64,000 bases of DNA from Burkholderiales bacterium (GTDB lineage Bacteria; Pseudomonadota; Gammaproteobacteria; Burkholderiales; SG8-39), in assembly GCA_035649875.1 (NCBI GenBank), contig DASRIR010000337.1, forward strand, positions 16,219 through 80,218. The letters are read 5' to 3'. Below are positions 1 to 64,000 of the stretch, piece by piece. The translations under genes were made by a program, and so were the position numbers. The notes under the pieces are model-generated. The model was not told the origin of the DNA, did no database searches, and saw nothing but the letters and a program-made list of their open reading frames with translations. Numbering within the stretch: the stretch's first letter is position 1; each line of letters opens with the position of its first letter.

Positions 1-1216
1 CGGCGCGGCGGTGACCTGCATCGACGGCTACCAGATGGCGCGCCAGGGGAGGGCGGGGCCGGCGCTCGCGATCGCCGCGCTGGCGTCGTTCTTTGCCGGC
101 TGCGTGGGGACGCTGCTGATTGCCTTTGTCGGCCCGCCGCTCGGCGAGTGGGCGCTCCAGTTCGGCCCCTGGGAGTACTGCGCGCTGATGCTGATGGGCC
201 TCGTCGCCTCGGCGGTGCTCGCGCACGGCGACGCGGTGAAGGGCCTCGCGATGGTCGCGCTCGGGCTGCTCTTCGGCATGGTCGGCACCGACGTCAATTC
301 CGGCGCGGTGCGCTTCGGCTTCGACGTGCCCTCGCTCTTCGATGGCATCGGCTTTACCGTGATCGCGGTCGGCCTGTTCGCGGTAGCGGAGATCGCATCC
401 AACCTCGAGTCGCGCGAGCCGCGCGAAGCGTTCACCGGCAAGGTGCCGCGCCTCATGCCGAGCCGCCACGACCTCGGCGATTCGGCCTGGCCCATGGCGC
501 GCGGCACCGCGGTCGGCGCGCTCTTCGGCGTGCTGCCGGGAACGGGACCCGCGCTCTCCTCGTTCGCCGCCTACATGCTGGAGAAGAAGCTCGCGCTGAG
601 CCCCGAGCGCTTCGGCGCCGGCGCGATCGAGGGCGTGGCGGCGCCGGAAGCGGCGAACAACGCGGCGGCGCAGACCGGCTTCATTCCCACGCTCACGCTC
701 GGCATCCCGGGCAGCGCGGTCATGACGCTGATGGTGGGCGCGATGATGATGCACGGCTTCGCGCCCGGGCCGCAGGCGATGGCCGAGAAGCCCGAGCTCT
801 TCTGGGGCATCGTCGCGAGCATGTGGCTCGGGAATCTCATGCTCGTGGTGCTGAACCTGCCGCTGGTCGGGCTCTGGGTGCGGCTCCTCAACGTGCCCTA
901 CCGCTGGCTCTTTCCTTCGGTCGTGATGTTCTGCTGCATCGGTAACTACAGCGTGAACAACAACCCCATGGACGTGTACCTGTGCGCTGCGCTCGGGTTG
1001 CTCGGCTACGTGCTCGCCAAGCTCGAGTGCGAGCCCGCGCCGCTGCTCCTCGGCTACGTGCTCGGGCCATTGCTCGAAGAGCACCTGCGGCGCGCGATGA
1101 TCCTCGGGCGCGGCGACCTCGCGCCATTCTTCACACGCCCGATCAGTCTCGCGTTCATGCTCGGCACCGCATTGGTGCTGGTTGTGATGGTGTTGCCAGT
1201 GCTGCGCAAGAAATAG
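1..1216 (+). CDS. tctA: Tripartite tricarboxylate transporter large permease (TctA family), C-terminal part; 5' end cut by window edge
   Basis: Polytopic membrane sequence closely parallel to the complete TctA at 59507-60985 (e.g. DGYQMA.QGR, GAIEGVA.PE.ANNAA); the ORF runs to the window start. Confidence 0.85.
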   Translation, partial: GAAVTCIDGYQMARQGRAGPALAIAALASFFAGCVGTLLIAFVGPPLGEWALQFGPWEYCALMLMGLVASAVLAHGDAVKGLAMVALGLLFGMVGTDVNSGAVRFGFDVPSLFDGIGFTVIAVGLFAVAEIASNLESREPREAFTGKVPRLMPSRHDLGDSAWPMARGTAVGALFGVLPGTGPALSSFAAYMLEKKLALSPERFGAGAIEGVAAPEAANNAAAQTGFIPTLTLGIPGSAVMTLMVGAMMMHGFAPGPQAMAEKPELFWGIVASMWLGNLMLVVLNLPLVGLWVRLLNVPYRWLFPSVVMFCCIGNYSVNNNPMDVYLCAALGLLGYVLAKLECEPAPLLLGYVLGPLLEEHLRRAMILGRGDLAPFFTRPISLAFMLGTALVLVVMVLPVLRKK

Positions 1217-1296
1217 GTCACACCGGGGTCGAAACAGCTCCCCGAACGCGCAATCGTTCATGGCCGCGCGGCGCCCGGCGGCGCAGCATCGTGACA

Positions 1297-2007
1297 ATGC
1301 CTGACATCGCCAGCCGTCTAGAGAACACCGGCCAGCTCCTGGTGCGGTCCGGGATCGAGATCGGCCGCATCCTGCATACGATGGTCGACGACGGCGCCGC
1401 GGTCACCGCGAAGCTGAAGTCCGACGTGATGTTCCTTTCGCGCCTGGTGTCGACCGACGACGCGGAGCAGCAGGTCATGCTGGCCTACTCCGATCACAAG
1501 CCGGCGAACGCTGCGGTGCTTGCGTCGTCTTCGGTCACCCTGCGCTGCCACCATCGCGGCGCGCATTTCGCCTTTGCCTGCGCCAAGCCCCGGCACAGCC
1601 TGCATTCGGGGCGGCCGGCGATCCGCGTCACCGCCCCGGCGCTGATGCTCGCGATCGAGCCGCGCCGGACCTGCACGGTCAAGGCCATCCCGAAGGAAGC
1701 CGACATCACCTGCGAGCTGCGCATGGGCCTGCAGGCGTTCGACGCGAAGCTGATCGACGTGGGACTCGACGGCGCCGCCTACATGCTGTGCGACCCGGCG
1801 ATCCCGGTGTGCGCCGGAACGCGCCTGCAAGGCGCGCGCATCACCACCGTGGGCGCCGAGGCGGTGGTGGTCGATGTCGACGTCAACAAGGTCGACCACG
1901 CCAAGATGGCCGACGGCAAGCGCGCCACGCGCATCGGCTGCCGGATCGCGGCCGACCGCGACCGCATCGAGAAGCTGATCCGCCTCTTCATCATCGACCT
2001 GCAGTAA
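1297..2007 (+). CDS. PilZ-domain protein, YcgR-like (PilZN + PilZ)
   Basis: ATG at 1297 inside ORF 982-2007; the upstream part of that ORF is Arg-rich shadow. N-terminal LLVRSGIEIGRIL...AVTAKL resembles the YcgR N-domain. C-terminal half has PilZ-like RR...R and D.G.DGA motifs. Confidence 0.65.
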   Translation: MPDIASRLENTGQLLVRSGIEIGRILHTMVDDGAAVTAKLKSDVMFLSRLVSTDDAEQQVMLAYSDHKPANAAVLASSSVTLRCHHRGAHFAFACAKPRHSLHSGRPAIRVTAPALMLAIEPRRTCTVKAIPKEADITCELRMGLQAFDAKLIDVGLDGAAYMLCDPAIPVCAGTRLQGARITTVGAEAVVVDVDVNKVDHAKMADGKRATRIGCRIAADRDRIEKLIRLFIIDLQ

Positions 2008-2029
2008 AAAGGGTCAGGTCTCTTCTTCG

Positions 2030-3061
2030 CTACCGCAGCGCCCGGTAGATCTCCGCCAAGGAGTGCCGGCGGCTTTCTTCCGCCCGGAACCCGGCCGACC
2101 CCATCTCCTCCGCGAGCGCTTGTGCCTCCATACCCGTCAGCGTGCGCGCGTGGACGCGCGCGAAGCAGCGCCCCGGCCGCAGCAGCGCATCGTCTAGATC
2201 GCCGACATTGGGCAGGTTGGTCGAGAAGATGATCTTGCGTCCCTGCGAGCGCACGATCCCGTCCGCGATGGTGAGGAAACGATGGAGGTGCTCGTTGCCG
2301 TCGGCGCGCGGCTTGAGCAGGTGGTCCGCGTCCTCCACCACGAACGCGTCTTCCGCGCCGGTAATGAAGCGTACGTAGATTTCGTCGGAAGCGAGCGCCT
2401 TCATGTCGCCGGTATAGAGCGCCCGCGCCGGCTCCCCTTTTCGGCGCGAGATCTCGCCCAGCATCCCGCGGATCAAGCGGGTCTTACCGGTGCCGGGCGG
2501 CCCCTGCAGTACGACCACGGTCTCGGGCGCCTCGAGGTAGCGCGCGATGAAACCGCGCACGCCGCCCTTGATCTCCGGATACGCGCCGTCGCGCAGCACG
2601 TCGTCGGCAATCTCCTCAATCACCGCGCTTTCCAGGTCGCCGCGCGACGTGAGGAAGGTCCATTCGATGGAGAACATCGGCTCGGTGATGCGGGTGGAGC
2701 CCGCCTTTGCCAGCAGGCGCTGCTGCGCCTGCTCCGCGCGCGCCAGGTCCGCGGCCCAGATGTAGAAGGAACACGAGCAATAGTCCGCCTTGCGGCTGCC
2801 GTAGGCGGCCACGAACAGCCCCCCGGCATCCAGCAGCATCGCCTCCGAATGGATGCGCTCGGCGCGCCATGCGTCATCCAGCGCGATCGCGTCGAGCAGC
2901 ACTTCGAGCTCGATGCGTGCGGCAAAGCGCAGTATCCGGTAAATCGGATAGCGTGCGACGCCCTCGTCGAGCGCCTTGGCGATGCGCGATTCGTGCACGA
3001 GCGCGCCGACGTGGTGCACTTGTTTCGTCAGCCCGGTGTAGTGTCGGTTTTCTTGGCTCAT
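2030..3061 (-). CDS. AAA+ ATPase with an uncharacterised ~185-aa N-terminal domain
   Basis: Walker A GPPGTGKT, Walker B FVVEDADH, second region of homology TNLPNVGDLDDALLRPGRC. Confidence 0.8.
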   Translation of the reverse strand: MSQENRHYTGLTKQVHHVGALVHESRIAKALDEGVARYPIYRILRFAARIELEVLLDAIALDDAWRAERIHSEAMLLDAGGLFVAAYGSRKADYCSCSFYIWAADLARAEQAQQRLLAKAGSTRITEPMFSIEWTFLTSRGDLESAVIEEIADDVLRDGAYPEIKGGVRGFIARYLEAPETVVVLQGPPGTGKTRLIRGMLGEISRRKGEPARALYTGDMKALASDEIYVRFITGAEDAFVVEDADHLLKPRADGNEHLHRFLTIADGIVRSQGRKIIFSTNLPNVGDLDDALLRPGRCFARVHARTLTGMEAQALAEEMGSAGFRAEESRRHSLAEIYRALR

Positions 3062-3074
3062 CTATATATAGGCG

Positions 3075-3110
3075 AAAAAAAACGGCCGGCCGGATTGGGT
3101 CCGGCCAGCC
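3075..3110 (-). terminator. Rho-independent terminator after the SPFH gene
   Basis: Minus strand reads GC hairpin (GCCGG-ACCCAAT-CCGGC core) followed by T8, directly after the stop at 3112-3114. TATATATA follows before the AAA gene ATG. Confidence 0.6.
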
Positions 3111-3111
3111 G

Positions 3112-4254
3112 TCAACGGATCTTCACCAGATCCTTCAGCACCGCGTCGAGGCCACCGAACACCGAGATCTTGTCGATCTTCTCGGTGACCTTCTCCAGAG
3201 TCTCCAGCTCCTTCAGCCGCAGCGCGGTCGGGTTGTCTTCCATCACCCGGGCGGTGTTCAGTAGCGAACGGGTCGCCGAGGTTTCCTCACGGCGGCGGAT
3301 CACGTTCGCCAGCGCGGCCTTCTCGGCCTCCACCACCTTCGCCAGGATCGACTTCATCTCACCCGGCAGGATGATGTCCTTCACGCCGACCGAGTCGACC
3401 TCCAGGCCGAAGCCCTGCACGCGGCGCTCGATGTGCTCGGCCACCGCCTGGTCGATCATGCCCTTGTTCTCGAGCAGCTCGTCCAGGGTGCGGGTGCCGA
3501 TCGCGGCGCGCAGGCCGAACTGGAGCTCCTTGTACAGGTAGTCCACCGGCTTAGCCTGCTTGCCGTACGCGGTCAGCACATCGGTCACGCGGTAGCCTGC
3601 GTTCAGGTTCACGCGCAGCGGGACCTTGTCCTTGGTCAGGATTTCCTGACCCGCCACTTCGATCACCTGCAGGCGCAGGTCCACGAACTCGACGCGCATG
3701 TCGCGGCCGAACGAGTAGAAGGCGCGCAGGCCGGCATCCAGCAGGTACGCCAGCTTGCCGTCGACGTACAGAGCCGCCACGTTGAACTGCGGCACTTGCA
3801 CGCCGTACACGCCCTCCGCGCCCGGCACTTTCGCCTTGAAGCCGGTCGCAGTCAGCTTGATGAGCTGCGGCACGAGCTTCGGCTCGACGGTGAAGTCGGT
3901 CGCGATGTCGACGCGCTCGAACGCCTGCTCCAGGTAGCCCTTGAAGTACAGGCGGCGGGTATTCGGCGCCAGCACCTCGGCCAGCACGCCGTTCTGGTAG
4001 CGCAGGCCGACCTCGGTCGGGCCGAGCTCGACCACGTGGAACTCGCGCGCCACTAGCGCCGGTTCCGCCTTCAACAGGAACTCGGCCAGGCGGTGCTCGA
4101 AGTACGGCTTGTCGAGGCCGAACTTCTCCACGGTCAGGCGGCGCAGCGGGTCGAAGCGCAGGTGCTTGCCCGGGCGCAGGATGTCGACGAAGTCGCCGCG
4201 CTCGAACAGCAGCGCGCGCTCGTCCTTCTTCACATGAAACTTGCGTACGACCAT
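3112..4254 (-). CDS. SPFH/Band-7 (slipin-like) family protein, no evident transmembrane helix
   Basis: C-terminal half VKDIILPGEMKSILAKVVEAEKAA...RREETSATRSLLNTA...LRLKELETLEKV is typical SPFH plus coiled coil. The N-terminal extension is soluble-looking. Confidence 0.8.
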   Translation of the reverse strand: MVVRKFHVKKDERALLFERGDFVDILRPGKHLRFDPLRRLTVEKFGLDKPYFEHRLAEFLLKAEPALVAREFHVVELGPTEVGLRYQNGVLAEVLAPNTRRLYFKGYLEQAFERVDIATDFTVEPKLVPQLIKLTATGFKAKVPGAEGVYGVQVPQFNVAALYVDGKLAYLLDAGLRAFYSFGRDMRVEFVDLRLQVIEVAGQEILTKDKVPLRVNLNAGYRVTDVLTAYGKQAKPVDYLYKELQFGLRAAIGTRTLDELLENKGMIDQAVAEHIERRVQGFGLEVDSVGVKDIILPGEMKSILAKVVEAEKAALANVIRRREETSATRSLLNTARVMEDNPTALRLKELETLEKVTEKIDKISVFGGLDAVLKDLVKIR

Positions 4255-4302
4255 TTTCGTTCTCCTTTCTTCTCTCCTTTCGTTGTCATCACCTCAAAAA
4301 AA

Positions 4303-4542
4303 TCACGACTCGAGCAGCCGCAGCTGGATGGCGCGCATCACCGCGGCCGCCGCCGAGTGCACGTCGAGCTTGCGGTAGGCGTTCTTGATGTGCGTGCCCA
4401 CCGTGTGCGTCGACATGCCGAGCTGCGCGGCGACCTTCGCGTACGTGCAGCCGCGTGCGATCAGGCGCAGCACTTCCGCCTCGCGTTCGGTCAGCCGTAC
4501 GTTCTGCTCCACTGCATCCTCCTTTCCTGCGTGCCCTTTCAT
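4303..4542 (-). CDS. Stand-alone LuxR/GerE-type HTH protein (79 aa)
   Basis: LTEREAEVLRLIARGCTYAKVAAQLGMSTHTVGTHIKNAYRKL is a GerE/LuxR C-terminal HTH. No receiver or ligand domain. Confidence 0.8.
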   Translation of the reverse strand: MKGHAGKEDAVEQNVRLTEREAEVLRLIARGCTYAKVAAQLGMSTHTVGTHIKNAYRKLDVHSAAAAVMRAIQLRLLES

Positions 4543-4757
4543 TCATTAAGAAGCGGAATCCGGCCTCCCGGGCGCCCGGCGGGCCCCGCCGCGCGCGCGA
4601 GGGAATCCGGCTGCGCCTTGCGCCGACCGCGCGCTCGGCTGTTGCCGCTTCGCCCGCGAGCGCCGCACGGCGCTCTCGGCCCGGAACCCGGTGCCCGCGC
4701 GGCGCTGCTCCGCCCGTGCGCGCTGAACCGGCCCGTACTGCGTTATTGCCACTTCGC

Positions 4758-4825
4758 TGGTGGAGCGGGAGTCGAACCCGCGACACATCGGTTATCAGCC
4801 GATTGCTCTTTCCTCTGAGCTATCC
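4758..4825 (-). tRNA. tRNA-like gene, anticodon GAU (Ile), with only a 3-bp acceptor stem
   Basis: Reverse complement reads GGA-TA-GCTC-AGAGGAAA-GAGC-A-ATCGG-CTGATAA-CCGAT-GTGTC-GCGGG-TTCGACT-CCCGC-TCC-A-CCA. D, anticodon and T arms are perfect, the acceptor is 3 bp, and the 5' end lies 1 nt from the CCA of the next tRNA. Confidence 0.55.
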
Positions 4826-4826
4826 A

Positions 4827-4901
4827 TGGTGGCGAGTGAGGGATTCGAACCCACGACCTCCGCCTCATGAGAGCGTCGCTCTACCACTGAGCTAACTCGC
4901 C
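4827..4901 (-). tRNA. tRNA with anticodon CAU (elongator Met, or Ile2 if lysidinylated)
   Basis: GGCGAGT-TA-GCTC-AGTGGTA-GAGC..anticodon loop CTCATGA..T-loop TTCGAAT..ACTCGCC-A-CCA. Lacks the initiator-specific features. Confidence 0.8.
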
Positions 4902-5023
4902 CAACCAACATTCATCGCTCCCGCGCCGCGGTACGCGCCTCTCCGATGTTTCAGGCGGCGCGCCAGGGAGGACTCAAGAGCCTCGCCCGCTGCGGTGTTA
5001 CGCGTTCACGAAGAATCCGTTGC

Positions 5024-5038
5024 TGGATGTGGCAAAGC
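5024..5038. repeat. 15-nt inverted-repeat arm (TGGATGTGGCAAAGC), partner at 5658-5672
   Basis: Exact reverse-complement match read directly from the sequence. Lies 4 nt beyond the CCA end of tRNA-His. Confidence 0.8.
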
Positions 5039-5042
5039 GTGA

Positions 5043-5117
5043 TGGGGGGATCTACCGGACTCGCACCGGTACCTGCGGACTCACATTCCGCGGTGCTGCT
5101 GTTACACCAAGATCTCC
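5043..5117 (-). tRNA. tRNA-His (GUG) with encoded G-1, C73 and CCA
   Basis: G(-1)-GAGATCT..anticodon stem GCGGA/TCCGC, loop ATGTGAG..T arm ACCGG-TGCGAGT-CCGGT..AGATCCC-C-CCA. The G-1:C73 pair is the bacterial His identity mark. T-loop position 55 is G (unusual). Confidence 0.75.
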
Positions 5118-5124
5118 GTCGTTC

Positions 5125-5202
5125 TGGTACCGGCCCGTGGACTTGAACCACGCACCTCCCGCTTATCAAGCGGGCGCTCTGTCAACGATGAGCTAGATCG
5201 GC
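5125..5202 (-). tRNA. tRNA-Ile (GAU)
   Basis: GCCGATC-TA-GCTC..anticodon stem CCCGC/GCGGG, loop TTGATAA..T arm CGTGG-TTCAAGT-CCACG..GGCCGGT-A-CCA. The acceptor has one mismatch and two G-U pairs. The D-loop lacks a GG doublet. Confidence 0.7.
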
Positions 5203-5204
5203 GT

Positions 5205-5280
5205 TGGCGCTTCCCCTCCGTTTCGAGCGGAGCTCTCCGGACTTTCAAACCGGCGCTGTCACCAGACCAGCTAGAGAAGC
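5205..5280 (-). tRNA. tRNA-Phe (GAA), non-canonical T-loop
   Basis: GCTTCTC-TA-GCTG..loop TTGAAAG..T arm CTCCG-CTCGAAA-CGGAG..GGGAAGC-G-CCA. C replaces T at position 54, and there is a U-U mismatch at the base of the anticodon stem. Confidence 0.65.
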
Positions 5281-5287
5281 ATGGAAT

Positions 5288-5363
5288 TGGTACTCGGTGA
5301 TGGGTTCGAGCCATCGGCCTCCTGTTTGTAAGACAGGCGCTCTTCGCACTGAGCTAACCGAGC
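5288..5363 (-). tRNA. tRNA-Val (UAC), non-canonical T-loop
   Basis: GCTCGGT-TA-GCTC..stem CCTGT/ACAGG, loop CTTACAA..T arm GATGG-CTCGAAC-CCATC..ACCGAGT-A-CCA. C at position 54, and the D-loop lacks GG. Confidence 0.7.
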
Positions 5364-5364
5364 A

Positions 5365-5440
5365 TGGTCGGCGCGGCAGGAGTTGAACCTGCAACCTTCT
5401 GATTAAGAGTCAGCTACTCTGGCCTTTGAGTTACGCGCCG
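5365..5440 (-). tRNA. tRNA-Lys (CUU)
   Basis: CGGCGCG-TA-ACTC..loop CTCTTAA..T arm GCAGG-TTCAACT-CCTGC..CGCGCCG-A-CCA. Only 1 nt separates it from tRNA-Val. Confidence 0.75.
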
Positions 5441-5450
5441 GGATTGGCGT

Positions 5451-5527
5451 TGGTCTCGCCGGCAGGATTCGAACCTGCGGCCTCGTCGTCCCGAACGACG
5501 CGCGCTGGCCGGCTGCGCTACAGCGAG
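5451..5527 (-). tRNA. tRNA-Pro (CGG)
   Basis: CTCGCTG-TA-GCGC-AGCCGGCCA-GCGC..stem CGTCG/CGACG, loop TTCGGGA..GCAGG-TTCGAAT-CCTGC..CGGCGAG-A-CCA. The C1-G72 pair is typical of bacterial Pro. Confidence 0.85.
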
Positions 5528-5538
5528 AATGAAAGCAT

Positions 5539-5613
5539 TGGCGTTCCCGGCCGGGATTGAACCGGCATTAGCGGCTTGAAAGGCCGCCGTCCTTACCATT
5601 AGACGACGGGAAC
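5539..5613 (-). tRNA. tRNA-Glu (UUC)
   Basis: GTTCCCG-TC-GTCT-AATGGTAA-GGAC..stem GCGGC/GCCGC, loop CTTTCAA..GCCGG-TTCAATC-CCGGC..CGGGAAC-G-CCA. Fully canonical. Confidence 0.85.
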
Positions 5614-5618
5614 CCGCG

Positions 5619-5654
5619 CCCCGCCGCGCGACCGATCGGCTGCGCGCGGCGGGG
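5619..5654. other. 12-bp GC hairpin immediately 5' of the tRNA-Glu gene
   Basis: CCCCGCCGCGCG-12 nt loop-CGCGCGGCGGGG. No U-run on either strand, so it does not look like a terminator. Confidence 0.6.
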
Positions 5655-5657
5655 CTT

Positions 5658-5672
5658 GCTTTGCCACATCCA
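5658..5672. repeat. 15-nt inverted-repeat arm (GCTTTGCCACATCCA), partner at 5024-5038
   Basis: Exact reverse complement of 5024-5038. Together the arms bracket the seven tRNAs His to Glu plus the GC hairpin. Confidence 0.8.
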
Positions 5673-5675
5673 AGT

Positions 5676-5709
5676 TGTAAAAGAGCAGGCGGCAGCACAT
5701 TGCTGCCGC
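5676..5709 (-). terminator. Possible weak terminator after the Leu-like tRNA
   Basis: Minus strand hairpin GCGGCAGCA-ATG-TGCTGCCGC followed by CTGCTCTTTTAC. The U-run is short and offset. Confidence 0.4.
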
Positions 5710-5718
5710 GACAAAATC

Positions 5719-5795
5719 TGGTACCCCACCCGGGATTCGAACCCGGAAGGTCGTGTTTCTGAGACACGCGCGTATGCCGATTCCGCCAGCGGGGC
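5719..5795 (-). tRNA. tRNA with anticodon CAG and a Leu-type D-arm but a short (5-nt) variable region
   Basis: GCCCCGC-TGGCGGAATCGGCATACGCG-CGTGT-CTCAGAA-ACACG-ACCTT-CCGGG-TTCGAAT-CCCGG-GTGGGGT-A-CCA, 77 nt. The D-arm is near-identical to the E. coli Leu(CAG) D-arm as I recall it, and A73 is present, but there is no long variable arm. Confidence 0.65.
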
Positions 5796-5797
5796 AC

Positions 5798-5835
5798 AAA
5801 AACAAAAAAGCCCGGAGCGCTCGCGCGGTCCGGGC
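5798..5835 (-). terminator. Rho-independent terminator
   Basis: Minus strand GCCCGGA-loop-TCCGGGC followed by TTTTTTGTTTTTG. Ends 2 nt before the 5' end of the Leu-like tRNA. Confidence 0.7.
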
Positions 5836-6065
5836 TTGGGGGGAATGCGCGCAGAGCTGCGCTAGCACTCTCCTTTGTCCGAACGCGCGCCGTCCTCGTC
5901 CTCAATCCGGCGATCTGGTGCGCAATTCAATTTCGGATGCATTCTCATCTGCTGCCTCAATGTAAGAGGGCGCGCATTCTGCTCAGCGCGCATTCCAAAG
6001 TCAATACCGAATCTTCGGTAGGCCTGCCTTCGTTGTAGAAACGCGACGCGCGTGCGCCGGTTGAC

Positions 6066-6425
6066 TCAGCGGCGGTGCAGCGCGTCGTTGAAGCTGGTGC
6101 CGCTCACGCGCACCACGCGTCCGTCGTTGGTCAGCTCGACCGCCTCGCCGGCGAGGAAGCGGCTGCTGTCGATGTCGACGGTCTGGAAGCCGCCGTTGTC
6201 CATCCGGAGCTGCAGCCGGTAGAGGTTGCGGTCGGGACGCTTGCCGTCGGCATCGGTGCCGGTGCCGGCCTCGCGTTGGCCGGGCAGCACGCCCACCGAG
6301 GCGACCACGCCCGAGCCGGCGATGAAGTTCCCTGGCCGCACGATGTTGGCCTCGAGCAGGCTTTCGTCCTGGGTCATGCTGCAGGCCGCCAGCAGGCACA
6401 AGAGGAGCGGCGCCCGGAGTCGCAT
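6066..6425 (-). CDS. Lipoprotein, function unknown
   Basis: Internal start gives MRLRAPLLLCLLAAC with lipobox LLAAC. The rest is soluble and Gly-rich. Confidence 0.6.
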   Translation of the reverse strand: MRLRAPLLLCLLAACSMTQDESLLEANIVRPGNFIAGSGVVASVGVLPGQREAGTGTDADGKRPDRNLYRLQLRMDNGGFQTVDIDSSRFLAGEAVELTNDGRVVRVSGTSFNDALHRR

Positions 6426-6456
6426 AGGGGAGGAGGATAGCGCCTCCGGACGCCGC

Positions 6457-7794
6457 TCAGGCTCCTGTCTGTGGAACCGGTTTCGCACGCGCCATCAGCG
6501 CGTACCAGTCGATGCGCCGCGTCGCGAGCATGACCACGCCGAGCAGCGCGAAGAGCAGCAGCGAGCCGCCAAGCAGCGAGTAGTCCTCGGCCTTGAGCAG
6601 CGCGTAGAGCACGCCGTACAGTGCGGCGAGCACGGTGCCGAACGCGGCGGCGACGCCGACGCTGCGCAGCACCCGGACCAGGTACGTGGTGATCAGGCCG
6701 ACGCACGCGACCGTCGCGGCCACATACGCCGCGGCGAACTCGATGTGCTCGGAAAGCGCGGTGAGCAGCAGGAAGAACATGGCGAGCGCGAGGCCGACGA
6801 GCGCGTACTGCACCGGATGGATCGCGAGCCGGCGCAGCAGCTCGAACAGCAGGAACGCCGCGAAGGTCAGGCCGATGAAGAGGAAGCCGTACTTCGAGGC
6901 GCGCTCGAGCTGGCGATAAAGGCCGACCGGCTCGATGAACGAGACCGAGAATCCCGCTTCGCCCGAGCCCTGTGCGGCGAGGCGCGAGATCTTCCAGCTC
7001 GCGCGGAAGCCGTCGGCGCGGATGTCGTGTCCGGCCGGCAGGAAGCGCCCCTGGAACGACGGATGCGGCCAGTTCGCGCGCATCGTGACCGTGGTATCGG
7101 CGGCGATCGGCGCGAGCGAGAACGCTTCCGAGCCGCCGAGCTCGAGGTCGAGCGCGAATTCGAGGGTGCGGGTTTTGGTGAAATCGAAGTCGCGGAGCAG
7201 ACTATGCAGCCCCCCGCTGAGCGCGGCGTCACCGGACCCGGGCTCGAAAACATGGCTGCCCGAGGCCGAGCGGATGCCGAGCGGGTCGCTCACGCCGAGC
7301 ACGAGGCGCGGCGTGCCCCACTTGTAGCGGCTGGTGCCGTCCTCGTAGCGCGCGCGCGCCGGGACCTCGATCGCGCCGCGCGCGTGGAGCTTCGCGGTGT
7401 AGAGCCGCGCCTTGTAGATGCCGTAGGCTTTCTCGCCGATCTCGGCGTCGATCGTCCAGTCGACGCTCGCCGCCTGCACGCGCAGGACGTTGGACTCGAA
7501 GCGCTCGTTGCGGACCTCGCGCAGCTTGCCGTCGATGGTCTCGCGCCGGATCTCGGTCCAGTGGCGCTCGTATGGGACGAAGAGATAAGGACCGGAGACG
7601 GTTTGGCGCTTTCCCCAGCCTTCGGCGATGTTCGCGACCGCTTCGTTCCGCCTTGCCTGGCGTTCGAACACGAGACCCTGGATCATCAGCACGGGCAGGA
7701 GCAGGACGAGCGCGAGCAGCGCGATTACGATTGTCTTGACGGCGGCGGCGAGGGTCATGCCGGCGAGGGTGCGGTCCAAATCTGGCAAGACCAT
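6457..7794 (-). CDS. creD: Cell-envelope integrity inner-membrane protein CreD
   Basis: N-terminal TM plus IQGLVFERQ.R motif, large periplasmic domain and C-terminal cluster of TM helices, as in the CreD family. The start could be the internal M at 7758. Confidence 0.8.
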   Translation of the reverse strand: MVLPDLDRTLAGMTLAAAVKTIVIALLALVLLLPVLMIQGLVFERQARRNEAVANIAEGWGKRQTVSGPYLFVPYERHWTEIRRETIDGKLREVRNERFESNVLRVQAASVDWTIDAEIGEKAYGIYKARLYTAKLHARGAIEVPARARYEDGTSRYKWGTPRLVLGVSDPLGIRSASGSHVFEPGSGDAALSGGLHSLLRDFDFTKTRTLEFALDLELGGSEAFSLAPIAADTTVTMRANWPHPSFQGRFLPAGHDIRADGFRASWKISRLAAQGSGEAGFSVSFIEPVGLYRQLERASKYGFLFIGLTFAAFLLFELLRRLAIHPVQYALVGLALAMFFLLLTALSEHIEFAAAYVAATVACVGLITTYLVRVLRSVGVAAAFGTVLAALYGVLYALLKAEDYSLLGGSLLLFALLGVVMLATRRIDWYALMARAKPVPQTGA

Positions 7795-7825
7795 GGCGGG
7801 ACTCTGAAGACTTGAGGAGACAACG

Positions 7826-8320
7826 ATGAAGAAGTCGCGGAAAAAGAAAGTGAAGCCGATCCCGGCCGGATATCACACGGTCACGCCTTACCTCGCCTGC
7901 GGCGACGCGGCACGCGCGATCGAGTTCTACAAGAAGGCGTTCGGCGCCTCCGAGGTGCTGCGCGTGCCCGGACCCAACGGCACGATCGGCCACGCCGAGG
8001 TGAAGATCGGCGACTCGCGCGTGATGCTCACCGACGAGTACCGCGAGATGGATTTCCTCAGCCCGCTCACGCGCGGCGGCACCACGGTGCACATCCACCT
8101 GTACGTCGCGAATGCCGACAAGATGGCAGAGCGCGCGGTCGCCGCGGGCGCCAGGCTCGTGCACCCGGTGCAGGACAAGTTCTACGGCGACCGCGCCGGC
8201 ACCGTGCGGGATCCGTTCGGCCACGTGTGGCACCTCGCCACGCATGCCGAAGATCTATCGATGGCGGAGCTGAAGAAGCGCGGCGAGAAGGCCCTTAAGG
8301 AGATGATCGGCCAGGGCTAG
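7826..8320 (+). CDS. VOC/glyoxalase-fold protein (PhnB-like)
   Basis: GYHTVTPYL...A..AIEFYKKAFGA.E......P.G.I.HAE..IG.S..M..DE and FGH.W pattern. Confidence 0.75.
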   Translation: MKKSRKKKVKPIPAGYHTVTPYLACGDAARAIEFYKKAFGASEVLRVPGPNGTIGHAEVKIGDSRVMLTDEYREMDFLSPLTRGGTTVHIHLYVANADKMAERAVAAGARLVHPVQDKFYGDRAGTVRDPFGHVWHLATHAEDLSMAELKKRGEKALKEMIGQG

Positions 8321-8324
8321 ATTT

Positions 8325-9614
8325 CTATCCCAGCGCCCGCTGGGCCCACTTCGCCCAGCCGAGCAGCGCCGCGTCGCCGTCGAACGCACCCACGAGCTGC
8401 ACCCCGAGCGGCAGTCCCTGCGGGCCGCGGCCGTGCGGCAGCGTCACGCAGGGATTGCCGAGCAGCGTCCAAGCGCGGTTGAACACCGGGTCGCCGGTGC
8501 TCGCGAGCGAGGCGGGCGCCTCGCCCGGCGCGCTCGGCGTGAGCAGGACATCGAGGTCGCGCATGTCCTGTGCGAGCGCACGGCGGCAGCGCTCCGCGGT
8601 CGCGCGCATCTCGTCATACGCCGCGCGCGTCACCTTCCAGCCTTCGTCCAGGCGCGGCTTGAGCGACGCGCTCACGTTGTTGGGATGCGTGCGGTACTCC
8701 CAGGCGAGCGCGCGCGCGGTCTCGAAGCCCATGATCACCTTGTGCCGGTCGAAGAGCTCCTCGCTTCCGGGAGGCATGTCGTAGTCCCGTACGTGCGCAC
8801 CGGCGCGCGCGAGGCGCTGCGCGGCGGCCTCGAGGTTCGCCTGCGTCGCGGCGTCGGCGAGCGCCCAGCGCGGCGTCCGGCACAGGCCCACGCGGGGTTT
8901 TCCATCGAATGCTGTGAAGTCCGGCCTCACTCGGCCAGCAACGGCCTCCAGCGATAAGGCCAGATCCTCGACTTCGCGCGCGAAGATGCCGATGGTGTCG
9001 AGCGACTCGGCGACCATCTTGAGGCCGGCGCGGTTGATCGAGCCGAAGCTCGGCTTGAGCGCGGCGACCCCGCAGTACGCCGCGGGGCGGATCACCGAGC
9101 CGCCGGTCTGTGTGCCGAGCGACGCCGGCACCATCAAGTCCGCGACCGCCGCGGCCGAGCCGCTCGAGGAGCCGCCCGGCGTATGCGCGGGGTTGTGCGG
9201 GTTGCGCGTTGGCGCCGGATGGTTGTTGGCGAACTCGGTGGTCTCGGTCTTGCCGAGGATCACGGCGCCGGCGCGCTTCAGCTCCATGACGCACGCCGCG
9301 TCGACCTTCGGCCGGTGGCCGCGGTAGATCGGCGAGTTGTATTCGGTCGGCAGCTCCGCGGTGTCGAGCACGTCCTTGATGCCGAACGGCAGGCCGTGCA
9401 GCGGCCCGCGGCGCGGGCCGCGGTCGAGTGCGCGCGCCTGCGCGAGCGCGTAGTCGCGGTCGACGAACGCCCATGCGCGCAGCCGCTCGTCGCGCGCGGC
9501 GATGCGCTCGAGGCAGGACGCGACCAGCGCCTCGGCGGTCAGCTCGCCGCGCTCGATGCGGCGCGCGGCTTCACTTAGCGAGAGCGAGAAATTCTCTTCG
9601 AGTCTTTGGTCCAT
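8325..9614 (-). CDS. Amidase (amidase-signature family)
   Basis: GGSSSGSAAAVA signature and Ser-cisSer-Lys context. Confidence 0.85.
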   Translation of the reverse strand: MDQRLEENFSLSLSEAARRIERGELTAEALVASCLERIAARDERLRAWAFVDRDYALAQARALDRGPRRGPLHGLPFGIKDVLDTAELPTEYNSPIYRGHRPKVDAACVMELKRAGAVILGKTETTEFANNHPAPTRNPHNPAHTPGGSSSGSAAAVADLMVPASLGTQTGGSVIRPAAYCGVAALKPSFGSINRAGLKMVAESLDTIGIFAREVEDLALSLEAVAGRVRPDFTAFDGKPRVGLCRTPRWALADAATQANLEAAAQRLARAGAHVRDYDMPPGSEELFDRHKVIMGFETARALAWEYRTHPNNVSASLKPRLDEGWKVTRAAYDEMRATAERCRRALAQDMRDLDVLLTPSAPGEAPASLASTGDPVFNRAWTLLGNPCVTLPHGRGPQGLPLGVQLVGAFDGDAALLGWAKWAQRALG

Positions 9615-10920
9615 AGGTCAGGAAATGGGGCGTGGGGTTTTCGATATAGGCGGCGCGCTCGCGTGCGATCGCATCACGCTGCGTGTACTTCTTCAGCTCG
9701 GCGGCGCTCAGGCCGTACACCGTGGCGCCGTTGCGCCCGAAGATCTTTGCGCGAATCGCCGGGGTGATTTCCGCGTAGCCGTATTTCTCCCTGAATTGCT
9801 GCGAGATCTGGAAAGTACGGAATGCTGTGATCTGGTCCTGCGGCGAGCCGTACCAGATCGAGTCGGTGCCCCAGAGCACGTTGTCTTCGCCGCAATGCTT
9901 GATCAGCTTGCCGAGCGCGTGCGCCGCCTGCTCCGGGTCGCGCATCAGGAAGCGCCAGGTCGAGCCGAGCTCCGCGTACACGTTGGAACCCGGCTTGACG
10001 CCATTGTCCTGCAGCGACTTGATCAGCGTGTCGATGCCGTCCTTCTGTCCGTAGGGCCCTTCCTTCACGCTGCTCACGAAGCCCGAGTGGTAGATCAGGA
10101 ACTTCACGTCCGGGAAGCGCTTCGCCACCACGCCGATGTCGCTGCATTGGCTGTGCTCGTACGAGAGGCTGCCGAACGGCAGGCCTTTGTGCACGCAGAT
10201 CACCTTCACGTTGAGCTTGCGCGCGCGCTCGATGAAGCGCGTGCCGACCTCGTCGGACAGGAAGTAGCCCTTGCCGCCCGGGCCGTACTGCGTATAGGTC
10301 TTCCACGCGCTCACGCCCCACTTCTGCGCGAGCTCGTCCATGCCCTCGAGGTCGCCGGGCTGGTTCGGGTTGACGCGGCCGTGCAGCAGGAGCCGGTGCG
10401 TGCCTTCGAGCTTGTCGACGATGCGGCGCACCGCGTCCGCGGCCTCGATCGTGACCGGCTCGGACTCGCGCGAAGAGGGGACGAACGACAGCACCATCAG
10501 GTCCGTGTCGCTGTCCATGAACACGTCCTTGATGAACACCTCGTGGTTCTTCGGATTGCCCTTGGGCGTGTCGATGAAGTGGCCCTGCACGTCGAAGATC
10601 AGCTCCTCCTTCGCCGCGCCGGTCTGCACGCGCGCGAGCTGCAGGTCGAGCGCCGCTTCCTTGTCGAGATCGTAGAAACCGCCGCTCGTGCCGTGCGCCT
10701 GGTTGAAGGCGAGCAGCGTGCTCGCGGCGCCGCAGGCAGAGATCAGGAAACTGCGTCGAGATACAGCGAGTTTCTTGGCATGCCTGGAAGCGAGGTCATG
10801 GGCCAGACGATTCGCGGCGCGGTTCGCGAGTGAGAGCGGCACCGGCACGAATTCGCCGTTCGAGGTGGTATCGAGCTTGATGGGAAGGCGGCGGCCTTCG
10901 GGATCAATCGGGAGGTTCAT
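9571..10920 (-). CDS. Amidohydrolase-family protein with Tat-type signal
   Basis: SRRSFLISACGAAS twin-arginine leader and a metal-dependent hydrolase (amidohydrolase_2-like) body. Overlaps the amidase start by 44 nt. Confidence 0.7.
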   Translation of the reverse strand: MNLPIDPEGRRLPIKLDTTSNGEFVPVPLSLANRAANRLAHDLASRHAKKLAVSRRSFLISACGAASTLLAFNQAHGTSGGFYDLDKEAALDLQLARVQTGAAKEELIFDVQGHFIDTPKGNPKNHEVFIKDVFMDSDTDLMVLSFVPSSRESEPVTIEAADAVRRIVDKLEGTHRLLLHGRVNPNQPGDLEGMDELAQKWGVSAWKTYTQYGPGGKGYFLSDEVGTRFIERARKLNVKVICVHKGLPFGSLSYEHSQCSDIGVVAKRFPDVKFLIYHSGFVSSVKEGPYGQKDGIDTLIKSLQDNGVKPGSNVYAELGSTWRFLMRDPEQAAHALGKLIKHCGEDNVLWGTDSIWYGSPQDQITAFRTFQISQQFREKYGYAEITPAIRAKIFGRNGATVYGLSAAELKKYTQRDAIARERAAYIENPTPHFLTYGPKTRREFLALAK

Positions 10921-11651
10921 GGCAAGCCTCTGTGGAGATGGCGGTCGACGGCGAGGAGCATGGCGTTCACGCCCGCCGCGAAAACGACCAGCAGGAGCGT
11001 AAGGGCAAGGATACGCTCAATATTGTGCAGGCTCATGGCCTGCATCAGCAGATGGCCGAGGCCGCGCTGCGAGCCGAACATCTCGCCCAGCAGCGTGCCG
11101 ATCAGGGCGAGCGAAAACCCCACCCGGATGCCGGTCACGATCTCGGGCAGGGCGGCAGGCACAAGGATCTTCCACGCGAGCGCGGAGGGGGAGAGCCCCA
11201 TGACCCTTGCAGTGCGCAGGTGCGTCGGATTGATGTTGCGCACCGCGTTCATGGCGAAGATCGAGATCGGCACGATGCCGTGGATCGCGCCGAACGCCAC
11301 CTTCGCCGGCATGCCGATGCCGAAGATGAGCAGGATCACCGGGTAGAGCGTCACTTTCGGAATCGAGTAGAGCGCCACCAGGATCGGCTCGGCCACCTCG
11401 CCCGCGAAGCGCGCGGCGCCGAGCGGCACGCCGATCAGCAGGCCGACCACCACCGCGATCGCGAAGCCCTGCACGAACGCGAGCAAGGTTTCGCGGATGT
11501 GCGGCAGGAAGCGCGTATCACCCAACATTGCCCCGAGGTTGCGCGCGGTGGCAGCGGGCGACCTCAGGGCCACGTCGCCAACGAGCAAGTAAAGGATTTC
11601 CCACAAGAGCAGGACCAAAACCAGGAGCAGCAGCGGGTCGCGCCACCTCAT
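10917..11651 (-). CDS. ABC transporter permease (NitT/TauT family)
   Basis: Start MRWRDPLLLL at 11651, ATGA overlap with the upstream gene, six-TM BPD-type permease. Confidence 0.8.
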   Translation of the reverse strand: MRWRDPLLLLVLVLLLWEILYLLVGDVALRSPAATARNLGAMLGDTRFLPHIRETLLAFVQGFAIAVVVGLLIGVPLGAARFAGEVAEPILVALYSIPKVTLYPVILLIFGIGMPAKVAFGAIHGIVPISIFAMNAVRNINPTHLRTARVMGLSPSALAWKILVPAALPEIVTGIRVGFSLALIGTLLGEMFGSQRGLGHLLMQAMSLHNIERILALTLLLVVFAAGVNAMLLAVDRHLHRGLP

Positions 11652-12396
11652 GCCCGTCTCCTGCGTGCGAGGAGCCGCTTCTCCCAGGTGTGCAGCGACA
11701 TGTTGACCGTGATCACCAGGAGCAGGATGAAAAGGATCATCGCGTACATCACGGCGTTGTCGAAGTTGTTGTAGGCGAACGAGATCTCGTAGCCGATGCC
11801 GCGGCTCGAGGTGATGAACTCGGCGCCGATCACGCCGATGAACGAGTAGGCGACGGCGAGCTTGAAGCCGGTGAAGACGTAGGGCGCCGCGTACGGAAGA
11901 CGTATTTGCGTTGCTTCCTTGAAAAAGCCCAGGCCGTGCACGCGCGCGGCTTTCAGGAGAACCGGCGGCACGCGGTCGAGGCCGTTCAGCGTGTTGATGA
12001 TTACCGCCATCACGGCGAGCAGGAAGCCGATCGCAACCTGCGGCAGGTCGCCCAGGCCGAAGATCACGATGAGCAGCGGATAGAACGCGTACATCGGCAC
12101 CGCGTAGTAGGTGGCGAAGAGCGGGTCGAGCACGCGGCGCGCCGCGGGCCAGCTCTGCAGCAGCGTGCCGAGCGCGATGCCCGCGATCATCGAGGCGACG
12201 ATGGCGATGCCGACGTTCGCCAGGGTGGCGATGATGTCGGGCGTGAACTTGCCGGATGCGAGCACTTTCCAGAGCGACTGCGCCATGGCCGAGGGCGGGA
12301 TCACGGTGAAGTTCGGGATCACGCCGGCTCGGCAAAGAATTTCGAGCAACCCCACAAGGAAGAGCAAGAGCGAAGCTCTGACCAAACCTGTTCTGG

Positions 12397-12400
<4 letters not shown>
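11648..12400 (-). CDS. ABC transporter permease (NitT/TauT family)
   Basis: Start MTRTGLVRAS at 12400, 4-nt overlap with the ATPase gene. Confidence 0.8.
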
Positions 12401-13179
<779 letters not shown>

Positions 13180-13194
13180 GCTACTTCGCGGCGT

Positions 13195-14175
13195 CTACTT
13201 CTTCCTCGTCTTCAGGTCGTCCGGCAGGAAGGATTCGTCGATCAGCTTCGACCAGTCCGCGTCGCCCTTCATCGCGCCGACGATCTTCTGCGCGCGGATC
13301 ATGTTGTCCATGGTGTCGATGCGGATGTCGCCCGGGCCCCAGTACGGCACGCCGCCTTTCTTCTCCGAATCGAGAAGGTTGCGCACCGTCGCCTCGGCCA
13401 CCGGCACTTCGAGCTCGTAGGCCTTGGCGATGATCGCCGCGGATTCCTTGGTGTTGGAAACCATGAACTCCACCGCCTTGCGCCGCGCGCGGATCACGCC
13501 GCGGATGAAATCGCCGCGCGTCTTCGCCGCCTCGCCGGTCGTGACGCCGACCACGTTGGAAAGCGCGGGCAGGATGTCGGGGGCGGATGCGATCAGCTTG
13601 TACTTGCCCTGGTTTTTCGACCACAACGGCTCCGCCACCGGCACTACGTCGACCCCACCGATCTCGAGCATGGTGAGCCCGGCGCCGAAGCCGCCGGTGC
13701 GCACCAGCTCCACTTCGTTCTCCTTGAGCTTCAAGCTTTCCATGATCAGGAACGCGAGCGCCTGGCTGGTCGAGCGCGGGTTGGTGTAGCCGAGCTTGCG
13801 GCCTTTCAGGTCCTTGAGCGAATTGACCGGGGACTTGGGCATCGCCACCCAGACGAACTCGGCCACGGTGTGTACGTTACCGCTGATGATCCGGAGGTCG
13901 GCGCCACCCTGCACCGCGGACACCACCGCCGATACCGCGGCCTCGCCATAGGCGAGCTTGCCGCCGAGCAGGTTGCGGATCGTGGTGCCGCCGCCGTCGG
14001 AGGTCAGGATGCCGTCCACGTCCACCTTGAACTCCTTGAAGTAGCCTTTCTCCATCGCCACGGCGAACGGCATGCCGTTCGTGGTCACGGCGTAGTTGGA
14101 TACGACGATCTGCTCGGCGCGCGCCGCGCCGTGCGCCAGGACGAGCGCGCAGGCGACGATGAATCCCTTCTTCAT
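13195..14175 (-). CDS. ABC substrate-binding protein (NMT1/SsuA-like)
   Basis: Start MKKGFIVACALVLAHGAARA (signal peptide) and PBP type-II fold features. Confidence 0.75.
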   Translation of the reverse strand: MKKGFIVACALVLAHGAARAEQIVVSNYAVTTNGMPFAVAMEKGYFKEFKVDVDGILTSDGGGTTIRNLLGGKLAYGEAAVSAVVSAVQGGADLRIISGNVHTVAEFVWVAMPKSPVNSLKDLKGRKLGYTNPRSTSQALAFLIMESLKLKENEVELVRTGGFGAGLTMLEIGGVDVVPVAEPLWSKNQGKYKLIASAPDILPALSNVVGVTTGEAAKTRGDFIRGVIRARRKAVEFMVSNTKESAAIIAKAYELEVPVAEATVRNLLDSEKKGGVPYWGPGDIRIDTMDNMIRAQKIVGAMKGDADWSKLIDESFLPDDLKTRKK

Positions 14176-14395
14176 GGGGGCCTCCTCCTCGGCCGAGTAT
14201 AGGGCAGGGAATCCGGCACTCCCAGAGTGTGCAATCCCGCAACATTGCTGCACCGCTCATCGAAGCGCTCCGTCCGCCTGTCGGCGGTGGTCGTAATTCG
14301 CTGCCCGGAGGCGTATTCGTTCCTCCCCCCTCTTGACAGGCTAGGCGCAATGTTGGGGACAAGCAGCCAATAAAGAAGCAAAGGGGGGGTATCCG

Positions 14396-14644
14396 ATGAA
14401 CCCGCTTCTCCAGGAAGTACAAGACGCAGTCAACACGCTGTTCCAGCGTTACCCGACGCTGTGCGGCTTCTCGGTGAAGGACGACCTGTCCTTCTCGAAC
14501 GTCGCCTGCCATCCGGCGCTGGCCGGCGCGGAAGCCGAGATTCTCTGCGAGGAGATCTCCGCCACGCTGCTGGAGCTGATGGAAGAGCAGCCCGAGGCGG
14601 CCGAGCTGCTGCGCGGCCGCACGGTGGCGCGCATCTTCCATTGA
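14396..14644 (+). CDS. Small protein, paralog family member P1 (82 aa)
   Basis: Shares LF.R.P.L.GF.V.D and the C-terminal LLRGRTVARIFH-stop with four other ORFs in the window. Good SD (AAGGGGGGG). Confidence 0.75.
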   Translation: MNPLLQEVQDAVNTLFQRYPTLCGFSVKDDLSFSNVACHPALAGAEAEILCEEISATLLELMEEQPEAAELLRGRTVARIFH

Positions 14645-15228
14645 AAAGGCTCGCCGCCGCAGCCTTACTTTTCGCCGCCGCCTGCACGGCGGGAGCGCAG
14701 GATCTCGATCGGCCCCTCCTCCTCGTGGCCGCACCGGATCTCCAGGGCATGTACAACCGCACCGCGCTCCTCGTCGTGCCGGCGGCCGGCGGCCAGCACT
14801 TCGGCTTCATCCTGAACCGCGCGACCGAGGTCAGGATGGGAACCCTGTTCCCCGAGCACGCGCCTTCGGCCAAGGTCGCCGAACCGGTGTTCTTCGGCGG
14901 CCCCGAGATGCTCGGCTCGATCTTCGCCATCGTGCCGCACGACCCGGGCGGGCCGGCGCTGCACCTATTCGGCGAGCTCTACGTCACCGCGAACGGCGCC
15001 GCGGTCGACCGCATCATCGAGAAGACGCCGAACGAGGCGCGCTACTTCGCCGGCTTCGTCGGCTGGGAGCGCGGCGAGCTCGAGAAAGAGATCGGCGCGG
15101 GGTTCTGGTACCTCACCGAGCCCGACGCGGCACTGCTTTTCCGCAAGGACACCGGCGGCATGTGGGAGGAGCTGGTGAAAAGGCTGCGGTCGCGCAGCGC
15201 GGCCCTGACTAGTAGCGCTGTCCTTTGA
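14641..15228 (+). CDS. YqgE/AlgH-family protein with N-terminal signal/lipobox-like extension
   Basis: TTG start overlaps the P1 stop (TTGA). LLVAAPDL...F.R..LLV....GG..GF.LN, FFGGP and GWE.GELE are YqgE/AlgH motifs. The first ATG would truncate the conserved core. Confidence 0.7.
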   Translation: MKRLAAAALLFAAACTAGAQDLDRPLLLVAAPDLQGMYNRTALLVVPAAGGQHFGFILNRATEVRMGTLFPEHAPSAKVAEPVFFGGPEMLGSIFAIVPHDPGGPALHLFGELYVTANGAAVDRIIEKTPNEARYFAGFVGWERGELEKEIGAGFWYLTEPDAALLFRKDTGGMWEELVKRLRSRSAALTSSAVL

Positions 15229-15499
15229 TCGTCCAGGGGATGCGCGGCCCGCTTTCGCCGTCCTCTTGTGGCCGCACCGTTCCTTTCTTCGGCCGGCCGG
15301 GCCGGTAGGTGACCTGGAAGATCTTCAGCGGCGGCACTTTCGGCGGACTCTCGAGGAAGCGGCAATCCGACTCGGTCGGCATGCTGAGCAGCGCGCCCAG
15401 GCGCCGGCCGCCGAGCATCACCGTGTAGCGCAGCATGTGAGCCGAGCCGCTCGCGGGCTGGGCGCGGATCTCGTACTTGCCGAGCTTGAACACCTTCAC
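15209..15499 (-). CDS. Small AT-hook-like protein, paralog of 20256-20525
   Basis: LGKYEIRAQP..GSAHMLRYTVMLGGRRLGAL.S.PTESDCRF...PPKVPPLKIF...RPGRPKKGT. GTG start with GAGGA SD chosen by alignment to the paralog; the longest ORF extends to 15610. Confidence 0.6.
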   Translation of the reverse strand: MKVFKLGKYEIRAQPASGSAHMLRYTVMLGGRRLGALLSMPTESDCRFLESPPKVPPLKIFQVTYRPGRPKKGTVRPQEDGESGPRIPWTIKGQRY

Positions 15500-15846
15500 G
15501 GTTCTTCCGTCCTCTGCAATGGAATGGGCGAAGCGCGGCGATCTGCGACGGCTGGCAGTGGCTTCGCCGTGGTGTGCGCCTGTATATCCCACATCGGCAC
15601 CGAAAGCCATCTATTTCGTGCATACTGGCCCATGCCTCTCTGGCTCACGCTTCCCGCGGTCCTGCTTCTGGGTACTTCCGGCTGGATCGCGATGCTCGAC
15701 CCGACCGGCGCGCCGGGGGCCCACTATCTGTGGTGGACCGGGACGGCGATCGCCGCGTCGCTCGTCCTGCTGCGGCTGCTGCGCGTCGCCTGACGGGCAC
15801 GCCGTTTGCTCCTTTCCTGGGAGCACTCAACGGAAAGGGGCTGACG

Positions 15847-16104
15847 ATGGAAACGCAATACGAAAAAGTACCGAGCAACGTGCAGGAAGTTCCGGGCCGT
15901 GACGAAACCATGCGCAAGGCGCGCGAGCGGCTCAACCAGACGCTGTCCGGCGTCAGCGAGCAGGCGAAGCACGCGGCGCAGTATGCCGACGAGACCGTGC
16001 ACAATAATCCCTGGACCTCGGTCGGGGTGGCTTTCGGCCTGGGTGCGATTTTCGGCGCGCTGATCGCGCTGGCGGCGAGCTCGAGCTCGCGAAGGATTTT
16101 CTAG
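15847..16104 (+). CDS. DUF883/ElaB-YqjD family membrane-anchored protein
   Basis: C-terminal HNNPWTSVGVAFGLGAIFGALIA tail anchor after a coiled-coil segment. Confidence 0.75.
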   Translation: METQYEKVPSNVQEVPGRDETMRKARERLNQTLSGVSEQAKHAAQYADETVHNNPWTSVGVAFGLGAIFGALIALAASSSSRRIF

Positions 16105-16146
16105 CCAGCGGCTAGAATCGCGTTCCTCTAATACCCGGGGAACGCG

Positions 16147-16653
16147 ATGAAAATTTCGATGTATCAAGCCAGCGCGCCGCGCTTCGCGAACGCGCTGCGC
16201 AACCTTTCGGCCATTCTCGACAAGGCGCAGGCGCACGCGGAGGCGAAGAAGATCGACGCCACGGTGCCCGCCGGCCTGCGGCTGATCGCCGACATGTTTC
16301 CGCTCGCGCGCCAGGTGCAGATCGCCTGCGACACCGCGAAAGGCGCGGTGGCGCGGCTCGCCGGCGTCGAGATCCCCAAGCACGAGGACACCGAGCACAC
16401 GATCCCCGAGCTCAAGGCGCGCATCGCGAAGACGCTCGACTTCATCGGCTCGGTGCCGGCGGCCAAGATCGACGGCTCGGAAACGCGCGAAGTGGTGATG
16501 AAAATGCGGGGCCAGGACGTGAAATTCACCGGCCTGCAGTACCTGATGGGGCACGCCTACCCGAACTTCTACTTCCACTACGCGACCGCCTACAACATCC
16601 TGCGCGCGAACGGGATCGAGCTCGGCAAGCGCGACTTCATCGGTAATCCGTAA
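16147..16653 (+). CDS. DUF1993 family protein
   Basis: MYQASAP.F...L.NLSAILDKA.AHAEAKKID and FPL.RQVQIACD..KG..ARLAG pattern typical of this family. Confidence 0.75.
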   Translation: MKISMYQASAPRFANALRNLSAILDKAQAHAEAKKIDATVPAGLRLIADMFPLARQVQIACDTAKGAVARLAGVEIPKHEDTEHTIPELKARIAKTLDFIGSVPAAKIDGSETREVVMKMRGQDVKFTGLQYLMGHAYPNFYFHYATAYNILRANGIELGKRDFIGNP

Positions 16654-16655
16654 CC

Positions 16656-16726
16656 GAATTCGGGGTCAGTGTCGCAATTCGTTTTCACGTACGTGAAAAC
16701 TGAATTGCGACACTGACCCCGAATTC
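16656..16726. repeat. 71-bp near-perfect palindrome (about 35-bp arms, one bulged T) between convergent genes
   Basis: GAATTCGGGGTCAGTGTCGCAATTC-GTTTTCACGTACGTGAAAAC-T-GAATTGCGACACTGACCCCGAATTC. Starts 3 nt after the stop at 16651-16653 and overlaps the stop codon of the minus gene at 16725. Confidence 0.9.
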
Positions 16727-17156
16727 ATGACTGCTTGAACGGCGCGCCCAGGCTTTCGCACTGGCTACGCGCGTACTGGGCGCCGACGCCGAAATCGTCC
16801 GGCCCGCCGTTGACCTGCACGATCTTCTCGTTACGGATGAACACCGTCATCGGATAGAAGCCGGCGTAGGCGCCGGAGCGGTTCTTGTCGTTCACCCAGA
16901 CGCAGGTCGCCCAGCCGTAATGCATCGGACGCAGCGCCACCGCGCGCTGGAACATCTGCTGCGGCTCGGTGCGGAACTCGACGATCGCCGCCTTGGGGTC
17001 GGTGAGCCGCACCGAGAGGTAGCTCGTGATCTCCTCCTTCCAGCGCACCGGGCGCGGGCCGTAGTTGAGCCCTTCGGTCTCCGCCTTGGTGACCGGCGCC
17101 GGGGCGCAGGCGACGAGCACAATGGGGATGATCGTGGCGGCGAGCGCTAGGCGCAT
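16725..17156 (-). CDS. Lipoprotein, function unknown
   Basis: Start MRLALAATIIPIVLVAC (lipobox LVAC) at 17156. The remainder of the 520-aa track ORF is shadow. Confidence 0.6.
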   Translation of the reverse strand: MRLALAATIIPIVLVACAPAPVTKAETEGLNYGPRPVRWKEEITSYLSVRLTDPKAAIVEFRTEPQQMFQRAVALRPMHYGWATCVWVNDKNRSGAYAGFYPMTVFIRNEKIVQVNGGPDDFGVGAQYARSQCESLGAPFKQS

Positions 17157-17186
17157 GGAGCTTCTCCCTCTGGTAAAAGGCGGATT

Positions 17187-17798
17187 ATGCAACGCTGGAT
17201 CGAGCGGCCCGAAGCGCGCTGGGCGCTGTGGGCGGGCGTCGCCGGCGCCCTCGCCACCGCCGCGCTCTCGACGCGGATGATCCTCGCGCACGGCAGCTCG
17301 GGCGCGGCGCTCGGCTTCGTGTTCTTGCCGCTCGTCGCCGCCGCGGCCGCGGTGCCGATCGGTATCTGGGGCGCGGCGCTCGGCCACGTGGTGCTGCACT
17401 TGCGCGGCCGCGCGCCCGAGCCGAAGATCGTGTTCTGGGCCGCGCTCGTCGCCGCCGCTTCGCTGCCGATCGCGGTCGGCAACGAGATCTGGCGCGGCAA
17501 CGCGCTCGAGGCCGCGGTGGCCGAGGTGCGGCAGATGAACGGATTCGACCTGGAGATGGCTTTTCAAAACTCCCAATTTCGCCGGGACAAGTACTTCCTC
17601 GGCGCGCTCGCCCAGCACCCCGCGGCCAGCGCGCACCTCCTCGAGCGCATTGCGCGCCTCGAGGACCCGGCGCTCGCCCAGCCGATGTGGTCGCTCTGGG
17701 ACGTGATGGGCGAGAACCGCCGCGGCGAACCGGTGCTCGCGCTCGCCGCGCGTCACCCCAACGCCACCGAGTCGGTCAAGCGCCGCGCGCCGCGGTAG
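17187..17798 (+). CDS. Hypothetical membrane protein
   Basis: Three to four N-terminal hydrophobic helices followed by a soluble helical C-terminus. No recognisable motif. Confidence 0.45.
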   Translation: MQRWIERPEARWALWAGVAGALATAALSTRMILAHGSSGAALGFVFLPLVAAAAAVPIGIWGAALGHVVLHLRGRAPEPKIVFWAALVAAASLPIAVGNEIWRGNALEAAVAEVRQMNGFDLEMAFQNSQFRRDKYFLGALAQHPAASAHLLERIARLEDPALAQPMWSLWDVMGENRRGEPVLALAARHPNATESVKRRAPR

Positions 17799-18346
17799 AA
17801 AAGCACGATCGCGCCGAGCTGGATCACGTGGTAGAGGTCGTTGTGGTTGAAGTGCTCGTGCAGCTTGAGCCCGCCCGCCTGCACCAGCGCCGCCGCGATC
17901 GAGACCGCGACCCCGGCGACGATCCAGCCGTTGAAGCGCCAGAGGTGCAGGCCCAGCAGGATCAGAAAAGCGATGCCGGTGTCGATCACGACGTAGATGA
18001 ACTCGTCGTGGCGCAGCATCCAGACGCAATAAACGAGGAGCTTGATGGACGCAAGGGCGATCAGCAGGTCGCGCCCCCTGCCGGAAAACGACGCCACCGC
18101 GGAGCCCGCGACCATGCCGAAGCTCGCGCCGCCCGCCGCCAGCAGCGTGGCTTTCCATAAAGCGTCGCTCTTGAGGAAGCCGTGCCAGGTTCCGCCGAGC
18201 AGCGCGGCGAGCGCAAGGCAGATGAACGCGCACGACCAGAGCTTTCTCGACTTCCCGGCGCCGCGGAAAAGCGGCAGCGCGAGCCACGCCGCGACGCCCG
18301 CCAGGAGATAGTCGGTCAGGACCGTGGTCGGTTCGGAAATTGTCAT
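17753..18346 (-). CDS. Integral membrane protein, function unknown
   Basis: Start MTISEPTTVLTDYLLAG; about six predicted TM helices. Last gene of the co-directional chain starting at kefB. Confidence 0.55.
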   Translation of the reverse strand: MTISEPTTVLTDYLLAGVAAWLALPLFRGAGKSRKLWSCAFICLALAALLGGTWHGFLKSDALWKATLLAAGGASFGMVAGSAVASFSGRGRDLLIALASIKLLVYCVWMLRHDEFIYVVIDTGIAFLILLGLHLWRFNGWIVAGVAVSIAAALVQAGGLKLHEHFNHNDLYHVIQLGAIVLFYRGARRLTDSVALG

Positions 18347-18356
18347 GTGATGCGCG

Positions 18357-18740
18357 TCAAGCCTTGAGCCGCTGCCGGTGCGACTCGCCCACCACCAAGA
18401 TGAAGGCGGCAAGCACCCAATGGAAGACGATCGGAATCGGGCGGTCCATGATCAGGACCGCGCGCAGCAGCATCGCCGCGAGGTACACGTAGCCGAAGAT
18501 GAGCCAGGGCCGGGCGAAGAAGCGCCGGGGCCCGTAGAAGTAGCCGCGCTCGCGCGTGAAGTCCACGGAGATCTTGATCATGAGCGCGACGATGAGGAGC
18601 TGCGAGGGCAGCAGGTACTCGTAGGGCAGCAGCCCCGAGTACCAAAGCTCCATCGGGGGCAGCCAGCTCACGCCGAGGAAGGCGACGAGCGCCTGCCCGG
18701 CCACGCGAGCGACGAACAGGGCCGTGAGCGCCCAGAGCAC
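18357..18740 (-). CDS. Integral membrane protein, function unknown (127 aa)
   Basis: Four hydrophobic helices. Starts 13 nt downstream of the flavoprotein stop. Confidence 0.55.
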   Translation of the reverse strand: MLWALTALFVARVAGQALVAFLGVSWLPPMELWYSGLLPYEYLLPSQLLIVALMIKISVDFTRERGYFYGPRRFFARPWLIFGYVYLAAMLLRAVLIMDRPIPIVFHWVLAAFILVVGESHRQRLKA

Positions 18741-18753
18741 GGCGCGCTCCAGG

Positions 18754-20253
18754 CTACTTCTTCTCGTACATCCTTTCGTAATGGCGGTACCACTCGCTCT
18801 GGAAGAGCTTCTGCGGGTCGTACTTGAGCTTCAGCTTGAGGAGCTCCTGCAGCTGCGGAAAGCAGGCGTCCACCTGGCGGCGGATCGCGTAGCGGTTGTA
18901 GGTCGGGAAGTAGCTTCCGCCGTACTTGAGGCCGATGTCGATCAGGCGGCGGAACACGTCGCCCGCCTTGATCAGCCCGCTCGTGGTGTGCTCGACGTGC
19001 ACGTTGAAGATCACGCACGCGTAGGGCCGGCGCGCCCAGGCGAGGAAGCTCTCGCGGTCCTGCTCGATCAGGCGGATGGTGCCGTAGATGATGTCGACCT
19101 TGTCGCGCCGCGCGTATTCGCGCACCTCGCCCATGAAGCGCTCGAGCATCTCGCGCTCGCAGTAGATCTCGGTGATCGCCTCGGTCGCGCGCACCTGCGC
19201 GCCGACGCGCTGGTCGAGCGCGCGGTGGTAGTTCTCGGGATACACGCTCATCTGGGCTTCGTCGGACCAGTAGATCTGGCCGTTGGTCGCGACGTAGCGG
19301 CCGGCGTAGCGCCGGAAGGCCTCGGCCTTGGCGTGGTGCGCGAGCGTGAGCAGCTCGACCCAGTCGCGCTCCTGCAGGTCCTTCTGGCCGCTCGGCACCG
19401 GCGTCGCCGGGTCGACCGGGCGATAGCACGAGAACACGCCGCGGCGCAGGAAGTCGTCCGAGCTCTCGTCGATCGCGTACTGGAAGTCGCCGTACAGGAA
19501 GCCGTCGTGGACGCGGTCGCCGAAGCCCTTCATCAGGCCATCGACCGAGCGCACCTCGACCACGCGCTCGAGCTTGCGCCGCTCGACCAGGCGCAGCGTC
19601 GCCGAGGTGATCAGGCCGAACAGGCCGTAGCCGCCGATCGCCAGGCGGAAGAGCTCGGCGTTCTCGGTGCGGCTGCAGTTCACCACCTCGCCCTTGGCGG
19701 TGAGCAGGCGGAACGACTCGACGTCGCCGATGAACGGCGGCATCTTCAGCCCGCGGCCGTGGATGTTGGCCGAGAGCGCGCCGCCGATGGTGAGCTTGTC
19801 GGCGCCGGTCTGCTTCTGCGCGAAGGTCCATTGCCGCTCGCGGCCCTTCTGCTGGCTCACGAGCTGCTGCAGGAGCTGCGGCCACTGGATCCCGGTCTCG
19901 ACCTCGATGTGGCCCTTCTCCAGGTCGAAGCCGAGCACGCGGTTCATGCGCCGCGTGTCGATCATCAGGCCGTCGTGCAGGAACTGCTGCCCACCCATCG
20001 CGTGGCGTGCGCCCGAGATGCAGATCGCGCGCTCTTCCTTCTGCGCGGTCTTGAGCGCGGCGCGCAGGTTGTCGAGCGTGTCGGGCTGCACGATGCGCCA
20101 GACGCGCGAGGAATTGAGCTGCGAGTGGACGTCGTTGACGAGGATTCCCGGCGGGTCCTTCTTCAGGTCTTTCTTGAGCGCCTGCGGCAGGACGCTCGAC
20201 GGCCAGGCCGCGCCGGCAAGCGTGATCCCCAGGAAGTCTCTACGGCGGAACAG
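18754..20253 (-). CDS. FAD-binding (PCMH-type) oxidoreductase with Tat signal; probable CTG start
   Basis: FAD_binding_4-like body (ISGARHAMGGQQF). In frame upstream of the first GTG (20091) lie 54 codons encoding FRRRDFLGITLAGAAWPSS and ILVNDVHSQLN. A CTG at 20253-20251 sits 8 nt after GAGGAG. Confidence 0.7.
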   Translation of the reverse strand: MFRRRDFLGITLAGAAWPSSVLPQALKKDLKKDPPGILVNDVHSQLNSSRVWRIVQPDTLDNLRAALKTAQKEERAICISGARHAMGGQQFLHDGLMIDTRRMNRVLGFDLEKGHIEVETGIQWPQLLQQLVSQQKGRERQWTFAQKQTGADKLTIGGALSANIHGRGLKMPPFIGDVESFRLLTAKGEVVNCSRTENAELFRLAIGGYGLFGLITSATLRLVERRKLERVVEVRSVDGLMKGFGDRVHDGFLYGDFQYAIDESSDDFLRRGVFSCYRPVDPATPVPSGQKDLQERDWVELLTLAHHAKAEAFRRYAGRYVATNGQIYWSDEAQMSVYPENYHRALDQRVGAQVRATEAITEIYCEREMLERFMGEVREYARRDKVDIIYGTIRLIEQDRESFLAWARRPYACVIFNVHVEHTTSGLIKAGDVFRRLIDIGLKYGGSYFPTYNRYAIRRQVDACFPQLQELLKLKLKYDPQKLFQSEWYRHYERMYEKK

Positions 20254-20255
20254 GC

Positions 20256-20525
20256 CTACAGCTCCTCGTTCCGAGTCGGGGAGGTGCCTTTCTTCGGCCG
20301 GCCGGGCCGGTTGGTGAGCGCGAAGATGCGCAGCGGCGGCACCGGCGGCGGGGCTTCCATGAAGCGGCAGTCCGACTCGGTCGGCACGCTCATCAGCGCG
20401 CCGATCTTGCGGCCGTTGAGCATCACGGTGTAGCGCAGCATGTGCGCCGAGCCGTAGAGGGGCTGCGCCACGATGTCGTACTTGCCGAGCCTGTACTGCT
20501 TGCGTTCGAGCAACGGAAGGGCCAT
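20256..20525 (-). CDS. Small AT-hook-like protein (89 aa), paralog of 15209-15499
   Basis: MALPLLERKQYRLGKYDIVAQPLYGSAHMLRYTVMLNGRKIGALMSVPTESDCRFMEAPPPVPPLRIFALTNRPGRPKKGT. Confidence 0.7.
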   Translation of the reverse strand: MALPLLERKQYRLGKYDIVAQPLYGSAHMLRYTVMLNGRKIGALMSVPTESDCRFMEAPPPVPPLRIFALTNRPGRPKKGTSPTRNEEL

Positions 20526-20527
20526 GG

Positions 20528-20836
20528 CTATTTCTTCGCCACGAACACGCTCGACAGGTCGACCTCGTCGAGCTTGACCGCGGCCTTGTTCGCCGCCTCG
20601 ATCTGCGCCTTCATGCGGTCGGTTTCCCGCGTCGCCTGCTCGAAGGCGTCGGCGAGCTTGAAGCTGAACGCGGCGAGCGCCTTGGGATCGGGCTTCTTCG
20701 CCTCCGACGAGGCGAGCGTGCCGTAGACCCGGCTCGAGAGCTGGATGAAGATTCGTTCGGCCAGGTCGACGTACGCGTCCTTGTGTGGGCTGGCTGACGG
20801 CTTCGCCGTCGGCGCTTCCTTGGCGGGTGCGCTCAT
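20528..20836 (-). CDS. Hypothetical protein (102 aa), helical, Lys/Ala-rich
   Basis: The ATG overlaps the kefB-like stop (ATGA). Its stop lies 2 nt before the next start. No recognisable motif. Confidence 0.55.
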   Translation of the reverse strand: MSAPAKEAPTAKPSASPHKDAYVDLAERIFIQLSSRVYGTLASSEAKKPDPKALAAFSFKLADAFEQATRETDRMKAQIEAANKAAVKLDEVDLSSVFVAKK

Positions 20837-22668
20837 GGTCGTTCCGGTTTGATTTCCGCAATCCTACGCTGATCTTCGCTCAGGGTGCGAGCGAGTTGGT
20901 CACGCAGCTCGTTGGATACCGTGACGTGGGCGTCGGGCCGGGTGCGGTGCACTTCGTAGAGCTTCGCCACCACCTCGACGTCGTGCTCGGCGAAGGTCTC
21001 CGCGGTGCGGCGCGCGCGCTCCGCGTCCTTGCTCGCCTGGGCCACCGCGAGCTCGCCGAGCTTGAGCGCCGAGAGCCAGGTCTCGCGCTCGATGGTCTCC
21101 ACGCCGAGGTCGCGCAGCCTGAACACGTGGCGCATGTCGTGCGCGCGCGCGATCACGCGCAGCTGGGGGAAGTGCGCGCGGGCGATGTGCGCGAGCCGGG
21201 TGGTGGCGTCGGCGTCGTCGAGCGCGATCACCAGGAAGTCCGCGCTGTCGGCGCCCGCCGCGTGCAGAAGGTCGAGGCGGGTGGCGTCGCCGTAGAACAC
21301 GCGGAAGCCGAACTTGCGCGACTGCTCGACGTGGTCGGGATCGTCGTCGAGCACCGTGGGCACGTAGCCCGCGGCGTGCAGCATGCGCGCCACCACCTGG
21401 CCGACGCGCCCGAGGCCCGCGACGATCACCTTGCCCTCCTGGGGCACGTCGGGTGCGCGCTCCTGCGCCGGCGCGGCGAAGAAGCGCGGCGCCAGGTGGT
21501 CGTGCAGCGCGAGCAGGAACGGCGTGAGCAGCATCGAGATCGCCACCGCCAGGGTGATCGCCTGCGCGACCGGGTCGGCGATGCCGCCGTGCGTCACCGC
21601 GACGCCGAGCAGCACGAAGGCGAACTCGCCGCCCTGCGCGAGCAGCAGGACGAAGAGCGCGCGCTCGGCGCGCGGGATGCGCGTGAAGTGGCCGATCAGC
21701 CAGAGCACGGCGCCCTTGAGGACGAAGAGGCCGATGATCAGCCCGAACACGAGCCACGGCGAGGACACCAGCACCGAGAAGTCCGCGCTCATGCCGACCG
21801 CAATGAAGAACAGTCCGAGCAGGAGCCCCTTGAACGGCTCGACCGCGGCCTCGATCTCGTGGCGGTATTCCGACTCGGCGAGGAGCACCCCGCCGAGGAA
21901 CGCGCCGAGCGCCATCGACATCCCGGCGTGCTCGAAGCCGAGCGCGATCACCAGCACCAGGAGCAGCGCGAATGCGGTGAAGATCTCGCGCAGCCGCGTG
22001 CGCGCGATGTGGCGGAACACCGGCCGCGCCAGGAGGCGCCCGCCGCCCAGCGTCACCACGATCACCGCCGCCGCGAGCCCGAGCTTGGGCCACGAGAAGC
22101 CGGACCCGCCTTCGCCCGCGCCGAGCAGCGGCAGGACCGCGAGCATCGGGATCACCGCGATGTCCTGGAACAGCAGCACCGCGAAGGTTCCCTGGCCGCC
22201 CTGCGTAGCGAGCGCGCCGCGCTCCGTGAGTGGGGTGAGCGCGAGCGCGGTCGAGGAGAGCGAGAGCGCCATGCCGGCGATCAGCGCGACGCGCAGGTCG
22301 AAGCCGAGCGCCCAGCCGACCCCGGCGATGAGCGCGATCGATCCCAGCACCTGCGCCAGCCCGAGGCCGAGGAGCTTGGCGCGCATGTTCCACAGGCGCT
22401 TGGGCTCGAGCTCGAGGCCGATCACGAACAGCAGCATCACCACGCCGAGCTCGGCGAACGCCCGGATATGGTCCGCGGTCCCGACCAGCTGGAAGCCCCA
22501 GGGGCCGATCGCGATCCCGGCGAGCAGGTAGCCGGCGACCGAGCCGAGCCCCAATTTGTGAGAAATCATCACCGCGGCCACCGCGGCGGCGAAATAGAGG
22601 CTCGCCTGGACTAAAAAGTCATTGCCGTGCTCCACGGGCGAAGTATATTTGCAGTGGGAGGGAACCAA
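20833..22668 (-). CDS. Glutathione-regulated K+ efflux / CPA2 antiporter (KefB/KefC-like) with RCK/TrkA-N domain
   Basis: Na_H exchanger TM core (LGLGSVAGYLLAGIAIGPWG) plus the Rossmann motif VIVAGLGRVGQ. The start may be the GTG at 22635 rather than the TTG at 22668. Confidence 0.85.
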   Translation of the reverse strand: MVPSHCKYTSPVEHGNDFLVQASLYFAAAVAAVMISHKLGLGSVAGYLLAGIAIGPWGFQLVGTADHIRAFAELGVVMLLFVIGLELEPKRLWNMRAKLLGLGLAQVLGSIALIAGVGWALGFDLRVALIAGMALSLSSTALALTPLTERGALATQGGQGTFAVLLFQDIAVIPMLAVLPLLGAGEGGSGFSWPKLGLAAAVIVVTLGGGRLLARPVFRHIARTRLREIFTAFALLLVLVIALGFEHAGMSMALGAFLGGVLLAESEYRHEIEAAVEPFKGLLLGLFFIAVGMSADFSVLVSSPWLVFGLIIGLFVLKGAVLWLIGHFTRIPRAERALFVLLLAQGGEFAFVLLGVAVTHGGIADPVAQAITLAVAISMLLTPFLLALHDHLAPRFFAAPAQERAPDVPQEGKVIVAGLGRVGQVVARMLHAAGYVPTVLDDDPDHVEQSRKFGFRVFYGDATRLDLLHAAGADSADFLVIALDDADATTRLAHIARAHFPQLRVIARAHDMRHVFRLRDLGVETIERETWLSALKLGELAVAQASKDAERARRTAETFAEHDVEVVAKLYEVHRTRPDAHVTVSNELRDQLARTLSEDQRRIAEIKPERP

Positions 22669-22670
22669 GA

Positions 22671-22964
22671 ATGAACTCGGCCGAAGCCGAGCTGCAAGGG
22701 AGCGTGGCGCGCCTCTTCGCGCGCCGGCCGGAGCTCTGGCGCTTCACGGTGCGCGACCGCACCATGCTGCCGGACAACCTCGATCCGACCGTGCTGACCG
22801 GCGAATTCTTCATCTTCGAGATCGGCCTCTCGCCGCGCCAGGGCAAGGAGCACTACAACGAGGTCTACGACGAGATCGCGCGCGCCATCACCGCCGCGGT
22901 GGCGGCGCGGCCGGAAGCACGCAAGCTCCTTCCGGGGCGCACTTTCATGAGGGCCTTGCATTAG
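22671..22964 (+). CDS. Small protein, paralog family member P2 (97 aa)
   Basis: LFARRPELWRFTVRD ... FFIFEIGLSP ... YNEVYDEIARAI ... LLPGRTFMRALH-stop. A sigma70-like TTGCCG-16-TATATT and GGGAGGGA SD lie upstream. Confidence 0.75.
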   Translation: MNSAEAELQGSVARLFARRPELWRFTVRDRTMLPDNLDPTVLTGEFFIFEIGLSPRQGKEHYNEVYDEIARAITAAVAARPEARKLLPGRTFMRALH

Positions 22965-23007
22965 AGGCATGCGGCACACGGAGTAAGCAGTGCAGTAGAC
23001 TTTCCGC

Positions 23008-23796
23008 ATGCAGGCGGCCATTCCCTACACGCTGGAAACGGGCGAGAAGCTCGTCAACGAGACCTTCGGCCCGAACAACATCCGCCGGCGCACGAGCGGC
23101 GCCCAGCAGCTTTTCCCGATGGAAGTCACCGACGGCCGGGGCCAGAAGACCTCGCTCGACGAGAACGGCTTCGTGTTCGTCGAGCACAGAACCGCAGTGC
23201 GGGACTTCTTGGCCAAGACGGAACTCGAGAACATCTATTACCCGGAAGTTGCCGCGCTGATCGCGCAGATCTCGGGCGCAAGGCGGGTGCACGTGTTCGA
23301 CCACACGCTGCGCTCGGGCGACGAAGGCGAGCGCGAGGCGAAGCTCTTGCGCGAGCCGGTGCTGTCGGCGCACAACGATTACACCGAGTGGTCGGGGCCG
23401 AACAGGGTGCGCGAGCTGCTACCGGACGAGGCCGACGGGCTCCTGAAAAAACGGTTCGCGATCATCCAGGTCTGGCGCGCGATCAACCAGCCGATCGAGT
23501 CGAATCCGCTCGCGATCGCGGACGCGAAGAGCGTCGCGCCCGAGGACCTGCTCATTGCCGAGCGCCGCTATCCGCATCGCGTCGGCCAGACCTACCGGCT
23601 GAAGCACAGCCCGCTCCACCGCTGGTTCTACTTCCCGCGCATGCGGCGCGACGAGGCGCTGGTGTTCAAGGTCTACGACTCGGAGAAGGACGGGCGCGCT
23701 CGCTTTACCCCGCACACCTCGTTCGACGACCCTTCGACCCCGCCCGGCGCGGCGCCCCGGCAAAGCATCGAGGCGCGCGCGCTGGCGTTTTTCTAG
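23008..23796 (+). CDS. CmcJ/NvfI-family oxidoreductase-like protein
   Basis: Family-typical HVFDHT.R, AHNDYT and IQVWR motifs as I recall them. Confidence 0.6.
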   Translation: MQAAIPYTLETGEKLVNETFGPNNIRRRTSGAQQLFPMEVTDGRGQKTSLDENGFVFVEHRTAVRDFLAKTELENIYYPEVAALIAQISGARRVHVFDHTLRSGDEGEREAKLLREPVLSAHNDYTEWSGPNRVRELLPDEADGLLKKRFAIIQVWRAINQPIESNPLAIADAKSVAPEDLLIAERRYPHRVGQTYRLKHSPLHRWFYFPRMRRDEALVFKVYDSEKDGRARFTPHTSFDDPSTPPGAAPRQSIEARALAFF

Positions 23797-25046
23797 AGCG
23801 TGGGTCGCTTGGGCTTGCGCGCGAAGAAGAAGAACCCGGAGCCGAGCGCGGCGAGCACCGCGATGATGGTGAAGCCGACGCGGTAGTTGCCGGTGATGTC
23901 GGCGAAGATGCCGGGAATGATCGGCCCGCCGACCTGCCCGACCACGATGATCATGAACGAGAGGCCCAGGATCATGCCGATCGCCCTGCGGCCGAAGTAG
24001 TCGGCGCGGATCGCCTGCATGAACGGCCCGCGCAGGCCCCAGGCGGTGCCGTGCAGCACCGCGAAGGCGACGACCATCAGCCAGTTGACGGCGTAGGTGA
24101 GCAGTAAGAGGCCGAGCGCATGCGCGAGCATGCACATGCCCGCGATCAACCGCTTGCGGTAGCGGTCGCCGATCCACCAGCCGAGCAGCACGCCGCCGAT
24201 CTGGCAGAAAGTGACCAGGCTGATCGCGAGCGAAGCCGCGGCGATCGAATAGCCGAGGCCTTCCTTGAGGTGCGTGATCGCGTGCACCGAGACCGCGTGC
24301 ACCACGAAGAGGGCGAAACCATGCCCGAGCGAGATCAGCCAGAAGGCCGAGGTGCGCAGCGCCTCGGCCGCGGTGAAGTCGCGGGTTCCGTCGGGGGTTT
24401 CGGCGCTGGAGCCCACGGTTTGCGTTTCCGGCGGCACGCCGTCGACGACTTCCCCGTGCTCGTGCGGGCTGTTGCGGATCACCAGGGCGAGCGGTAAACC
24501 GACGCAGATCATGAGCACGCCCGAGGCGAGCGCGGTGGGGCGCCAGCCGAAGGTGGTGAGCGAGGAGGCGACGAGGGGCACCATGATGCCGCCGAAGGCA
24601 AGGCCGATCGACATCGACGACAGCGCGCGCGCGCGCTTGCGCTCGAACCAGTGGATGAGCGCCACGTTGAGGGGGAAGAAGCCGCACAGGCTCGAGCCGA
24701 GCGCGATCACGATGAAGGCGCCGTAGAACGTGGGGAGGGATTCCACCTGCGACAGCAGGCACAGGCCCAGTCCGAAAACCACCACGCCCGAGCGCACGAA
24801 CGCCTTCGGCCCGAAGCGGTCGATCGCCCAGCCGAGCACCGGGCCGAGCAGCGCGACTTCCATCTGCTGCAGGGCGGCCGCGCCGGAGAGCGCGGTCTTG
24901 CTCCAGCCCTGCTCGTCGGCGAGCACCGCGAGGTAGGCGCCGAATGCCTGGGTGACGAGCCCCGCCTGGAGGAACTGCAGGCCAACCGCAGCGCCGACCA
25001 TGTACCAGCCGTAAAAGATCTTTCGAGGCGGATTCGCGTCGCTCAA
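23793..25046 (-). CDS. MFS transporter
   Basis: Twelve-TM profile. N-terminus ...RKIFYGWYMVGAAV is typical of the OFA-like MFS. The TTG start at 25046 was chosen; the upstream part of the track ORF looks non-coding. Confidence 0.75.
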   Translation of the reverse strand: MSDANPPRKIFYGWYMVGAAVGLQFLQAGLVTQAFGAYLAVLADEQGWSKTALSGAAALQQMEVALLGPVLGWAIDRFGPKAFVRSGVVVFGLGLCLLSQVESLPTFYGAFIVIALGSSLCGFFPLNVALIHWFERKRARALSSMSIGLAFGGIMVPLVASSLTTFGWRPTALASGVLMICVGLPLALVIRNSPHEHGEVVDGVPPETQTVGSSAETPDGTRDFTAAEALRTSAFWLISLGHGFALFVVHAVSVHAITHLKEGLGYSIAAASLAISLVTFCQIGGVLLGWWIGDRYRKRLIAGMCMLAHALGLLLLTYAVNWLMVVAFAVLHGTAWGLRGPFMQAIRADYFGRRAIGMILGLSFMIIVVGQVGGPIIPGIFADITGNYRVGFTIIAVLAALGSGFFFFARKPKRPTL

Positions 25047-25104
25047 GCACGACAGGATACCGCCCTGTATTACCCGTGGGTCCGTTCCTTGCGGTAGGCA
25101 GGGC

Positions 25105-25434
25105 ATGAAACCCGCCCAGCTCGGAACACTCAACGCGGATCTGGCCCCGATCGAAGAGGACCTGGCGCTGCGCATCGACGCGATCTTCGACCGCTGCCCG
25201 CAGCTCTTCGGCTTCACGGTGCAGGATTCCTCGGCGCTGCCCGAGGAGCTGCGTGCCATTGCGCTCGAGCGCGAGCTGGTGGTGAGCGATATCGGCGTCT
25301 ACCCGTACCTCAACGCCGACCAGTGCGAGCAGATTTACAACGAGATCGCGGTCGCGCTGCTCGACTTCATGTTCGAGCGGCCGGCTGCAAAAGACGTGCT
25401 ACGCGGGCGTACGTTCGTCCGCTCGTTGCACTAG
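25105..25434 (+). CDS. Small protein, paralog family member P3 (109 aa)
   Basis: IFDRCPQLFGFTVQD ... LVVSDIGVYP ... IYNEIAVAL ... VLRGRTFVRSLH-stop. Confidence 0.75.
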   Translation: MKPAQLGTLNADLAPIEEDLALRIDAIFDRCPQLFGFTVQDSSALPEELRAIALERELVVSDIGVYPYLNADQCEQIYNEIAVALLDFMFERPAAKDVLRGRTFVRSLH

Positions 25435-26283
25435 CGAAACACAAGCTTCGTCGTAGCGCCCCGGCCCCATCGCGCCGGGCTCGAAGATCTCGCGCTCGGC
25501 GACCCACTTGAAGGATTCTTCGAACACCTCGCGCGTGTAGGGCTCGAACACGATGCGCTCGCCCGGGCCCCAGCGCCGGGTGTCGATCTGGTCGAGGAAG
25601 CGCCGGGGAAACTCCTTCGCGTAGTGGTGCGTATAAAGCTCGGGCCGCAGGTCGATGTCGCGCTGCGCGCGGCGCAGGGCGCGGAAATACTTGCGCACGT
25701 CTTCCGGATCGGGATCGCCAGTGAGCATCGAGGCCATCATGAAGGTGGTGTCGATGATCTTGCGGAAGCCAAGCTGCTCGAGGAAATAGTAGGGCCCGCT
25801 GAACAGCGCGGCCGCCGGAACCTGGCGGTCGATCAGCTTCTCCATGCGCCCGAAGAGGATCCCGTCGGCGAAGGAGAGCTTGATGTCCTCGCGCGCCAGG
25901 TATTGCTCGAGCGCCTGGATGGTCGAGTAGTGGCTACCAGACTGGTGTCCGACCGAGATCGGCACGCCTTTCAGGTCCTTCGGCCCGCGGACCGGCGACT
26001 CGGGCGGGACGAAGACCCCGCCGGGGGAGACGGAATAGCAATCCGCGACCATCTTGCCCAGGCCCTTGGAAGCGGCCACGTTCACCGTCCAGTGGCATGC
26101 GCAGCTCACGTTTGTTTCACGTCCTTCATGAAAGCTCGTGTAGGCGCCCACCTTGTCCGGGGTGGCGTGGGTCTTGAAAACTTCGCGGAATTCGTAGTCC
26201 AGGCCTTCGGCCCTGAAGTAACCCTTCTCCTCCGCGACCCACTCGTGGAGCCGGAAATGCGGGGAAATCACGAACTTAGCCAT
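25399..26283 (-). CDS. Cytoplasmic NMT1/THI5-like (PBP-fold) protein
   Basis: Start MAKFVISPHFRLHEW, no signal peptide, PBP type-II-like body. Convergent 36-nt overlap with P3. Confidence 0.6.
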   Translation of the reverse strand: MAKFVISPHFRLHEWVAEEKGYFRAEGLDYEFREVFKTHATPDKVGAYTSFHEGRETNVSCACHWTVNVAASKGLGKMVADCYSVSPGGVFVPPESPVRGPKDLKGVPISVGHQSGSHYSTIQALEQYLAREDIKLSFADGILFGRMEKLIDRQVPAAALFSGPYYFLEQLGFRKIIDTTFMMASMLTGDPDPEDVRKYFRALRRAQRDIDLRPELYTHHYAKEFPRRFLDQIDTRRWGPGERIVFEPYTREVFEESFKWVAEREIFEPGAMGPGRYDEACVSLVQRADERTPA

Positions 26284-26454
26284 CGAGAGCCTCCTGGAAG
26301 CCCCAATCATGCCAACTATTTCGCACGGCTGACAGTTGCTCAACCCGCTGTAGTGGTCTTCGGGACAAGAATGCTGGTGACGGGAAAAGGCCTAGACCGG
26401 CCGGCCCCCGGAGGACCGACCCCCGTGAAACTTACTGGGAATAGCGTAGAAGCC

Positions 26455-26709
26455 ATGAAAACCGCGCGCCAACTGCAGGAGCAACTGGAATCGCTCTTCG
26501 CGCGCTGCCCCGACCTCTGCGGGTTCGCGGTACGCGAGGATGCGCAAGAGCTCTATGTGAGCGATATCGGCATCTCGCCGCGCGTCTCGGCCGAGCAGTA
26601 CGGCGAGATCTACGAGGAGATCGCCGAGACGCTCGGCGAGCTGATCGAGCAGGAGCCCTCGGCCAGCGAGTGGCTCCGCGGCCGCACCTTCGCCCGGGTC
26701 CTGCACTAA
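26455..26709 (+). CDS. Small protein, paralog family member P4 (84 aa)
   Basis: MKTARQLQEQLESLFARCPDLCGFAVRE ... LYVSDIGISP ... IYEEIAETL ... WLRGRTFARVLH-stop. Internal ATG of track ORF 25624-26709, whose upstream part is antisense shadow. Confidence 0.75.
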   Translation: MKTARQLQEQLESLFARCPDLCGFAVREDAQELYVSDIGISPRVSAEQYGEIYEEIAETLGELIEQEPSASEWLRGRTFARVLH

Positions 26710-26803
26710 AACCGGTTTATCCCCCCGTCTAGGGGTTCGGCTGTAGTTGTTTCAGGGATTCCCCGATTGGCCTTTTTACTACAGGCCTCTAGGCTGGGAA
26801 CCC

Positions 26804-27127
26804 ATGAAGACCGCTCTACTGTACGACAGTCTGCTCGGCCGGCTAGAGGCCGACGTCCAGGCCCGCATCCGCTCGCTTTTCGCGCGTTGCCCCTCGCTCC
26901 ACGGCTTCGCCGTCCAGGACCGCGCCTCGCTGCCGAAGGATGTCGATCCCACCCGCATTCCGGATGCCGATCTCTTCGTCACCGACATCGGCGTCTTTCC
27001 CAAGGTCGACTCGCAGTACGACGAGATCCACGACGAGATCACCATCGCGATCTCGGACCTGGTGCACGACCAGCCGCACGCCTACGACTACCTGCGCGGC
27101 AAGACTTTCGCGCGGTCGCTGCACTGA
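26804..27127 (+). CDS. Small protein, paralog family member P5 (107 aa)
   Basis: MKTALLYD...LFARCPSLHGFAVQD ... LFVTDIGVFP ... IHDEITIAI ... YLRGKTFARSLH-stop. In tandem with P4. Confidence 0.75.
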   Translation: MKTALLYDSLLGRLEADVQARIRSLFARCPSLHGFAVQDRASLPKDVDPTRIPDADLFVTDIGVFPKVDSQYDEIHDEITIAISDLVHDQPHAYDYLRGKTFARSLH

Positions 27128-27182
27128 CCGGCGAAGTCCCGCAGCAACTCCTGAGGTAACCGAACTCGAAGGGGGACCGCGA

Positions 27183-27219
27183 GCACGCGCGCCACAGCCG
27201 GGAGGGCTGTGGCGCGTGC
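27183..27219. terminator. Hairpin between convergent genes (possible bidirectional terminator)
   Basis: CGCGCCACAGCC-GGGA-GGGCTGTGGCGCG inverted repeat between the P5 stop and the GcvT-like gene stop. Confidence 0.5.
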
Positions 27220-27226
27220 GCCGCCG

Positions 27227-28354
27227 CTAGGACTTGGCGATCGCTTTCTTCGGGTCGATGAAGGGCATCGGCACCACCAGGGCGCTGCGCGCACCGCCCG
27301 GCGCTTCGATCTTCAGCTTTTTCTCCGACGCCTTTTCGATCGGCAGCATCGCGTAGCCGATGTTCTTCTTCAGGCGCGGCGAATGGACGCACGACGTCAC
27401 GAAGCCGCCGCCCTTCACCGGGTAGCGCGTCATGTTCATGTCCATCTTTGCGCCGCCGATTTCCAAGCCTATGAGTTTGCGGGAAGGACCTTCGCGGGAA
27501 ATCCTTCGGAGAGCATCCCTGCCGATGAACTCCGCCGGCTTGTCCAGGTTCACGAGGCGCTCCAGGCCGACCTCGTAGGGGTTGTTGTCGAGCGTCATGT
27601 CGATGCCGTAGTTGAGGATGCCGGCTTCGATGCGGCGGATGTCGGAGGGGCCGGTGGGCGCGATGTTGAAGCGCTTGCCCGCTTTCATCACGCGGTTCCA
27701 CAGGTCGACGCCGCGCGCCGGGTCGAGCAGATAGAGCTCGTAGCCGAGCTCGCCGGTCCATCCGGTGCGCGTGACGATCAGCGGAATGTTTCCGAGCTTG
27801 GTCTCGAAGAAATGGTAATAGCCGAGTCCGAGCACCTTTTCTCCAAACAGCATCTTCATCAAGTCGCGGGACTTCGGCCCCTGGACTTGCAGCGGCGCGA
27901 CATCGAGCTCGCGCACCTCGACGTCCAGGCCGGCGCCGCGCGCGACGCCCTTCGCCCAGAGCAGCACGTCGCTGTCGGCGCAGGCGAGCCAGAAGCGGTT
28001 TTCCTCGATACGCAGCAGCACTGGATCGTTGACGATGCCGCCGGCGTCGTCGGTGAGGAGCACGTAACGCCCTTCGCCGACGCGGCACTTGGAGAGGTCG
28101 CGCGGCGTGAGCAGCTCGGCGAGCTTGAAGCCGTCGCGCCCGGCGATCTCGACGTTGCGCTCGACCGACACGTCCCAGAGCGTGACGTCGGCGAGCAGGC
28201 GCCGGTATTCGGCTTCGAAGCCGGCGTACCGGATCGGCAACAGCATGTGGTTGTACACCGTGTAGCCGCGGCAGCCGGCGCGCTGCGTCGCCTCGAAATA
28301 GGGCGAGCGCTTGAGACGGGCACCACGTTGGATCAAGGCCGGATCGAATATCAT
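27227..28354 (-). CDS. Aminomethyltransferase-family (GcvT-like) protein
   Basis: LWDVS....EI.G.D......L..RD and the folate-dependent GcvT-fold pattern, as in demethylase-type members. Confidence 0.75.
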   Translation of the reverse strand: MIFDPALIQRGARLKRSPYFEATQRAGCRGYTVYNHMLLPIRYAGFEAEYRRLLADVTLWDVSVERNVEIAGRDGFKLAELLTPRDLSKCRVGEGRYVLLTDDAGGIVNDPVLLRIEENRFWLACADSDVLLWAKGVARGAGLDVEVRELDVAPLQVQGPKSRDLMKMLFGEKVLGLGYYHFFETKLGNIPLIVTRTGWTGELGYELYLLDPARGVDLWNRVMKAGKRFNIAPTGPSDIRRIEAGILNYGIDMTLDNNPYEVGLERLVNLDKPAEFIGRDALRRISREGPSRKLIGLEIGGAKMDMNMTRYPVKGGGFVTSCVHSPRLKKNIGYAMLPIEKASEKKLKIEAPGGARSALVVPMPFIDPKKAIAKS

Positions 28355-28360
28355 TTAGTC

Positions 28361-29797
28361 ATGAAAGTCCATGAAAACTTCATTAACGGAGCATGGGCAC
28401 AGGCGCCCGAACGGGCGCCGAATATTAACCCGTCCAACGTCTCCGACGTGGTCGGCGAATATGGCCGCGCCGACCAGGTGCAGACGCGCGCAGCGATTGC
28501 TGCCGCGCGCGCTGCGTTCCCGGCCTGGTCGCGCGGCTCGATCCAGGCGCGCGCCGACATGCTCGACAAGATCGGGGCCGAGATCCTGGCGCGCAAGGAC
28601 GAGCTCGGCACGCTGCTCGCGCGCGAGGAGGGCAAGACCAAGGCCGAGGCGATCGGCGAGGCGACGCGCGCAGGGTATCTCTTCAAGTTCTTCGCCGGGG
28701 AGGTGGTGCGGCAGTCGGGCGAGGTGCTGCCCTCGGTGCGCCCGGGCATCAAGGTCGAGATCACGCGCGAGCCGGTGGGCGTGGCCGGCATCATCACGCC
28801 GTGGAACTTCCCGATCGCGATCCCGGCCTGGAAGATCGCCCCGGCCCTCGCGTACGGCAATTGCGTGGTGTTCAAGCCCGCGGACCTGGTGCCGGGCTGC
28901 GCCTGGGCGCTCACGGAGATCATCAGCAAGGCCGGCGTGCCGGCGGGCGTGTTCAACCTGGTGATGGGGCGGGGCTCGGTGATCGGCGAGCTCCTTTCCA
29001 AGGATCCCGGCATCGACGCGGTGAGCTTTACCGGCTCGGTCGCGGTGGGCAGGCAAGTGGCGCAGAACTGCGCCGCGCGGCTCGCCAAGGTGCAGCTCGA
29101 GATGGGCGGCAAGAACCCGCAGGTCGTGCTCGACGACGCCGACCTCGACACCGCGGTGAACGTTTCGCTGCAGAGCGCGTTCTTTTCCACCGGCCAGCGC
29201 TGCACCGCTTCGAGCCGCCTGATCGTGACGGAGGGAATACACGATCGCTTTGTTGCCGCCCTGACTTCCAAGATGAAGTCGCTGAAGGTGGACGATGCGC
29301 TGAAGGACGGGACCGATATCGGTCCGGTCGTCGACGAGCGCCAGCTCGAGCAGGACCTGAAGTACATCGCGCTCGGCAAGAAGGAAGGCGCCAAGCTCGC
29401 GCAGGGCGGCAACCGGCTCGAGCGCGAGAAGCAGGGGTATTACCTCGAACCCGCCTTGTTTACGGAATCCAGCGCGGAAATGCAGATCAACCGCGAAGAA
29501 ATCTTCGGGCCGGTCGCGGCGGTGATCCGCGTCAAGAACTACGACGAGGCGCTCGCAGTGGCGAATGACACGCCCTTCGGCCTGTCGTCGGGCATCGCGA
29601 CCACTTCGCTCAAGCACGCCGAGCACTTCAAGCGCAATTCCGCCGCCGGCATGGTGATGGTCAATCTGCCGACCGCGGGCGTGGACTACCACGTGCCCTT
29701 CGGCGGGCGCAAAGGCTCGAGCTACGGGCCGCGCGAGCAGGGCCGCTATGCGGTCGAGTTCTACACCACCGTCAAGACGAGCTACGTCAGTCCCTGA
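28361..29797 (+). CDS. NAD(P)-dependent aldehyde dehydrogenase
   Basis: LEMGGKNP and FFSTGQRCTASSR catalytic Glu/Cys motifs. Start MKVHENFINGAW. Confidence 0.9.
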   Translation: MKVHENFINGAWAQAPERAPNINPSNVSDVVGEYGRADQVQTRAAIAAARAAFPAWSRGSIQARADMLDKIGAEILARKDELGTLLAREEGKTKAEAIGEATRAGYLFKFFAGEVVRQSGEVLPSVRPGIKVEITREPVGVAGIITPWNFPIAIPAWKIAPALAYGNCVVFKPADLVPGCAWALTEIISKAGVPAGVFNLVMGRGSVIGELLSKDPGIDAVSFTGSVAVGRQVAQNCAARLAKVQLEMGGKNPQVVLDDADLDTAVNVSLQSAFFSTGQRCTASSRLIVTEGIHDRFVAALTSKMKSLKVDDALKDGTDIGPVVDERQLEQDLKYIALGKKEGAKLAQGGNRLEREKQGYYLEPALFTESSAEMQINREEIFGPVAAVIRVKNYDEALAVANDTPFGLSSGIATTSLKHAEHFKRNSAAGMVMVNLPTAGVDYHVPFGGRKGSSYGPREQGRYAVEFYTTVKTSYVSP

Positions 29798-31072
29798 ATG
29801 GATCTCGCCCTCCAGGTCGGGAAGTACGAGGTGTTGAAGATGCTCGGCAAAGGTGCGAGCGGCACGGTCTACCTTGCCAAGGACAGCTTCACCGGCAAGG
29901 AGGTTGCGCTCAAGACGATCGAGCCCGAGGTGTTCCGCGACCCGGAGTTCGGCACAGTGTACCGCTCGCAGTTCCTGAACGAGGCTTCGCTCGCGGGCAA
30001 GCTGCGCCACCCCCACATCGTCAGCATCCTCGACGCGGTGGTGGGCGAGGACTCGGGCCACATTGCGATGGAGCTCGTCACCGGCGGCGACCTCGCGCAG
30101 CACTGCACGCCCAACGCGCTGCTGCCGGTGCCCGACGTGCTGCAGATCGGCTTCAAGTGCTGCGGCGCGCTCGAGTACGCGGCGAAAGAGGGCATCGTCC
30201 ACCGCGACATCAAGCCGGCGAACATCATGCTCGCCAGCGGCACGGAGGTGAAGATCGCCGACTTCGGCGCCGCGTTCCTGAAGAAAAGCCAGGTGGTGCA
30301 GACCGCCGCGCTCGGCTCGCCCTACTACATGTCGCCCGAGCAGATCGAGGGCAAGGCCGCGCTCACCTTCCACAGCGACATGTACTCGCTCGGCGTGGTG
30401 CTCTATGAGCTGCTCACCGGCAAAAAGCCTTTCCTCGGCAACAACCTCGAGGACCTGGTGGCGAAGATCCTCAAGTTCGAGCCGGTGCCGCCGAGCCAAG
30501 CGCGCACCGAGCTGCCGAAAGCGCTCGACGCCTTGGTGCTGCGCGCGCTGAAGAAGGACCCGATGCAGCGCTACGCCACCTGGCCGGAGTTCGCACTCGA
30601 GCTTTCCAAGGCGGGCGAGCTCGTGCTGCCGCCGGGCACGATTCCCGACAGCGAGAAGTACGTGACGCTGAAGAACGTGCCGATGCTCGCGCAGCTCGGC
30701 GATTCCGAGCTCTGGGAGCTGGCGCGCGCCGGTCGCTGGCGCCGCGTGCCCAAGGGCATCCCGATCGTGCACGAGGACGAGTCGGGCCGCAGCTTCTTCT
30801 TCCTCGCCAAGGGCGAGGCCAAGGTGACGAAGAAGAAAAAGCTGCTCAACATGGTGAACGGCGGCGAGTGCTTCGGCGAGATGGCTTACATCGGCGGCAA
30901 CGACCAGCGCCGGCAAGCCACGGTCGAGGCGATGACCGAGCTGCTGCTCGCCGAGTTCGACGCGGCGGCGCTGGAGAAGATGAGCATGGGCGCGCAGCTC
31001 CAGCTCACGCGCGCGCTGGTGCGCAACGTCACCGACCGGCTTGCCCTCGCCAACGTCCGGCTCGCAGGATAG
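29798..31072 (+). CDS. Ser/Thr protein kinase fused to a C-terminal cyclic-nucleotide-binding domain
   Basis: GKGASGTVY...ALK, HRDIKPANIM, DFG and SPE kinase motifs. The C-terminus FFFLAKGEAKV....GECFGEMAY is cNMP-binding-like. The ATG directly follows the aldehyde dehydrogenase TGA. Confidence 0.85.
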   Translation: MDLALQVGKYEVLKMLGKGASGTVYLAKDSFTGKEVALKTIEPEVFRDPEFGTVYRSQFLNEASLAGKLRHPHIVSILDAVVGEDSGHIAMELVTGGDLAQHCTPNALLPVPDVLQIGFKCCGALEYAAKEGIVHRDIKPANIMLASGTEVKIADFGAAFLKKSQVVQTAALGSPYYMSPEQIEGKAALTFHSDMYSLGVVLYELLTGKKPFLGNNLEDLVAKILKFEPVPPSQARTELPKALDALVLRALKKDPMQRYATWPEFALELSKAGELVLPPGTIPDSEKYVTLKNVPMLAQLGDSELWELARAGRWRRVPKGIPIVHEDESGRSFFFLAKGEAKVTKKKKLLNMVNGGECFGEMAYIGGNDQRRQATVEAMTELLLAEFDAAALEKMSMGAQLQLTRALVRNVTDRLALANVRLAG

Positions 31073-31136
31073 GCGAACCGCCAGGGCCGAGGCCGTCCGG
31101 GCGCCGCCGTGGCTGGCGCGCCTTCTGGTTCCGTTC

Positions 31137-31919
31137 ATGGCGCGCCACATTGCGCGCGAGCTGTCCGCGAAGTATCCCGACCTCGGTCCGCAGGAAATCG
31201 CGGAAAAGATGCGCGCGGACGTGCAGGAAAAGCTGGGACGCGCCCCGAACGAGCAGGAGGCACGGATCATCGACGCGGTCGCTGCGCGTTCTCCCAGAGC
31301 AGCGGCGCCTGCGGAAAAACCGCTTTCGGCCTGGGTGCTGGTGGTCGCGAATCTCGTGCCGCTCGCCGGCGTGCTGCTCTGGGGGTGGGATGCCTTCGCC
31401 CTCATCGCCCTCTTCTGGATGGAAAACGTGGTGGTGGGCATCTTCTTCGCCTTGCGTATGCTCGCGCTCGACCCGCGCGACCTCGCGTTGTGGCTCGCGA
31501 AGCTCTTCATGGTGTCCTTCTTCTGCGTGCACTACGGCATGTTCACCGCGATCCACGGCAGCTTCGTGTTCGGCATGCTGGGCGGCAAGCGCTACGACGT
31601 GCCGGGGTTCCTGCCGCTGGAGCCTGCGCTTCGCGCCGCGACCGACTTCGGCCTGTGGCTGCCGCTCGGCGTGCTGTTCGCGAGCCATCTCTTCTCTTTC
31701 CTGTGGAATTACCTCTATCGCGGCGAGTACCAGCGCGCCGAGCTGGCCAAGCTGATGACGCAGCCCTATGGGCGCGTCGTGGTGCTGCACGTCGCGATTC
31801 TTCTCGGCGGCTTCGGCGCGCTCGCGCTCGGCTCGCCGGTGTGGGCGCTCCTCGTGCTGCTCGCCATGAAAATCGGGCTTGACTTGAAGGCGCACGTCAA
31901 AGAACACTCGAAGAAATGA
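31137..31919 (+). CDS. Polytopic membrane protein (DUF6498-like)
   Basis: ALIALFWMENVVVGIFF and multiple TM helices. The start at MARHIAREL is uncertain. Confidence 0.55.
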   Translation: MARHIARELSAKYPDLGPQEIAEKMRADVQEKLGRAPNEQEARIIDAVAARSPRAAAPAEKPLSAWVLVVANLVPLAGVLLWGWDAFALIALFWMENVVVGIFFALRMLALDPRDLALWLAKLFMVSFFCVHYGMFTAIHGSFVFGMLGGKRYDVPGFLPLEPALRAATDFGLWLPLGVLFASHLFSFLWNYLYRGEYQRAELAKLMTQPYGRVVVLHVAILLGGFGALALGSPVWALLVLLAMKIGLDLKAHVKEHSKK

Positions 31920-32716
31920 AGGCCAAGCGCATCGCGATCCTGGAGAGCCGCCTCGGCGAGCAGCTCGCCGACCTGGTGAAGCAGCGCGGCGGCGTGCCGT
32001 TTCACGCCCCGGCGCTCGCCGAGCTTCCGGACCTCGAGCCGCAGAAAATCGCCGCGCTGGTGCGCTCGCTGGAGGAAAAGCCGGCGAAGCTCTTCATCTT
32101 CCAGACCGGCGTGGGAGCGCGGGCATTGTTTTCAGCCTTGGACAACCTGCAGCAAACCGAACGGTTCTTGTCCCTCTTGGAAAAAGGCATAGTCGCCGCA
32201 CGCGGTCCCAAGCCCACCGGCGCGCTGCGCTCGCGCGGTGTGCGCATCGACCGCAGCGCCGCGGATCCCTTCACCACCAAGGAGATTCTCGCCTCCATCC
32301 TGGACCTCGACCTGAAGTGCGCCCGCGTAATCATCCAGCGCTACGGCAGCGCCAACGCTGAGCTGGATCACGCGCTGGAAGCGCGCGGCGCGCAGGTCAC
32401 GGAGATCCCGACCTACCGCTGGTCGCTGCCGGCAGACACCGAGCCGCTCGAGCGGCTGATCGGCGCGCTCGAGCGCGGCGAGATGCACGCCGCGGTGTTC
32501 ACCAATGGCGAGCAGGTGAGGAATCTGTTCGCGGTTGCGGAGAAGCTGAAGAAGAAGGAGTCGCTGCAAAAGGCGCTGAACGGCACGCTGGTCGCATCCA
32601 TCGGTCCGGTCGCCTCGGCGGCGCTGCAGGAATTCAACGTTAAGGTCGGCCTGGAATCCAAGCCGCCCAAACTCGGAGCACTAATGTCTGCCCTCGATTC
32701 GGCACTTTCACGATGA
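31916..32716 (+). CDS. Uroporphyrinogen-III synthase (HemD/HEM4) family protein
   Basis: Two-lobe HEM4 pattern (IFQTGVGARALF, AAVFTNGEQVRNLF). ATGA overlap with the upstream gene. Confidence 0.65.
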   Translation: MKAKRIAILESRLGEQLADLVKQRGGVPFHAPALAELPDLEPQKIAALVRSLEEKPAKLFIFQTGVGARALFSALDNLQQTERFLSLLEKGIVAARGPKPTGALRSRGVRIDRSAADPFTTKEILASILDLDLKCARVIIQRYGSANAELDHALEARGAQVTEIPTYRWSLPADTEPLERLIGALERGEMHAAVFTNGEQVRNLFAVAEKLKKKESLQKALNGTLVASIGPVASAALQEFNVKVGLESKPPKLGALMSALDSALSR

Positions 32717-33672
32717 AAAAAATCATCCTTGCGTGGCTGCTTGGGTGGTCCACGGTTGCCCTGGCACAGCCCTATCCATCGAAACCCATTCGCCTGGTGG
32801 TCGGCTTCGCGCCCGGTGGCGCGGCGGACTTCGTGTCGCGCGCGTTCCAGGAGCCGCTCGGGAAAGCGCTCGGCCAACCGATCGTGGTCGAGAACCGGCC
32901 CGGCGCCGGCTCGAGCATCGCCGCGGAGCACGTGGCGAAGGCCGCGCCCGACGGCTACACGGTGCTGATCGCGAGCCCGTCGAGCATCCTGGTGAATCCG
33001 GTGATCTCGCCCAAGGCGGGCTTCCAGCCGCTCAAGGATCTGGTGCCGATCAGCAAGGTGAGCTCCTCGCCCCTCATACTCGCGGTGAATCCCGGTGTGG
33101 GCGTGGGCTCGGTGCAGGAGCTGGTCGCGCACGCCAAGAAGAATCCCGGCAAGCTGAACTACGCCACTTCGGGCAACGGCTCGGCGCCGCACATGGCGGC
33201 GGTGCTGTTCCTGCGCCTGGCGCAGGTGGACATGGTGCACGTGCCCTTCAAGGGCGGCGCGCCCGCGGTGCAGTCGGTACTCGCGGGCGATACGCAGCTC
33301 GCGTTCGCCACGCCGCCCTCGGTGCTGCCGCTCGTGCAGGCGGGACGGCTGCGCGCGCTCGCCATCACGAGCCGCAGCGCGACGCCGCTCATTCCGGGCG
33401 TGCCGGGGATGGGCGAAGTGGGCCTGCCGGACTACGAGATCGGCTTCTGGTACGGGTTCTTCGTGCCGGCGGGCACGCCGACCGACGTGGTGCGCAAGCT
33501 CTACGACGCCACGAGCCAGGTGCTCAAGCTGCCGGACACGGCGCGCATCCTGGCGAAGGAGGGCACCGAGACCGCGGGCTCGGCATCGCCGGAAGACTTC
33601 GCGCGCTTCCTCGCCGAGGACGCCAAGCTCTGGGCGCGCCTGGTCAAGGAGTCGGGCGCCAAGGCCGAGTAG
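32713..33672 (+). CDS. Bug-family (TctC-like) tripartite tricarboxylate transporter substrate-binding protein
   Basis: Signal peptide followed by PYPSKPIRLVVGFAPGGAADF. Confidence 0.9.
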   Translation: MKKIILAWLLGWSTVALAQPYPSKPIRLVVGFAPGGAADFVSRAFQEPLGKALGQPIVVENRPGAGSSIAAEHVAKAAPDGYTVLIASPSSILVNPVISPKAGFQPLKDLVPISKVSSSPLILAVNPGVGVGSVQELVAHAKKNPGKLNYATSGNGSAPHMAAVLFLRLAQVDMVHVPFKGGAPAVQSVLAGDTQLAFATPPSVLPLVQAGRLRALAITSRSATPLIPGVPGMGEVGLPDYEIGFWYGFFVPAGTPTDVVRKLYDATSQVLKLPDTARILAKEGTETAGSASPEDFARFLAEDAKLWARLVKESGAKAE

Positions 33673-33687
33673 GGAAGGGGTAGAAAA

Positions 33688-34029
33688 CTACAACCGCTTG
33701 CCGAGGACGTTGTCCATGTTGCCGCCGGTCTTCATGCACGAGGTGAACAGCTCCTCGGCGAAGGCCTGGCTGTTGGTGGCGTTGCCGCTGCGGTAGGCGG
33801 CGTCGAGGATGTCCTTCATCAGCTCGCGGCCGCGCGCCGATTCCGAGACGTCGTAGATGCGCGCCATGATGGCGCTCGCCTGCGGCCGCTGCACCTCTTC
33901 CTGCGCGAGCGAGCGCGCCACCACCGCCATGTCGGCGGCGATGCCGCACTCCATCGCGCTTTCCGCCCTGGGCGCGGCGAGCGCCGAAGCGCTCGCCGCC
34001 GCAAGGACTGCTGCCATTAGCTCTTTCAC
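33688..34029 (-). CDS. Small secreted protein, function unknown
   Basis: GTGA overlap with the upstream EF-hand gene. Signal-like MAAVLAAASASALA. Confidence 0.45.
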   Translation of the reverse strand: MKELMAAVLAAASASALAAPRAESAMECGIAADMAVVARSLAQEEVQRPQASAIMARIYDVSESARGRELMKDILDAAYRSGNATNSQAFAEELFTSCMKTGGNMDNVLGKRL

Positions 34030-34478
34030 TGTTTTTGTCCCGGTTTGTCGCCGACGCCGCTGGTGCTCGAGCCGCTCTGCGTGCCGCCGGGGCCGACCGA
34101 GCCGCCCATGCCGCCGGTGGTGCTGGGGCTGCGCGCATCCTTGTCGGTCGTCGCGCCGGCCGCGCCGGTGCTGCCGAGCGCGCCGTATTCGCTCTGCGAA
34201 ATGCGCCCGTCGTTGTCCTTGTCGAGCTCGCTGAAGCGGCTTTGCCACGATGCGTCGCGCGCCTCGTCACGGGAGATGTAGCCGTCGTTGTTACGGTCCA
34301 TCGCGCTGAAGCCACTCGCGCTTGCGCCCGCGCCGGATTGGTCCTTCACGCCGTGCTTTGCCGGCGGCGCCGCGGGATTGCTGTCCTTCGGGTCGGCGGT
34401 GGTCCGGCCGGGCGATTGCGCCAGCGCAGGGGCGGCGAACGCCGCCGCGATTGCCAGCGTGATGAGTTGCTTTTTCAT
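34026..34478 (-). CDS. Secreted EF-hand calcium-binding protein
   Basis: Signal MKKQLITLAIAAAFAAPALA. Two EF loops, DRNNDGYISRDE and DKDNDGRISQSE. Confidence 0.75.
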   Translation of the reverse strand: MKKQLITLAIAAAFAAPALAQSPGRTTADPKDSNPAAPPAKHGVKDQSGAGASASGFSAMDRNNDGYISRDEARDASWQSRFSELDKDNDGRISQSEYGALGSTGAAGATTDKDARSPSTTGGMGGSVGPGGTQSGSSTSGVGDKPGQKQ

Positions 34479-34559
34479 CAGGACCTCCATGGAGTTGGTG
34501 GGGCTTCGAACCACTCGCAATTCACGTGCCACGATCCGGTAGGATTGCCCCTCCTTCCA

Positions 34560-35300
34560 ATGGAACTAGGCATCAAGGGCCGCACCGCCCTCGTCACGGG
34601 GGCCAGCATGGGAATCGGCCGGGGCATCGCCGCCGCGTTCGCGCGCGAGGGCGTGAAGCTCGCCGTGGTCGCGCGCCGGCGCAACCTGCTCGAGGCGCTC
34701 GAGAAGGAGCTCGCGACCAAGCTCGTGATCATCGAGCAGGATTTCCTCGCGCCGGGGGCGCCCGAGGCGATCGCCGAGCAGGCGCTCGCGGGCCTCGGCT
34801 CGATCGAGATCCTCGTCAACAACGCCGGCGGCAGCCGGCGCTTCACGCTCGAGGCGACCGAGGCGCAGTGGGAAGAGGCGCTCACGCTCAACTTCACGCG
34901 CCAGCGCCAGCTCGCGCACCGCCTGCTGCCGCAGATGATCGCGCGCAAGTGGGGCCGCGTCGTCAACATCACCGGCAAGTCCGAGCCCGAGGGCCTGAAC
35001 GGCGCGTTCGCCGCCAAGGCCGCGATGCATGCCTGGGCAAAGGGCCTTTCGCGCGAGGTCGGGAAGCACGGCATCACCGTGAACTGCGTGCCGCCAGGGC
35101 GCATCATCAGCGAGCAGATCCTGCGCAACTACCCGCCCGAGTTCCGCAAGAAGGAGAGCGAGGAGGACATCCCGGTAGGCGAATACGGCCAGCCGGCCGA
35201 CATCGCGAACCTGGTCTGCTTCCTGGTCTCGCCGCTCGCGCGCTACATCACCGGCGCGGTAATCCCGGTGGACGGTGGACTGAGGAGATACTCATTCTGA
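34560..35300 (+). CDS. SDR-family oxidoreductase
   Basis: TGASMGIGRGIA and NNAG motifs. Confidence 0.85.
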   Translation: MELGIKGRTALVTGASMGIGRGIAAAFAREGVKLAVVARRRNLLEALEKELATKLVIIEQDFLAPGAPEAIAEQALAGLGSIEILVNNAGGSRRFTLEATEAQWEEALTLNFTRQRQLAHRLLPQMIARKWGRVVNITGKSEPEGLNGAFAAKAAMHAWAKGLSREVGKHGITVNCVPPGRIISEQILRNYPPEFRKKESEEDIPVGEYGQPADIANLVCFLVSPLARYITGAVIPVDGGLRRYSF

Positions 35301-35305
35301 AATTC

Positions 35306-36250
35306 ATGGTGCTGGCGATGGCCGCGGTCGCATTCCCCTGCGCGGCGCAAACTTATCCCACCAAGCCGATCCGCCTCGTGGTGCCGTTCGCGCCCGGCGG
35401 CTCGAGCACCATCGTGGCGCGCAGCGTCGCGGCCGAGATGGAGAAGGCGCTCGGGCAGTCGATCGTGATCGAGAACAAGGGCGGCGGCGGGGGCAACCCG
35501 GCGATGCAAGACGTGGCGCGCGCCGATCCGGACGGCTACACGCTGCTCATCACGCACATCGGCAGCCTCGCGCTCAACCCGTTCCTCTACTCGAACCTGC
35601 CGTTCGACGTGAACCGCGATTTCGCTCACATCTCGCTGCTCGCGAAGGTGCCGAGCATCTTCGTGGTGCACGAAAGCGTCGCGGCGAAAGATGCGCGCGA
35701 GTTCGTGGCGCTCGCGAAGAAGGAGCCCGGCAAGCTCTATTACGGCTCGGCGGGCAACGGCAGCGCGGGCCATCTCGCCATGGAGTACTTCAAGCTCGTC
35801 TCGGGCATCGAGCTGCAGCACGTACCGTACAAGGGCACCGGCCCGAACCTGGTCGACCTGGTCGCCGGGCGCACTCAGGCGACATCGGCCGGCACGCCGC
35901 CGCTCATGCCGCACGTGAAGAGCGGGAAGCTGCGCGTCATCGGCGTGGGCTCGCCCAAGCGCCTGCCCTCGATCCCGGACGTACCGACCATCGCCGAGCA
36001 GGGCTACGCGGGCTTCGAGACGTCGCAGTGGTACGGATTGTCGGCGCCTGCGAAGACGCCGCCCGCGATCATCAAGCGGCTCAGCGACGAAGCAGCGAAG
36101 GCGGCGAAGAGCGCGGCAGTCGCCGAGCGCTTCAAAGCCGACGACGCCGAGGCGATCGGCTCGACGCCGCAGGAGTACGCCGACTTCGTCGCCAAAGAGC
36201 AGGCCCGCTGGAAGGATGTGATCCAGAAGGCCAACATCAAGATCGACTGA
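35306..36250 (+). CDS. Bug-family substrate-binding protein
   Basis: TYPTKPIRLVVPFAPGGSST after a short signal peptide. Confidence 0.85.
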   Translation: MVLAMAAVAFPCAAQTYPTKPIRLVVPFAPGGSSTIVARSVAAEMEKALGQSIVIENKGGGGGNPAMQDVARADPDGYTLLITHIGSLALNPFLYSNLPFDVNRDFAHISLLAKVPSIFVVHESVAAKDAREFVALAKKEPGKLYYGSAGNGSAGHLAMEYFKLVSGIELQHVPYKGTGPNLVDLVAGRTQATSAGTPPLMPHVKSGKLRVIGVGSPKRLPSIPDVPTIAEQGYAGFETSQWYGLSAPAKTPPAIIKRLSDEAAKAAKSAAVAERFKADDAEAIGSTPQEYADFVAKEQARWKDVIQKANIKID

Positions 36251-37722
36251 TGGATTACGACGTCATCGTTGTCGGCGGCGGCAACGCGGCGCTGTGTGCA
36301 GCGCTGTCGGCTTCAGAATTTTCCAAACGCATTCTCGTTTTGGAGCGAGCCCCGGAAGAAGAATCGGGCGGCAACTCGCGCTTCACCGCGGGCTTGTTCC
36401 GGCTGGTCTACACCGGCCCGGACGACCTCAAGACGCTGATCCCCGACCTCTCGGCCGACGAGATCGCCAACACCGACTTCGGCACCTACACCGAGGAGCA
36501 GTTTCTCGACGACATGGCGCGGCTGACCGAGTACCGGTGCGACCCCGACCTCACCGAGATCCTCGTCAAACAAAGTTTGCCGACCGCGCAATGGATGCGA
36601 AAGCGCGGCGTGCGCTTCACCGCCGCGTGGGGGCGCCAGGCGTTCAAGCTCGGCGGCAGGTTCAAGTTCTGGGGCGGCCTCACCGTCGAGGCGGTCGGCG
36701 GCGGCCAGGGGCTGATCGAGGCCGAGACGCAGCTCGCGAAGAAGGCCGGCATCGAGATTTGGTACCAAGCGCGCGCGGTTTCGCTGATTGCGGATGACGA
36801 TGGCGTGCACGGAGTTGTCGTTAGGAAAAACAACAAGACCGTGAGCGTCAAGAGCAAGGCGGTGGTGCTCGCCGCCGGCGGCTTCCAGGCCAACACCGAA
36901 TGGCGCACACGCTACATGGGCCCCGGCTGGGAGCTCGCCAAGGTGCGCGGCACGCGCTTCAACACCGGCGACGCGATCCGCATGGCGCTCGACATCGGCG
37001 CCGCCGCGCACGGCAACTGGTCGGGCTGCCACGCGGTCGCCTGGGACCGCAACGCGCCGGAGACCGGCGACCTCGCGGTCGGCGACGGCTTCCAGAAGCA
37101 TTCCTATCCCTGGGGCGTGTACATCAATGCCGAGGGCAAGCGCTTCGTCGACGAGGGCGCAGATTTCCGCAATTACACCTACGCCAAGTACGGCCGCGTG
37201 ATCCTGCAGCAGCCCAAGCAGTTCGCGTGGCAGATCTTCGATGCCAAGGTGAAGCAGCAGCTGCGCGACGAATACCGCATCAAGCAGGTGACCAAGATCA
37301 GCGGCAACAGCCTCGAAGAGCTGGTCTCGAAGATGGACGACACCGACCAGAAGGCGGCGCTCGAGACGCTGAAAAAGTACAACGCCGCGGTGCGCACGGA
37401 GATTCCGTTCAACCCGAACGTGAAGGACGGGCGCCGCACGGAGAATTTAGAAACAAACAAATCCAATTGGGCCAACACGCTGGATACGCCGCCGTTCGAG
37501 GCCTATGCGGTGACTTGCGGCATCACGTTCAGCTTCGGCGGATTGAAGATCAACACGCAGGCGCAAGTCCTGAGCTCCGATGGCGAGCCCATCCCGGGCC
37601 TCTACGCCGCGGGTGAGCTGGTGGGCGGCATCTTCTGGTTCAATTATCCCGGCGGCTCCGGCCTCACCAACGGCGCGGTGTTCGGCAAGATCGCCGGTTC
37701 GAGCGCCGCGAGGTTTCGGTGA
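36250..37722 (+). CDS. FAD-dependent dehydrogenase, TcuA (tricarballylate dehydrogenase)-like
   Basis: DVIVVGGGNAALCAAL dinucleotide motif and a fumarate-reductase-flavoprotein-like body. The ATG overlaps the upstream TGA. Confidence 0.75.
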   Translation: MDYDVIVVGGGNAALCAALSASEFSKRILVLERAPEEESGGNSRFTAGLFRLVYTGPDDLKTLIPDLSADEIANTDFGTYTEEQFLDDMARLTEYRCDPDLTEILVKQSLPTAQWMRKRGVRFTAAWGRQAFKLGGRFKFWGGLTVEAVGGGQGLIEAETQLAKKAGIEIWYQARAVSLIADDDGVHGVVVRKNNKTVSVKSKAVVLAAGGFQANTEWRTRYMGPGWELAKVRGTRFNTGDAIRMALDIGAAAHGNWSGCHAVAWDRNAPETGDLAVGDGFQKHSYPWGVYINAEGKRFVDEGADFRNYTYAKYGRVILQQPKQFAWQIFDAKVKQQLRDEYRIKQVTKISGNSLEELVSKMDDTDQKAALETLKKYNAAVRTEIPFNPNVKDGRRTENLETNKSNWANTLDTPPFEAYAVTCGITFSFGGLKINTQAQVLSSDGEPIPGLYAAGELVGGIFWFNYPGGSGLTNGAVFGKIAGSSAARFR

Positions 37723-38948
37723 AGCCGGTCGCGTCGAAGGGCATCCGCTTCATCGGCCATACCGACATGGACGGCCGCGGCGATGGCGTGCAGGTCATGG
37801 TGCATCGCGGCTACGCCTACGTCGGCCACGGCTTCAGCAACGGCATCACCACCGTCGACGTACGGGATCCGGGCAAGCCGAAGGCGGTCGACTTCATCGC
37901 CTGCCCACCCGGCACGCGGGCGTTTCACCTGCAGACCCACGAAGATCTGCTGCTGGCGGTCAACGCGCCGAGCGTCTGGACGATGCAGCAGTTCCAGCAG
38001 AGCGACAAAAACTACTTCGGCGGCTCGCCGGCCGACCGGCTGAAGGGCACCGGCATCGAGTTCACGGCGGGCATCCGGGTCTACGATATTTCCAGGCCGG
38101 AGAAACCGCGCGAGATCGGCTTCATGCCGGTCGAGGGCATCGGGCCGCATCGCATCTGGTACGTGGGCGGGCGCTATGCGTACGCGTCCATCCACTTCGC
38201 CGACTTCACCGACCACGTGCTCGCGATCATCGACGTGTCGAAGCCGAGCAAGCCGGAGCTCGTTGGGCGCTGCTGGATCCCGGGCATGTGGAAAGGCGGA
38301 GGCGAGACGCCGAACTTTCCCGCCGGCAAGCGTTATGCGCTGCACCACGCGCTGCTCGACGGCGACATCGCCTACGGCGCCTGGCGCGACGGCGGCCTGA
38401 CCGTGATCGACGTGGCCGACAAGGCGCGGCCGAGGATCCTCGTGCACCGGCTGCCGCAGCCGGGCGGCGGCGGCACGCACTCGCCGCTCCCGCTGCCGGA
38501 CCGCAAGCTACTGGTGCTCGCCGACGAGCCGACCTTCGCCAACTGCAAGGAAGGGCGGCGCCACATCTGGACGTACGACATCCGCGAGCCGTCCAACCCG
38601 GCGCTGATCGCGTCCTTCCCGGAACCCGGCGAAGCCGACTATTGTGCGAAGGGTGGGTTTTTCGGCCCGCACAACCTGCACGAGAACCGGCCGGGCGCCT
38701 TCCAGAGTTCGAAGCTCCTAATCGCCACCTATTACAACGCCGGGGTGCGGATCTACGACATCGCCGACCAGGCGCGGCCGAAGGAAATCGCGTATTACGT
38801 GCCCCCCAATCCGGCCAGGATGGTGGATCCGCGACCGAACCGGCCGCAGGTGCTGCAGACCGCCGACTGCTATGTCGACAAAAGCGGGCTCATGTACCTG
38901 ACGGATCAGAACGCCGGGCTTAATATCCTGCAGTTCGAGGAACTCTAG
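37719..38948 (+). CDS. Hypothetical beta-propeller-like protein (possibly LVIVD-repeat family)
   Basis: Repeated ...Y.....G....D...P..P pattern. GTGA overlap with the TcuA-like gene. Confidence 0.5.
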   Translation: MKPVASKGIRFIGHTDMDGRGDGVQVMVHRGYAYVGHGFSNGITTVDVRDPGKPKAVDFIACPPGTRAFHLQTHEDLLLAVNAPSVWTMQQFQQSDKNYFGGSPADRLKGTGIEFTAGIRVYDISRPEKPREIGFMPVEGIGPHRIWYVGGRYAYASIHFADFTDHVLAIIDVSKPSKPELVGRCWIPGMWKGGGETPNFPAGKRYALHHALLDGDIAYGAWRDGGLTVIDVADKARPRILVHRLPQPGGGGTHSPLPLPDRKLLVLADEPTFANCKEGRRHIWTYDIREPSNPALIASFPEPGEADYCAKGGFFGPHNLHENRPGAFQSSKLLIATYYNAGVRIYDIADQARPKEIAYYVPPNPARMVDPRPNRPQVLQTADCYVDKSGLMYLTDQNAGLNILQFEEL

Positions 38949-38964
38949 ACCGAGGGGAGGGAAC

Positions 38965-40098
38965 GTGAAGGCGAACTGGATTGCAGCTGCTCTGATCACG
39001 GGCGCCGCGACGGCGGCGCACGCCCAGCAAACGGTGTTCATGCCGATCGTGATCGAGGTGTCGGGCAACGGCGCGGTATCAGGCACCAACTTCCGCGACG
39101 GCGCGCTGATGGCGATCGACGAGATCAACGCGAAGGGCGGCATCCTCAAGCGCAAGATCAACGCGCCGGTGAGCGACACGCAGAGCAATGCCGCCATCTC
39201 GCGCGCGCAGGTGCAGAAGGCGATCGACGGCGACCCGTACGTGATCCTCGGACCGGTGTTCTCCGGCTCGGTGAAGGTGAACATGCAGCTTGCCCAGCAG
39301 GCCGAGGTCCCGCAGATCGTCGGCGCGGAAGCCGCCGAGATCACGCAGATGGGCAACCCGTACGTGTTCCGCACCTCCTTCGGCCAGCAGATGAGCATGC
39401 CGAAGATGGCGGCCTTCGTCGCCAACGGCATGAAGGCGAAGACCGTGGCGTTCCTCTGGGTGAACAACGACTACGGCAAGGGCGGGCGCGACGTGTTCTT
39501 CAAGGAGATGGCGGCACGCAACATCAAGATCGTGGCCGACGTCTCGACCGAGTCGGGCCAGGTCGACTTCGCCGCCGACATCGTCAAGATGAAGGCGTCG
39601 AACGCCGACGTGATGTTCATCTACACCAACGAGGAAGAGTGCGCGCGCGTGCTGCGCGAGGCGCGCAAGCAGGGCGTGAAGCAGCCGATCATCGGCGAGA
39701 CCAACGTCGTTAGCCAGAAGGTGATCGACCTCGCCGGCGAGACGGCCGAAGGCGCGAAGGGGCATGTCGGGCTCACCGCCGATGCGCCGATCCCGGCCGT
39801 GCAGGCGTTCACCGACAAGTTCCAGAAGCGCTACAAGTACGTGCCCGACCATAACGGTCTCAAGGGCTACATGGGCGTGTACGCGGTCAAGTACGCGACC
39901 GAGAAGCTCGGCAAGTTCGACCGCAAGGCGCTGGCGAAAAGCCTGCACGGCATGACCATCACGCCGGCGCAGGAGCCGGGCATCCTGATCGAGACCACCT
40001 GGGACGACAAAGGCGACATCGACCGCATCAGCTTCCTGGTCGAGGTGGTCAAGGGCAGACAGAAGGTGGTCGAGATCCTGCCCAAGCTGGGCAAGTAG
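38965..40098 (+). CDS. Branched-chain amino-acid-type ABC substrate-binding protein (LivJ/K-like)
   Basis: Signal peptide plus a type-I PBP pattern. Followed by livHMGF-like genes. Confidence 0.85.
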   Translation: MKANWIAAALITGAATAAHAQQTVFMPIVIEVSGNGAVSGTNFRDGALMAIDEINAKGGILKRKINAPVSDTQSNAAISRAQVQKAIDGDPYVILGPVFSGSVKVNMQLAQQAEVPQIVGAEAAEITQMGNPYVFRTSFGQQMSMPKMAAFVANGMKAKTVAFLWVNNDYGKGGRDVFFKEMAARNIKIVADVSTESGQVDFAADIVKMKASNADVMFIYTNEEECARVLREARKQGVKQPIIGETNVVSQKVIDLAGETAEGAKGHVGLTADAPIPAVQAFTDKFQKRYKYVPDHNGLKGYMGVYAVKYATEKLGKFDRKALAKSLHGMTITPAQEPGILIETTWDDKGDIDRISFLVEVVKGRQKVVEILPKLGK

Positions 40099-40116
40099 CA
40101 GGCCGGGCAGGCAGCC

Positions 40117-40995
40117 CTGGCCGATTTACTGCAGCTCGCGGTCGCCGGGATCGCGACGGGCGGCATCTATGCGCTCGTCGCGGTCGGCTTCGTGCTGCTC
40201 TGGCAGACCTCGCAGACCATCAACTTCGCTCAGGGCGAGTTCGTCATGCTGCCGGCGTTCTTCGTGCTGGCGGCCATGCGGTTCGGCGAGCTTTCCTTCC
40301 CGGCTGCGCTGCTCATCGGTTTCGTAGTCGCGGTGCTGGTCCTGGGCGTGCTGTTCAAGCAGCTGGTGGTCGACCCGATCCTGCGCCATGGCGTCCTGCC
40401 GCTCGTCATCTCGACCCTGGGCCTTGCCATCCTGTTCAAGGAGGGGGTCAAGGAGTTCTACTCCGCCGAGGCGCAAGGCTTCCCCGGCGTGTGGCCGACC
40501 ACCAACGTCACGATCGCCGGCGCGGTGATCTCGGCGCAGAGCCTGGTGATCATCGGGGTGGCGGTGATGGCGGTGGGGGTCCTGCAGTATTTCCTCCACG
40601 CCACCCGCACCGGCCGGCAGATGCAGGCCACCGCGCAGAACCCGGTGCTCGCGCGCGTGCTCGGCATTCCGGTCGAGCGGATGATCCTCTACACGTTCCT
40701 GGTCAACGCGGCGCTGGTCGCGCTCGCCTCCTTCCTGGTGAGCCCGATCTACCTCGCCAAGTTCACCAACGGCGAGCTGCTGGGCCTCGCCGCCTTCGTC
40801 GCCGCGATCGTCGGCGGCTTCAACCAGGTGCGCGGCGCGATCGTTGGCGGACTGCTGCTCGGCATCGTCGACAACCTGGTCGCGGCCTACTGGTCGTCGC
40901 AGTATCGCGCGGCGATCCCGCTGTTCCTGCTGATCGCGGTGATCCTGTGGCGCCCGCAGGGGCTGCTCGGCCGCGCCGAGGAGCGCACGGTTTGA
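40117..40995 (+). CDS. Branched-chain amino-acid ABC permease (LivH-like); probable CTG start
   Basis: The track ORF starts at GTG 40192, but the in-frame upstream codons ADLLQLAVAGIATGGIYALVAVGFVLLW form the conserved first TM helix. Between the in-frame TAG at 40096 and 40192 the only near-cognate starts are CTG (40117, 40129) and ATC (40150, 40165). Confidence 0.7.
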   Translation: MADLLQLAVAGIATGGIYALVAVGFVLLWQTSQTINFAQGEFVMLPAFFVLAAMRFGELSFPAALLIGFVVAVLVLGVLFKQLVVDPILRHGVLPLVISTLGLAILFKEGVKEFYSAEAQGFPGVWPTTNVTIAGAVISAQSLVIIGVAVMAVGVLQYFLHATRTGRQMQATAQNPVLARVLGIPVERMILYTFLVNAALVALASFLVSPIYLAKFTNGELLGLAAFVAAIVGGFNQVRGAIVGGLLLGIVDNLVAAYWSSQYRAAIPLFLLIAVILWRPQGLLGRAEERTV

Positions 40996-41906
40996 AGAAG
41001 GTTGTTTTCGTGCTGCTGCCCGTCGCCTTGGTCGCGGCGCCGTTCTTTCTGAAGCCCTACGGGATCTACCTGCTGAGCCTCTGGGTGGTGATGACGATCG
41101 CCGCGATCGGCCTCAACCTCACGCTGGGCTACGCCGGCCAGATCTCGCTCGCGCAGGGCTCGTTCGTCGGCATCGGCGCCTATGCGGCGGCGCTGCTCAC
41201 CACGAGCGGCTGGCCATTGTGGTCGGCCTTTCTGCTCGCGATCGCGCTCAGCCTGGCGATCGGCTGGCTGCTCGGCTACCCCGCGCTGCGCGTGCAGCAC
41301 CACTATCTCGCCTTCGTCACGCTCGCTTTCGCGACGCTCGTCTACCTCGTGCTGCGCAACGAGCAATGGCTGACCAAGGGCGTCTACGGCGTGCCCAACA
41401 TTCCGCGCCCGACGCTGCTCGGCTGGTCGACCAAGGCGCCGATCCCGTTCTACTTCTTCTGCCTGGGCATCCTCGCGCTCGTCTCGGTCGGAACCTGGTG
41501 GCTGGTGCGCTCGCCGTGGGGCCGCGCGTTCACCGCGCTGCGCGAGAACGCGCTGCGCGCCGACTCGCTCGGGGTCGATACGCGGCGCTACACCTTGATG
41601 GCGTTCGCGTTCGGCTCTGCGCTGGGCGGGATCGCCGGCGTGCTGTATGCGCCGCTGATCCAGTTCATCGAGCCGACCGTGTTCAACCTCAACCTGTCGT
41701 TGAACATCTTGCTGATGGTGATGGTCGGCGGCTCGGGCTACTTCCTCGGCCCGTTCCTTGGCGCCGCGGTCTCCGTGCTGCTGCCGGAGTGGGCGCGCTT
41801 CGGGAGCGATGCGCTCTACCTGATCCTGTATGCGATCGCGGTCATGGTGCTGATGGCGTTCTGTCCTTCCGGCCTCCTCGGCCTGGCGGAGCGCCTGCGC
41901 CGATGA
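40992..41906 (+). CDS. Branched-chain amino-acid ABC permease (LivM-like)
   Basis: TTG start overlapping the upstream TGA (TTGA). GLNLTLGYAGQISLAQG motif. Confidence 0.8.
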   Translation: MKKVVFVLLPVALVAAPFFLKPYGIYLLSLWVVMTIAAIGLNLTLGYAGQISLAQGSFVGIGAYAAALLTTSGWPLWSAFLLAIALSLAIGWLLGYPALRVQHHYLAFVTLAFATLVYLVLRNEQWLTKGVYGVPNIPRPTLLGWSTKAPIPFYFFCLGILALVSVGTWWLVRSPWGRAFTALRENALRADSLGVDTRRYTLMAFAFGSALGGIAGVLYAPLIQFIEPTVFNLNLSLNILLMVMVGGSGYFLGPFLGAAVSVLLPEWARFGSDALYLILYAIAVMVLMAFCPSGLLGLAERLRR

Positions 41907-42646
41907 ACCGCGTCCTCGAGGTCCGCGACCTGGCCAAGTCGTTCGGCGGCATCCACGCCGTAAACGGCGTGTCGTTCGACGTGCGCGAAGGCGAGATCCT
42001 TGGCCTGATCGGGCCGAACGGCTCGGGCAAGTCGACGCTGTTCAACTGCATCCTCGGCCAGCTCGCGCCTTCGGCCGGCGAGGTGCGCATCGACGGGCGC
42101 GCGATCACCGGCATGCGGCCCTGCCAGCTCAACCGCCTCGGCGTCGGCCGCACCTTCCAGCTGCTGCAGGTGTTTCCGCAGCTCACGGTGCGCGAGAACC
42201 TGATCCTCGCCGGACAGGAGCACCAGAAGTCGATGTGGTCGCGCCTGGTCGGACGGCGCGACGCCGGGATGGGGGGCGCGGCCGACCGCATGATCGAGTT
42301 CTTCCGCCTCAGCGCGCTCGCCGGCGAGAACGCCGGCGCGCTGAGCTACGGCCAGCAGAAGCTGCTCGACGTGGCGATGGCGTTCATGGCCGGGCCACGC
42401 CTGGTGCTGCTCGACGAGCCCGCGGGAGGCGTCAATCCGACCATGCTCGCCGGGCTGAAGGAGCGCCTGCGCGAGATCAACGCCGCGCAGCGCGCCACCT
42501 TCGTCGTCATTGAGCACAACATGGAATTCGTCATGTCGCTGTGCACGCGCATCCTGGTGCTCGCCGAGGGCCGCATCATCGCCGAGGGCGCGCCGGAGGA
42601 GATCCGCGGCAATCCGCAGGTGATCGAGGCCTACCTTGGCGGATAG
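41903..42646 (+). CDS. ABC ATP-binding protein (LivG-like)
   Basis: GPNGSGKST, LSYGQQK and VLLDEPAGG. ATGA overlap. Confidence 0.9.
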   Translation: MNRVLEVRDLAKSFGGIHAVNGVSFDVREGEILGLIGPNGSGKSTLFNCILGQLAPSAGEVRIDGRAITGMRPCQLNRLGVGRTFQLLQVFPQLTVRENLILAGQEHQKSMWSRLVGRRDAGMGGAADRMIEFFRLSALAGENAGALSYGQQKLLDVAMAFMAGPRLVLLDEPAGGVNPTMLAGLKERLREINAAQRATFVVIEHNMEFVMSLCTRILVLAEGRIIAEGAPEEIRGNPQVIEAYLGG

Positions 42647-43370
42647 CATCCTCGCGCTCGAGGAAGTCGTCGCCGGGTACGGCGGGCTCACGGTCCTCAA
42701 CGGCGTTAGCCTGCACGCCGCGCGCGGCGCCATCACGACCATCATCGGCCCCAACGGCGCCGGCAAGTCGACCGTGTTCAAGACCGTGTTCGGGCTGCTG
42801 CCGGCGCGCGGCGGGCGCGTGGCGTTCGAAGGCCGCGAGGTGACCAACTTCACCCCGCGCAGGCTGCTCGAGCTGGGCATCTCCTACGTGCCGCAGGGGC
42901 GCAACATCTTTCCCGAGCTCTCCGTGCGCCACAACCTCGAGCTCGGCGCGACCTCGGTGGCGGGCCGCGTCGACGTCGCCGCGCGCGTCGCGTCGGTGAT
43001 GGAGCGCTTCCCGATGCTGCGCGAGCGCGCCGGCGCGCAGGCGTCCACGCTCTCCGGCGGCCAGCAGAAGCTGCTCGAGATCGCGCGCGGCCTGCTGCTC
43101 GAGCCGAAGCTCATGCTGATCGACGAGCCCTCGATCGGGCTGTCGCCGGTGCTGGTGAAGGAGGTGTTCGCGATCCTGCAGGATCTGCGCGCGAAAGGCA
43201 TGTCGATCCTGATGGTCGAGCAGAACGCCAAGCGCGCGCTCGAAGTCTCGGACTTCGGCGTCGTCCTCGAGCTCGGCCGCGCGCGGATGTCGGGCGAGGC
43301 GCGCGCGATCCTCGCCGACCCCAAGGTGGGCCAGCTCTTCCTCGGCGGTGGGCTGGTGACTACTGGATGA
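42636..43370 (+). CDS. ABC ATP-binding protein (LivF-like)
   Basis: GPNGAGKST, LSGGQQK and MLIDEPS. Confidence 0.9.
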   Translation: MADSILALEEVVAGYGGLTVLNGVSLHAARGAITTIIGPNGAGKSTVFKTVFGLLPARGGRVAFEGREVTNFTPRRLLELGISYVPQGRNIFPELSVRHNLELGATSVAGRVDVAARVASVMERFPMLRERAGAQASTLSGGQQKLLEIARGLLLEPKLMLIDEPSIGLSPVLVKEVFAILQDLRAKGMSILMVEQNAKRALEVSDFGVVLELGRARMSGEARAILADPKVGQLFLGGGLVTTG

Positions 43371-44334
43371 TGCGGTCGACGCGCGCCAGCAGCGTCGGCG
43401 GTATCTTCATTCCGAGCGCCTTCGCCGCGGTGATGTTGAGGGTCAGGCTGATGCTGCGCGCCTGCTCGATCGGGATGGTGCTCGCGTTCCCGCCCTTGAG
43501 GACCTTGTCGGCGAACACCGCCAGCATGCGGAAGCCGTCGGCAAGCGAGGGACCGTAGCTGACCAGGCCGCCCGCCTCGACGAACTCGGTCCAGCCGTAC
43601 ATGCAGGGAATCCTGGTCTGCGCGGCCAGCTCGGCGATTTCCTTCCGGCGATTGAGCGTGAGCGAATCGGGAAACACGAGAATCGCATCGAACTTCGCCG
43701 CGCGAAACACCGCGAAGGCCGGCGCGAGCTCTTCGGGCTTGTGCACGAGGTGCCGGGTGACTTCGGCGCCAAGGCGCCGCGCCGTGTCCTCCGTCACGCG
43801 GTACTCGAGGAGCTCGCCGGTGTGCTCGGGATTGGAGAGGAGCGCGATGCGCTTCGCGTCCGGCAGCAGATCCTTCAGCACCTCCACGCGCTTCGCGCAC
43901 AGCTCCATCGCCATGAAAGTGAGGCCGGTCATGTTCCGGCCGGGCTTCGCCAGGCTGTCCGCGAATCCGGCGATCACCGGGTCGCCGCTATAGACGAACA
44001 CGACAGGAATCCGGTCGCGCACGGACTTGGTGAAATCCACCGAAGGGCCGCGCGAAACCAGCACGTCGAGTCGCTCCGCGGCGAGCTCCTGAACGAGCGC
44101 CGGCAGCCGGGTGAAGTCGTTCTTGGCGTAGCGCGCGATCAACACGTAGGACTTGCCCTCGACGTGGCCAAGGTTGCGCAATCCTTCTTGAAGCAGGCCG
44201 AGCGCCGGATCGGGTTCGGGCAGGTAGGAAAGCCAGCCCACGCGCGCCGGGCGGCTGCGCTGCGCAAACGCCGCGAGCGGGCCGAGCGCGAGCGACGCGG
44301 CGAGCGTGCCGCAGATACGACGCCGGATATTCAT
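43360..44334 (-). CDS. Orphan ABC substrate-binding protein (COG2984-type)
   Basis: Signal peptide. Paralog of 49784-50764 (e.g. ALVQELAAERLDVLV against PLARELVALKPDVIM). Confidence 0.7.
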   Translation of the reverse strand: MNIRRRICGTLAASLALGPLAAFAQRSRPARVGWLSYLPEPDPALGLLQEGLRNLGHVEGKSYVLIARYAKNDFTRLPALVQELAAERLDVLVSRGPSVDFTKSVRDRIPVVFVYSGDPVIAGFADSLAKPGRNMTGLTFMAMELCAKRVEVLKDLLPDAKRIALLSNPEHTGELLEYRVTEDTARRLGAEVTRHLVHKPEELAPAFAVFRAAKFDAILVFPDSLTLNRRKEIAELAAQTRIPCMYGWTEFVEAGGLVSYGPSLADGFRMLAVFADKVLKGGNASTIPIEQARSISLTLNITAAKALGMKIPPTLLARVDRIIQ

Positions 44335-44393
44335 CCGGCGAGTCTAATCAGCAGAAACGCCGCGCTGCAAGCGCAGCGCGGGGTCCTGGAACG

Positions 44394-44927
44394 TCAGTGG
44401 CTGTGGCCGGGTCCGACCTGGCTGCGGATTTCGCCGCCCGGCCAGAGAGTGGAGTGCACGTTCACGTACGTAACGCCGGCACGGATGGCGCGGATCAATT
44501 CCGCGAGCTCGCCGGTATTGATTCCCTGCGTTCTCGCCGCTGCGGTTGCCGGAATGTTCGGGCTCACATCGGCGGCTAAGATCGTGCCGCTGATGGTCGC
44601 AGGCGGAGCCGGGCATGGCTGGGTGCCGGCCGGACCGTTCCCGAGGTTGGTGCAAAGGAAGACCGTGATGCCGCCGTTCACAGCGGTCTGGCCGAAGTGA
44701 ATGTGCGCTTGCTGCACCGCGCCCTCGAGGTCGGCGTAGCTCAGTTCCCAGTCGATGGCGGTTTCGTTGGCGTTGATCTGCGCGTCGAACTTGCCGGTTG
44801 CGACGCTCGAGACCGAAGGCACCTCCTCGAAACTCACGAGGCTGCCGCTGATGCGATTCTGCGCGGATGCGAACGGTGCCACTGCCAATGCGAGGATGCC
44901 TAGAACCAATGCTGCTTTCACTTTCAT
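44394..44927 (-). CDS. Secreted CHRD-domain protein
   Basis: Signal MKVKAALVLGILALAVAPFASA. AHIHFG and YVNVHS...PGGEIRSQV CHRD hallmarks. Confidence 0.75.
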   Translation of the reverse strand: MKVKAALVLGILALAVAPFASAQNRISGSLVSFEEVPSVSSVATGKFDAQINANETAIDWELSYADLEGAVQQAHIHFGQTAVNGGITVFLCTNLGNGPAGTQPCPAPPATISGTILAADVSPNIPATAAARTQGINTGELAELIRAIRAGVTYVNVHSTLWPGGEIRSQVGPGHSH

Positions 44928-44957
44928 ATCCCCTCCTTCGGGTTGATACGGCAATTC

Positions 44958-45521
44958 TTACTGCTTCGGTGGACTAACCTGGATCCTTTGCGCGACGCGA
45001 TTCGTGTCGTGCGTAAGGCTCACCGGCGCGCCGCGCACGAGCTGCGCGCGGTCGCCGGGAACCAGCGTCGAGACGGAAGCGTTTTCGGGCACCACGATCT
45101 TCTGCGCGCCGCCTTCGTAAGTCATGGTGAGCTCGCGGCCGCTCGTCGATTGCACGACCGCGCCGACGCTCGCGTTGGTCATGGTCTGGTCGTCGCGCCC
45201 GTCGAACGGACGGTGGCCGGGATTGAGCGGCTTCGGGAAGCGCCGCACTTCGTAGGCGACGAGCTTGCCATCGGGATGTTTCACCGAGGTGACGCCGAGG
45301 AAGTCGCCCGGCTTGATGTCGGCGAGCTTGATCGGCTGGGTGAAGACAATCTCGGTCTTGTCGCCGAGGGTGACCTTCTCGGCTCCGTTGACGGTCAGGG
45401 TGTTGCCTTCGAGCGCGGTGATCGTGCCGCGCACGCGGGTTTGGGCCTCAGCATCGGAAAAACCGATGGCGAGGCCCAGGATCAGGAGAAGAAGGGTGCT
45501 AGTGCGGCGGCTTGACGCCAT
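44958..45521 (-). CDS. Secreted hypothetical protein, tandem paralog A
   Basis: Signal peptide followed by TRVRGTITALEGNTLTV. Homologous along its full length to 45499-46071. Confidence 0.65.
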   Translation of the reverse strand: MASSRRTSTLLLLILGLAIGFSDAEAQTRVRGTITALEGNTLTVNGAEKVTLGDKTEIVFTQPIKLADIKPGDFLGVTSVKHPDGKLVAYEVRRFPKPLNPGHRPFDGRDDQTMTNASVGAVVQSTSGRELTMTYEGGAQKIVVPENASVSTLVPGDRAQLVRGAPVSLTHDTNRVAQRIQVSPPKQ

Positions 45522-46071
45522 CTTTGCTCACGTTGAGGCGCTCGACGACGATCTTGTCGCCTTCCTGGCGCGCGTTGGTCCAGATGTATTCACCCTTCTT
45601 GAGATCCGCGCGCGAGCCGGGGTCGAAGGCGACGATCGGGGTGCCGGCCGGGACCAGGACCTTCTGCGAGCCGCCCTGGTAGTTCAGCGTGATCTCGTTG
45701 CCGCCGCTCGCCTGCGCGATGCCGTCGAGGTTGGCGTTGGTCATGGTCGAGTCGGGCGCGAGGTCCCACGGGAAGTGGCCGGGCTTGGCCTGCGGCGGGA
45801 TGGCGTGCACCTCGAGCGCGGTCATCTTGCCGCCCTTCTGGACCGCGGTGACGCCCACGTACTTGCCCTTGAGGTCGTCCAGTGTGGTTTTCTTGGCCGT
45901 TGTCACGGCGACGTTGGAGGCCAGGTGGAGCTTGAGATCCTTGCCCTCGCGCGACTTGACCGACAGAACGTCTCCGTCCAGCGAGGTGATCGTGCCGCGC
46001 ACCCGGGTTGGGGTCTGGGCGACGGCCAGGGAGGAAAAAACGATAAGGGTGAGTAATGCAAGGCGTTGCAT
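45499..46071 (-). CDS. Secreted hypothetical protein, tandem paralog B
   Basis: Signal peptide followed by TRVRGTITSLDGDVLSV. Shares PGH.P.D......MTNA and QK.(L/V)VP motifs with paralog A. Confidence 0.65.
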   Translation of the reverse strand: MQRLALLTLIVFSSLAVAQTPTRVRGTITSLDGDVLSVKSREGKDLKLHLASNVAVTTAKKTTLDDLKGKYVGVTAVQKGGKMTALEVHAIPPQAKPGHFPWDLAPDSTMTNANLDGIAQASGGNEITLNYQGGSQKVLVPAGTPIVAFDPGSRADLKKGEYIWTNARQEGDKIVVERLNVSKDGVKPPH

Positions 46072-46174
46072 GGAACCTCCTCCTATGCCGGGCTAACACC
46101 CCGGCCCTCCCGGCATTCCGGGTACCGGGGAAACTCTGAAAAAGCGACAAGTGGTCGCGGGGGCGACGACCTCC

Positions 46175-47134
46175 CTAGTCGATCTTTGCGCCGGAGCGCC
46201 GGACCACCTCGGCCCACTTGGCCGAGTCGCGCCGGATGAGCGCGGCAAACTCCTCGGGCGTGCCGCCGCCGCCCTCGCTGCCGAGCTGCGCCAGGCGCTC
46301 CCTGGTGTCCGGCTGCTGGATGGCGCGGTTGACCGCCGCGCTGAGCTTGTCGAGCACGGGGCGCGGCACGCCGGCGGTGGTGATGATCCCGCTCCAGGCG
46401 TTCACTTCGTAGCCGGGCACGCCGGCCTCGATCAGTGTCGGCACCTCGGGCAGGCTGGTCGAGCGCCGCTCGCCGGTGACCGCCAGCGCGCGCACGCGGC
46501 CGGCGCGCACGTGCGGCGCGATCGAGTTCGTGCTCTCGAACATGAGCTGCACGTTGCCCGCGATGAGATCGGCGATCGCCGGCGCGCCGCCCTTGTACGG
46601 GATGTGGACGATGTCGGTGCCGGTCATGTGCTTGAAGAGCTCGCCGCTCACGTGGCCCGGCGAGCCGTTGCTCGACGACGCATTCGAGAGCTTGCCGGGA
46701 TTTTTCTTGGCGTAGTCGATCAGGTCGCCGACCGTCTGGAACGGCGCCTTGGGCGAGACCGCGAGCAGCATGTAGCCCGTGGTGACCAGCGCGACCGGCT
46801 GGATGTCGCGCTCGATGTCGTAGGGCAGCTTCGCCACCATGTGGCGCGTGATGGCGAGCGCGCCGACCGGTCCCTGGCCGAGCGTGTAGCCGTCGGGCGC
46901 GGCCTTCGCCACCGCATCGATGCCGATGGTGAGCGCGCCGCCGGGACGGTTGTCGACGACGACGGCCTGGCCGAGCTCCTTCGCGAGCGCCGGCGCGACG
47001 ATGCGCGCGATGTTGTCGGTGGCGCTTCCGGCCGCCTGCGGCACGATCATGCGGAGCGGGCGATCGGGATACTGCGCGAAAGTCGCCTGTGCCAGAACGG
47101 CACAGGCGATTCCGCTGATGATCTTCTTGTTCAG
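46175..47134 (-). CDS. Bug-family substrate-binding protein; probable CTG start
   Basis: The first canonical start (ATG 47050, MIVPQ) lies inside the conserved mature N-terminus. In-frame upstream codons give NKKIISGIACAVLAQATFAQ-YPDRPLRMIVP. The CTG at 47134-47132 overlaps the upstream TGA (CTGA). Confidence 0.7.
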   Translation of the reverse strand: MNKKIISGIACAVLAQATFAQYPDRPLRMIVPQAAGSATDNIARIVAPALAKELGQAVVVDNRPGGALTIGIDAVAKAAPDGYTLGQGPVGALAITRHMVAKLPYDIERDIQPVALVTTGYMLLAVSPKAPFQTVGDLIDYAKKNPGKLSNASSSNGSPGHVSGELFKHMTGTDIVHIPYKGGAPAIADLIAGNVQLMFESTNSIAPHVRAGRVRALAVTGERRSTSLPEVPTLIEAGVPGYEVNAWSGIITTAGVPRPVLDKLSAAVNRAIQQPDTRERLAQLGSEGGGGTPEEFAALIRRDSAKWAEVVRRSGAKID

Positions 47135-47562
47135 CGTTGCAGCTGCCCGCGCACCTCGCCGCCCTTGTTGCGGTTGGTGTGCACGTTCACGTAGAGGTTG
47201 CCCGCTTTCAGGTCCTCGATTTGCTGGGCGGTGAGCTTGCGGCCGGCGGGCACGGTGTAGGTGTCGCCGTTCTTGTCGAGCGGCACGATCACCGGGCCGT
47301 TGGCGCCTTTCGCGCCGCGGTGGATGTGCGCCATGGTGCCCTGCACGTCCTTGGTGGTGACGCTGCCGGTGATGGTGCCGTCGTCCGCGACGCGGAAGCT
47401 GCCCGAGCCGGAGCCCGGCACGCTGAGCGGAGGAACTTGCTCCGCGCCGGACAGGTTGACCTTGATCGCGCCGCTGCCCGGCATCCAGTCGGGCATCGAC
47501 GAGCAGCCTGCGAGAACCACTGCGGCCACCGCCAGAATCAGTTTCGCTATCACTTTATTCAT
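47131..47562 (-). CDS. CHRD-domain lipoprotein
   Basis: MNKVIAKLILAVAAVVLAGC lipobox. AHIHRG and YVNVHT...GGEVRGQL motifs. Confidence 0.75.
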   Translation of the reverse strand: MNKVIAKLILAVAAVVLAGCSSMPDWMPGSGAIKVNLSGAEQVPPLSVPGSGSGSFRVADDGTITGSVTTKDVQGTMAHIHRGAKGANGPVIVPLDKNGDTYTVPAGRKLTAQQIEDLKAGNLYVNVHTNRNKGGEVRGQLQR

Positions 47563-47610
47563 GGACTCCTCCTCGATAGAACGGAACATGCGGACGGCTA
47601 GAATAATCCC

Positions 47611-48804
47611 ATGCCACGGATCGCCGCTTCCACCGCGCTTTCGCGCTTACGGATTCTAGACTTCTCTCGCGTGCGCGCGGGGCCTACCTGCGTGCGCCAG
47701 TTCGCCGACTTCGGCGCCGACGTGATCAAGGTCGAGTCGCCGCCCGGCGTCGACCCGAACGAGGCCATGGGCGGGCCGCGCCACGGCCCGGACATGCAGA
47801 ACCTGCACCGCAACAAGCGCGCGATGACGCTCAACCTCAAGCTGCCGCAGGCGCGCGAAGTGCTCGAGCGGCTGGTGAAGACCGCCGACGTTGTCGTCGA
47901 AAACTACCGCCCGGACGTTAAGTACCGTCTGGGCATCGACTACGAATCGCTGAGCAAGATCAACCCGCGCGTGATCCTGGCGAGCATCTCGGGCTTCGGC
48001 CAGGACGGGCCGTACGTCAAGCGGCCCGGCTTCGACCAGATCGCGCAGGGCATGAGCGGGCTGATGTCGGTGACCGGCATCCCCGGCCAGGGCCCGGTGC
48101 GCACCGGGGCGGCGATCGCCGACCTGACCGCGGGCCTCTACGCCGCGATCGGGGTGCTGATCGCGCTCGTCGAACGCGAGACGTCCGGCAAGGGCCAATG
48201 GGTGCAGAGCTCGCTCCTGCAGGCGGGCATCTCGCTCCTCGACTTCCAGGCGGCAAGGTTCCTGATGGAGGGCGACGTGCCGCCGCAGGTGGGGAACGAT
48301 CACCCGACCAGCATGCCGACCTCGGCCTATCGCACGAAGGACGGCCACATCAACGTCGCGGCATCGGGCGAGGGCATGTGGGCCGGCCTGTGCAAGGCGA
48401 TCGGGCGCGAGGACCTGCTCGGTTCCCCCGACTTCAAAGGCGGGAAGAAGCGCGCCGAGAATCGCGCCAAGCTGAATTCGATCTTGAATGAAAGTCTTTC
48501 CAAAAAGACCGGCGCCGAGTGGATCGAGATCCTGAACAAGGCGGGCATTCCCTGCGGCCCCATCTACAAGGTCGACGAGGTATTCGCCGACCCGCAGGTC
48601 AAGCACCTCGGCGTGGCTACGCCGGTCGAGCACGCGCAGCTCGGCCGCAAGGAGATCCTGGCGAACGCGGCGACGCTGTCGCGCACGCCGGCTAAGGTGG
48701 TCGCGCCCACACCGGAAATCGGGGAGCACACCGACGAGATCCTGAAGGAGCTCAATTACAACGCGACGCAGATCGCGCAACTACGACAAGGAGGAGTGGT
48801 TTGA
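47611..48804 (+). CDS. Class III (CaiB/BaiF) CoA-transferase
   Basis: LRILDFSRV.AGP and the active-site Asp region IADLTAG. Confidence 0.85.
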   Translation: MPRIAASTALSRLRILDFSRVRAGPTCVRQFADFGADVIKVESPPGVDPNEAMGGPRHGPDMQNLHRNKRAMTLNLKLPQAREVLERLVKTADVVVENYRPDVKYRLGIDYESLSKINPRVILASISGFGQDGPYVKRPGFDQIAQGMSGLMSVTGIPGQGPVRTGAAIADLTAGLYAAIGVLIALVERETSGKGQWVQSSLLQAGISLLDFQAARFLMEGDVPPQVGNDHPTSMPTSAYRTKDGHINVAASGEGMWAGLCKAIGREDLLGSPDFKGGKKRAENRAKLNSILNESLSKKTGAEWIEILNKAGIPCGPIYKVDEVFADPQVKHLGVATPVEHAQLGRKEILANAATLSRTPAKVVAPTPEIGEHTDEILKELNYNATQIAQLRQGGVV

Positions 48805-49757
48805 TGAAGCTGAAAATCCTGGCCGCTGGACTGGCGCTCGTCGCCTCCACGGCATTCGCTCAATATCCCAACAAGCCGGTGACCATCGTGGTGGGCTTCG
48901 AGCCCGGCGGCGGCACCGACACCACCGCGCGCATCGTGCAGCCGGTGCTCGGCGAGCAGCTCGGCCAGCAGATCGTGGTCGAGAACCGCGCCGGCGCGGG
49001 CGGCAACATCGCCGTCGACCACGTGGCCAAGGCCGCGCCCGACGGCTACACCATCGTGCTCGCGAACGTCGGCGCGCTCGCCGTGAACCCGCACATCCTC
49101 AAGACGCCCTACGACCCGCTGAAGGACCTGCTGCCGATCAGCCTGGCGGCGGAGTTCGCCAACGTCCTGGTGGTGCAGCCCAACCTCGGCATCAGCACGG
49201 TGGCGGACTTCGTCAAGGCGGCGAAGGAGAAGCCGGGCACCATCACCTACGCCTCGTCCGGCATCGGCGGCGCGGGCCATCTGGCGGGCGAGCTTCTCCG
49301 CGGCATGGCGAAGATCGACATCGTGCATGTGCCGTACAAGGGCGGCGGCCCGGCGATGCAGGGCTTCCTCGGCGGGCAGGTGGCGTCGTTCTTCGCCACG
49401 CCGGTCTCCTCGATCTCGCAGATCCGCGCCGGCAAGGCAAAGGCGGTGGCGACCACGGGCTCCAAGCGCGCCGCGCTCATGCCCGACGTGCCGACCGTGG
49501 CGGAGGCGGGCTACGCGGGCTACGAAGCGCTCAACTGGTACGGCTTCCTCGCGCCGCGCGGCACGCCGAAGGACATCATCGACCGCCTGAACCGCGAGAT
49601 CGTGAAGGCGCTCGCGCACCAGCAGGTCGTCGCGGCGCTCCACAAGACCGGCACCGAGCCCAAGTCGAGCACTCCGGAAGAATTCGCCGCCTACATCAAG
49701 CGCGAGTACGACACCTGGGGCAAGGTCGTCAAAGAGGCGGGTATTAAGGCCCAGTAA
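48801..49757 (+). CDS. Bug-family substrate-binding protein
   Basis: QYPNKPVTIVVGFEPGGGTDT after a signal peptide. ATGA overlap. Confidence 0.9.
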   Translation: MMKLKILAAGLALVASTAFAQYPNKPVTIVVGFEPGGGTDTTARIVQPVLGEQLGQQIVVENRAGAGGNIAVDHVAKAAPDGYTIVLANVGALAVNPHILKTPYDPLKDLLPISLAAEFANVLVVQPNLGISTVADFVKAAKEKPGTITYASSGIGGAGHLAGELLRGMAKIDIVHVPYKGGGPAMQGFLGGQVASFFATPVSSISQIRAGKAKAVATTGSKRAALMPDVPTVAEAGYAGYEALNWYGFLAPRGTPKDIIDRLNREIVKALAHQQVVAALHKTGTEPKSSTPEEFAAYIKREYDTWGKVVKEAGIKAQ

Positions 49758-49783
49758 CGAATTCGGGGCCAGGGCCGGGACTC

Positions 49784-50764
49784 GTGCGCAAACGCGCTTT
49801 CCTCAAGGCGCTCGGCGCGGCGGCGGCCCTGCCGCTCGCCGCGCGCGCGCAGGGTAGAAAGCGCGTGGGTGTGCTGATCCCGCTCGCGGACGATGCGGTC
49901 GGGCGGCGCGAGATGGACGGCTTCCGCGAAGAGCTGCGGCGGCTCGGGTGGGTCATCGGCCAAAGCTTGACGATGGATTACCGGTCCGCAGCTGGCGATT
50001 TCACGCGCATCAAGCCTCTCGCCCGGGAACTGGTCGCGCTCAAGCCCGACGTCATCATGTGCCGCACCACTCCAGCGAGCACAGCGCTGCTCAACGAGAC
50101 GCGATCCATCCCGATCGTCTTTGTCGCTGTGTCCGATCCGGTCGGAGACAAGCTGGTCGCCAGCTTGGCGCGGCCCGGCGGCAACATCACGGGGTTTACC
50201 AACGTCGAAGCTTCGCTTGGCGGAAAACTTCTCGAGCTGCTCAGGGAAGTTGCGCCGCGCATGGCACACGTCGGCGTCATCTTCAACCCCAAAACCGCCC
50301 CGGGAGGCGGCATGTACCACTTGCCGCCGCTCCAGCAGGCGGGTGCGTCGGTCGGCGTGGCGGTCGCTCCGATGCCGGTTCACGACCCGGAGGAGACGGA
50401 GCGGGCGATCGCTGCAGTTGCGCGGCAGCGCGACGCCGGGCTGATCGTCATTCCGGACGCGTCGAGCGTCGCCAACCGAAATCTCATAATCAGCACCGTA
50501 GCGCGGCATCGCATGCCGGCGATCTATCCGATACCGGCGTTCACACTGGACGGCGGCCTGATGTCATACGGAGTCGACATCGCGGATCTCTACCAGCGCA
50601 GCGCTGGCTATGTCGACCGCATCCTGCGAGGCGCAAAAGCGAGCGACCTGCCGGTTCAGGCGCCGACGAAGTTCGAGCTGACCATCAACGCGAAAACGGC
50701 GAACGCGCTTGGCATTGCAGTCCCCCGGTCATTGCTGTTGCGCGCGGACCACGTGATCGAATAG
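49784..50764 (+). CDS. Orphan ABC substrate-binding protein (COG2984-type)
   Basis: Paralog of 43360-44334 with a Tat/Sec-like leader. Confidence 0.7.
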   Translation: MRKRAFLKALGAAAALPLAARAQGRKRVGVLIPLADDAVGRREMDGFREELRRLGWVIGQSLTMDYRSAAGDFTRIKPLARELVALKPDVIMCRTTPASTALLNETRSIPIVFVAVSDPVGDKLVASLARPGGNITGFTNVEASLGGKLLELLREVAPRMAHVGVIFNPKTAPGGGMYHLPPLQQAGASVGVAVAPMPVHDPEETERAIAAVARQRDAGLIVIPDASSVANRNLIISTVARHRMPAIYPIPAFTLDGGLMSYGVDIADLYQRSAGYVDRILRGAKASDLPVQAPTKFELTINAKTANALGIAVPRSLLLRADHVIE

Positions 50765-51697
50765 TCAGATCCTGACCACGAGTTTGCCGACGTGCGCGTC
50801 GGCTTCCATCCGCTCCTTGGCGGCGGGCAGGTCCTTGAAGTCGTAGACGCGGTCGATGAGCGGCTTGAGCTTGCCGCTCGCAAAGAGCGGCAACCAGTCG
50901 CGCTTGAAGCCTTCGACGGTAACGCTGCGCTGCGCGGCGTTGCGCATCTTGTTGGAGACGCCGAAAAGCGTCAGGCGCTTGGAATGCAGCGCTTCGATGT
51001 CCATCTCGCCCTTCATCACGCCGTCGACGTAACCGACGGTGGCGAGCCGTCCCTCGTAGCCGAGCGATTTCACGCACTCGGCGAACACCGAGCCGCCGAC
51101 GTTGTTGACAACCAGATTCACGCCCTTGCCGCCGGTCGCCTTCAGCACCGCGTCATGAAAATCGGGCGTACGCGTGGCGATTCCCACGTCGAGGTTGAGA
51201 TTCTTGAGTTTCTCGAGCTTGTCGCGAGAGCCCGAGGTGCCGATGACCATTGCGCCGATGGCCTTGGCGGCGAGCAAAGCGGCGACGCCGACGCCGGCGG
51301 AGATCCCCGTGACCAGGAGCCACTCGTCCTTCCGCAGACGACCCTGCTGCACCAGCATGTCGTACACCACGAGAAAGGTGAGCGGGGTCGCGGCGGCTTC
51401 CTCCCACGAGAGGTTCGCCGGGACCGGGATCGCGTCCTCGGCGTCCATCAGCGCGTACTCGGCAAAGCTGCCCGGAAGTCTTCCCATGACTCTTTCTCCG
51501 GAAGGCAGTTCACCCGCGCCTTCGGTGCCGCCGACCTTCGCGGGCCCGGGCTTGGTGAGCCCGTGGCGCAGCAGCTCGCCCCGGTTCAGTCCCGCGGCGC
51601 GCACGCGCACCAGGTGCTGGCCGGGCTTGGGCTGCGGCACCGGCGCATCGCCCAGCTCGAGCTGCATTTCGGGGGACTTGAGGAAATAGGCACGCAT
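50765..51697 (-). CDS. Zn-independent medium-chain dehydrogenase / quinone oxidoreductase
   Basis: Start MRAYFLKSPE. GISAGVGVAALLAAKAIGA nucleotide-binding motif. Confidence 0.8.
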   Translation of the reverse strand: MRAYFLKSPEMQLELGDAPVPQPKPGQHLVRVRAAGLNRGELLRHGLTKPGPAKVGGTEGAGELPSGERVMGRLPGSFAEYALMDAEDAIPVPANLSWEEAAATPLTFLVVYDMLVQQGRLRKDEWLLVTGISAGVGVAALLAAKAIGAMVIGTSGSRDKLEKLKNLNLDVGIATRTPDFHDAVLKATGGKGVNLVVNNVGGSVFAECVKSLGYEGRLATVGYVDGVMKGEMDIEALHSKRLTLFGVSNKMRNAAQRSVTVEGFKRDWLPLFASGKLKPLIDRVYDFKDLPAAKERMEADAHVGKLVVRI

Positions 51698-51787
51698 GGC
51701 GCCCGAGTGTAGCAATTCGTCGACGGGAGTTTCCGGCGCGAGCGACAGCCAGGGCAGGGCGCCTTTGGCTAGAGTCGATCGAAAGGA

Positions 51788-52159
51788 GTGAACGCCATGA
51801 TCATCCTGCAGCGGCTGGGCAAATGGTTCGTGGACTTCTGGATCGTTCTCGCTTTTGGCGTCGCGGCGACCTTGCTCCTGCCGCAAGCGCAGGCGGCGAT
51901 GATCGGTACCGAGACCGTGCAGGCGCAGGACGAGCGCGCGCGCGTCAAGGCGATTCTCGAGCGCCCCGAGCTCGCCAAGGGCTTGCAGAAGATGGGGATC
52001 GCGCCGGGCGACGCTTTAGGCCGCGTGGACGCGATGTCGGATGCGGAGGTGCTTCAGCTCGCCGGCCGGCTCGACGCGGCGATCGCGGGCGGGCAGCTGA
52101 CCAACGAGCAGCTGCTGCTCATCATCATCATCATCCTGCTGATCATCATCATTATCTAG
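51788..52159 (+). CDS. PA2779-family small membrane-anchored protein
   Basis: Signal-like N-terminus, AAMIGTE, ERPELAKGLQKMGI, SDAEVLQLAGRLD..AGG and a C-terminal poly-Ile/Leu anchor. Confidence 0.65.
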   Translation: MNAMIILQRLGKWFVDFWIVLAFGVAATLLLPQAQAAMIGTETVQAQDERARVKAILERPELAKGLQKMGIAPGDALGRVDAMSDAEVLQLAGRLDAAIAGGQLTNEQLLLIIIIILLIIIII

Positions 52160-52168
52160 GTCGAATTC

Positions 52169-53539
52169 CTAGGCCGTAAGCTCGACCTGCTCGCCGCGGT
52201 CGTTGACCGTGTGCAGGCGGACCTGGCGCCGCCACGCGCGCCGGGTGTACTCGAGGACCTTCCTCGCGCGCGCCGCGTCCAGGCCGCGCCCGTCGCTGCC
52301 GTGCTCGTGCGCGAGGATCAGCCCGCCGTCGCCCTTGATCTCGACCGCGGCGACGCGCGGCGCGCCGAAGTTGAACTTGGGCGCGAGGATCGCCTCGCGC
52401 ACGCCCTCGAGGTCGCGGCTGGCGACGCGGATCTCGTCGTCCTGGCGCGCCTCGAACACGAAGAGGTCGAGCTTCTCGGCGAGGTCGCGGTCGAGCCAGT
52501 TGCGGATGAAGCCGAAGTCGTCCTCGTCGCGCATCACCTCGCGCGCCCGCGCCATGCCGTGCTTGTCGACGATGTGCTCCCAGAGCGTGAAGCCGAGGTG
52601 GTAGGGATTGATCGCGAGCGCGGTCTGCTCGCCCGAGGCGAACGGCCGCACCACGTCGGAATGCGCCTTGATCGCGGCGAGGTAGGTGGGCTGCGGCAGG
52701 AAGTCGGCTTCGCGCAGCAGGCGCGCGTGCCAGTACGAGGCCCAGCCCTCGTTCATGATCTGGCAGGCGAACACCGGGTAGAAGTAGAGCGACTCGGCGC
52801 GCACCGCGAGGAAGATGTCGCGCTCCCACTGCTCGAGCTCGGGCGCGTAGTTGGCGATGAACCAGAGCAGGTCGTACTCGGGATGCGGCGGCACGCGCGT
52901 GCGCTGCGGGCCGAGGTTCAGGCCGAGCGGCACCGCCTCGGGCTCCGAGGCGCCGGGCAGCTCCTGGAACCTCTTCTGGAAGCCGTTCGCCTCGACCTTG
53001 CGCTTTTCGGCGATGAACTCCGGGTAGCGCGCGCGGTGCAGCTCGCCGCCCACGTCGACGTGCGACTCGAGCGCGAGCGCGGCGTCGAGCACCGCCTCGA
53101 CCTTCTCCAGCCCAGCCGCGTCGATCGCCTGCTGGATGCGATGCGCGTGCGCGGCGGCCTTCTCCACGATGTTGCCGCCCGCCATCTCGTGGAAGCGCGA
53201 GAACAGCGAGTTGTTCTTCGAGAAGTCGGCGTGGCCGAGCACGTGGGCGGTGACCAGCGTGTTCTCGGCGAGGGAGTTGCCGTCCATCAGGAAGGCGCGG
53301 CACGGGTCGCCGGGGAACATGACCTCGAAGATCTTCGAATGCCCCATGCTCTGGCGCACGAGCTGGTGGATGTAGCGCACGCCGAACGACCAGTGCGGCA
53401 TGCGCACCGGCAGGCCGTAGACCGCAATCTCGGTCATGAGGCTTTGCGGCGCGACCTCGAAGTCGACCGGGTAGTAGTCGAGGCCGAGCCGGTGCGCGAG
53501 CGCCTCGATGCGCCCGGCGTATTCCTCCAGCTCAGTCAC
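52169..53539 (-). CDS. SpoVR/YcgB family protein
   Basis: LDYYPVDFE, MPHWSFG and NEGWASYWH motifs. Confidence 0.9.
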   Translation of the reverse strand: MTELEEYAGRIEALAHRLGLDYYPVDFEVAPQSLMTEIAVYGLPVRMPHWSFGVRYIHQLVRQSMGHSKIFEVMFPGDPCRAFLMDGNSLAENTLVTAHVLGHADFSKNNSLFSRFHEMAGGNIVEKAAAHAHRIQQAIDAAGLEKVEAVLDAALALESHVDVGGELHRARYPEFIAEKRKVEANGFQKRFQELPGASEPEAVPLGLNLGPQRTRVPPHPEYDLLWFIANYAPELEQWERDIFLAVRAESLYFYPVFACQIMNEGWASYWHARLLREADFLPQPTYLAAIKAHSDVVRPFASGEQTALAINPYHLGFTLWEHIVDKHGMARAREVMRDEDDFGFIRNWLDRDLAEKLDLFVFEARQDDEIRVASRDLEGVREAILAPKFNFGAPRVAAVEIKGDGGLILAHEHGSDGRGLDAARARKVLEYTRRAWRRQVRLHTVNDRGEQVELTA

Positions 53540-54680
53540 GCGCTTCCTCCTTGAAGAACTCCCGGATCGCGCGCCACACGTCGTCCTGCGCGTTCAGGTG
53601 GCTCACGCCCACCGGATGGCCGCGGCCCTTGAGCTCGCCGAAGACCTCGGCGAGCTGGGTCTCGCGCGGCCGGAAGGTGGCGACGCCGCCGGTCTCGCAA
53701 TAGCCGGCGTAGTTCACGAGCGTGGCGAGCTCGCCGAGCAGGCTGCGCGCCTGGTCGCGGTCCTCCGCGGCGTTCTCGCCGTCCGAGGCGTAGAAGAAGT
53801 AGGAGTTGGTGCGGCTCGGGTCGAAGCGCTTCTGGACCATCTCCAGCGCGAGCTGCGCTACGCTGGAGGTGACCGTGCCGCCGCTCGACGACGCCTGGAA
53901 AAACTGGCTCTCGTCGAACTCCCACGCTTCAGCGGCGTGGGCGAGGAACACGGTTTCCACCTTCGTGTACTGGCGCCGGATGCCCTGCAGGGCGAAGAAG
54001 AAGAATTGCTTGGCAAGGCGGCGCTGCGCCTCGTCCATGCTGCCCGACACGTCGAGCGCGAAGATTACCGCGGCGTTGGTGGCGGGGGTTGCGCGCTTGG
54101 CGAGCTGCCGGAAGCGCAGGTCGTCGTTCGCAATCGCGACGGCGTTGGTCTGAAGAGACCTTCTCTTGACCGCCTCCTTCAGGGTCCGTCGGCGGTCGAG
54201 CCGGGAGCGCGCGCCGCGCTTGTCCCAGCCCTCGCGCACGTAGTCGGGCTCGTCCAGCGTCGCCGAGCGCTTGGGCTTGAGCTCGGGGAGCTTGAGCTCC
54301 TCCCAGAGCCAGTCGACGATCTCGTCGATTTTCAGCTCGAGCACGAACTTGATCTCGCCCGAGCCGGTGCCGCCGGCGCGGCCCTGCGAGTCGCCTTGCT
54401 CGCGTCCCGGCTGCAGGATGTCGCCGGGCTGGCCCTTGCCCTGGCCCGCGCCCTGCTGCGTGTCGGCGTCGAGCAGCCGAAAGCGCGCGTGCTCGAGGAA
54501 CTTGACCGGCACCACCACGGTGCGGTTGCCCGGGCGGCTGATGAGGTCGGCGCCGGCGAGCAGCTCGGGCAGGCTTTCCTTCACCGCCGAGCGCACTTTC
54601 TGGTTGTGCCGCAGCCAGTCCCTCGCGCCTCTCGAGAAGAGGTCGTACCAGGGCGTCTCGGCCGCTATGCGGATGGTCAC
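53532..54680 (-). CDS. YeaH/YhbH (DUF444) family protein
   Basis: GTG start overlapping the prkA stop (GTGA). vWA-like FALDVSGSM motif. Confidence 0.85.
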   Translation of the reverse strand: MTIRIAAETPWYDLFSRGARDWLRHNQKVRSAVKESLPELLAGADLISRPGNRTVVVPVKFLEHARFRLLDADTQQGAGQGKGQPGDILQPGREQGDSQGRAGGTGSGEIKFVLELKIDEIVDWLWEELKLPELKPKRSATLDEPDYVREGWDKRGARSRLDRRRTLKEAVKRRSLQTNAVAIANDDLRFRQLAKRATPATNAAVIFALDVSGSMDEAQRRLAKQFFFFALQGIRRQYTKVETVFLAHAAEAWEFDESQFFQASSSGGTVTSSVAQLALEMVQKRFDPSRTNSYFFYASDGENAAEDRDQARSLLGELATLVNYAGYCETGGVATFRPRETQLAEVFGELKGRGHPVGVSHLNAQDDVWRAIREFFKEEARD

Positions 54681-56617
54681 TCTTGTGCCAGTAGGGTGGT
54701 CACGTAGTTGAGCGCCTCGCGGGCGCTGTGGGTGTCGTAGCCGTACTCGTCCACCAGGCGCTTCTCGACCACCGAGATCTTCTGCCGCGTCTCGTCGTCG
54801 GGTCGCGCCGAGGAGCTCACCAGGCGCAGCACGTCGCGGCGCTGCTCGAAGAGGTACTGCTCGACCGCGTCGTGCAGCGGCGCGTGGCTGTCCAGGCTGA
54901 ACTTCTCGCCGCGCTTGTAGGCGCCCATCGCCTTGCGCACCACTTCCTGGCGGAAGGAGAGCTTGCCCGACTCGGAGATGCGGATCTTCTCTTCCACGTT
55001 GCGCAGGAAGCGCTCGTCGGGTTTGCGCTCCTCGCTGGTGATCGGGTCCTTGATGAAGCGGTTGTCGAGCGTGGCCTCGACCTCGTCCAGGTACTTGTCG
55101 AGCAGCTGCTGCGCTTCCTGCTCGAAGGACACGAACAGCGCCTTGTGCACGTCTTCCTTCACCCAGCGGTTGTAGAAGTCCTTGCGCACCGTGACCAGGA
55201 AATCGACCCACTTGCGCTTCTTCTTGCCGTCGATGCGCACGTCGGACTCGATCGCGTCCTTGAGCGCGATCAGCACGTCCATGGTGGTCAGGCTCTTCGC
55301 CTGCGACTGGATGATGGCGCCCGAGAGCGCGTTGATCACGAAGCGCGGCGAGACGCCCGCGAGCCCTTCCTCGGGATTGCGCATGCGCATCTTCTCGACT
55401 TCCGACTGCGAGACGCCTTCGACGTCCTCGCCGGCGTACAGCCGCACCTTCTTCTGGTTGTCGGTCTCGCGCTCGTCGCCCTCGGTAAGGCGCGAGAGCA
55501 CCGCGAACACCGCCGCCACGTGCAGCGCGTGCGGATCGAGGTGCACCTCGCGGAACGCCTGCGTCGAGGAGACGAGCTTGCGATAGATGCGCGCCTCCTC
55601 CCGGAAGGACAGCGTATAGGGCACCTGCACGATCACCATGCGGTCGAGCAGCGCCTCGTTCTCGGGCTCCTGCAGGAACTTGCGGAACTCGGCGAGGTTG
55701 GTGTGCGCGAGGATCGTTTCATCCAGATGGATGAGCGGGAAGCGCGAAACCTTGACGTTCTTCTCCTGCGTCAGCGTAAGCAGGAGGTACAGGAACTCGC
55801 GCTTCACCTTGAGGATCTCGATCATCTCGAGCAGGCCGCGGCTCGCGGCGAACACCGCGCCGGACCAGGACCAGGCACGCGGGTCGCCCTCGTCGCCGAA
55901 CTCGGAGACTTTGGAGAGATCGACCGAGCCGACCAGGTCGGCGATGTCGGCGGTCGTCGGGTCGTGCGGCGCGTAGGTGCCCACGCCGGCGCGCCCGGCC
56001 TCGGAGATGAAGATGCGCTGCACCGGCACCTGCATGAAGTCGCCGCCGAACTCGCTCTGCACGCGCATGGTGCAGTGGGGGCAGAGCTCGCCGCTGATGT
56101 CGATGCCGTAGGTGGCGCGGAACTGGCCGCGCATGGTGTGCGGAATGAGGTGCAGCGGCGACTCGTGCACCGGGCAGCCGTGGATGCCGTAGAGCGCGCC
56201 GGCCTCGGTGTGGCTGTAGGCTTCCAGCCCGCGCTTGAGCAGGATCACCATGCTCGACTTGCCGCCCGACGGCGGCCCGAGCAGCAGCAGCAGCCGCCGG
56301 CCGACCTCGCTGCCGGCGCTCGCGGCCTTGAAATAGTCCGTCACGCGCTCGAGGGTATCGTTGATGCCGAAGAGCTCTTCCTCGAACAGGCCCTCCTTGG
56401 TGCGCAGCATGTCCCAGATGTACTGGTGGCTCGAGCGGGCGATGCCGCGCGCATCGGCCGGCACCACGCTCTCGAGGAACTGGGCGAAGGTCCCGGCCCA
56501 GTGCGCCGCGCGGTGCTGCTTGCTGAACTCGCTGAGCGAGCGGATGAGGCTGTTACGCTTCTCGTCGTGCTCGTTGATGGCTCGTGCCGGCATGTTCATG
56601 GTTCGCGTAACCTCCAT
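54677..56617 (-). CDS. prkA: PrkA-family serine protein kinase (YeaG-like)
   Basis: LLLLGPPSGGKSS P-loop and a conserved PrkA C-terminal domain. Confidence 0.9.
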   Translation of the reverse strand: MEVTRTMNMPARAINEHDEKRNSLIRSLSEFSKQHRAAHWAGTFAQFLESVVPADARGIARSSHQYIWDMLRTKEGLFEEELFGINDTLERVTDYFKAASAGSEVGRRLLLLLGPPSGGKSSMVILLKRGLEAYSHTEAGALYGIHGCPVHESPLHLIPHTMRGQFRATYGIDISGELCPHCTMRVQSEFGGDFMQVPVQRIFISEAGRAGVGTYAPHDPTTADIADLVGSVDLSKVSEFGDEGDPRAWSWSGAVFAASRGLLEMIEILKVKREFLYLLLTLTQEKNVKVSRFPLIHLDETILAHTNLAEFRKFLQEPENEALLDRMVIVQVPYTLSFREEARIYRKLVSSTQAFREVHLDPHALHVAAVFAVLSRLTEGDERETDNQKKVRLYAGEDVEGVSQSEVEKMRMRNPEEGLAGVSPRFVINALSGAIIQSQAKSLTTMDVLIALKDAIESDVRIDGKKKRKWVDFLVTVRKDFYNRWVKEDVHKALFVSFEQEAQQLLDKYLDEVEATLDNRFIKDPITSEERKPDERFLRNVEEKIRISESGKLSFRQEVVRKAMGAYKRGEKFSLDSHAPLHDAVEQYLFEQRRDVLRLVSSSARPDDETRQKISVVEKRLVDEYGYDTHSAREALNYVTTLLAQE

Positions 56618-56845
56618 TAAGCTCTGATGCTATTAATCACGAACTAGTGCCCGTCCACTATCACTGCAAAGCAAATAACGAACCGTCCAACGGGTCTACA
56701 AAAACTTAGTTGACGTAATAAAATGAAAAAGCGACGGGAGGTTTCCCGACAGGAAATGGGGATTCATGCGGCGCAAGAACAGCACCGCCTACTGCGCGTC
56801 ATGATTCGATGACAGAACCGAAGAACGTTTCATCGGTCATAATCG

Positions 56846-57205
56846 TTGACGCGCATGCTTAAAGAAATTCTCGGCGTCGCCGACGACCCGCCAGCCAAGC
56901 GCCGCTGGTTCCACGACGAGTATTTCGACCTTTTCGTGTGGCAGGCGGGCGGCGAGGTCACGCTGTTCCAGCTTTGCTATGGCGGCGACAAGAGCGAGCG
57001 CGCACTGGTCTGGGACAAGGCGCGCGGCTTTTTCCACGACGGTCCCGCATCGCGGGACGTGGTTGCGCTATTCGAGGACGCCGCCGCCGACCTGCCGGCC
57101 GATCTGCGCGCCGAGATCCGCGAGAAGGTGCACGAGTTCGCCGGGCGGCAGCTGTCGGTGATTTCGCGCCGCAAGAAGTTCCGCCGGGCTTCGTGGCAGC
57201 GCTAG
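56846..57205 (+). CDS. Hypothetical protein
   Basis: ORF with plausible coding composition and no recognisable motif. The start may be the ATG at 56855. Confidence 0.4.
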   Translation: MTRMLKEILGVADDPPAKRRWFHDEYFDLFVWQAGGEVTLFQLCYGGDKSERALVWDKARGFFHDGPASRDVVALFEDAAADLPADLRAEIREKVHEFAGRQLSVISRRKKFRRASWQR

Positions 57206-57243
57206 CTTCGCTCTTGTAGTTTTTCGGTTACGGGGAGGGGACG

Positions 57244-57630
57244 ATGAAACCGGAGCTCGTGTGGTTATTGTGGGCCGTGGCGTTGACGTTCTTTCAAATG
57301 CTGGTGGCGGTGAGCGGCGCGACGCTCCAGGTGGGCCTGCCGAAGCTAGCCGCCAACCGCGAAGGGCTGGGGCCGTGCACCGGCTGGGCGGGCCGGGCGC
57401 AGCGCGCGCACCACAACATGCTCGAGAGCCTGGTGCTGTTTGCAGCCCTGGTTCTGATCGCGGTCGTCGCCGGCAAGACCAATTCCGACACGCTCCTCGG
57501 CGCCCAGCTCTTCTTCTGGGCGCGCCTCGCCTACGCCTTCGTCTACTGGGCGGGCATCCCGTGGCTGCGCACCCTGGTCTGGCTGGTCTCGGTGATCGGC
57601 CTGCTGCTCATTTTCTTGCAGCTCCTTTAG
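57244..57630 (+). CDS. MAPEG-family membrane protein
   Basis: Four TM helices and the R.HHN.LE motif. Confidence 0.7.
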   Translation: MKPELVWLLWAVALTFFQMLVAVSGATLQVGLPKLAANREGLGPCTGWAGRAQRAHHNMLESLVLFAALVLIAVVAGKTNSDTLLGAQLFFWARLAYAFVYWAGIPWLRTLVWLVSVIGLLLIFLQLL

Positions 57631-58702
57631 GCGCGCCGATCGCCACGGGGCGGATCGCCGAGCCCGCGGCGCCCTTGTCGCGCAGCGGCAGGATCAGCGC
57701 GCAGGAGGTCCACACGCGGTCGGCGGCGAGCTCGTCGAGCTTCGCGTTCTCGATGAGGTGGATCCCGGCCTGCGAGAGCATGTGGTGGTGCACCGCGAAC
57801 GGCAGCCCGGGCGGCGTGCCCGGCGCCGGCCCCGCCTTGCCGGCGAGCATGCCGTCGGCCACGGTGTCGACGAACGGCGTGTCGAGCGCGATCGCCACAA
57901 TGCGCCGCTCGGCGAGCCACTGCGCCGCGTCGAAGGACAGCCCGGGCGCCTTGGTGTAATAGAACTTCTCGGTATCCGGGTCGCGCCAGTGGTCGCCCCA
58001 GCCGGTGCGCACCAGCGCCACGTCGCCCGGCAGCACGCCGCGCTGCGCGAGGCCCTGCGCCTTCAGCATGCCCTCGAGGTCCTTCGCCGTGACCAGCTCC
58101 CCGTCCTTCATCGCGCCCTTCTTGTAGGCCTTGGCGTCGAACAGCACCGCGCTGGTGATGATCGGCGGCGCTTTGTCGATGCCGAGCCTGACGAGCGGCG
58201 AGTCCGGGGTCGGCTTCACGTCCTTCTGCGTGAAACCGCCGTAGTAGACGGCGGTGTCGGCGGGGAAATCGCTCTTGCCGTCCCAGGGCTGCTTGAAGGC
58301 GCCGAAATGCCCGAGCGCGTCGATCTGGGTTCCCTGCTGCGCCGGCTGCGCGCCCTGGTTGAAGGTCTCCACGTTGAAGAGGTGCGCCGTGCCGGCGATG
58401 CCCGCGCTCGGCTCGGGCTTTAGGTTGTACGCGCCGGCGAACGGCGAGAGCGGCATGGTGTTCGAGCGCAGGTACGAGAGCTCGTAGGGCTTCGCGCCCG
58501 GCTGCTGCATGTGCCAGGCACAGCGCATCTGCGTCGCCGGGCCGATCTGGTTCGCCATGCCGCGCTCGTCGCCCGCGGGCCAGGGCGGCGAGGGCACCTT
58601 CAGCCGGCGCAGGTTGTCGGGCTCCTGGGCTTGCACGGAGAAAGCCACCAGGAGCAAAAAAAATGGGGTCAGACCCCATTTTCCTTTCACGATGCGTCTC
58701 AT
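57608..58702 (-). CDS. Secreted cyclase-family (kynurenine-formamidase-like) protein
   Basis: GTQIDALGHF metal-binding-like motif and a signal peptide ending VQA-QE. ATGA overlap with the upstream gene. Confidence 0.7.
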   Translation of the reverse strand: MRRIVKGKWGLTPFFLLLVAFSVQAQEPDNLRRLKVPSPPWPAGDERGMANQIGPATQMRCAWHMQQPGAKPYELSYLRSNTMPLSPFAGAYNLKPEPSAGIAGTAHLFNVETFNQGAQPAQQGTQIDALGHFGAFKQPWDGKSDFPADTAVYYGGFTQKDVKPTPDSPLVRLGIDKAPPIITSAVLFDAKAYKKGAMKDGELVTAKDLEGMLKAQGLAQRGVLPGDVALVRTGWGDHWRDPDTEKFYYTKAPGLSFDAAQWLAERRIVAIALDTPFVDTVADGMLAGKAGPAPGTPPGLPFAVHHHMLSQAGIHLIENAKLDELAADRVWTSCALILPLRDKGAAGSAIRPVAIGAPKGAARK

Positions 58703-59523
58703 TTACGGGCTCCGGTTTCCGCCAGATGCGCCAGCGCTTCGCGCCCCCTAACCATGTCTTCCAGGCTGCCGAAGGCCTGCATGTAATGCCCGCGGTAGCC
58801 GCTCGCCTCGATCGCGGCGAACATCGCGCCGAAGTCGATCGTGCCTTCTCCGGGCCGCAGGTGCTCCTCGTGCGTGCCGCGGCAGTCGGCGAGGCGAACC
58901 TCGCCGCAGCGGCGCATGTCCAGCCCGGCCATGAACGCGTCGATGCTGTTGGGCCGGATGTGGGCATGGTTCACGGTGAAGCTCCAGCCGAGCGCCGGCG
59001 AATCGAGGCGCTCGAAGTAATACTGGCATTCCTGCAGGTCGCTGGCTAGGTAATGCATCTCGGCCTGCTCCGGCTCGGGGTTCAGGTTCTCCAGCAGCAG
59101 CTTGAGCTTCTTCTTCTCCGCCGCCTTCGCCGCGCGCGCGATGCGCGCCACCGCGGCCTCCATGCGCACGCGCTTGTCGGCTCCGAAGTGGTAGCCGCCG
59201 TGCACCACGATCCAGCCTGCGCCGAGCTTCTTGGCGGCGTCCATGTAGGCCGCGAAGTAGGCGTCGGTAGCGCTGGTGACGAAAGGCGAGGTCTCGGCGA
59301 CGTTCACCGCCGAGAGGGTATGGAGGCCGATCCGGATGTCGTGGGCTTCGAGGTGCCGGCGCGCATTCGCGAGGCGCGGCGAGCCCGTCTCCAGCAGTTC
59401 CGGGGTCTGGTCGAGGCAGAGGTCGATGTACCGCACCTTGTGCGCGATCGCCCATGCGACGGCGCGCTCGAGCGGCAGCTTCTGGTTGATGTCTACGCCG
59501 ATGCGATCAAACAGTCTTGACAC
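58699..59523 (-). CDS. Sugar-phosphate isomerase/epimerase (xylose-isomerase-like TIM barrel)
   Basis: WIVVHGG and LLENL motifs. GTG start chosen at 59523, a 17-nt overlap with the tctA end. Confidence 0.7.
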   Translation of the reverse strand: MSRLFDRIGVDINQKLPLERAVAWAIAHKVRYIDLCLDQTPELLETGSPRLANARRHLEAHDIRIGLHTLSAVNVAETSPFVTSATDAYFAAYMDAAKKLGAGWIVVHGGYHFGADKRVRMEAAVARIARAAKAAEKKKLKLLLENLNPEPEQAEMHYLASDLQECQYYFERLDSPALGWSFTVNHAHIRPNSIDAFMAGLDMRRCGEVRLADCRGTHEEHLRPGEGTIDFGAMFAAIEASGYRGHYMQAFGSLEDMVRGREALAHLAETGARK

Positions 59524-60985
59524 GGAAGAACCTCGACCAGAGGGGAACGGTGACGGCGACGAGCGCGCAGGCGAGCAGCACCGCGGCGATCGGGCGCGTG
59601 ACGAAGATCGCCGGGCTGCCGTGCGATAACGTGAACGACTGGCGCAGCGCATTCTCGAAGATCGGCCCGAGCACCAGGCCGAGGATCATCGGCGCCATGC
59701 TCCAGTCGTAGCGCTTCATCAGCCAGCCGAGCACGCCCAGCCCGAGCATCAGCCAGGCATCCTCGATGTTGTTGGCGCGCGAGATCACGCCGGTCACGCA
59801 GATGGCGAGGATCGGCGGGTAGATCCAGCTGTAGCGGATGCGCAGCAGGCGCGCGAACAGGCCGGCGAGCGGCAGGTTCATGGCGAGCAGGATCAGGTTG
59901 CCGATGAACATGCTGGCGATCACGGCCCAGACCAGCTTGGCGTTGGTGGTGAACATGTCCGGCCCCGGCCGCATGCCGAACATGATGAGCGCGGCGAGCA
60001 TCACCGCGGTCGTGTTCGACCCCGGCACGCCGAGCGCGAACATCGGCACCATCGCGCCGGCCGAGGCGGCGTTGTTCGCCGATTCCGGCCCGGCCACGCC
60101 CTCGATCGCGCCCTTGCCCAGGCGCGCGGGGTCCTTGGCCAGCTTCTTCTCCGCGATGTAGGCGATGAAGGAGGCGATGGTCGCGCCGGCCGCGGGCAGC
60201 ACGCCGATCACGAAGCCGATGCCGCTGCCGCGCAGGATCGCCATGCGCGCCTGGCGCCACTCCTCGCGGTTCGGCAGCACGCGCCCCACGTTCAGGATCG
60301 GGTTCGCCGCGGCCATGCGGCAGCTCGCCAGCACCTCGCCGACGCCGAACAGCGCCACCGCCAGGATGATGAAGTCGACGCCGTCGAGCAGCCACGACTG
60401 GCCGAAGTCGAAGCGCGGCACCCCGACCTGCGGGTCGATGCCGATCGTGCCGAGCAGCAGCCCCGCGACGCCGGTGGCGAGCCCCTTCAGCACCGAGCCG
60501 CCGACGGCGGCCAGCGCGGTGAGCCCGAGCAGCACGAGCGCGCAGTACTCCGGCGGGCCGAAGGCGAGCGCGATCTTGGAGAGCGGCGGCGCGAGCAGCA
60601 TGAGCCCGAGCGTGCCGAGCGTGCCGGCGACGAACGAGCCGATCGCCGCGATGCCGAGCGCCACGCCGCCGCGACCCTGCAGCGCCATCTGGTAGCCGTC
60701 GAGCGCGGTCATCACCGAGCTTGATTCGCCCGGCACGTTGATCAGCACCGAGGTAAGCGTGCCGCCGTACTGCGCGCCGTAGTAGATGCCGGCGAACATG
60801 ATGATCGCCCCGGTCGGGCTCGCGCCGTACGTGAGCGGCAGCAGGAGGGCGATCGCGGCGGAGGGGCCGATGCCGGGAAGCACGCCGATCAGCTGCCCGA
60901 GCGCCACGCCGAGCAGGCACATCAGGAGGTTGGCCGGCGTCGCGGCGGCGGCGAATCCCTGCGCCAGCTGGGCGAGGAGCTCCAC
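59507..60985 (-). CDS. tctA: Tripartite tricarboxylate transporter large permease TctA
   Basis: 492-aa polytopic protein in the tctC-tctB-tctA gene order. Confidence 0.9.
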   Translation of the reverse strand: MELLAQLAQGFAAAATPANLLMCLLGVALGQLIGVLPGIGPSAAIALLLPLTYGASPTGAIIMFAGIYYGAQYGGTLTSVLINVPGESSSVMTALDGYQMALQGRGGVALGIAAIGSFVAGTLGTLGLMLLAPPLSKIALAFGPPEYCALVLLGLTALAAVGGSVLKGLATGVAGLLLGTIGIDPQVGVPRFDFGQSWLLDGVDFIILAVALFGVGEVLASCRMAAANPILNVGRVLPNREEWRQARMAILRGSGIGFVIGVLPAAGATIASFIAYIAEKKLAKDPARLGKGAIEGVAGPESANNAASAGAMVPMFALGVPGSNTTAVMLAALIMFGMRPGPDMFTTNAKLVWAVIASMFIGNLILLAMNLPLAGLFARLLRIRYSWIYPPILAICVTGVISRANNIEDAWLMLGLGVLGWLMKRYDWSMAPMILGLVLGPIFENALRQSFTLSHGSPAIFVTRPIAAVLLACALVAVTVPLWSRFFRVKTV

Positions 60986-61432
60986 CTAGATACCCAGCGG
61001 TCCGACCGGCAGCGGCACGCCGAGCCAGGTCCTGAAGACGAGATAGAGCACCGCGCTCGCCGCGGCCGCGACCAGCATCGAGCGCAGAAGCGGCAGCCGC
61101 TCCACCGCCACGAACAACACCAGCATCAGCAGGAAGATGGAGAGCGCGAAGCCGACGAGCGGCACGCCGACGATCGCGGCGGCCAGCGCAGCGAGCACGA
61201 TGAGCGGCTTGCCGATCGGCTCCTCCGGTTTTGCTGCATGATGAACCACGATATTGGTGGCGCCGATCATGCCCGCCAACGCGACGAGCAAGATGCCGTA
61301 CCAGAGCGGCATGAAGCCGGAGGCGGGCGCGAATCCGTCCCACAGCGGCATGGTCGCGGCGCGGGCGATCCAAAGCCCGCCGAGCGCGACAAAAAGAAGG
61401 GCGAGCGCGAGCTCGCCCCGGACGATCCTCAC
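60986..61432 (-). CDS. tctB: Tripartite tricarboxylate transporter small permease TctB
   Basis: 148 aa with four TM helices, located between tctC and tctA. Confidence 0.8.
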   Translation of the reverse strand: MRIVRGELALALLFVALGGLWIARAATMPLWDGFAPASGFMPLWYGILLVALAGMIGATNIVVHHAAKPEEPIGKPLIVLAALAAAIVGVPLVGFALSIFLLMLVLFVAVERLPLLRSMLVAAAASAVLYLVFRTWLGVPLPVGPLGI

Positions 61433-62370
61433 TTACCCAGCAGCTCGCGGTACAGCTTCTCCTGGTTGGCCAGGAACGCGTCGAAGTCCTTGCCCGTGAT
61501 CGGCGCGGCCTGCGCCACGTTCTCGCGGAAGTAGGCGGCGAGCGCGGGGGAGGCGGCGACCTTCTTCATCACGCCCTCCCAGTACTGCGCGGCCGCGTCG
61601 GGCGCGTCCTTCGGGATCGCGACGCCGCGCCACATCTGGAAGTTGGGCGTGTTGATGCCTTCCTCCTTGAACGTGCGTACCTCGGGCAGCGCGGCGAAGC
61701 GGCTGTCGCGCACCACGCCGAGCGCGCGCACCTTCTGGCCCTGGAGCTGCCCCATGAACTCGAGCGGGTTGCCCATCGAGGCCTGCACGTGCCCGCCGAG
61801 CAGCGCGGTGAGCGCCTCGCCGCCGCTGTTGAAGCTGACGATGTTGTACTGCACGCCGGTCGCCTTGGAGAGCACGGTCACCGCCATCACGTCGGTGGTG
61901 CCGCCCGCCGAAAACGCCATGCTCTTCGCCGGCTTCGATTTCGCGTCCTTCACGAACTCGGTGAGCGTGCGCCACGGCGCGTCGGCGCGCACGAAGAACA
62001 CGAAGTCGTCGAGCATCAGGTTCATCACCGGCTTCACCTCGGTGAGCGTGCGCGCGCTCGGGTTCATGATCGGCGTGATCTGCGTGGTGCCGTTGATCAG
62101 GATCAGCGTGTGCGGGTCGCCCTTGCGGCTCGCCGACACGTAGCCGATGCCCGCCGCGCCGCCGCCGCCGGGCTTGTTCACCAGCGCGACCGGCACCGGC
62201 ACCAGCTTCTCGTCGACGATGATCTTGTGGATCACGCGCGCCATCAGGTCGGCGCCGCCGCCGACCGCGAACGGGATCACGAACTCGACGTCCTTGGTGG
62301 GCTTCCATCCTTGCGCCAGCGCGACGCCGGGCAGCGCGGCCAGCAACAGCAGTCTTGCAAGAAAGCGCAT
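61429..62370 (-). CDS. tctC: Tripartite tricarboxylate transporter substrate-binding protein TctC (Bug family)
   Basis: Signal peptide plus FVIPFAVGGGADL. Confidence 0.9.
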   Translation of the reverse strand: MRFLARLLLLAALPGVALAQGWKPTKDVEFVIPFAVGGGADLMARVIHKIIVDEKLVPVPVALVNKPGGGGAAGIGYVSASRKGDPHTLILINGTTQITPIMNPSARTLTEVKPVMNLMLDDFVFFVRADAPWRTLTEFVKDAKSKPAKSMAFSAGGTTDVMAVTVLSKATGVQYNIVSFNSGGEALTALLGGHVQASMGNPLEFMGQLQGQKVRALGVVRDSRFAALPEVRTFKEEGINTPNFQMWRGVAIPKDAPDAAAQYWEGVMKKVAASPALAAYFRENVAQAAPITGKDFDAFLANQEKLYRELLGK

Positions 62371-62423
62371 CGATTTCCTCCTCGGGGAAAGACGTTGTTG
62401 TGGTGCGCACTATACTCGCGCCC

Positions 62424-63311
62424 ATGGGCATGCTGGTAGAGGGCGTCTGGCGCGACGTTCCGCGCGACACGAAATCCACCGGCGGGGCCTTCGTGCGGCC
62501 GGAAAGCGCGTTCCGCGACCGGGTGCGCGAGCCCGAGCCCGGCCGCTACCGGCTCTACGTCGCGAAAAGCTGTCCCTGGGCGCACCGCACGCTCGTGGTG
62601 CGCGCGCTGAAAGGCCTGGACCGGGCGATCGCGGTTTCCTATGCCGAGCCCGAAATGGGCGAGAACGGCTGGGTGTTTCCCGAAGGCTTTCTGCACCAGG
62701 TCTACGTGAAGGCGAGCCCGCGCTACACCGGCCGCGTGACCGTGCCGGTGCTGTGGGACGAAAAGGAGCGCCGCATCGTCAACAACGAGTCGGCCGAGAT
62801 CATCCGCATGCTGAACCGGGAGTTCGACGGCCTCGCGCGGCGCCGGCTCGCCGACCTGTACCCAGAAAAACGAAGAAGGGAAATCGATTGGCTCAACGAT
62901 CGCATCTACCGCACGGTGAACAACGGCGTGTACCGCGCGGGCTTCGCCACCGCCCAGGACAAGTACGAGGAGGCGGTGACGGAACTCTTCCGCACCCTCG
63001 ACTGGCTGGAAAAGCGCATGCGCAGGCGCAAGTGGCTCTGCGGGAGCGTCTTCACCGAGGCGGACGTGCGGCTCTTTACCACGCTCGTGCGCTTCGACGC
63101 GGTGTACTACTCTCACTTCAAATGCAACCTGCGGCGGCTCGTCGACTACCCGAACCTCTGGCGCTGGACGCGCCGCGCGTACGCGCTGCCCGGCGTGGCG
63201 AAGACCGTCGACATGGCGCAGATCAAAGCGCATTACTACCGCAGCATGAAGCAGATCAATCCTACGCAAATCGTGCCAAAAGGGCCGCTGCTGGATTTTG
63301 GTTCGTCATAA
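62424..63311 (+). CDS. Glutathionyl-hydroquinone reductase (YqjG/ECM4-type GST)
   Basis: YRLYVAKSCPWAHRT Cys-Pro-Trp-Ala motif. Start at MGMLVEG. Confidence 0.85.
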   Translation: MGMLVEGVWRDVPRDTKSTGGAFVRPESAFRDRVREPEPGRYRLYVAKSCPWAHRTLVVRALKGLDRAIAVSYAEPEMGENGWVFPEGFLHQVYVKASPRYTGRVTVPVLWDEKERRIVNNESAEIIRMLNREFDGLARRRLADLYPEKRRREIDWLNDRIYRTVNNGVYRAGFATAQDKYEEAVTELFRTLDWLEKRMRRRKWLCGSVFTEADVRLFTTLVRFDAVYYSHFKCNLRRLVDYPNLWRWTRRAYALPGVAKTVDMAQIKAHYYRSMKQINPTQIVPKGPLLDFGSS

Positions 63312-64000
63312 GCCTGGTCCTGCCGCTCGCTGCGGGAGCCACAACCGATCCGGTTGACGGCGTGCTCGCGCCGGGCGAGGCCGGGGTCGGCTTCACCTGG
63401 CGCTTCGAGCCCTCGCCGTACCGGGGCTCGGACGTCCATTCCGACCTGCTGCCGCAGTTCCGCTATGAGAGCCGCTATTTCTTCCTGCACTCGGACCGCA
63501 TCGGGTTGAAGCTCGAGCGCGAGCACTCGCGCTACGAGCTGTTCCTGCGCCGGCGGCTGGAGGGCTTCGCCTCCGATCACGTGCCCGAAAGCATGCTCGG
63601 CATGGAGAAGCGCGCCGCTGGCGACGACCTCGGCGTCGCGTTCCGCTTCCGGCTCGGCGCGGGCGCGGTTTACGGCGAAGCGATGCAGAACGTGAGCGAG
63701 GAGTCCGACGGCACCGAGCTGCGCCTCGGCTACCGCTACGAGCGCTGGTGGACCGGCCCGTTACGGTGGCGCCCCTATGTGACGCTCTCCTGGCGCGACG
63801 CCAAGCTGAACGACTACTACTACGGTGTGCGTCCGGAAGAGGCGACCGCCGACCGGCCCGCGTACTCGCCCGGTTCAGGATTCAATCTCGAGCTCGGCGC
63901 GCTCGCCGCGTACCGCCTGACCGAGCGCTGGCAGGTGCTCGCCGGCGCGGGCGTGACGCGCTGGTCGAGCGGCGTGAGCGACAGCCCGGTGGTCGACAAC
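63299..64000 (+). CDS. MipA/OmpV-family outer-membrane protein, partial (runs off window); start unresolved
   Basis: Frame-2 translation ...GFWFVISLVLPLAAGA...GVGFTWRFEPSPYRGSD...LLPQFRYESRYFF...DYYYGV is MipA-like. Not in the ORF track (no stop in window), and no canonical start in frame. Confidence 0.65.

Follow-up and report, generated by a model that had tools for sequence, protein, structure and literature searches.

Several groups of bacterial tRNA arrays and tRNA-like RNAs have been described that resemble the locus reported here. L-arrays contain up to 43 genes, far exceeding arrays built by accretion; they have spread by horizontal gene transfer (HGT) and are linked to HNH and rtcB genes, and it has been shown that translational stress induces them, that their tRNAs are charged and that they aid survival (PMC8421152). 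The trn operon of PCC 7120 is repressed by TrcR (PMC10272220). tRNA array units, which are known from Acidithiobacillus ICEs, Firmicutes and Mycobacterium, have at least 20 genes and are often found on ICEs, plasmids and phages (PMC4758250, PMC5966550). In addition, Burroughs & Aravind (Nucleic Acids Res 2016;44:8525; via bioRxiv 10.1101/312249) predicted a b7a-tRNA and a Band-7 protein beside RtcB. Here, we analyzed a locus within a window of 64,000 nucleotides (the whole stretch of DNA examined) from a metagenome-assembled genome (MAG) of a Burkholderiales bacterium. The locus agrees with the predicted repair system of b7a-tRNA, Band-7 and RtcB, joined here to a tRNA array of L-array type; this proteobacterial array is related in kind to the L-array tRNA operons but short.

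Like the L-arrays and the Anabaena trn operon, the array consists of supernumerary tRNAs, has the patchiness expected from HGT and changes its content by insertion and deletion (PMC8421152). Its relatives are linked to rtcB and HNH as L-arrays are, the window array itself having neither, and direct repeats lie over a promoter-like −10 hexamer as in the Anabaena operon. On the other hand, 26 tRNAs in Anabaena compare with eight true tRNAs in the window and 8-21 in its relatives (10 genes in the window array when all are counted, 14-21 in related arrays), the window's regulator is not an RHH protein, and the fusion to a Band-7 RNA and protein is absent from PMC8421152. With tRNA array units the locus shares a dense, redundant tRNA cluster and horizontal acquisition; with 10 genes in 1.04 kb it reaches the density required of such units, two or more tRNA genes per kb, but stays below the minimum of 20 genes (PMC4758250), and the locus has no nearby mobility genes and has a conserved protein-RNA partner. 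As in the Band-7/b7a-tRNA/RtcB system in the outline cited above, the window's Band-7 gene is preceded by a same-strand tRNA-like RNA (modules TL1 and TL2). Relative to that outline, RtcB and RtcR are missing in cis whereas a LuxR HTH gene and a Bcs1-like AAA+ gene are present, the single tRNA look-alike is replaced by a multi-domain RNA of ~450 nt, and eight true tRNA genes are fused upstream.

The initial annotation had described a cluster of ten minus-strand tRNA genes within 1.05 kb, and ARAGORN called all ten tRNA-type genes (4756-5795, minus strand; Table 1). Chance clustering can be excluded because these 10 tRNAs lie in 1.05 kb of a genome with ~55 tRNAs in 4.7 Mb. When the Rfam covariance model RF00005 was used, nine of the ten genes passed the 29-bit gathering score. 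Scores of 63-67 bits were obtained for Met, Lys, Glu, Val and Pro, and of 50.5-51.7 bits for Leu, Ile and the second Ile-like gene, the last of these over model positions 4-67 only; His had the lowest score (41.7 bits) and Phe gave no RF00005 match, even at E<=5.

Table 1 Coordinates of the features identified in the locus, in order of transcription
Feature	Position	Strand	Source or remark
Promoter-like site TTGACT..CAGAAT	5970..6004	-	Promoter scan
Two direct repeats GAATGCGCGC	5995-5986, 5979-5970	-	Overlap −10 hexamer; read from sequence
Small ORF, 28 aa, MRMHPKLNCAPDRRIEDEDGARSDKGEC	5862..5948	-	Upstream of array
Hairpin and U-tract, 2 nt 5' of Leu	5798..5835	-	Candidate conditional terminator
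tRNA-Leu(CAG)	5795-5719	-	ARAGORN, Rfam
Terminator-like hairpin 3' of Leu	5689..5709	-	Conserved in congener spacers
Inverted repeat, arm A TTGGATGTGGCAAAGC	5662..5677	-	After Leu in all congeners
Close-packed accessory block of seven genes, Glu to His	5043..5613	-	CCA encoded in all
tRNA-Glu(UUC)	5613-5539	-	ARAGORN, Rfam
tRNA-Pro(CGG)	5527-5451	-	ARAGORN, Rfam
tRNA-Lys(CUU)	5440-5365	-	ARAGORN, Rfam
tRNA-Val(UAC)	5363-5288	-	ARAGORN, Rfam
tRNA-Phe(GAA)	5280-5205	-	ARAGORN
tRNA-Ile(GAU)	5202-5125	-	ARAGORN, Rfam
tRNA-His(GUG)	5116-5043	-	ARAGORN, Rfam
Inverted repeat, arm B GCTTTGCCACATCCA, complement of arm A	5022..5036	-	Directly 5' of leader
Leader, hairpins H1 and H2	4928..4994	-	Alignments A3, A4; RNAalifold
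Met(CAU) call	4901-4827	-	ARAGORN, Rfam
TL1, tRNA-like module 1	4827..4901	-	Canonical elongator-type tRNA(CAU), 67.2 bits
Ile(GAU)-like call	4829-4756	-	ARAGORN; Rfam in part
TL2, tRNA-like module 2, b7a-tRNA type	4758..4826	-	ARAGORN label Ile(GAU)
3' rod domain, long irregular hairpin, then U-rich tail	4548..4757	-	Alignment A5
LuxR/GerE-type HTH protein, 79 aa	4303..4542	-	NCBIfam, PADLOC: HTH domain only
Soluble Band-7/SPFH protein ('slipin'), 380 aa	3112..4254	-	Pfam Band_7 PF01145, 3.7e-27
Strong intrinsic terminator after SPFH gene	3081..3113	-	14-bp stem, then T7 run
Bcs1-like classical-clade AAA+ ATPase, 343 aa	2030..3061	-	Pfam AAA

Most of the structural peculiarities described before, namely the spacers of 1-11 nt within the block, C54 in Val and Phe, and both G55 and G-1:C73 in His, were found again. 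The reported lack of GG in the D-loops was confirmed for Ile and Val but not for Phe, in which GTCTGGTGA contains GG. His, previously regarded as canonical, combines the lowest score and G55 with the absence of GG and an A2.C71 mismatch. The supposed second Ile(GAU) gene is not an Ile tRNA, and the spacer between His and Met measures 141 nt instead of 120 nt and is itself a conserved structured element. It was further observed that Leu(CAG) has a class-I shape with a variable loop of only 5 nt, yet keeps a Leu-type D-arm and A73, and that Phe has G73 in the window copy and A73 in some congeners.

Canonical copies of Leu CAG, Glu UUC, Pro CGG, Val UAC, Phe GAA, His GUG and Met CAU could be identified on other contigs of the MAG, that is, for seven of the nine anticodons; the housekeeping Leu(CAG), for example, is an 87-nt gene on contig C123. 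The array genes have only 52-72% identity to their own canonical copies and are nearer to the tRNAs of distant arrays than to these copies, with identities of, for instance, 83% for Leu and 86% for Val; Leu(CAG) has 83% identity to Leu(UAG), the first tRNA of a distant array (L047). The array genes are not housekeeping genes. The view that they are housekeeping tRNAs with lineage-specific peculiarities is hardly tenable: it could draw on Lys(CUU), which occurs only in the array, and on the incomplete state of the MAG (93.8%), but it is refuted for seven of nine anticodons by the canonical copies, and the array is missing from most congeners, even 95-97% complete ones. Because Lys(CUU) is confined to the array and the only Ile(GAU) call outside it is doubtful, some members could nevertheless be needed routinely. 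The array anticodons are cognate to the host's most-used codons, the shares of the codons they read being 46% for CUG, 66% for CCG, 87% for AAG, 90% for UUC, 92% for AUC and 79% for CAC. Judging from their sequences, the eight genes appear to be supernumerary, divergent and functional tRNAs.

Array DNA was present in approximately 9 of 36 congeners, with variable content, and most congeners had no array, among them genomes 95-97% complete. Presence in close relatives is thus patchy, and the same site is degenerate or empty in others: the corresponding site holds a LuxR gene and an AAA pseudogene in one congener (G014) and nothing in another (G020). Gene order is common to the window and congener arrays, and the latter add Arg ACG, Asp GUC, Gln CUG and Asn GUU, which the window array does not have. 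Sole gene copies with deviations fixed throughout the lineage, which the initial annotation would have taken as a lineage peculiarity, were not observed. That annotation had left the choice between a housekeeping and an accessory set undecided, with a preference for divergent tRNAs in an accessory or mobile array; the isoacceptors elsewhere and the patchiness support this preference. The array has been acquired and spread horizontally. The neighbours of the locus encode TctA, a PilZN protein, CreD, a glyoxalase and an amidase.

Such a distribution might also be expected for a tRNA array of a mobile element (phage, ICE or plasmid) that served the element's own codons or anti-defence and is now stranded on the chromosome. 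Patchiness, variable content, foreign-looking sequences and HNH endonuclease genes in related arrays would agree with this origin, but we consider it quite improbable: no integrase, transposase or phage gene was found within several kb of the locus, the SPFH partner had no match in 50,697 phage records, its plasmid matches proved to be chromids or mislabelled chromosomes, so that carriage by phages or plasmids was rejected, and the anticodons suit the host's preferred codons rather than rare ones.

Comparison of 10-14 orthologs per tRNA provided evidence for selection on tRNA structure. Leu is retained in 13 arrays, 11 of its pairs showing compensatory changes, and the numbers of compensatory pairs in other families were 13 for Met, 9 for Arg, 8 for Phe and 7 for Asp. 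Broken pair cells were few (from 1/210 to 21/231), and anticodons and the encoded CCA were invariant across congeners. Because anticodon, CCA and cloverleaf are kept through compensatory changes, the array tRNAs are under selection and not decaying; the deviations, too, are mostly conserved via such changes and are therefore selected features. It is very improbable, then, that the genes are functionless tRNA pseudogenes left by the erosion of a longer array, although the absence of Arg, Asp, Gln and Asn genes from the window array, the failure of Rfam to detect Phe, the 41.7 bits of His and degenerate sites such as that with the AAA pseudogene could be read in this way.

Upstream of Leu, the promoter-like site and the two direct repeats overlapping its −10 hexamer have the same layout in a related locus (L031). 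[quoted passage not shown] A small ORF is found at the equivalent place in congeners, with a conserved C-terminal ..E.C* motif. The hairpin preceding Leu is kept in 13 of 13 aligned congener arrays and shows compensatory changes; the weak terminator proposed earlier after Leu corresponds to the hairpin at 5709-5689, which is conserved in congener spacers with covarying stems. It should be noted that terminator-like hairpins on both sides of Leu pose a transcription puzzle that counts against a rescue function of the array. The arms A and B of an inverted repeat bracket the variable tRNA block, and in one congener (G013, locus L018) they are 97 nt apart with zero tRNAs between them. For the conserved TTTACA...GGATGTGGCAAAG element that follows Leu, a reading as a sigma-70 or sigma-54 promoter was considered and rejected, as no convincing −10 or −12 box could be read in the sequence; the element is kept as a conserved inverted repeat.

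The terminal Met gene and the second Ile-like gene proved to be parts of one conserved RNA of ~450 nt (4994-4548, minus strand), which is built from a leader of two hairpins, a pair of tRNA-like modules and a long rod, with strong covariation in each. The two 3'-terminal genes lie outside the decoding array and are modules of this Band-7-associated RNA. In the leader, 97.1% of cells were paired compared with 39-62% in slid controls, and the H2 core reads G.U / Y-R / G.U / C-G. Single-sequence folding of the leader was uninformative (z −0.3 and −1.1 in a genome of 67% GC), and comparative analysis was used instead. A leader model (R1) scored 67.7 bits in the window and had one match per locus in approximately 62 of 80 SPFH loci, with one match per genome and only in genomes that carry the module. 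No Rfam family was found for the leader/spacer; the best was YrlA at 19 bits, whereas that model (RF02553) has its gathering score at 69, which places the RNA outside the Y RNA family as modelled there. TL1 keeps its CAU anticodon within the genus, with 13 compensatory pairs, and in more distant loci its position is taken by a cloverleaf with an aberrant anticodon loop. TL2 has perfect D, anticodon and T arms and an acceptor stem of only 4 bp (TGGA/TCCA), followed by CCA; in a survey of 73 loci, the acceptor stems of this module were 3-8 bp long (mode 4) and at least 26 'anticodon' triplets were found. The rod, closed by pairing of CCGGYUUC with GGAAGCCGG, has 49 pairs with compensatory changes in 23; 95.1% of its cells were paired compared with 36-47% in slid controls, and double-change cells numbered 75 against 10-16.

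The initial annotation had placed the array upstream of, and co-oriented with, LuxR, SPFH and AAA genes, and this link is real and conserved. The LuxR-type HTH protein has no sensor domain and is encoded after the RNA and ahead of the SPFH gene in 9 of 80 loci, each of them from close Burkholderiales. The SPFH protein, whose gene was found in 6 of 37 genus genomes (the window's own counted), combines a pair of N-terminal beta repeats with an SPFH domain and a long helix (AF2 pLDDT 83.9), and no hydrophobic segment was detected in it. Its model matched stomatin and HflK (Foldseek E 1e-15 to 1e-9) and could be aligned with major vault protein (MVP) over 400-460 columns. The AAA+ ATPase, found after SPFH in 15 of 80 loci, has no TM segment; its PDB sequence matches were AFG2, Cdc48 and VAT, and the best Foldseek match of its model (AF2 pLDDT 71.7) was full-length Bcs1 (E 6e-11). 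Assignment to a defence system was rejected, the LuxR, SPFH and AAA proteins giving only P-loop- or HTH-level PADLOC matches. The pairing of a soluble protein with a small structured RNA recalls the eukaryotic vault (MVP and vault RNA), and the predicted beta repeats, SPFH-like shoulder and long helix would be similar; the likeness is confined to the fold (13-15% identity, TM ~0.38), and the window protein is far shorter.

The wider context was examined in 80 loci with SPFH homologs from several phyla. Nearly all of the SPFH homologs have a tRNA-like element upstream on the same strand. RtcB is near the Band-7 gene in 32 of these loci, RtcR is divergent from it in 14 and HNH occurs in 5, and Pfam confirmed RtcR, RlaP, RtcB and RtcA in related loci. 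RtcB and/or HNH are linked to, or inside, the arrays of L043-L049, L052, L054, L057, L060 and L074, whereas no RtcB, RtcR or HNH was found in cis in the window locus. Operons of Alteromonas, Gilliamella and Undibacterium have the order rtcR / RNA - Band-7 - (RlaP) - RtcB - (RtcA). This RNA-repair context of the module's relatives had not been mentioned in the initial annotation. The RtcB of the genome itself is solitary (contig C59); its neighbours are ordinary, as are those of unusual tRNAs on C192 and C399, and the idea of another module in this genome was dropped. The Salmonella rsr-yrlBA-rtcBA operon (Ro60, YrlA, YrlB) is similar in that RtcR/RtcB operons encode a structured RNA with a tRNA-like domain next to a protein of RNA-binding or cage type (PMC4201824, PMC7790460), but the architecture of the locus differs and no Ro60/TROVE gene is among the neighbours.

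We consider it probable that the locus serves translation rescue, as an accessory module that was inherited horizontally and is made up of spare tRNAs and a Band-7 RNA and protein. The absence of RtcB, RtcR and HNH in cis, the weak or missing model scores of His and Phe, the G73 of Phe and the lack of flanking mobility genes speak against this view. From these data, we infer expression control, charging and a rescue function, the likely role being a stress-gated supply of replacement tRNAs. Output of the array would be low by default, owing to the promoter repeats and the hairpin/U-tract terminators flanking Leu, and damage to translation or to tRNAs would lead to its transcription. The precursor would then be cut to CCA-ended tRNAs, which host synthetases may charge, most identity elements being kept, and these tRNAs could take the place of housekeeping tRNAs struck by ribotoxins or stress, or serve as decoys for them. 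The putative Band-7 cage with its RNA and the Bcs1-like AAA+ protein may join the same response.

Alternatively, the array RNAs might serve mainly as decoys, sponges or ligands, which would soak up anticodon nucleases and other tRNA-targeting toxins or act as cargo or signal for the Band-7 cage and AAA+ protein. The constant linkage to the Band-7 RNA and protein is compatible with such a role, the elbow oddities (C54, G55, missing G18G19) could change recognition, and a sponge function has been raised for L-array tRNAs (PMC8421152) and for YrlA (PMC7790460). However, anticodons, discriminator bases, His G-1:C73 and the encoded CCA are conserved, the anticodons follow the host's top codons, which would be needless for a pure decoy, and Anabaena array tRNAs are charged in vivo (PMC8421152); we regard this alternative as rather unlikely. 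More speculative still is the idea that a vault-like closed Band-7 cage, the ~450-nt tRNA-mimic RNA and a Bcs1-like AAA+ ring might shelter, sort or deliver tRNAs under tRNA-damage stress, with the array as spare parts and with the class-I-shaped Leu and the elbow variants (C54, G55, no G18G19) providing ribotoxin escape while aminoacylation is kept.

A translation-rescue module of this kind could be studied in tractable carriers, such as Betaproteobacteria bacterium GR16-43, which has a complete genome, and cultured Alteromonas, Gilliamella and Undibacterium with the operon form. Escherichia coli was rejected as a model: a slipin-RlaP-zeta island is present in 1425 of 5426 genomes, but the leader/tRNA-like RNA is undetectable there. 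The class-I-shaped tRNA-Leu, the C54 of Val and Phe and the G55 of His offer selected non-canonical cases for synthetase identity rules and ribotoxin escape. Our data also provide a defined, covariation-backed anatomy for the Band-7-associated RNA (leader, two tRNA modules and rod), which is absent from Rfam. Moreover, the locus physically joins two separate lines, the experimental one on stress-induced L-arrays and the purely computational one on the Band-7/b7a-tRNA branch of RtcB repair. That arrays stand immediately 5' of the Band-7-associated RNA, and in some cases contain RtcB, supports one common response to tRNA damage, which would comprise replacement, repair and a putative ribonucleoprotein function, and the cage arrangement, if true, would represent a bacterial vault-like ribonucleoprotein dedicated to tRNA homeostasis.

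Ten tRNA-type genes could be identified by ARAGORN on the minus strand of the window, in the order given by the initial annotation and with the same tight spacing of 1-11 nt within the block from Glu to His; the gap between His and Met, previously given as 120 nt, was 141 nt. Nine of the ten scored above the threshold of the Rfam tRNA model: Met, Lys, Glu, Val and Pro (63-67 bits), Leu and Ile (about 51 bits), His (41.7 bits) and the last 'Ile' (51.7 bits, but over model positions 4-67 only). Phe had no match to this model even at E<=5. CCA was encoded by all nine full-length genes. Among the oddities described earlier, C54 in Val and Phe as well as G55 and G-1:C73 in His were present in the sequences; D-loops without GG were found in Ile and Val but not in Phe, and His, which had been considered canonical, was the least canonical member. 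The ten genes, counted before as ten tRNAs, were resolved into eight spare tRNAs and two modules of a Band-7-associated RNA.

Features of the locus and of related loci, with positions on the window unless another sequence is named
Feature	Position	Strand
ORF with YcgR/PilZN domain	982-2007	plus
AAA+ gene	2030-3061	minus
SPFH gene	3112-4254	
LuxR HTH gene	4303-4542	
Band-7-associated RNA (predicted)	4994-4548	
Rod	4548-4757	
Second module (last 'Ile')	4758-4826	minus
First module ('Met')	4827-4901	minus
Leader	4928-4994	
tRNA-type genes	4756-5795	minus
Inverted repeat GGATGTGGCAAAG / CTTTGCCACATCC	5662-5677 / 5022-5036	minus
28-aa ORF MRMHPKLNCAPDRRIEDEDGARSDKGEC	5862-5948	minus
Direct repeats GAATGCGCGC	5970-5995	
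Promoter-like site	6004/5976	minus
tRNA-like gene, own genome	C192:26061-26132	plus
'Val(UAC)', own genome	C399:3922-3996	minus
Degenerate module L105, congener G014	G014:C20, 5059-6907	
Repeat arms without tRNAs, congener G013	L018:2433/2530	
Locus L102 with SPFH remnant, genome G047	G047:C46, 7281-9748	
E. coli slipin island L107	CP061233.1, 606811-617935	

The window is located on the longest of the 407 contigs of a MAG (93.8% complete, 7.3% contaminated) from an uncultured soil Burkholderiales lineage. Whole-genome ARAGORN, proposed earlier as a check, found canonical isoacceptors outside the array for seven anticodons, namely Leu(CAG) (87 nt, class II), Glu(UUC), Pro(CGG), Val(UAC), Phe(GAA), His(GUG) and Met(CAU) (both initiator and elongator types); such isoacceptor counts need care, since strain heterogeneity in the MAG is suggested by the 7.3% contamination and by identical tRNA genes that recur between contigs (C131 and C348 for Thr CGU, C77 and C167 for Lys UUU; also Ser genes). 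Lys(CUU) was the only anticodon for which this search of a 93.8%-complete MAG gave no second copy, and Ile(GAU) outside the array presumably lies in an unassembled rRNA operon. The array genes were only 52-72% identical to their housekeeping counterparts and usually resembled tRNAs from distant arrays more closely (83% for Leu and 86% for Val, for instance). Two odd tRNA-like genes with ordinary neighbours were also observed in this genome: one on contig C192, missed by ARAGORN, whose T-loop (TGCGAGT) is that of the array His and whose anticodon loop reads AATCCCC, and a C33-bearing 'Val(UAC)' on contig C399, 79% identical to the array Met.

Examination of close relatives revealed array DNA in about 9 of 36 congeners and the SPFH gene in 6 of the 37 genomes of the genus, including that of the window; the leader model gave one match per genome, solely in module-carrying genomes. 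The syntenic site lies downstream of a small lipoprotein-like ORF. There, one congener (G020) had none of the locus, and another (G014) had a degenerate module in which LuxR, the small ORF and an AAA gene with a frameshift were kept and no tRNAs, RNA or SPFH gene could be found. Such a patchy distribution, with degenerate or absent copies, implies that the array is accessory and has been gained, trimmed and lost; together with the redundancy, it supports the earlier leaning towards an accessory set.

The common order in congeners was Leu, then a block of Glu, Pro, Arg, Asp, Lys, Val, Phe, Gln, Ile, Asn and His, then Met and a mini-tRNA, and the missing members differed from genome to genome. 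Orthologs shared 72-91% identity, and their cloverleafs were kept via compensatory pairs (11 in Leu, 13 in Met, 9 in Arg, 8 in Phe and 7 in Asp), with invariant anticodons and CCA, which rules out tRNA pseudogenes. The oddities were largely conserved as well: Leu(CAG) always combined A73 and a D-arm of Leu type with a variable loop of 5 nt, and C54 in Val and Phe and UGCGAGU in His recurred in most congeners and reverted in a few. Identity elements described for E. coli tRNAs also occurred in the array: A73 (Leu, Pro, Lys, Val, Ile, Met), C1-G72 (Pro), G-1:C73 (His) and the D-arm of Glu. The array tRNAs are thus under selection and probably decodable. A role as rare-codon supplements was ruled out because the anticodons are cognate to the most-used codons of the host (CUG, CCG, AAG, UUC, AUC and CAC).

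The LuxR HTH, SPFH and AAA genes were found by tblastn 3' of the array in congeners too, and a 20-tRNA array in another family was likewise followed by SPFH. A wider scan, in which the SPFH alignment was searched against one genome per species, yielded 80 loci spanning Beta-, Gamma- and Alphaproteobacteria, Terriglobia and Bacteroidota. Where the upstream sequence was long enough, almost all loci had one or two same-strand tRNA-like genes upstream of SPFH, mostly at 250-720 nt (about 1.0-1.4 kb in three Marinicella loci). In the SPFH-proximal module, the acceptor stem ranged from 3 to 8 bp (mode 4), and at least 26 distinct 'anticodons' occurred across the surveyed loci. This module is a tRNA mimic rather than an isoacceptor, and the supposed second Ile(GAU) gene of the window is such a mimic. 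The window 'Met' represents the optional first module, which is a perfect tRNA(CAU) in this genus and has aberrant anticodon loops in other loci. Inside the 141-nt 'spacer' lies a two-hairpin leader, whose pair cells contained 97.1% standard pairs (39-62% in slid controls), one pair showing a clean U-A / C-G switch, and whose covariance model matched about 62 of the 80 loci, exactly once each and upstream of SPFH. Directly after the second module follows a rod of about 210 nt that contains 49 pairs (23 compensatory) and 95.1% paired cells (36-47% in slid controls). Leader, modules and rod together appear to form one RNA of about 450 nt, which no Rfam family covers.

RtcB, located within the tRNA array or directly 3' of SPFH, was the most frequent partner (32 of the 80 loci), followed by AAA+ (15), divergent RtcR (14), LuxR HTH (9), HNH, RlaP and PcfJ (5 each) and RtcA (3). 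In locus L102, the leader and two tRNA-like modules precede, in this order, an 88-aa SPFH remnant, RtcB and the genes of an HNH endonuclease and a DUF6701 protein; the Band-7 gene has decayed in this locus, with RNA and RtcB retained. An island of slipin, RlaP-type nucleotidyltransferase and zeta-toxin-family genes lies next to lysC in 1425 complete E. coli genomes out of 5426 (about 26%); the slipin shares 49% identity with the window protein, and no leader or tRNA-like RNA could be detected upstream of it.

The window SPFH protein has no hydrophobic segment. Its confident AF2 model (pLDDT 83.9) comprises two beta repeats, the SPFH domain and a long helix, and matched stomatin, HflK/C and prohibitin, as well as major vault protein over its whole length (Foldseek). 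The AAA+ protein belongs to the classical clade and lacks a TM segment, and the best match of its model was full-length Bcs1 (E 6e-11, Foldseek). Such a soluble Bcs1-type ring beside a soluble cage-type Band-7 protein would be an unusual pairing. The 79-aa protein is a bare LuxR/GerE HTH, whose gene lies between RNA and SPFH gene only in close relatives. The YcgR/PilZN-domain ORF, between TctA and the AAA gene, is convergent with the module.

Upstream of the array, the promoter scan found a promoter-like site whose -10 hexamer is overlapped by two direct repeats. The 28-aa ORF ends in an ..E.C* motif common to congener small ORFs at the same place, and is followed by a hairpin/U-tract ending 2 nt 5' of Leu; the ORF position and this hairpin were conserved in all congeners. 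Another hairpin lies 3' of Leu. The ORF could act as an attenuator or encode a leader peptide, with the direct repeats as a possible operator of the array. The variable tRNA block is flanked by an inverted repeat of 13-15 nt, invariant in every congener; in G013 its arms are 97 nt apart with no tRNA between. This repeat might mark the edges of a cassette or form a stem for processing.

[quoted passage not shown] The module matches this system, although the window form differs in having LuxR and a Bcs1-like AAA+ instead of RtcB. The arrays match the L-arrays of Santamaria-Gomez et al. (PMC8421152), supernumerary tRNA operons borne by HGT and linked to HNH and rtcB, which are silent until translation is impaired, yield charged tRNAs and aid survival; neither SPFH nor Band-7 is mentioned there. 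The Anabaena operon is repressed by TrcR via repeats over its promoter (PMC10272220), and the window likewise has repeats over a promoter-like site. Our literature search found nothing joining tRNA arrays with SPFH. L-arrays and the b7a-tRNA, Band-7 and RtcB association were known already, whereas the fusion of the two, the full anatomy of the RNA and the RtcB-less form with LuxR and a Bcs1-like AAA+ are new. Beside the observed redundancy, selection and linkage, we infer that the array tRNAs would be induced, charged and capable of rescue; most likely, the locus would provide a stress-gated supply of replacement or decoy tRNAs that works with an RNA-damage response.

Follow-up and report, generated by a model that had tools for sequence, protein, structure and literature searches.

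The window analysed here, a stretch of 64,000 nucleotides from a Burkholderiales bacterium, contains five plus-strand ORFs, P1 (14396..14644; 82 aa, pI 4.4), P2 (22671..22964; 97 aa, pI 8.2), P3 (25105..25434; 109 aa, pI 4.5), P4 (26455..26709; 84 aa, pI 4.5), and P5 (26804..27127; 107 aa, pI 5.4), the products of which can be aligned end to end. There are 16 invariant columns, including those of an N-terminal LF.R.P.L.GF.V motif and of a C-terminal L.G.T..R..H motif that runs directly into the stop codon. P1 and P4 are the short-loop members and, of P2–P5, P4 alone lacks an insertion in the β1–β2 loop. All but P2, which is the sole basic member, are acidic (pI 4.4–5.4). Pairwise identities are 27–43%, with BLASTP E-values of 2e-7 to 3e-28, and the similarity is therefore not a matter of chance; a profile made from the five sequences matched P1–P5 only in the six-frame translation of the window. 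The ORFs, their whole-length alignment, and the motifs quoted in the original prediction were all recovered.

P1–P5 are genuine genes under purifying selection, because they have coding-type GC3 values (0.86–0.91, with 0.87 for P1; GC2 0.37–0.46; genome 67% GC), over 2,400 relatives in the databases, and dN/dS values versus close orthologs of about 0.04–0.2. The most conserved of the five is P3 (dN/dS 0.035–0.14); the values for P4, P5, and P2 are 0.09–0.2, 0.14–0.23, and 0.12–0.32, respectively. Both the selection on a real product and the ancient divergence that had been proposed for the paralogs are borne out, each paralog having its own orthologs in other genomes, down to 45–60% identity.

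Distribution of the family and its gene order

At an E-value of 1e-3 or below, 2,490 relatives were found (clusters at 90% identity), or 379 clusters when grouped at 50% identity, and almost all are single-domain proteins of about 60–150 aa. They were found exclusively in uncultured soil Burkholderiales/Betaproteobacteria MAGs, and the plasmids and phages searched contain none. No match to Pfam-A, NCBIfam, PADLOC, or PHROGs was obtained for P1–P5, the best E-values being 0.012 or above at 11–14 bits, far under the cut-offs; among 104 members, at most 5 matched any one curated family, and none of the relatives carries a precomputed Pfam assignment, including among the newer ones shown with the contigs. 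P1–P5 thus belong to an uncharacterised family, restricted to one uncultured soil Burkholderiales lineage. In being hypothetical, clade-restricted, tandem-expanded, and visible only by comparative genomics it resembles the tandem-paralog DUF-type families, but it differs from these in having no Pfam or NCBIfam model, and in that its paralogs are ancient, do not vary in number or order, and are probably each under their own control.

P2, P3, P4, and P5 form four orthologous groups, the order of which is invariant in every carrying locus (about 50 genomes), and quartets are retained even in the most distant relatives. Orthologs of P2, the first gene of the quartet, are 48–88% identical and in every case lie 5′ of P3, while those of P5, the last, are 64–90% identical and in every case lie 3′ of P4. 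In 13 genomes P2–P5 make up a contiguous tandem array, with spacers of 45–250 nt and no transporter gene in between; insertions of 1–6 kb between members are tolerated elsewhere, and P2 has been lost in five genomes, where KefB adjoins P3. P1 lies apart, ~8 kb upstream of P2–P5. The exact P1 protein is present with the same synteny in at least 22 soil-metagenome contigs, and P1-type relatives lie ~7 kb upstream of the quartet at two further loci (L059 and L030).

With respect to the neighbouring genes, the arrangement originally described is mostly right. P1 and an NMT1-type binding-protein gene are divergently oriented, as are P2 and KefB, with a start-to-start distance of 2 nt for the longest KefB ORF or 35 nt for the start used by relatives, and P4 and an NMT1-like gene, with P5 beginning 94 nt after P4. 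The 58 nt given for the gap between P3 and the MFS gene, however, depends on the start chosen, the gap ranging from about 58 to 103 nt. The 3′ end of P3 overlaps by 36 nt the 3′ end of the NMT1-like gene (25399-26343), which is convergent with it. Lineage-specific insertions have placed the MFS+YDMC block between P2 and P3, and the NMT1-like gene between P3 and P4; the transporter genes beside the quartet in the window derive from such insertions and from rearrangements. The upstream neighbour of P2 varies by lineage (a KefB, MFS, cNMP-binding protein, or dehydrogenase gene), as does the downstream neighbour of P5 (GCV_T, Vgb_lyase-like, TctBA, Ser/Thr kinase, or GTPase), and across the loci no pathway gene is consistently linked to the quartet.

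Upstream and intergenic elements

As judged by comparison of orthologous sequences, P2, P3, P4, and P5 each have a distinct conserved upstream element. For P2, a consensus scan located a putative sigma70-like promoter (TTGCCG-16-TATATT; 22622..22649, plus strand), and its orthologs share a GAAGTATA(G/T)T box upstream, with a GGGAGG-type ribosome-binding site after it.

P3 is preceded by a −24/−12 sigma54-like motif, GGGTCCGTTCCTTGCG (25078..25093, plus strand), which ends 12 nt before its ATG. Promoters of this class are defined by GG at −24 and GC at −12, 10 nt apart, within TGGCACG-N4-TTGCW. The copy in the window has a mismatch and is not statistically unusual when taken alone; GG(C/T)NCG-N4-TTGCG is nevertheless present in all 36 distinct P3-upstream sequences, with 12 nt between the end of TTGC and the ATG in 22 of the 36 and 11–15 nt in 13 of them, and the upstream sequence beyond the motif is not conserved. 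As a positive control, the DUF883_C gene nearby has a conserved canonical GGCACG-N4-TTGCT upstream, which indicates that promoters of this class are used in the lineage. The GAFTGA signature of enhancer-binding proteins was not found in the window or the other loci scanned, and rpoN lies outside the window.

In the case of P4, a −10-type TAnnnT hexamer (TAGCGT; 26442..26447, plus strand) lies 7 nt before the ATG at 26455. The same placement, i.e. TAnnnT 6–7 nt before an in-frame ATG, is seen in 36 of 44 distinct P4 orthologs, compared with just 1–2 of 29–39 for P2 and P3 orthologs. A leaderless gene is expected to have such a hexamer and no Shine-Dalgarno sequence, and the placement before P4 points to a leaderless mRNA. 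The notion that leaderless expression results where a −10 box adjoins an ORF comes from PMC12340547. Both the sigma54 assignment for P3 and the leaderless assignment for P4 are suggested by the position of the motifs.

The spacer between P4 and P5 contains a conserved non-coding element (26728..26785, plus strand), consisting of CTAGGGGTT-N4-CTGTAGT, a small palindrome (TCAGGGATTCCCCGA), and then ACTACAG, with 13 invariant columns across 39 distinct orthologous spacers. It occurs once in the window and has no match in Rfam. In a two-helix structure proposed for it, 76.7% of cells are paired, compared with 38–50% in slid controls, with weak covariation, and the element could be an RNA or a DNA operator. 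Between P5 and the convergent GCV_T gene there is a GC-rich hairpin (27188..27216), the hairpin part of which has a weak tfoR-like match in Rfam, and which may be a bidirectional terminator. Terminator-like hairpins with T-runs also follow P4 in several lineages, as read from the spacer sequences.

Predicted fold and conserved sites

AlphaFold2 models of P3 (pLDDT 82.7, pTM 0.71) and P4 (pLDDT 90.8, pTM 0.79) have the same topology, and the family is confidently predicted to adopt a compact α1-β1-β2-α2-α3-β3 fold. That the family is unrecognised, as was proposed, holds for solved structures as it does for curated families. A sequence-profile search of the PDB with hmmsearch gave a best E-value of 0.26, the BFVD library of viral structures one of 0.72, and Foldseek nothing significant at the threshold used (E<0.001 with TM>0.5), the best E-values being 1.1 for P3 and 0.42 for P4 with TM scores of at most 0.5.

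The top Foldseek matches of the P3 model are MP1/p14 and Roadblock, which are non-significant (TM 0.36–0.41, probability at most 0.2). Proteins of the Roadblock/LC7 type (MglB, LAMTOR2-5/MP1-p14) are likewise small α/β proteins of about 100 aa with an α-β-β-α start, and occur as several paralogs that pair as heterodimers. By contrast with the three strands in the P3 and P4 models, however, they have a five-stranded sheet between helices (α-β-β-α-β-β-β); the Roadblock matches are gone with the better P4 model, there is no sequence match to the Pfam Roadblock model (PF03259), and no partner GTPase is consistently near the quartet. The strand count, the low Foldseek probability, and the missing Pfam match argue against assignment to Roadblock/LC7.

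Type II KH and BolA-like proteins have the same element order (α-β-β-α-α-β) and are similar in size, which is a lead only; the KH GXXG loop between consecutive helices is replaced in the P1–P5 family by a conserved Pro, and neither Foldseek nor Pfam retrieved a KH or BolA match. Ferredoxin-like proteins, e.g. ribosomal S6 permutants and Dabb/SP1, are also two-layer α/β sandwiches of about 100 aa, but the first strand of their β-α-β-β-α-β arrangement is missing in the P1–P5 family, there is no sequence similarity, and the S6 permutants and SP1 were matched weakly by Foldseek (E at or above 1.6, TM at or below 0.4).

When column conservation is projected onto the secondary structure, it is highest in two stretches, the α1–β1 junction (LF.R.P.L.GF.V) and the Arg-rich C-terminal strand (LRGRTF.R.LH). 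A cluster of conserved arginines (R30, R100, R102, and R106 in P3 numbering) is present amid otherwise acidic proteins, and the terminal His is ~80% conserved across the family. The Cys of an RCP motif occurs in P3, P4, and P5, is absent from P1 and P2, and is about 40% conserved family-wide. A single conserved binding site, for a partner or an anionic ligand, is proposed as a putative property of the family.

Possible roles of the paralogs

The interpretation tentatively preferred here, in which our confidence is limited, is that P1–P5 are lineage-restricted small cytoplasmic proteins, i.e. independently regulated isoforms of a binding or adaptor module. The family would have arisen by ancient tandem duplication in the uncultured soil Burkholderiales clade, with the orthologous groups kept separate, and its members may each work on their own, as binding or adaptor modules and not as DNA-binding regulators, with the α1–β1 junction and the Arg-rich C-terminal strand forming one site for a partner protein or anionic ligand. 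P2 would be transcribed with a normal leader from a sigma70-type promoter, P3 from a sigma54-type −24/−12 promoter with an mRNA starting at or beside the AUG, P4 via a −10 box abutting the AUG as a leaderless mRNA, and P5 under its own conserved leader or operator. Independent regulation is suggested because the upstream elements are paralog-specific, terminator-like hairpins follow P4, and the spacers are 45–250 nt long; an obligate four-subunit complex is argued against because P2 is lost in five genomes and insertions are tolerated. Some of the paralogs may still associate as hetero-oligomers.

Somewhat more doubtful, although possible, is that the paralogs are subunits of one hetero-oligomer, e.g. 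a scaffold or regulatory particle built from P2/P3 and P4/P5 heterodimers, which would parallel the pairing of small Roadblock/LC7-type paralogs. The strict order of the quartet, its retention in the most distant relatives, the one basic member among acidic ones, and the pairing of a shorter with a longer protein in each adjacent pair (P2 97/P3 109 aa, P4 84/P5 107 aa) are consistent with such a particle, as are the top Foldseek matches of P3, weak as they are. However, P2 is dispensable in five genomes, the separate promoter-like elements and the hairpins after P4 in several lineages argue against stoichiometric co-expression, insertions between members are tolerated, tandem duplication in syntenic genomes gives conserved order by default, and the Roadblock likeness is non-significant and does not survive the better P4 model. 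The fixed order, and the fact that P3, P4, and P5 always occur together, are as compatible with a hetero-oligomer as with the independently regulated modules.

It is unlikely that P1–P5 are enzyme-like proteins or sensors that use the Cys, the Arg cluster, or the C-terminal His to bind a metal, cofactor, or small molecule, the ligand differing among the paralogs. The conserved Arg cluster, the terminal His, and the RCP Cys of P3–P5 point in this direction, but the Cys is poorly conserved family-wide and absent from two of the five, known ligand-binding folds are unmatched, and pathway genes are not consistently linked. This possibility overlaps with that of the adaptor modules.

The original prediction that P1–P5 locally regulate transcription of the divergent transport genes (ABC binding protein, KefB, MFS, NMT1-like) is unsupported and now appears very improbable. 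The window does show the head-to-head layout, in closer relatives KefB is still divergently oriented to P2 (or to P3 if P2 has been lost), and the spacers hold conserved palindromic or repeated DNA. Against this, the neighbours vary among lineages; in the 13 contiguous arrays neither P3 nor P4 is paired with a divergent gene, the P1 relative in L059 adjoins Pirin rather than a binding-protein gene, and no divergent pairing with a regulated gene is conserved across genomes. No DNA-binding domain (HTH, RHH, wHTH, etc.) was detected in P1–P5, HTH_32 being matched weakly in 2 of 104 members (E=0.0012), the predicted fold is an α/β sandwich, and the conserved intergenic motifs are paralog-specific instead of one common operator. 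Because of their pI values, the lack of a match to a DNA-binding family, and the variable neighbours, P1–P5 are probably not regulators of the neighbouring transporter genes.

An array of immunity or antitoxin-like proteins directed against a polymorphic toxin, as might be proposed for small acidic α/β proteins encoded by tandem paralogs, is less probable still, since none of the loci examined has a toxin gene next to the family members, PADLOC gives no match, plasmids and phages lack the family, and immunity arrays turn over fast, whereas here copy number and order are fixed and the orthologs are under strong purifying selection (dN/dS about 0.04–0.2).

Five paralogs and their predicted fold

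The five small plus-strand ORFs of the original prediction, P1 (14396-14644, 82 aa), P2 (22671-22964, 97 aa), P3 (25105-25434, 109 aa), P4 (26455-26709, 84 aa) and P5 (26804-27127, 107 aa), are present exactly as described there. Their end-to-end alignment has 16 invariant columns, which take in the N-terminal LF.R.P.L.GF.V and the C-terminal L.G.T..R..H, the latter followed by the stop codon. Pairwise identity is 27-43% (BLASTP E-values 2e-7 to 3e-28), and the proposal that the paralogs are ancient is supported; scanning all six frames of the 64-kb window with a profile of P1-P5 revealed no sixth copy.

P1-P5 are real genes under selection, as had been proposed. Their codon-position GC values (GC3 0.86-0.91, GC2 0.37-0.46) match those of real genes in a 67% GC genome, so indicating that they are coding, and Nei-Gojobori comparison of the window genes with their closest orthologs gives dN/dS values of 0.035-0.14 for P3, 0.09-0.2 for P4, 0.14-0.23 for P5 and 0.12-0.32 for P2. 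When a protein collection clustered at 90% was searched by profile, 2,490 relatives were matched at E<=1e-3; nearly every name given at source is 'hypothetical protein', and none of the relatives has a Pfam domain. Among representatives at 50% identity, searched exhaustively, 379 clusters were matched, almost all of single-domain proteins of ~60-150 aa; two long proteins among these representatives, P0155 and P0215, are not relatives, their repeat FPRNPTL.AFAVS summing chance matches. At least 22 soil-metagenome contigs encode a protein identical to P1; a search for sequencing run SRR3954470, as a possible source of expression evidence, found nothing.

Neither sequence nor structure comparison detected a relative of the family, and no curated model covers it; it thus lies outside every known kind tested, in agreement with the first reading of it as unrecognised. 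Pfam-A, NCBIfam, PADLOC and PHROGs gave only noise, no more than 5 of the 104 sequences in a diverse alignment matched any one Pfam family, newer Pfam annotations precomputed for public contigs are blank for the family genes, and the best E-value in a profile search of PDB sequences was 0.26. AlphaFold2 models made with the 104-sequence alignment, of P3 (pLDDT 82.7, pTM 0.71) and of the shorter P4 (pLDDT 90.8, pTM 0.79), share a topology in which a long N-terminal helix leads into a beta hairpin, followed by one long and one short helix and then a C-terminal strand. Foldseek comparison of both models with the PDB gave no match below E=0.4, with TM scores <=0.5, and a viral structure library did no better. 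Weak matches to Roadblock/MP1-p14 proteins were seen with the P3 model only (TM 0.36-0.41) and disappeared with the better P4 model. It is possible that the predicted topology represents a new small alpha/beta fold; if confirmed, the catalogue would gain a new protein family and possibly such a fold.

Distribution and gene order

One genome per species was scanned, which yielded 51 loci, all of them in MAGs from uncultured Burkholderiales or Betaproteobacteria or in a lone single-cell genome, SCGC AG-212-J23, the name of which is also applied as a taxon label to a group common in soil. Two of the 51 loci carry the label 'uncultured Enterobacteriaceae', which, because of the synteny, we take to be a misassignment. 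Plasmid and phage collections contain no match to the family. The host lineage, SCGC-AG-212-J23-like Burkholderiales, is frequent in soil metagenomes and has no cultured member.

When each locus was scanned with the family profile and the matches assigned to the nearest window paralog, P2, P3, P4 and P5 emerged as four orthologous groups, always in the order P2-P3-P4-P5 on one strand. This quartet is a contiguous array in 13 genomes, with spacers of 45-250 nt, and is still present in more distant relatives. In other genomes P3 and P4 lie apart, with either an oppositely oriented NMT1-like gene of 1 kb or a 3-6 kb segment between them. In the window, P3 (+) and the convergent NMT1-like gene (-) share 36 nt at their 3' ends (25399-25434), an overlap of 9-36 nt being kept in relatives. 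Only in the window's closest relatives are P2 and P3 separated by a ~2.1-kb block (23008-25259 in the window), comprising a YDMC-family gene (262 aa, PF27522 in newer Pfam) and an MFS gene; both genes lie upstream of KefB in other lineages, which points to local transposition of the block. P2 is absent in five genomes, in which KefB abuts P3. P1-type genes are found ~7-8 kb upstream of the quartet in at least three lineages, beside differing genes, e.g. Pirin in L059, a locus from a related genome.

The flanks of the array vary, with KefB, an MFS gene, a cNMP-binding protein gene or a dehydrogenase gene upstream, and GCV_T, a Vgb_lyase-like gene, TctBA, a Ser/Thr kinase with a cNMP domain or a GTPase downstream. 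The repeated head-to-head placement beside transport genes, which had been taken as a sign of local regulators, is a feature of rearrangements in the window genome and not of the family.

Upstream elements of the quartet

Each quartet paralog has, as judged from sequence comparison, its own conserved upstream element. P2 is preceded by a sigma70-like promoter, TTGCCG-16-TATATT (22622-22649); the GAAGTATA box is conserved, and after it there is a G-rich ribosome-binding site. Upstream of P3, GG(C/T)NCG-N4-TTGCG is present in 36/36 distinct orthologous sequences, with unconserved sequence beyond it; the distance from the end of TTGC to the P3 ATG is 12 nt in 22 cases and 11-15 nt in 13. The geometry, GG-N10-GC, is that of a -24/-12 sigma54 promoter, and the window copy (25078-25093, +) ends 12 nt before the ATG. 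Considered alone the window copy, here taken as 25079-25092, is statistically not unusual in GC-rich DNA; the sigma54 reading is made because the position of the motif is conserved among orthologs. A canonical sigma54 promoter, GGCACGccgtTTGCT, is located at 15796-15809 (+) upstream of a DUF883_C gene (ATG at 15847), and GGCACG-N4-TTGCT is found at the same position in three loci from related genomes (L059, L001 and L005), followed by a ~25-nt Shine-Dalgarno leader of the normal type; this conservation in several lineages implies that the clade uses this promoter class. The position of the P3 motif would put the mRNA start at the AUG or no more than ~2 nt from it. If true, making a leaderless mRNA from a -24/-12 promoter that abuts the start codon would be uncommon, and unusual for the promoter class. 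Sigma54-like matches upstream of P5 were rejected, since they are coding sequence for the P4 C terminus (FAR.LH).

For P4, the upstream sequence suggests expression from a leaderless mRNA. A TAnnnT box 6-7 nt before an in-frame ATG is present in 36/44 distinct P4 orthologs, compared with 1-2 of 29-39 for P2 and P3, the window copy being TAGCGT (26442-26447, +), 7 nt before the ATG. Such placement of TAnnnT is a signature of leaderless genes (PMC12340547), which require AUG (PMC3616915).

The P4-P5 spacer contains a conserved non-coding element (26728-26785, +), in which 13 alignment columns are invariant among 39 genomes; a small palindrome and CTGTAG/CTACAG boxes lie within it. Its ~45-nt core, conserved in all lineages, reads CTAGGGGTT-N4-CTGT(A/C)GT, the palindrome, then (G/T)AT; by eye, terminator-like hairpins with T-runs are visible just 3' of P4 in several lineages. 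The element may act as an RNA leader, or it may be a promoter that includes an operator. A two-helix RNA model of the core pairs 76.7% of cells, versus 38-50% in slid controls, with weak covariation, and RNAalifold found in the P5-proximal leader only an invariant TGTAG/CTACA stem without covariation, so we do not claim an RNA motif. Rfam gave no match for window positions 13000-28000, the spacer element included, beyond a weak tfoR-like one, which covers only a GC-rich hairpin at 27188-27216; this hairpin lies where P5 and GCV_T converge and resembles a bidirectional terminator. Among promoter readings made by eye, a MerR-type arrangement, with an operator between -35 and -10, is possible; sigma28 and ECF readings were rejected as their spacing does not fit.

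Possible roles and neighbouring observations

The family provides a tidy case of old tandem paralogs in fixed order, each with a different promoter architecture. Conservation is strongest in two stretches (P3 numbering), the alpha1-beta1 junction (F28, R30, P32, L34, G36, F37) and the C-terminal P93...L99-R-G-R-T-F-x-R-x-L-H109, with four conserved arginines across both in an otherwise acidic protein. We infer that these stretches would form a single surface that binds either a partner protein or an anionic ligand.

The tentatively favoured reading is that the paralogs are isoforms of a single small module, with a binding or adaptor function, and are regulated independently, because they have separate and differing promoter-like elements, some genomes lack P2, and the array accommodates insertions between its members. 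The fixed gene order, the invariable co-occurrence of P3, P4 and P5, and the basic character of P2 (pI 8.2; the other four paralogs have pI 4.4-5.4) instead make attractive an obligate four-subunit P2-P3-P4-P5 complex, which is likewise uncertain and ranks a close second. A ligand or metal sensor, a reading that overlaps with the isoform/module model, is unlikely. Similarly improbable, taken as a whole, is a more elaborate proposal, i.e. that the quartet and P1 constitute a new-fold hetero-oligomeric assembly, specific to an abundant, uncultured soil-betaproteobacterial clade, the subunits of which would be switched on singly via unusual promoters, including a sigma54-driven leaderless mRNA. 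A DNA-binding regulator is very unlikely: the suggestion that the paralogs locally regulate adjacent transport genes is unsupported, since the head-to-head position arises from rearrangement, the flanks vary, four of the proteins are acidic, and no DNA-binding domain is detectable in P1-P5. Least probable of all is an array of immunity proteins. The practical significance is modest, this being one of many lineage-specific families, in a single uncultured lineage, with no assignable role.

Elsewhere in the window, ten tRNA genes (Ile, Met, His, Ile, Phe, Val, Lys, Pro, Glu, Leu) lie within ~1 kb at 4756-5795 (-). A second uncharacterised paralog pair, at 15209-15499 (-) and 20256-20525 (-), encodes proteins of 96 and 89 aa that are without a Pfam match, are 67% identical and share SAHMLRYTVML.GR..GAL.S.PTESDCRF.E.PP.VPPL.IF..T.RPGRPKKG; a homolog of this pair directly adjoins the P1-type gene in L059.
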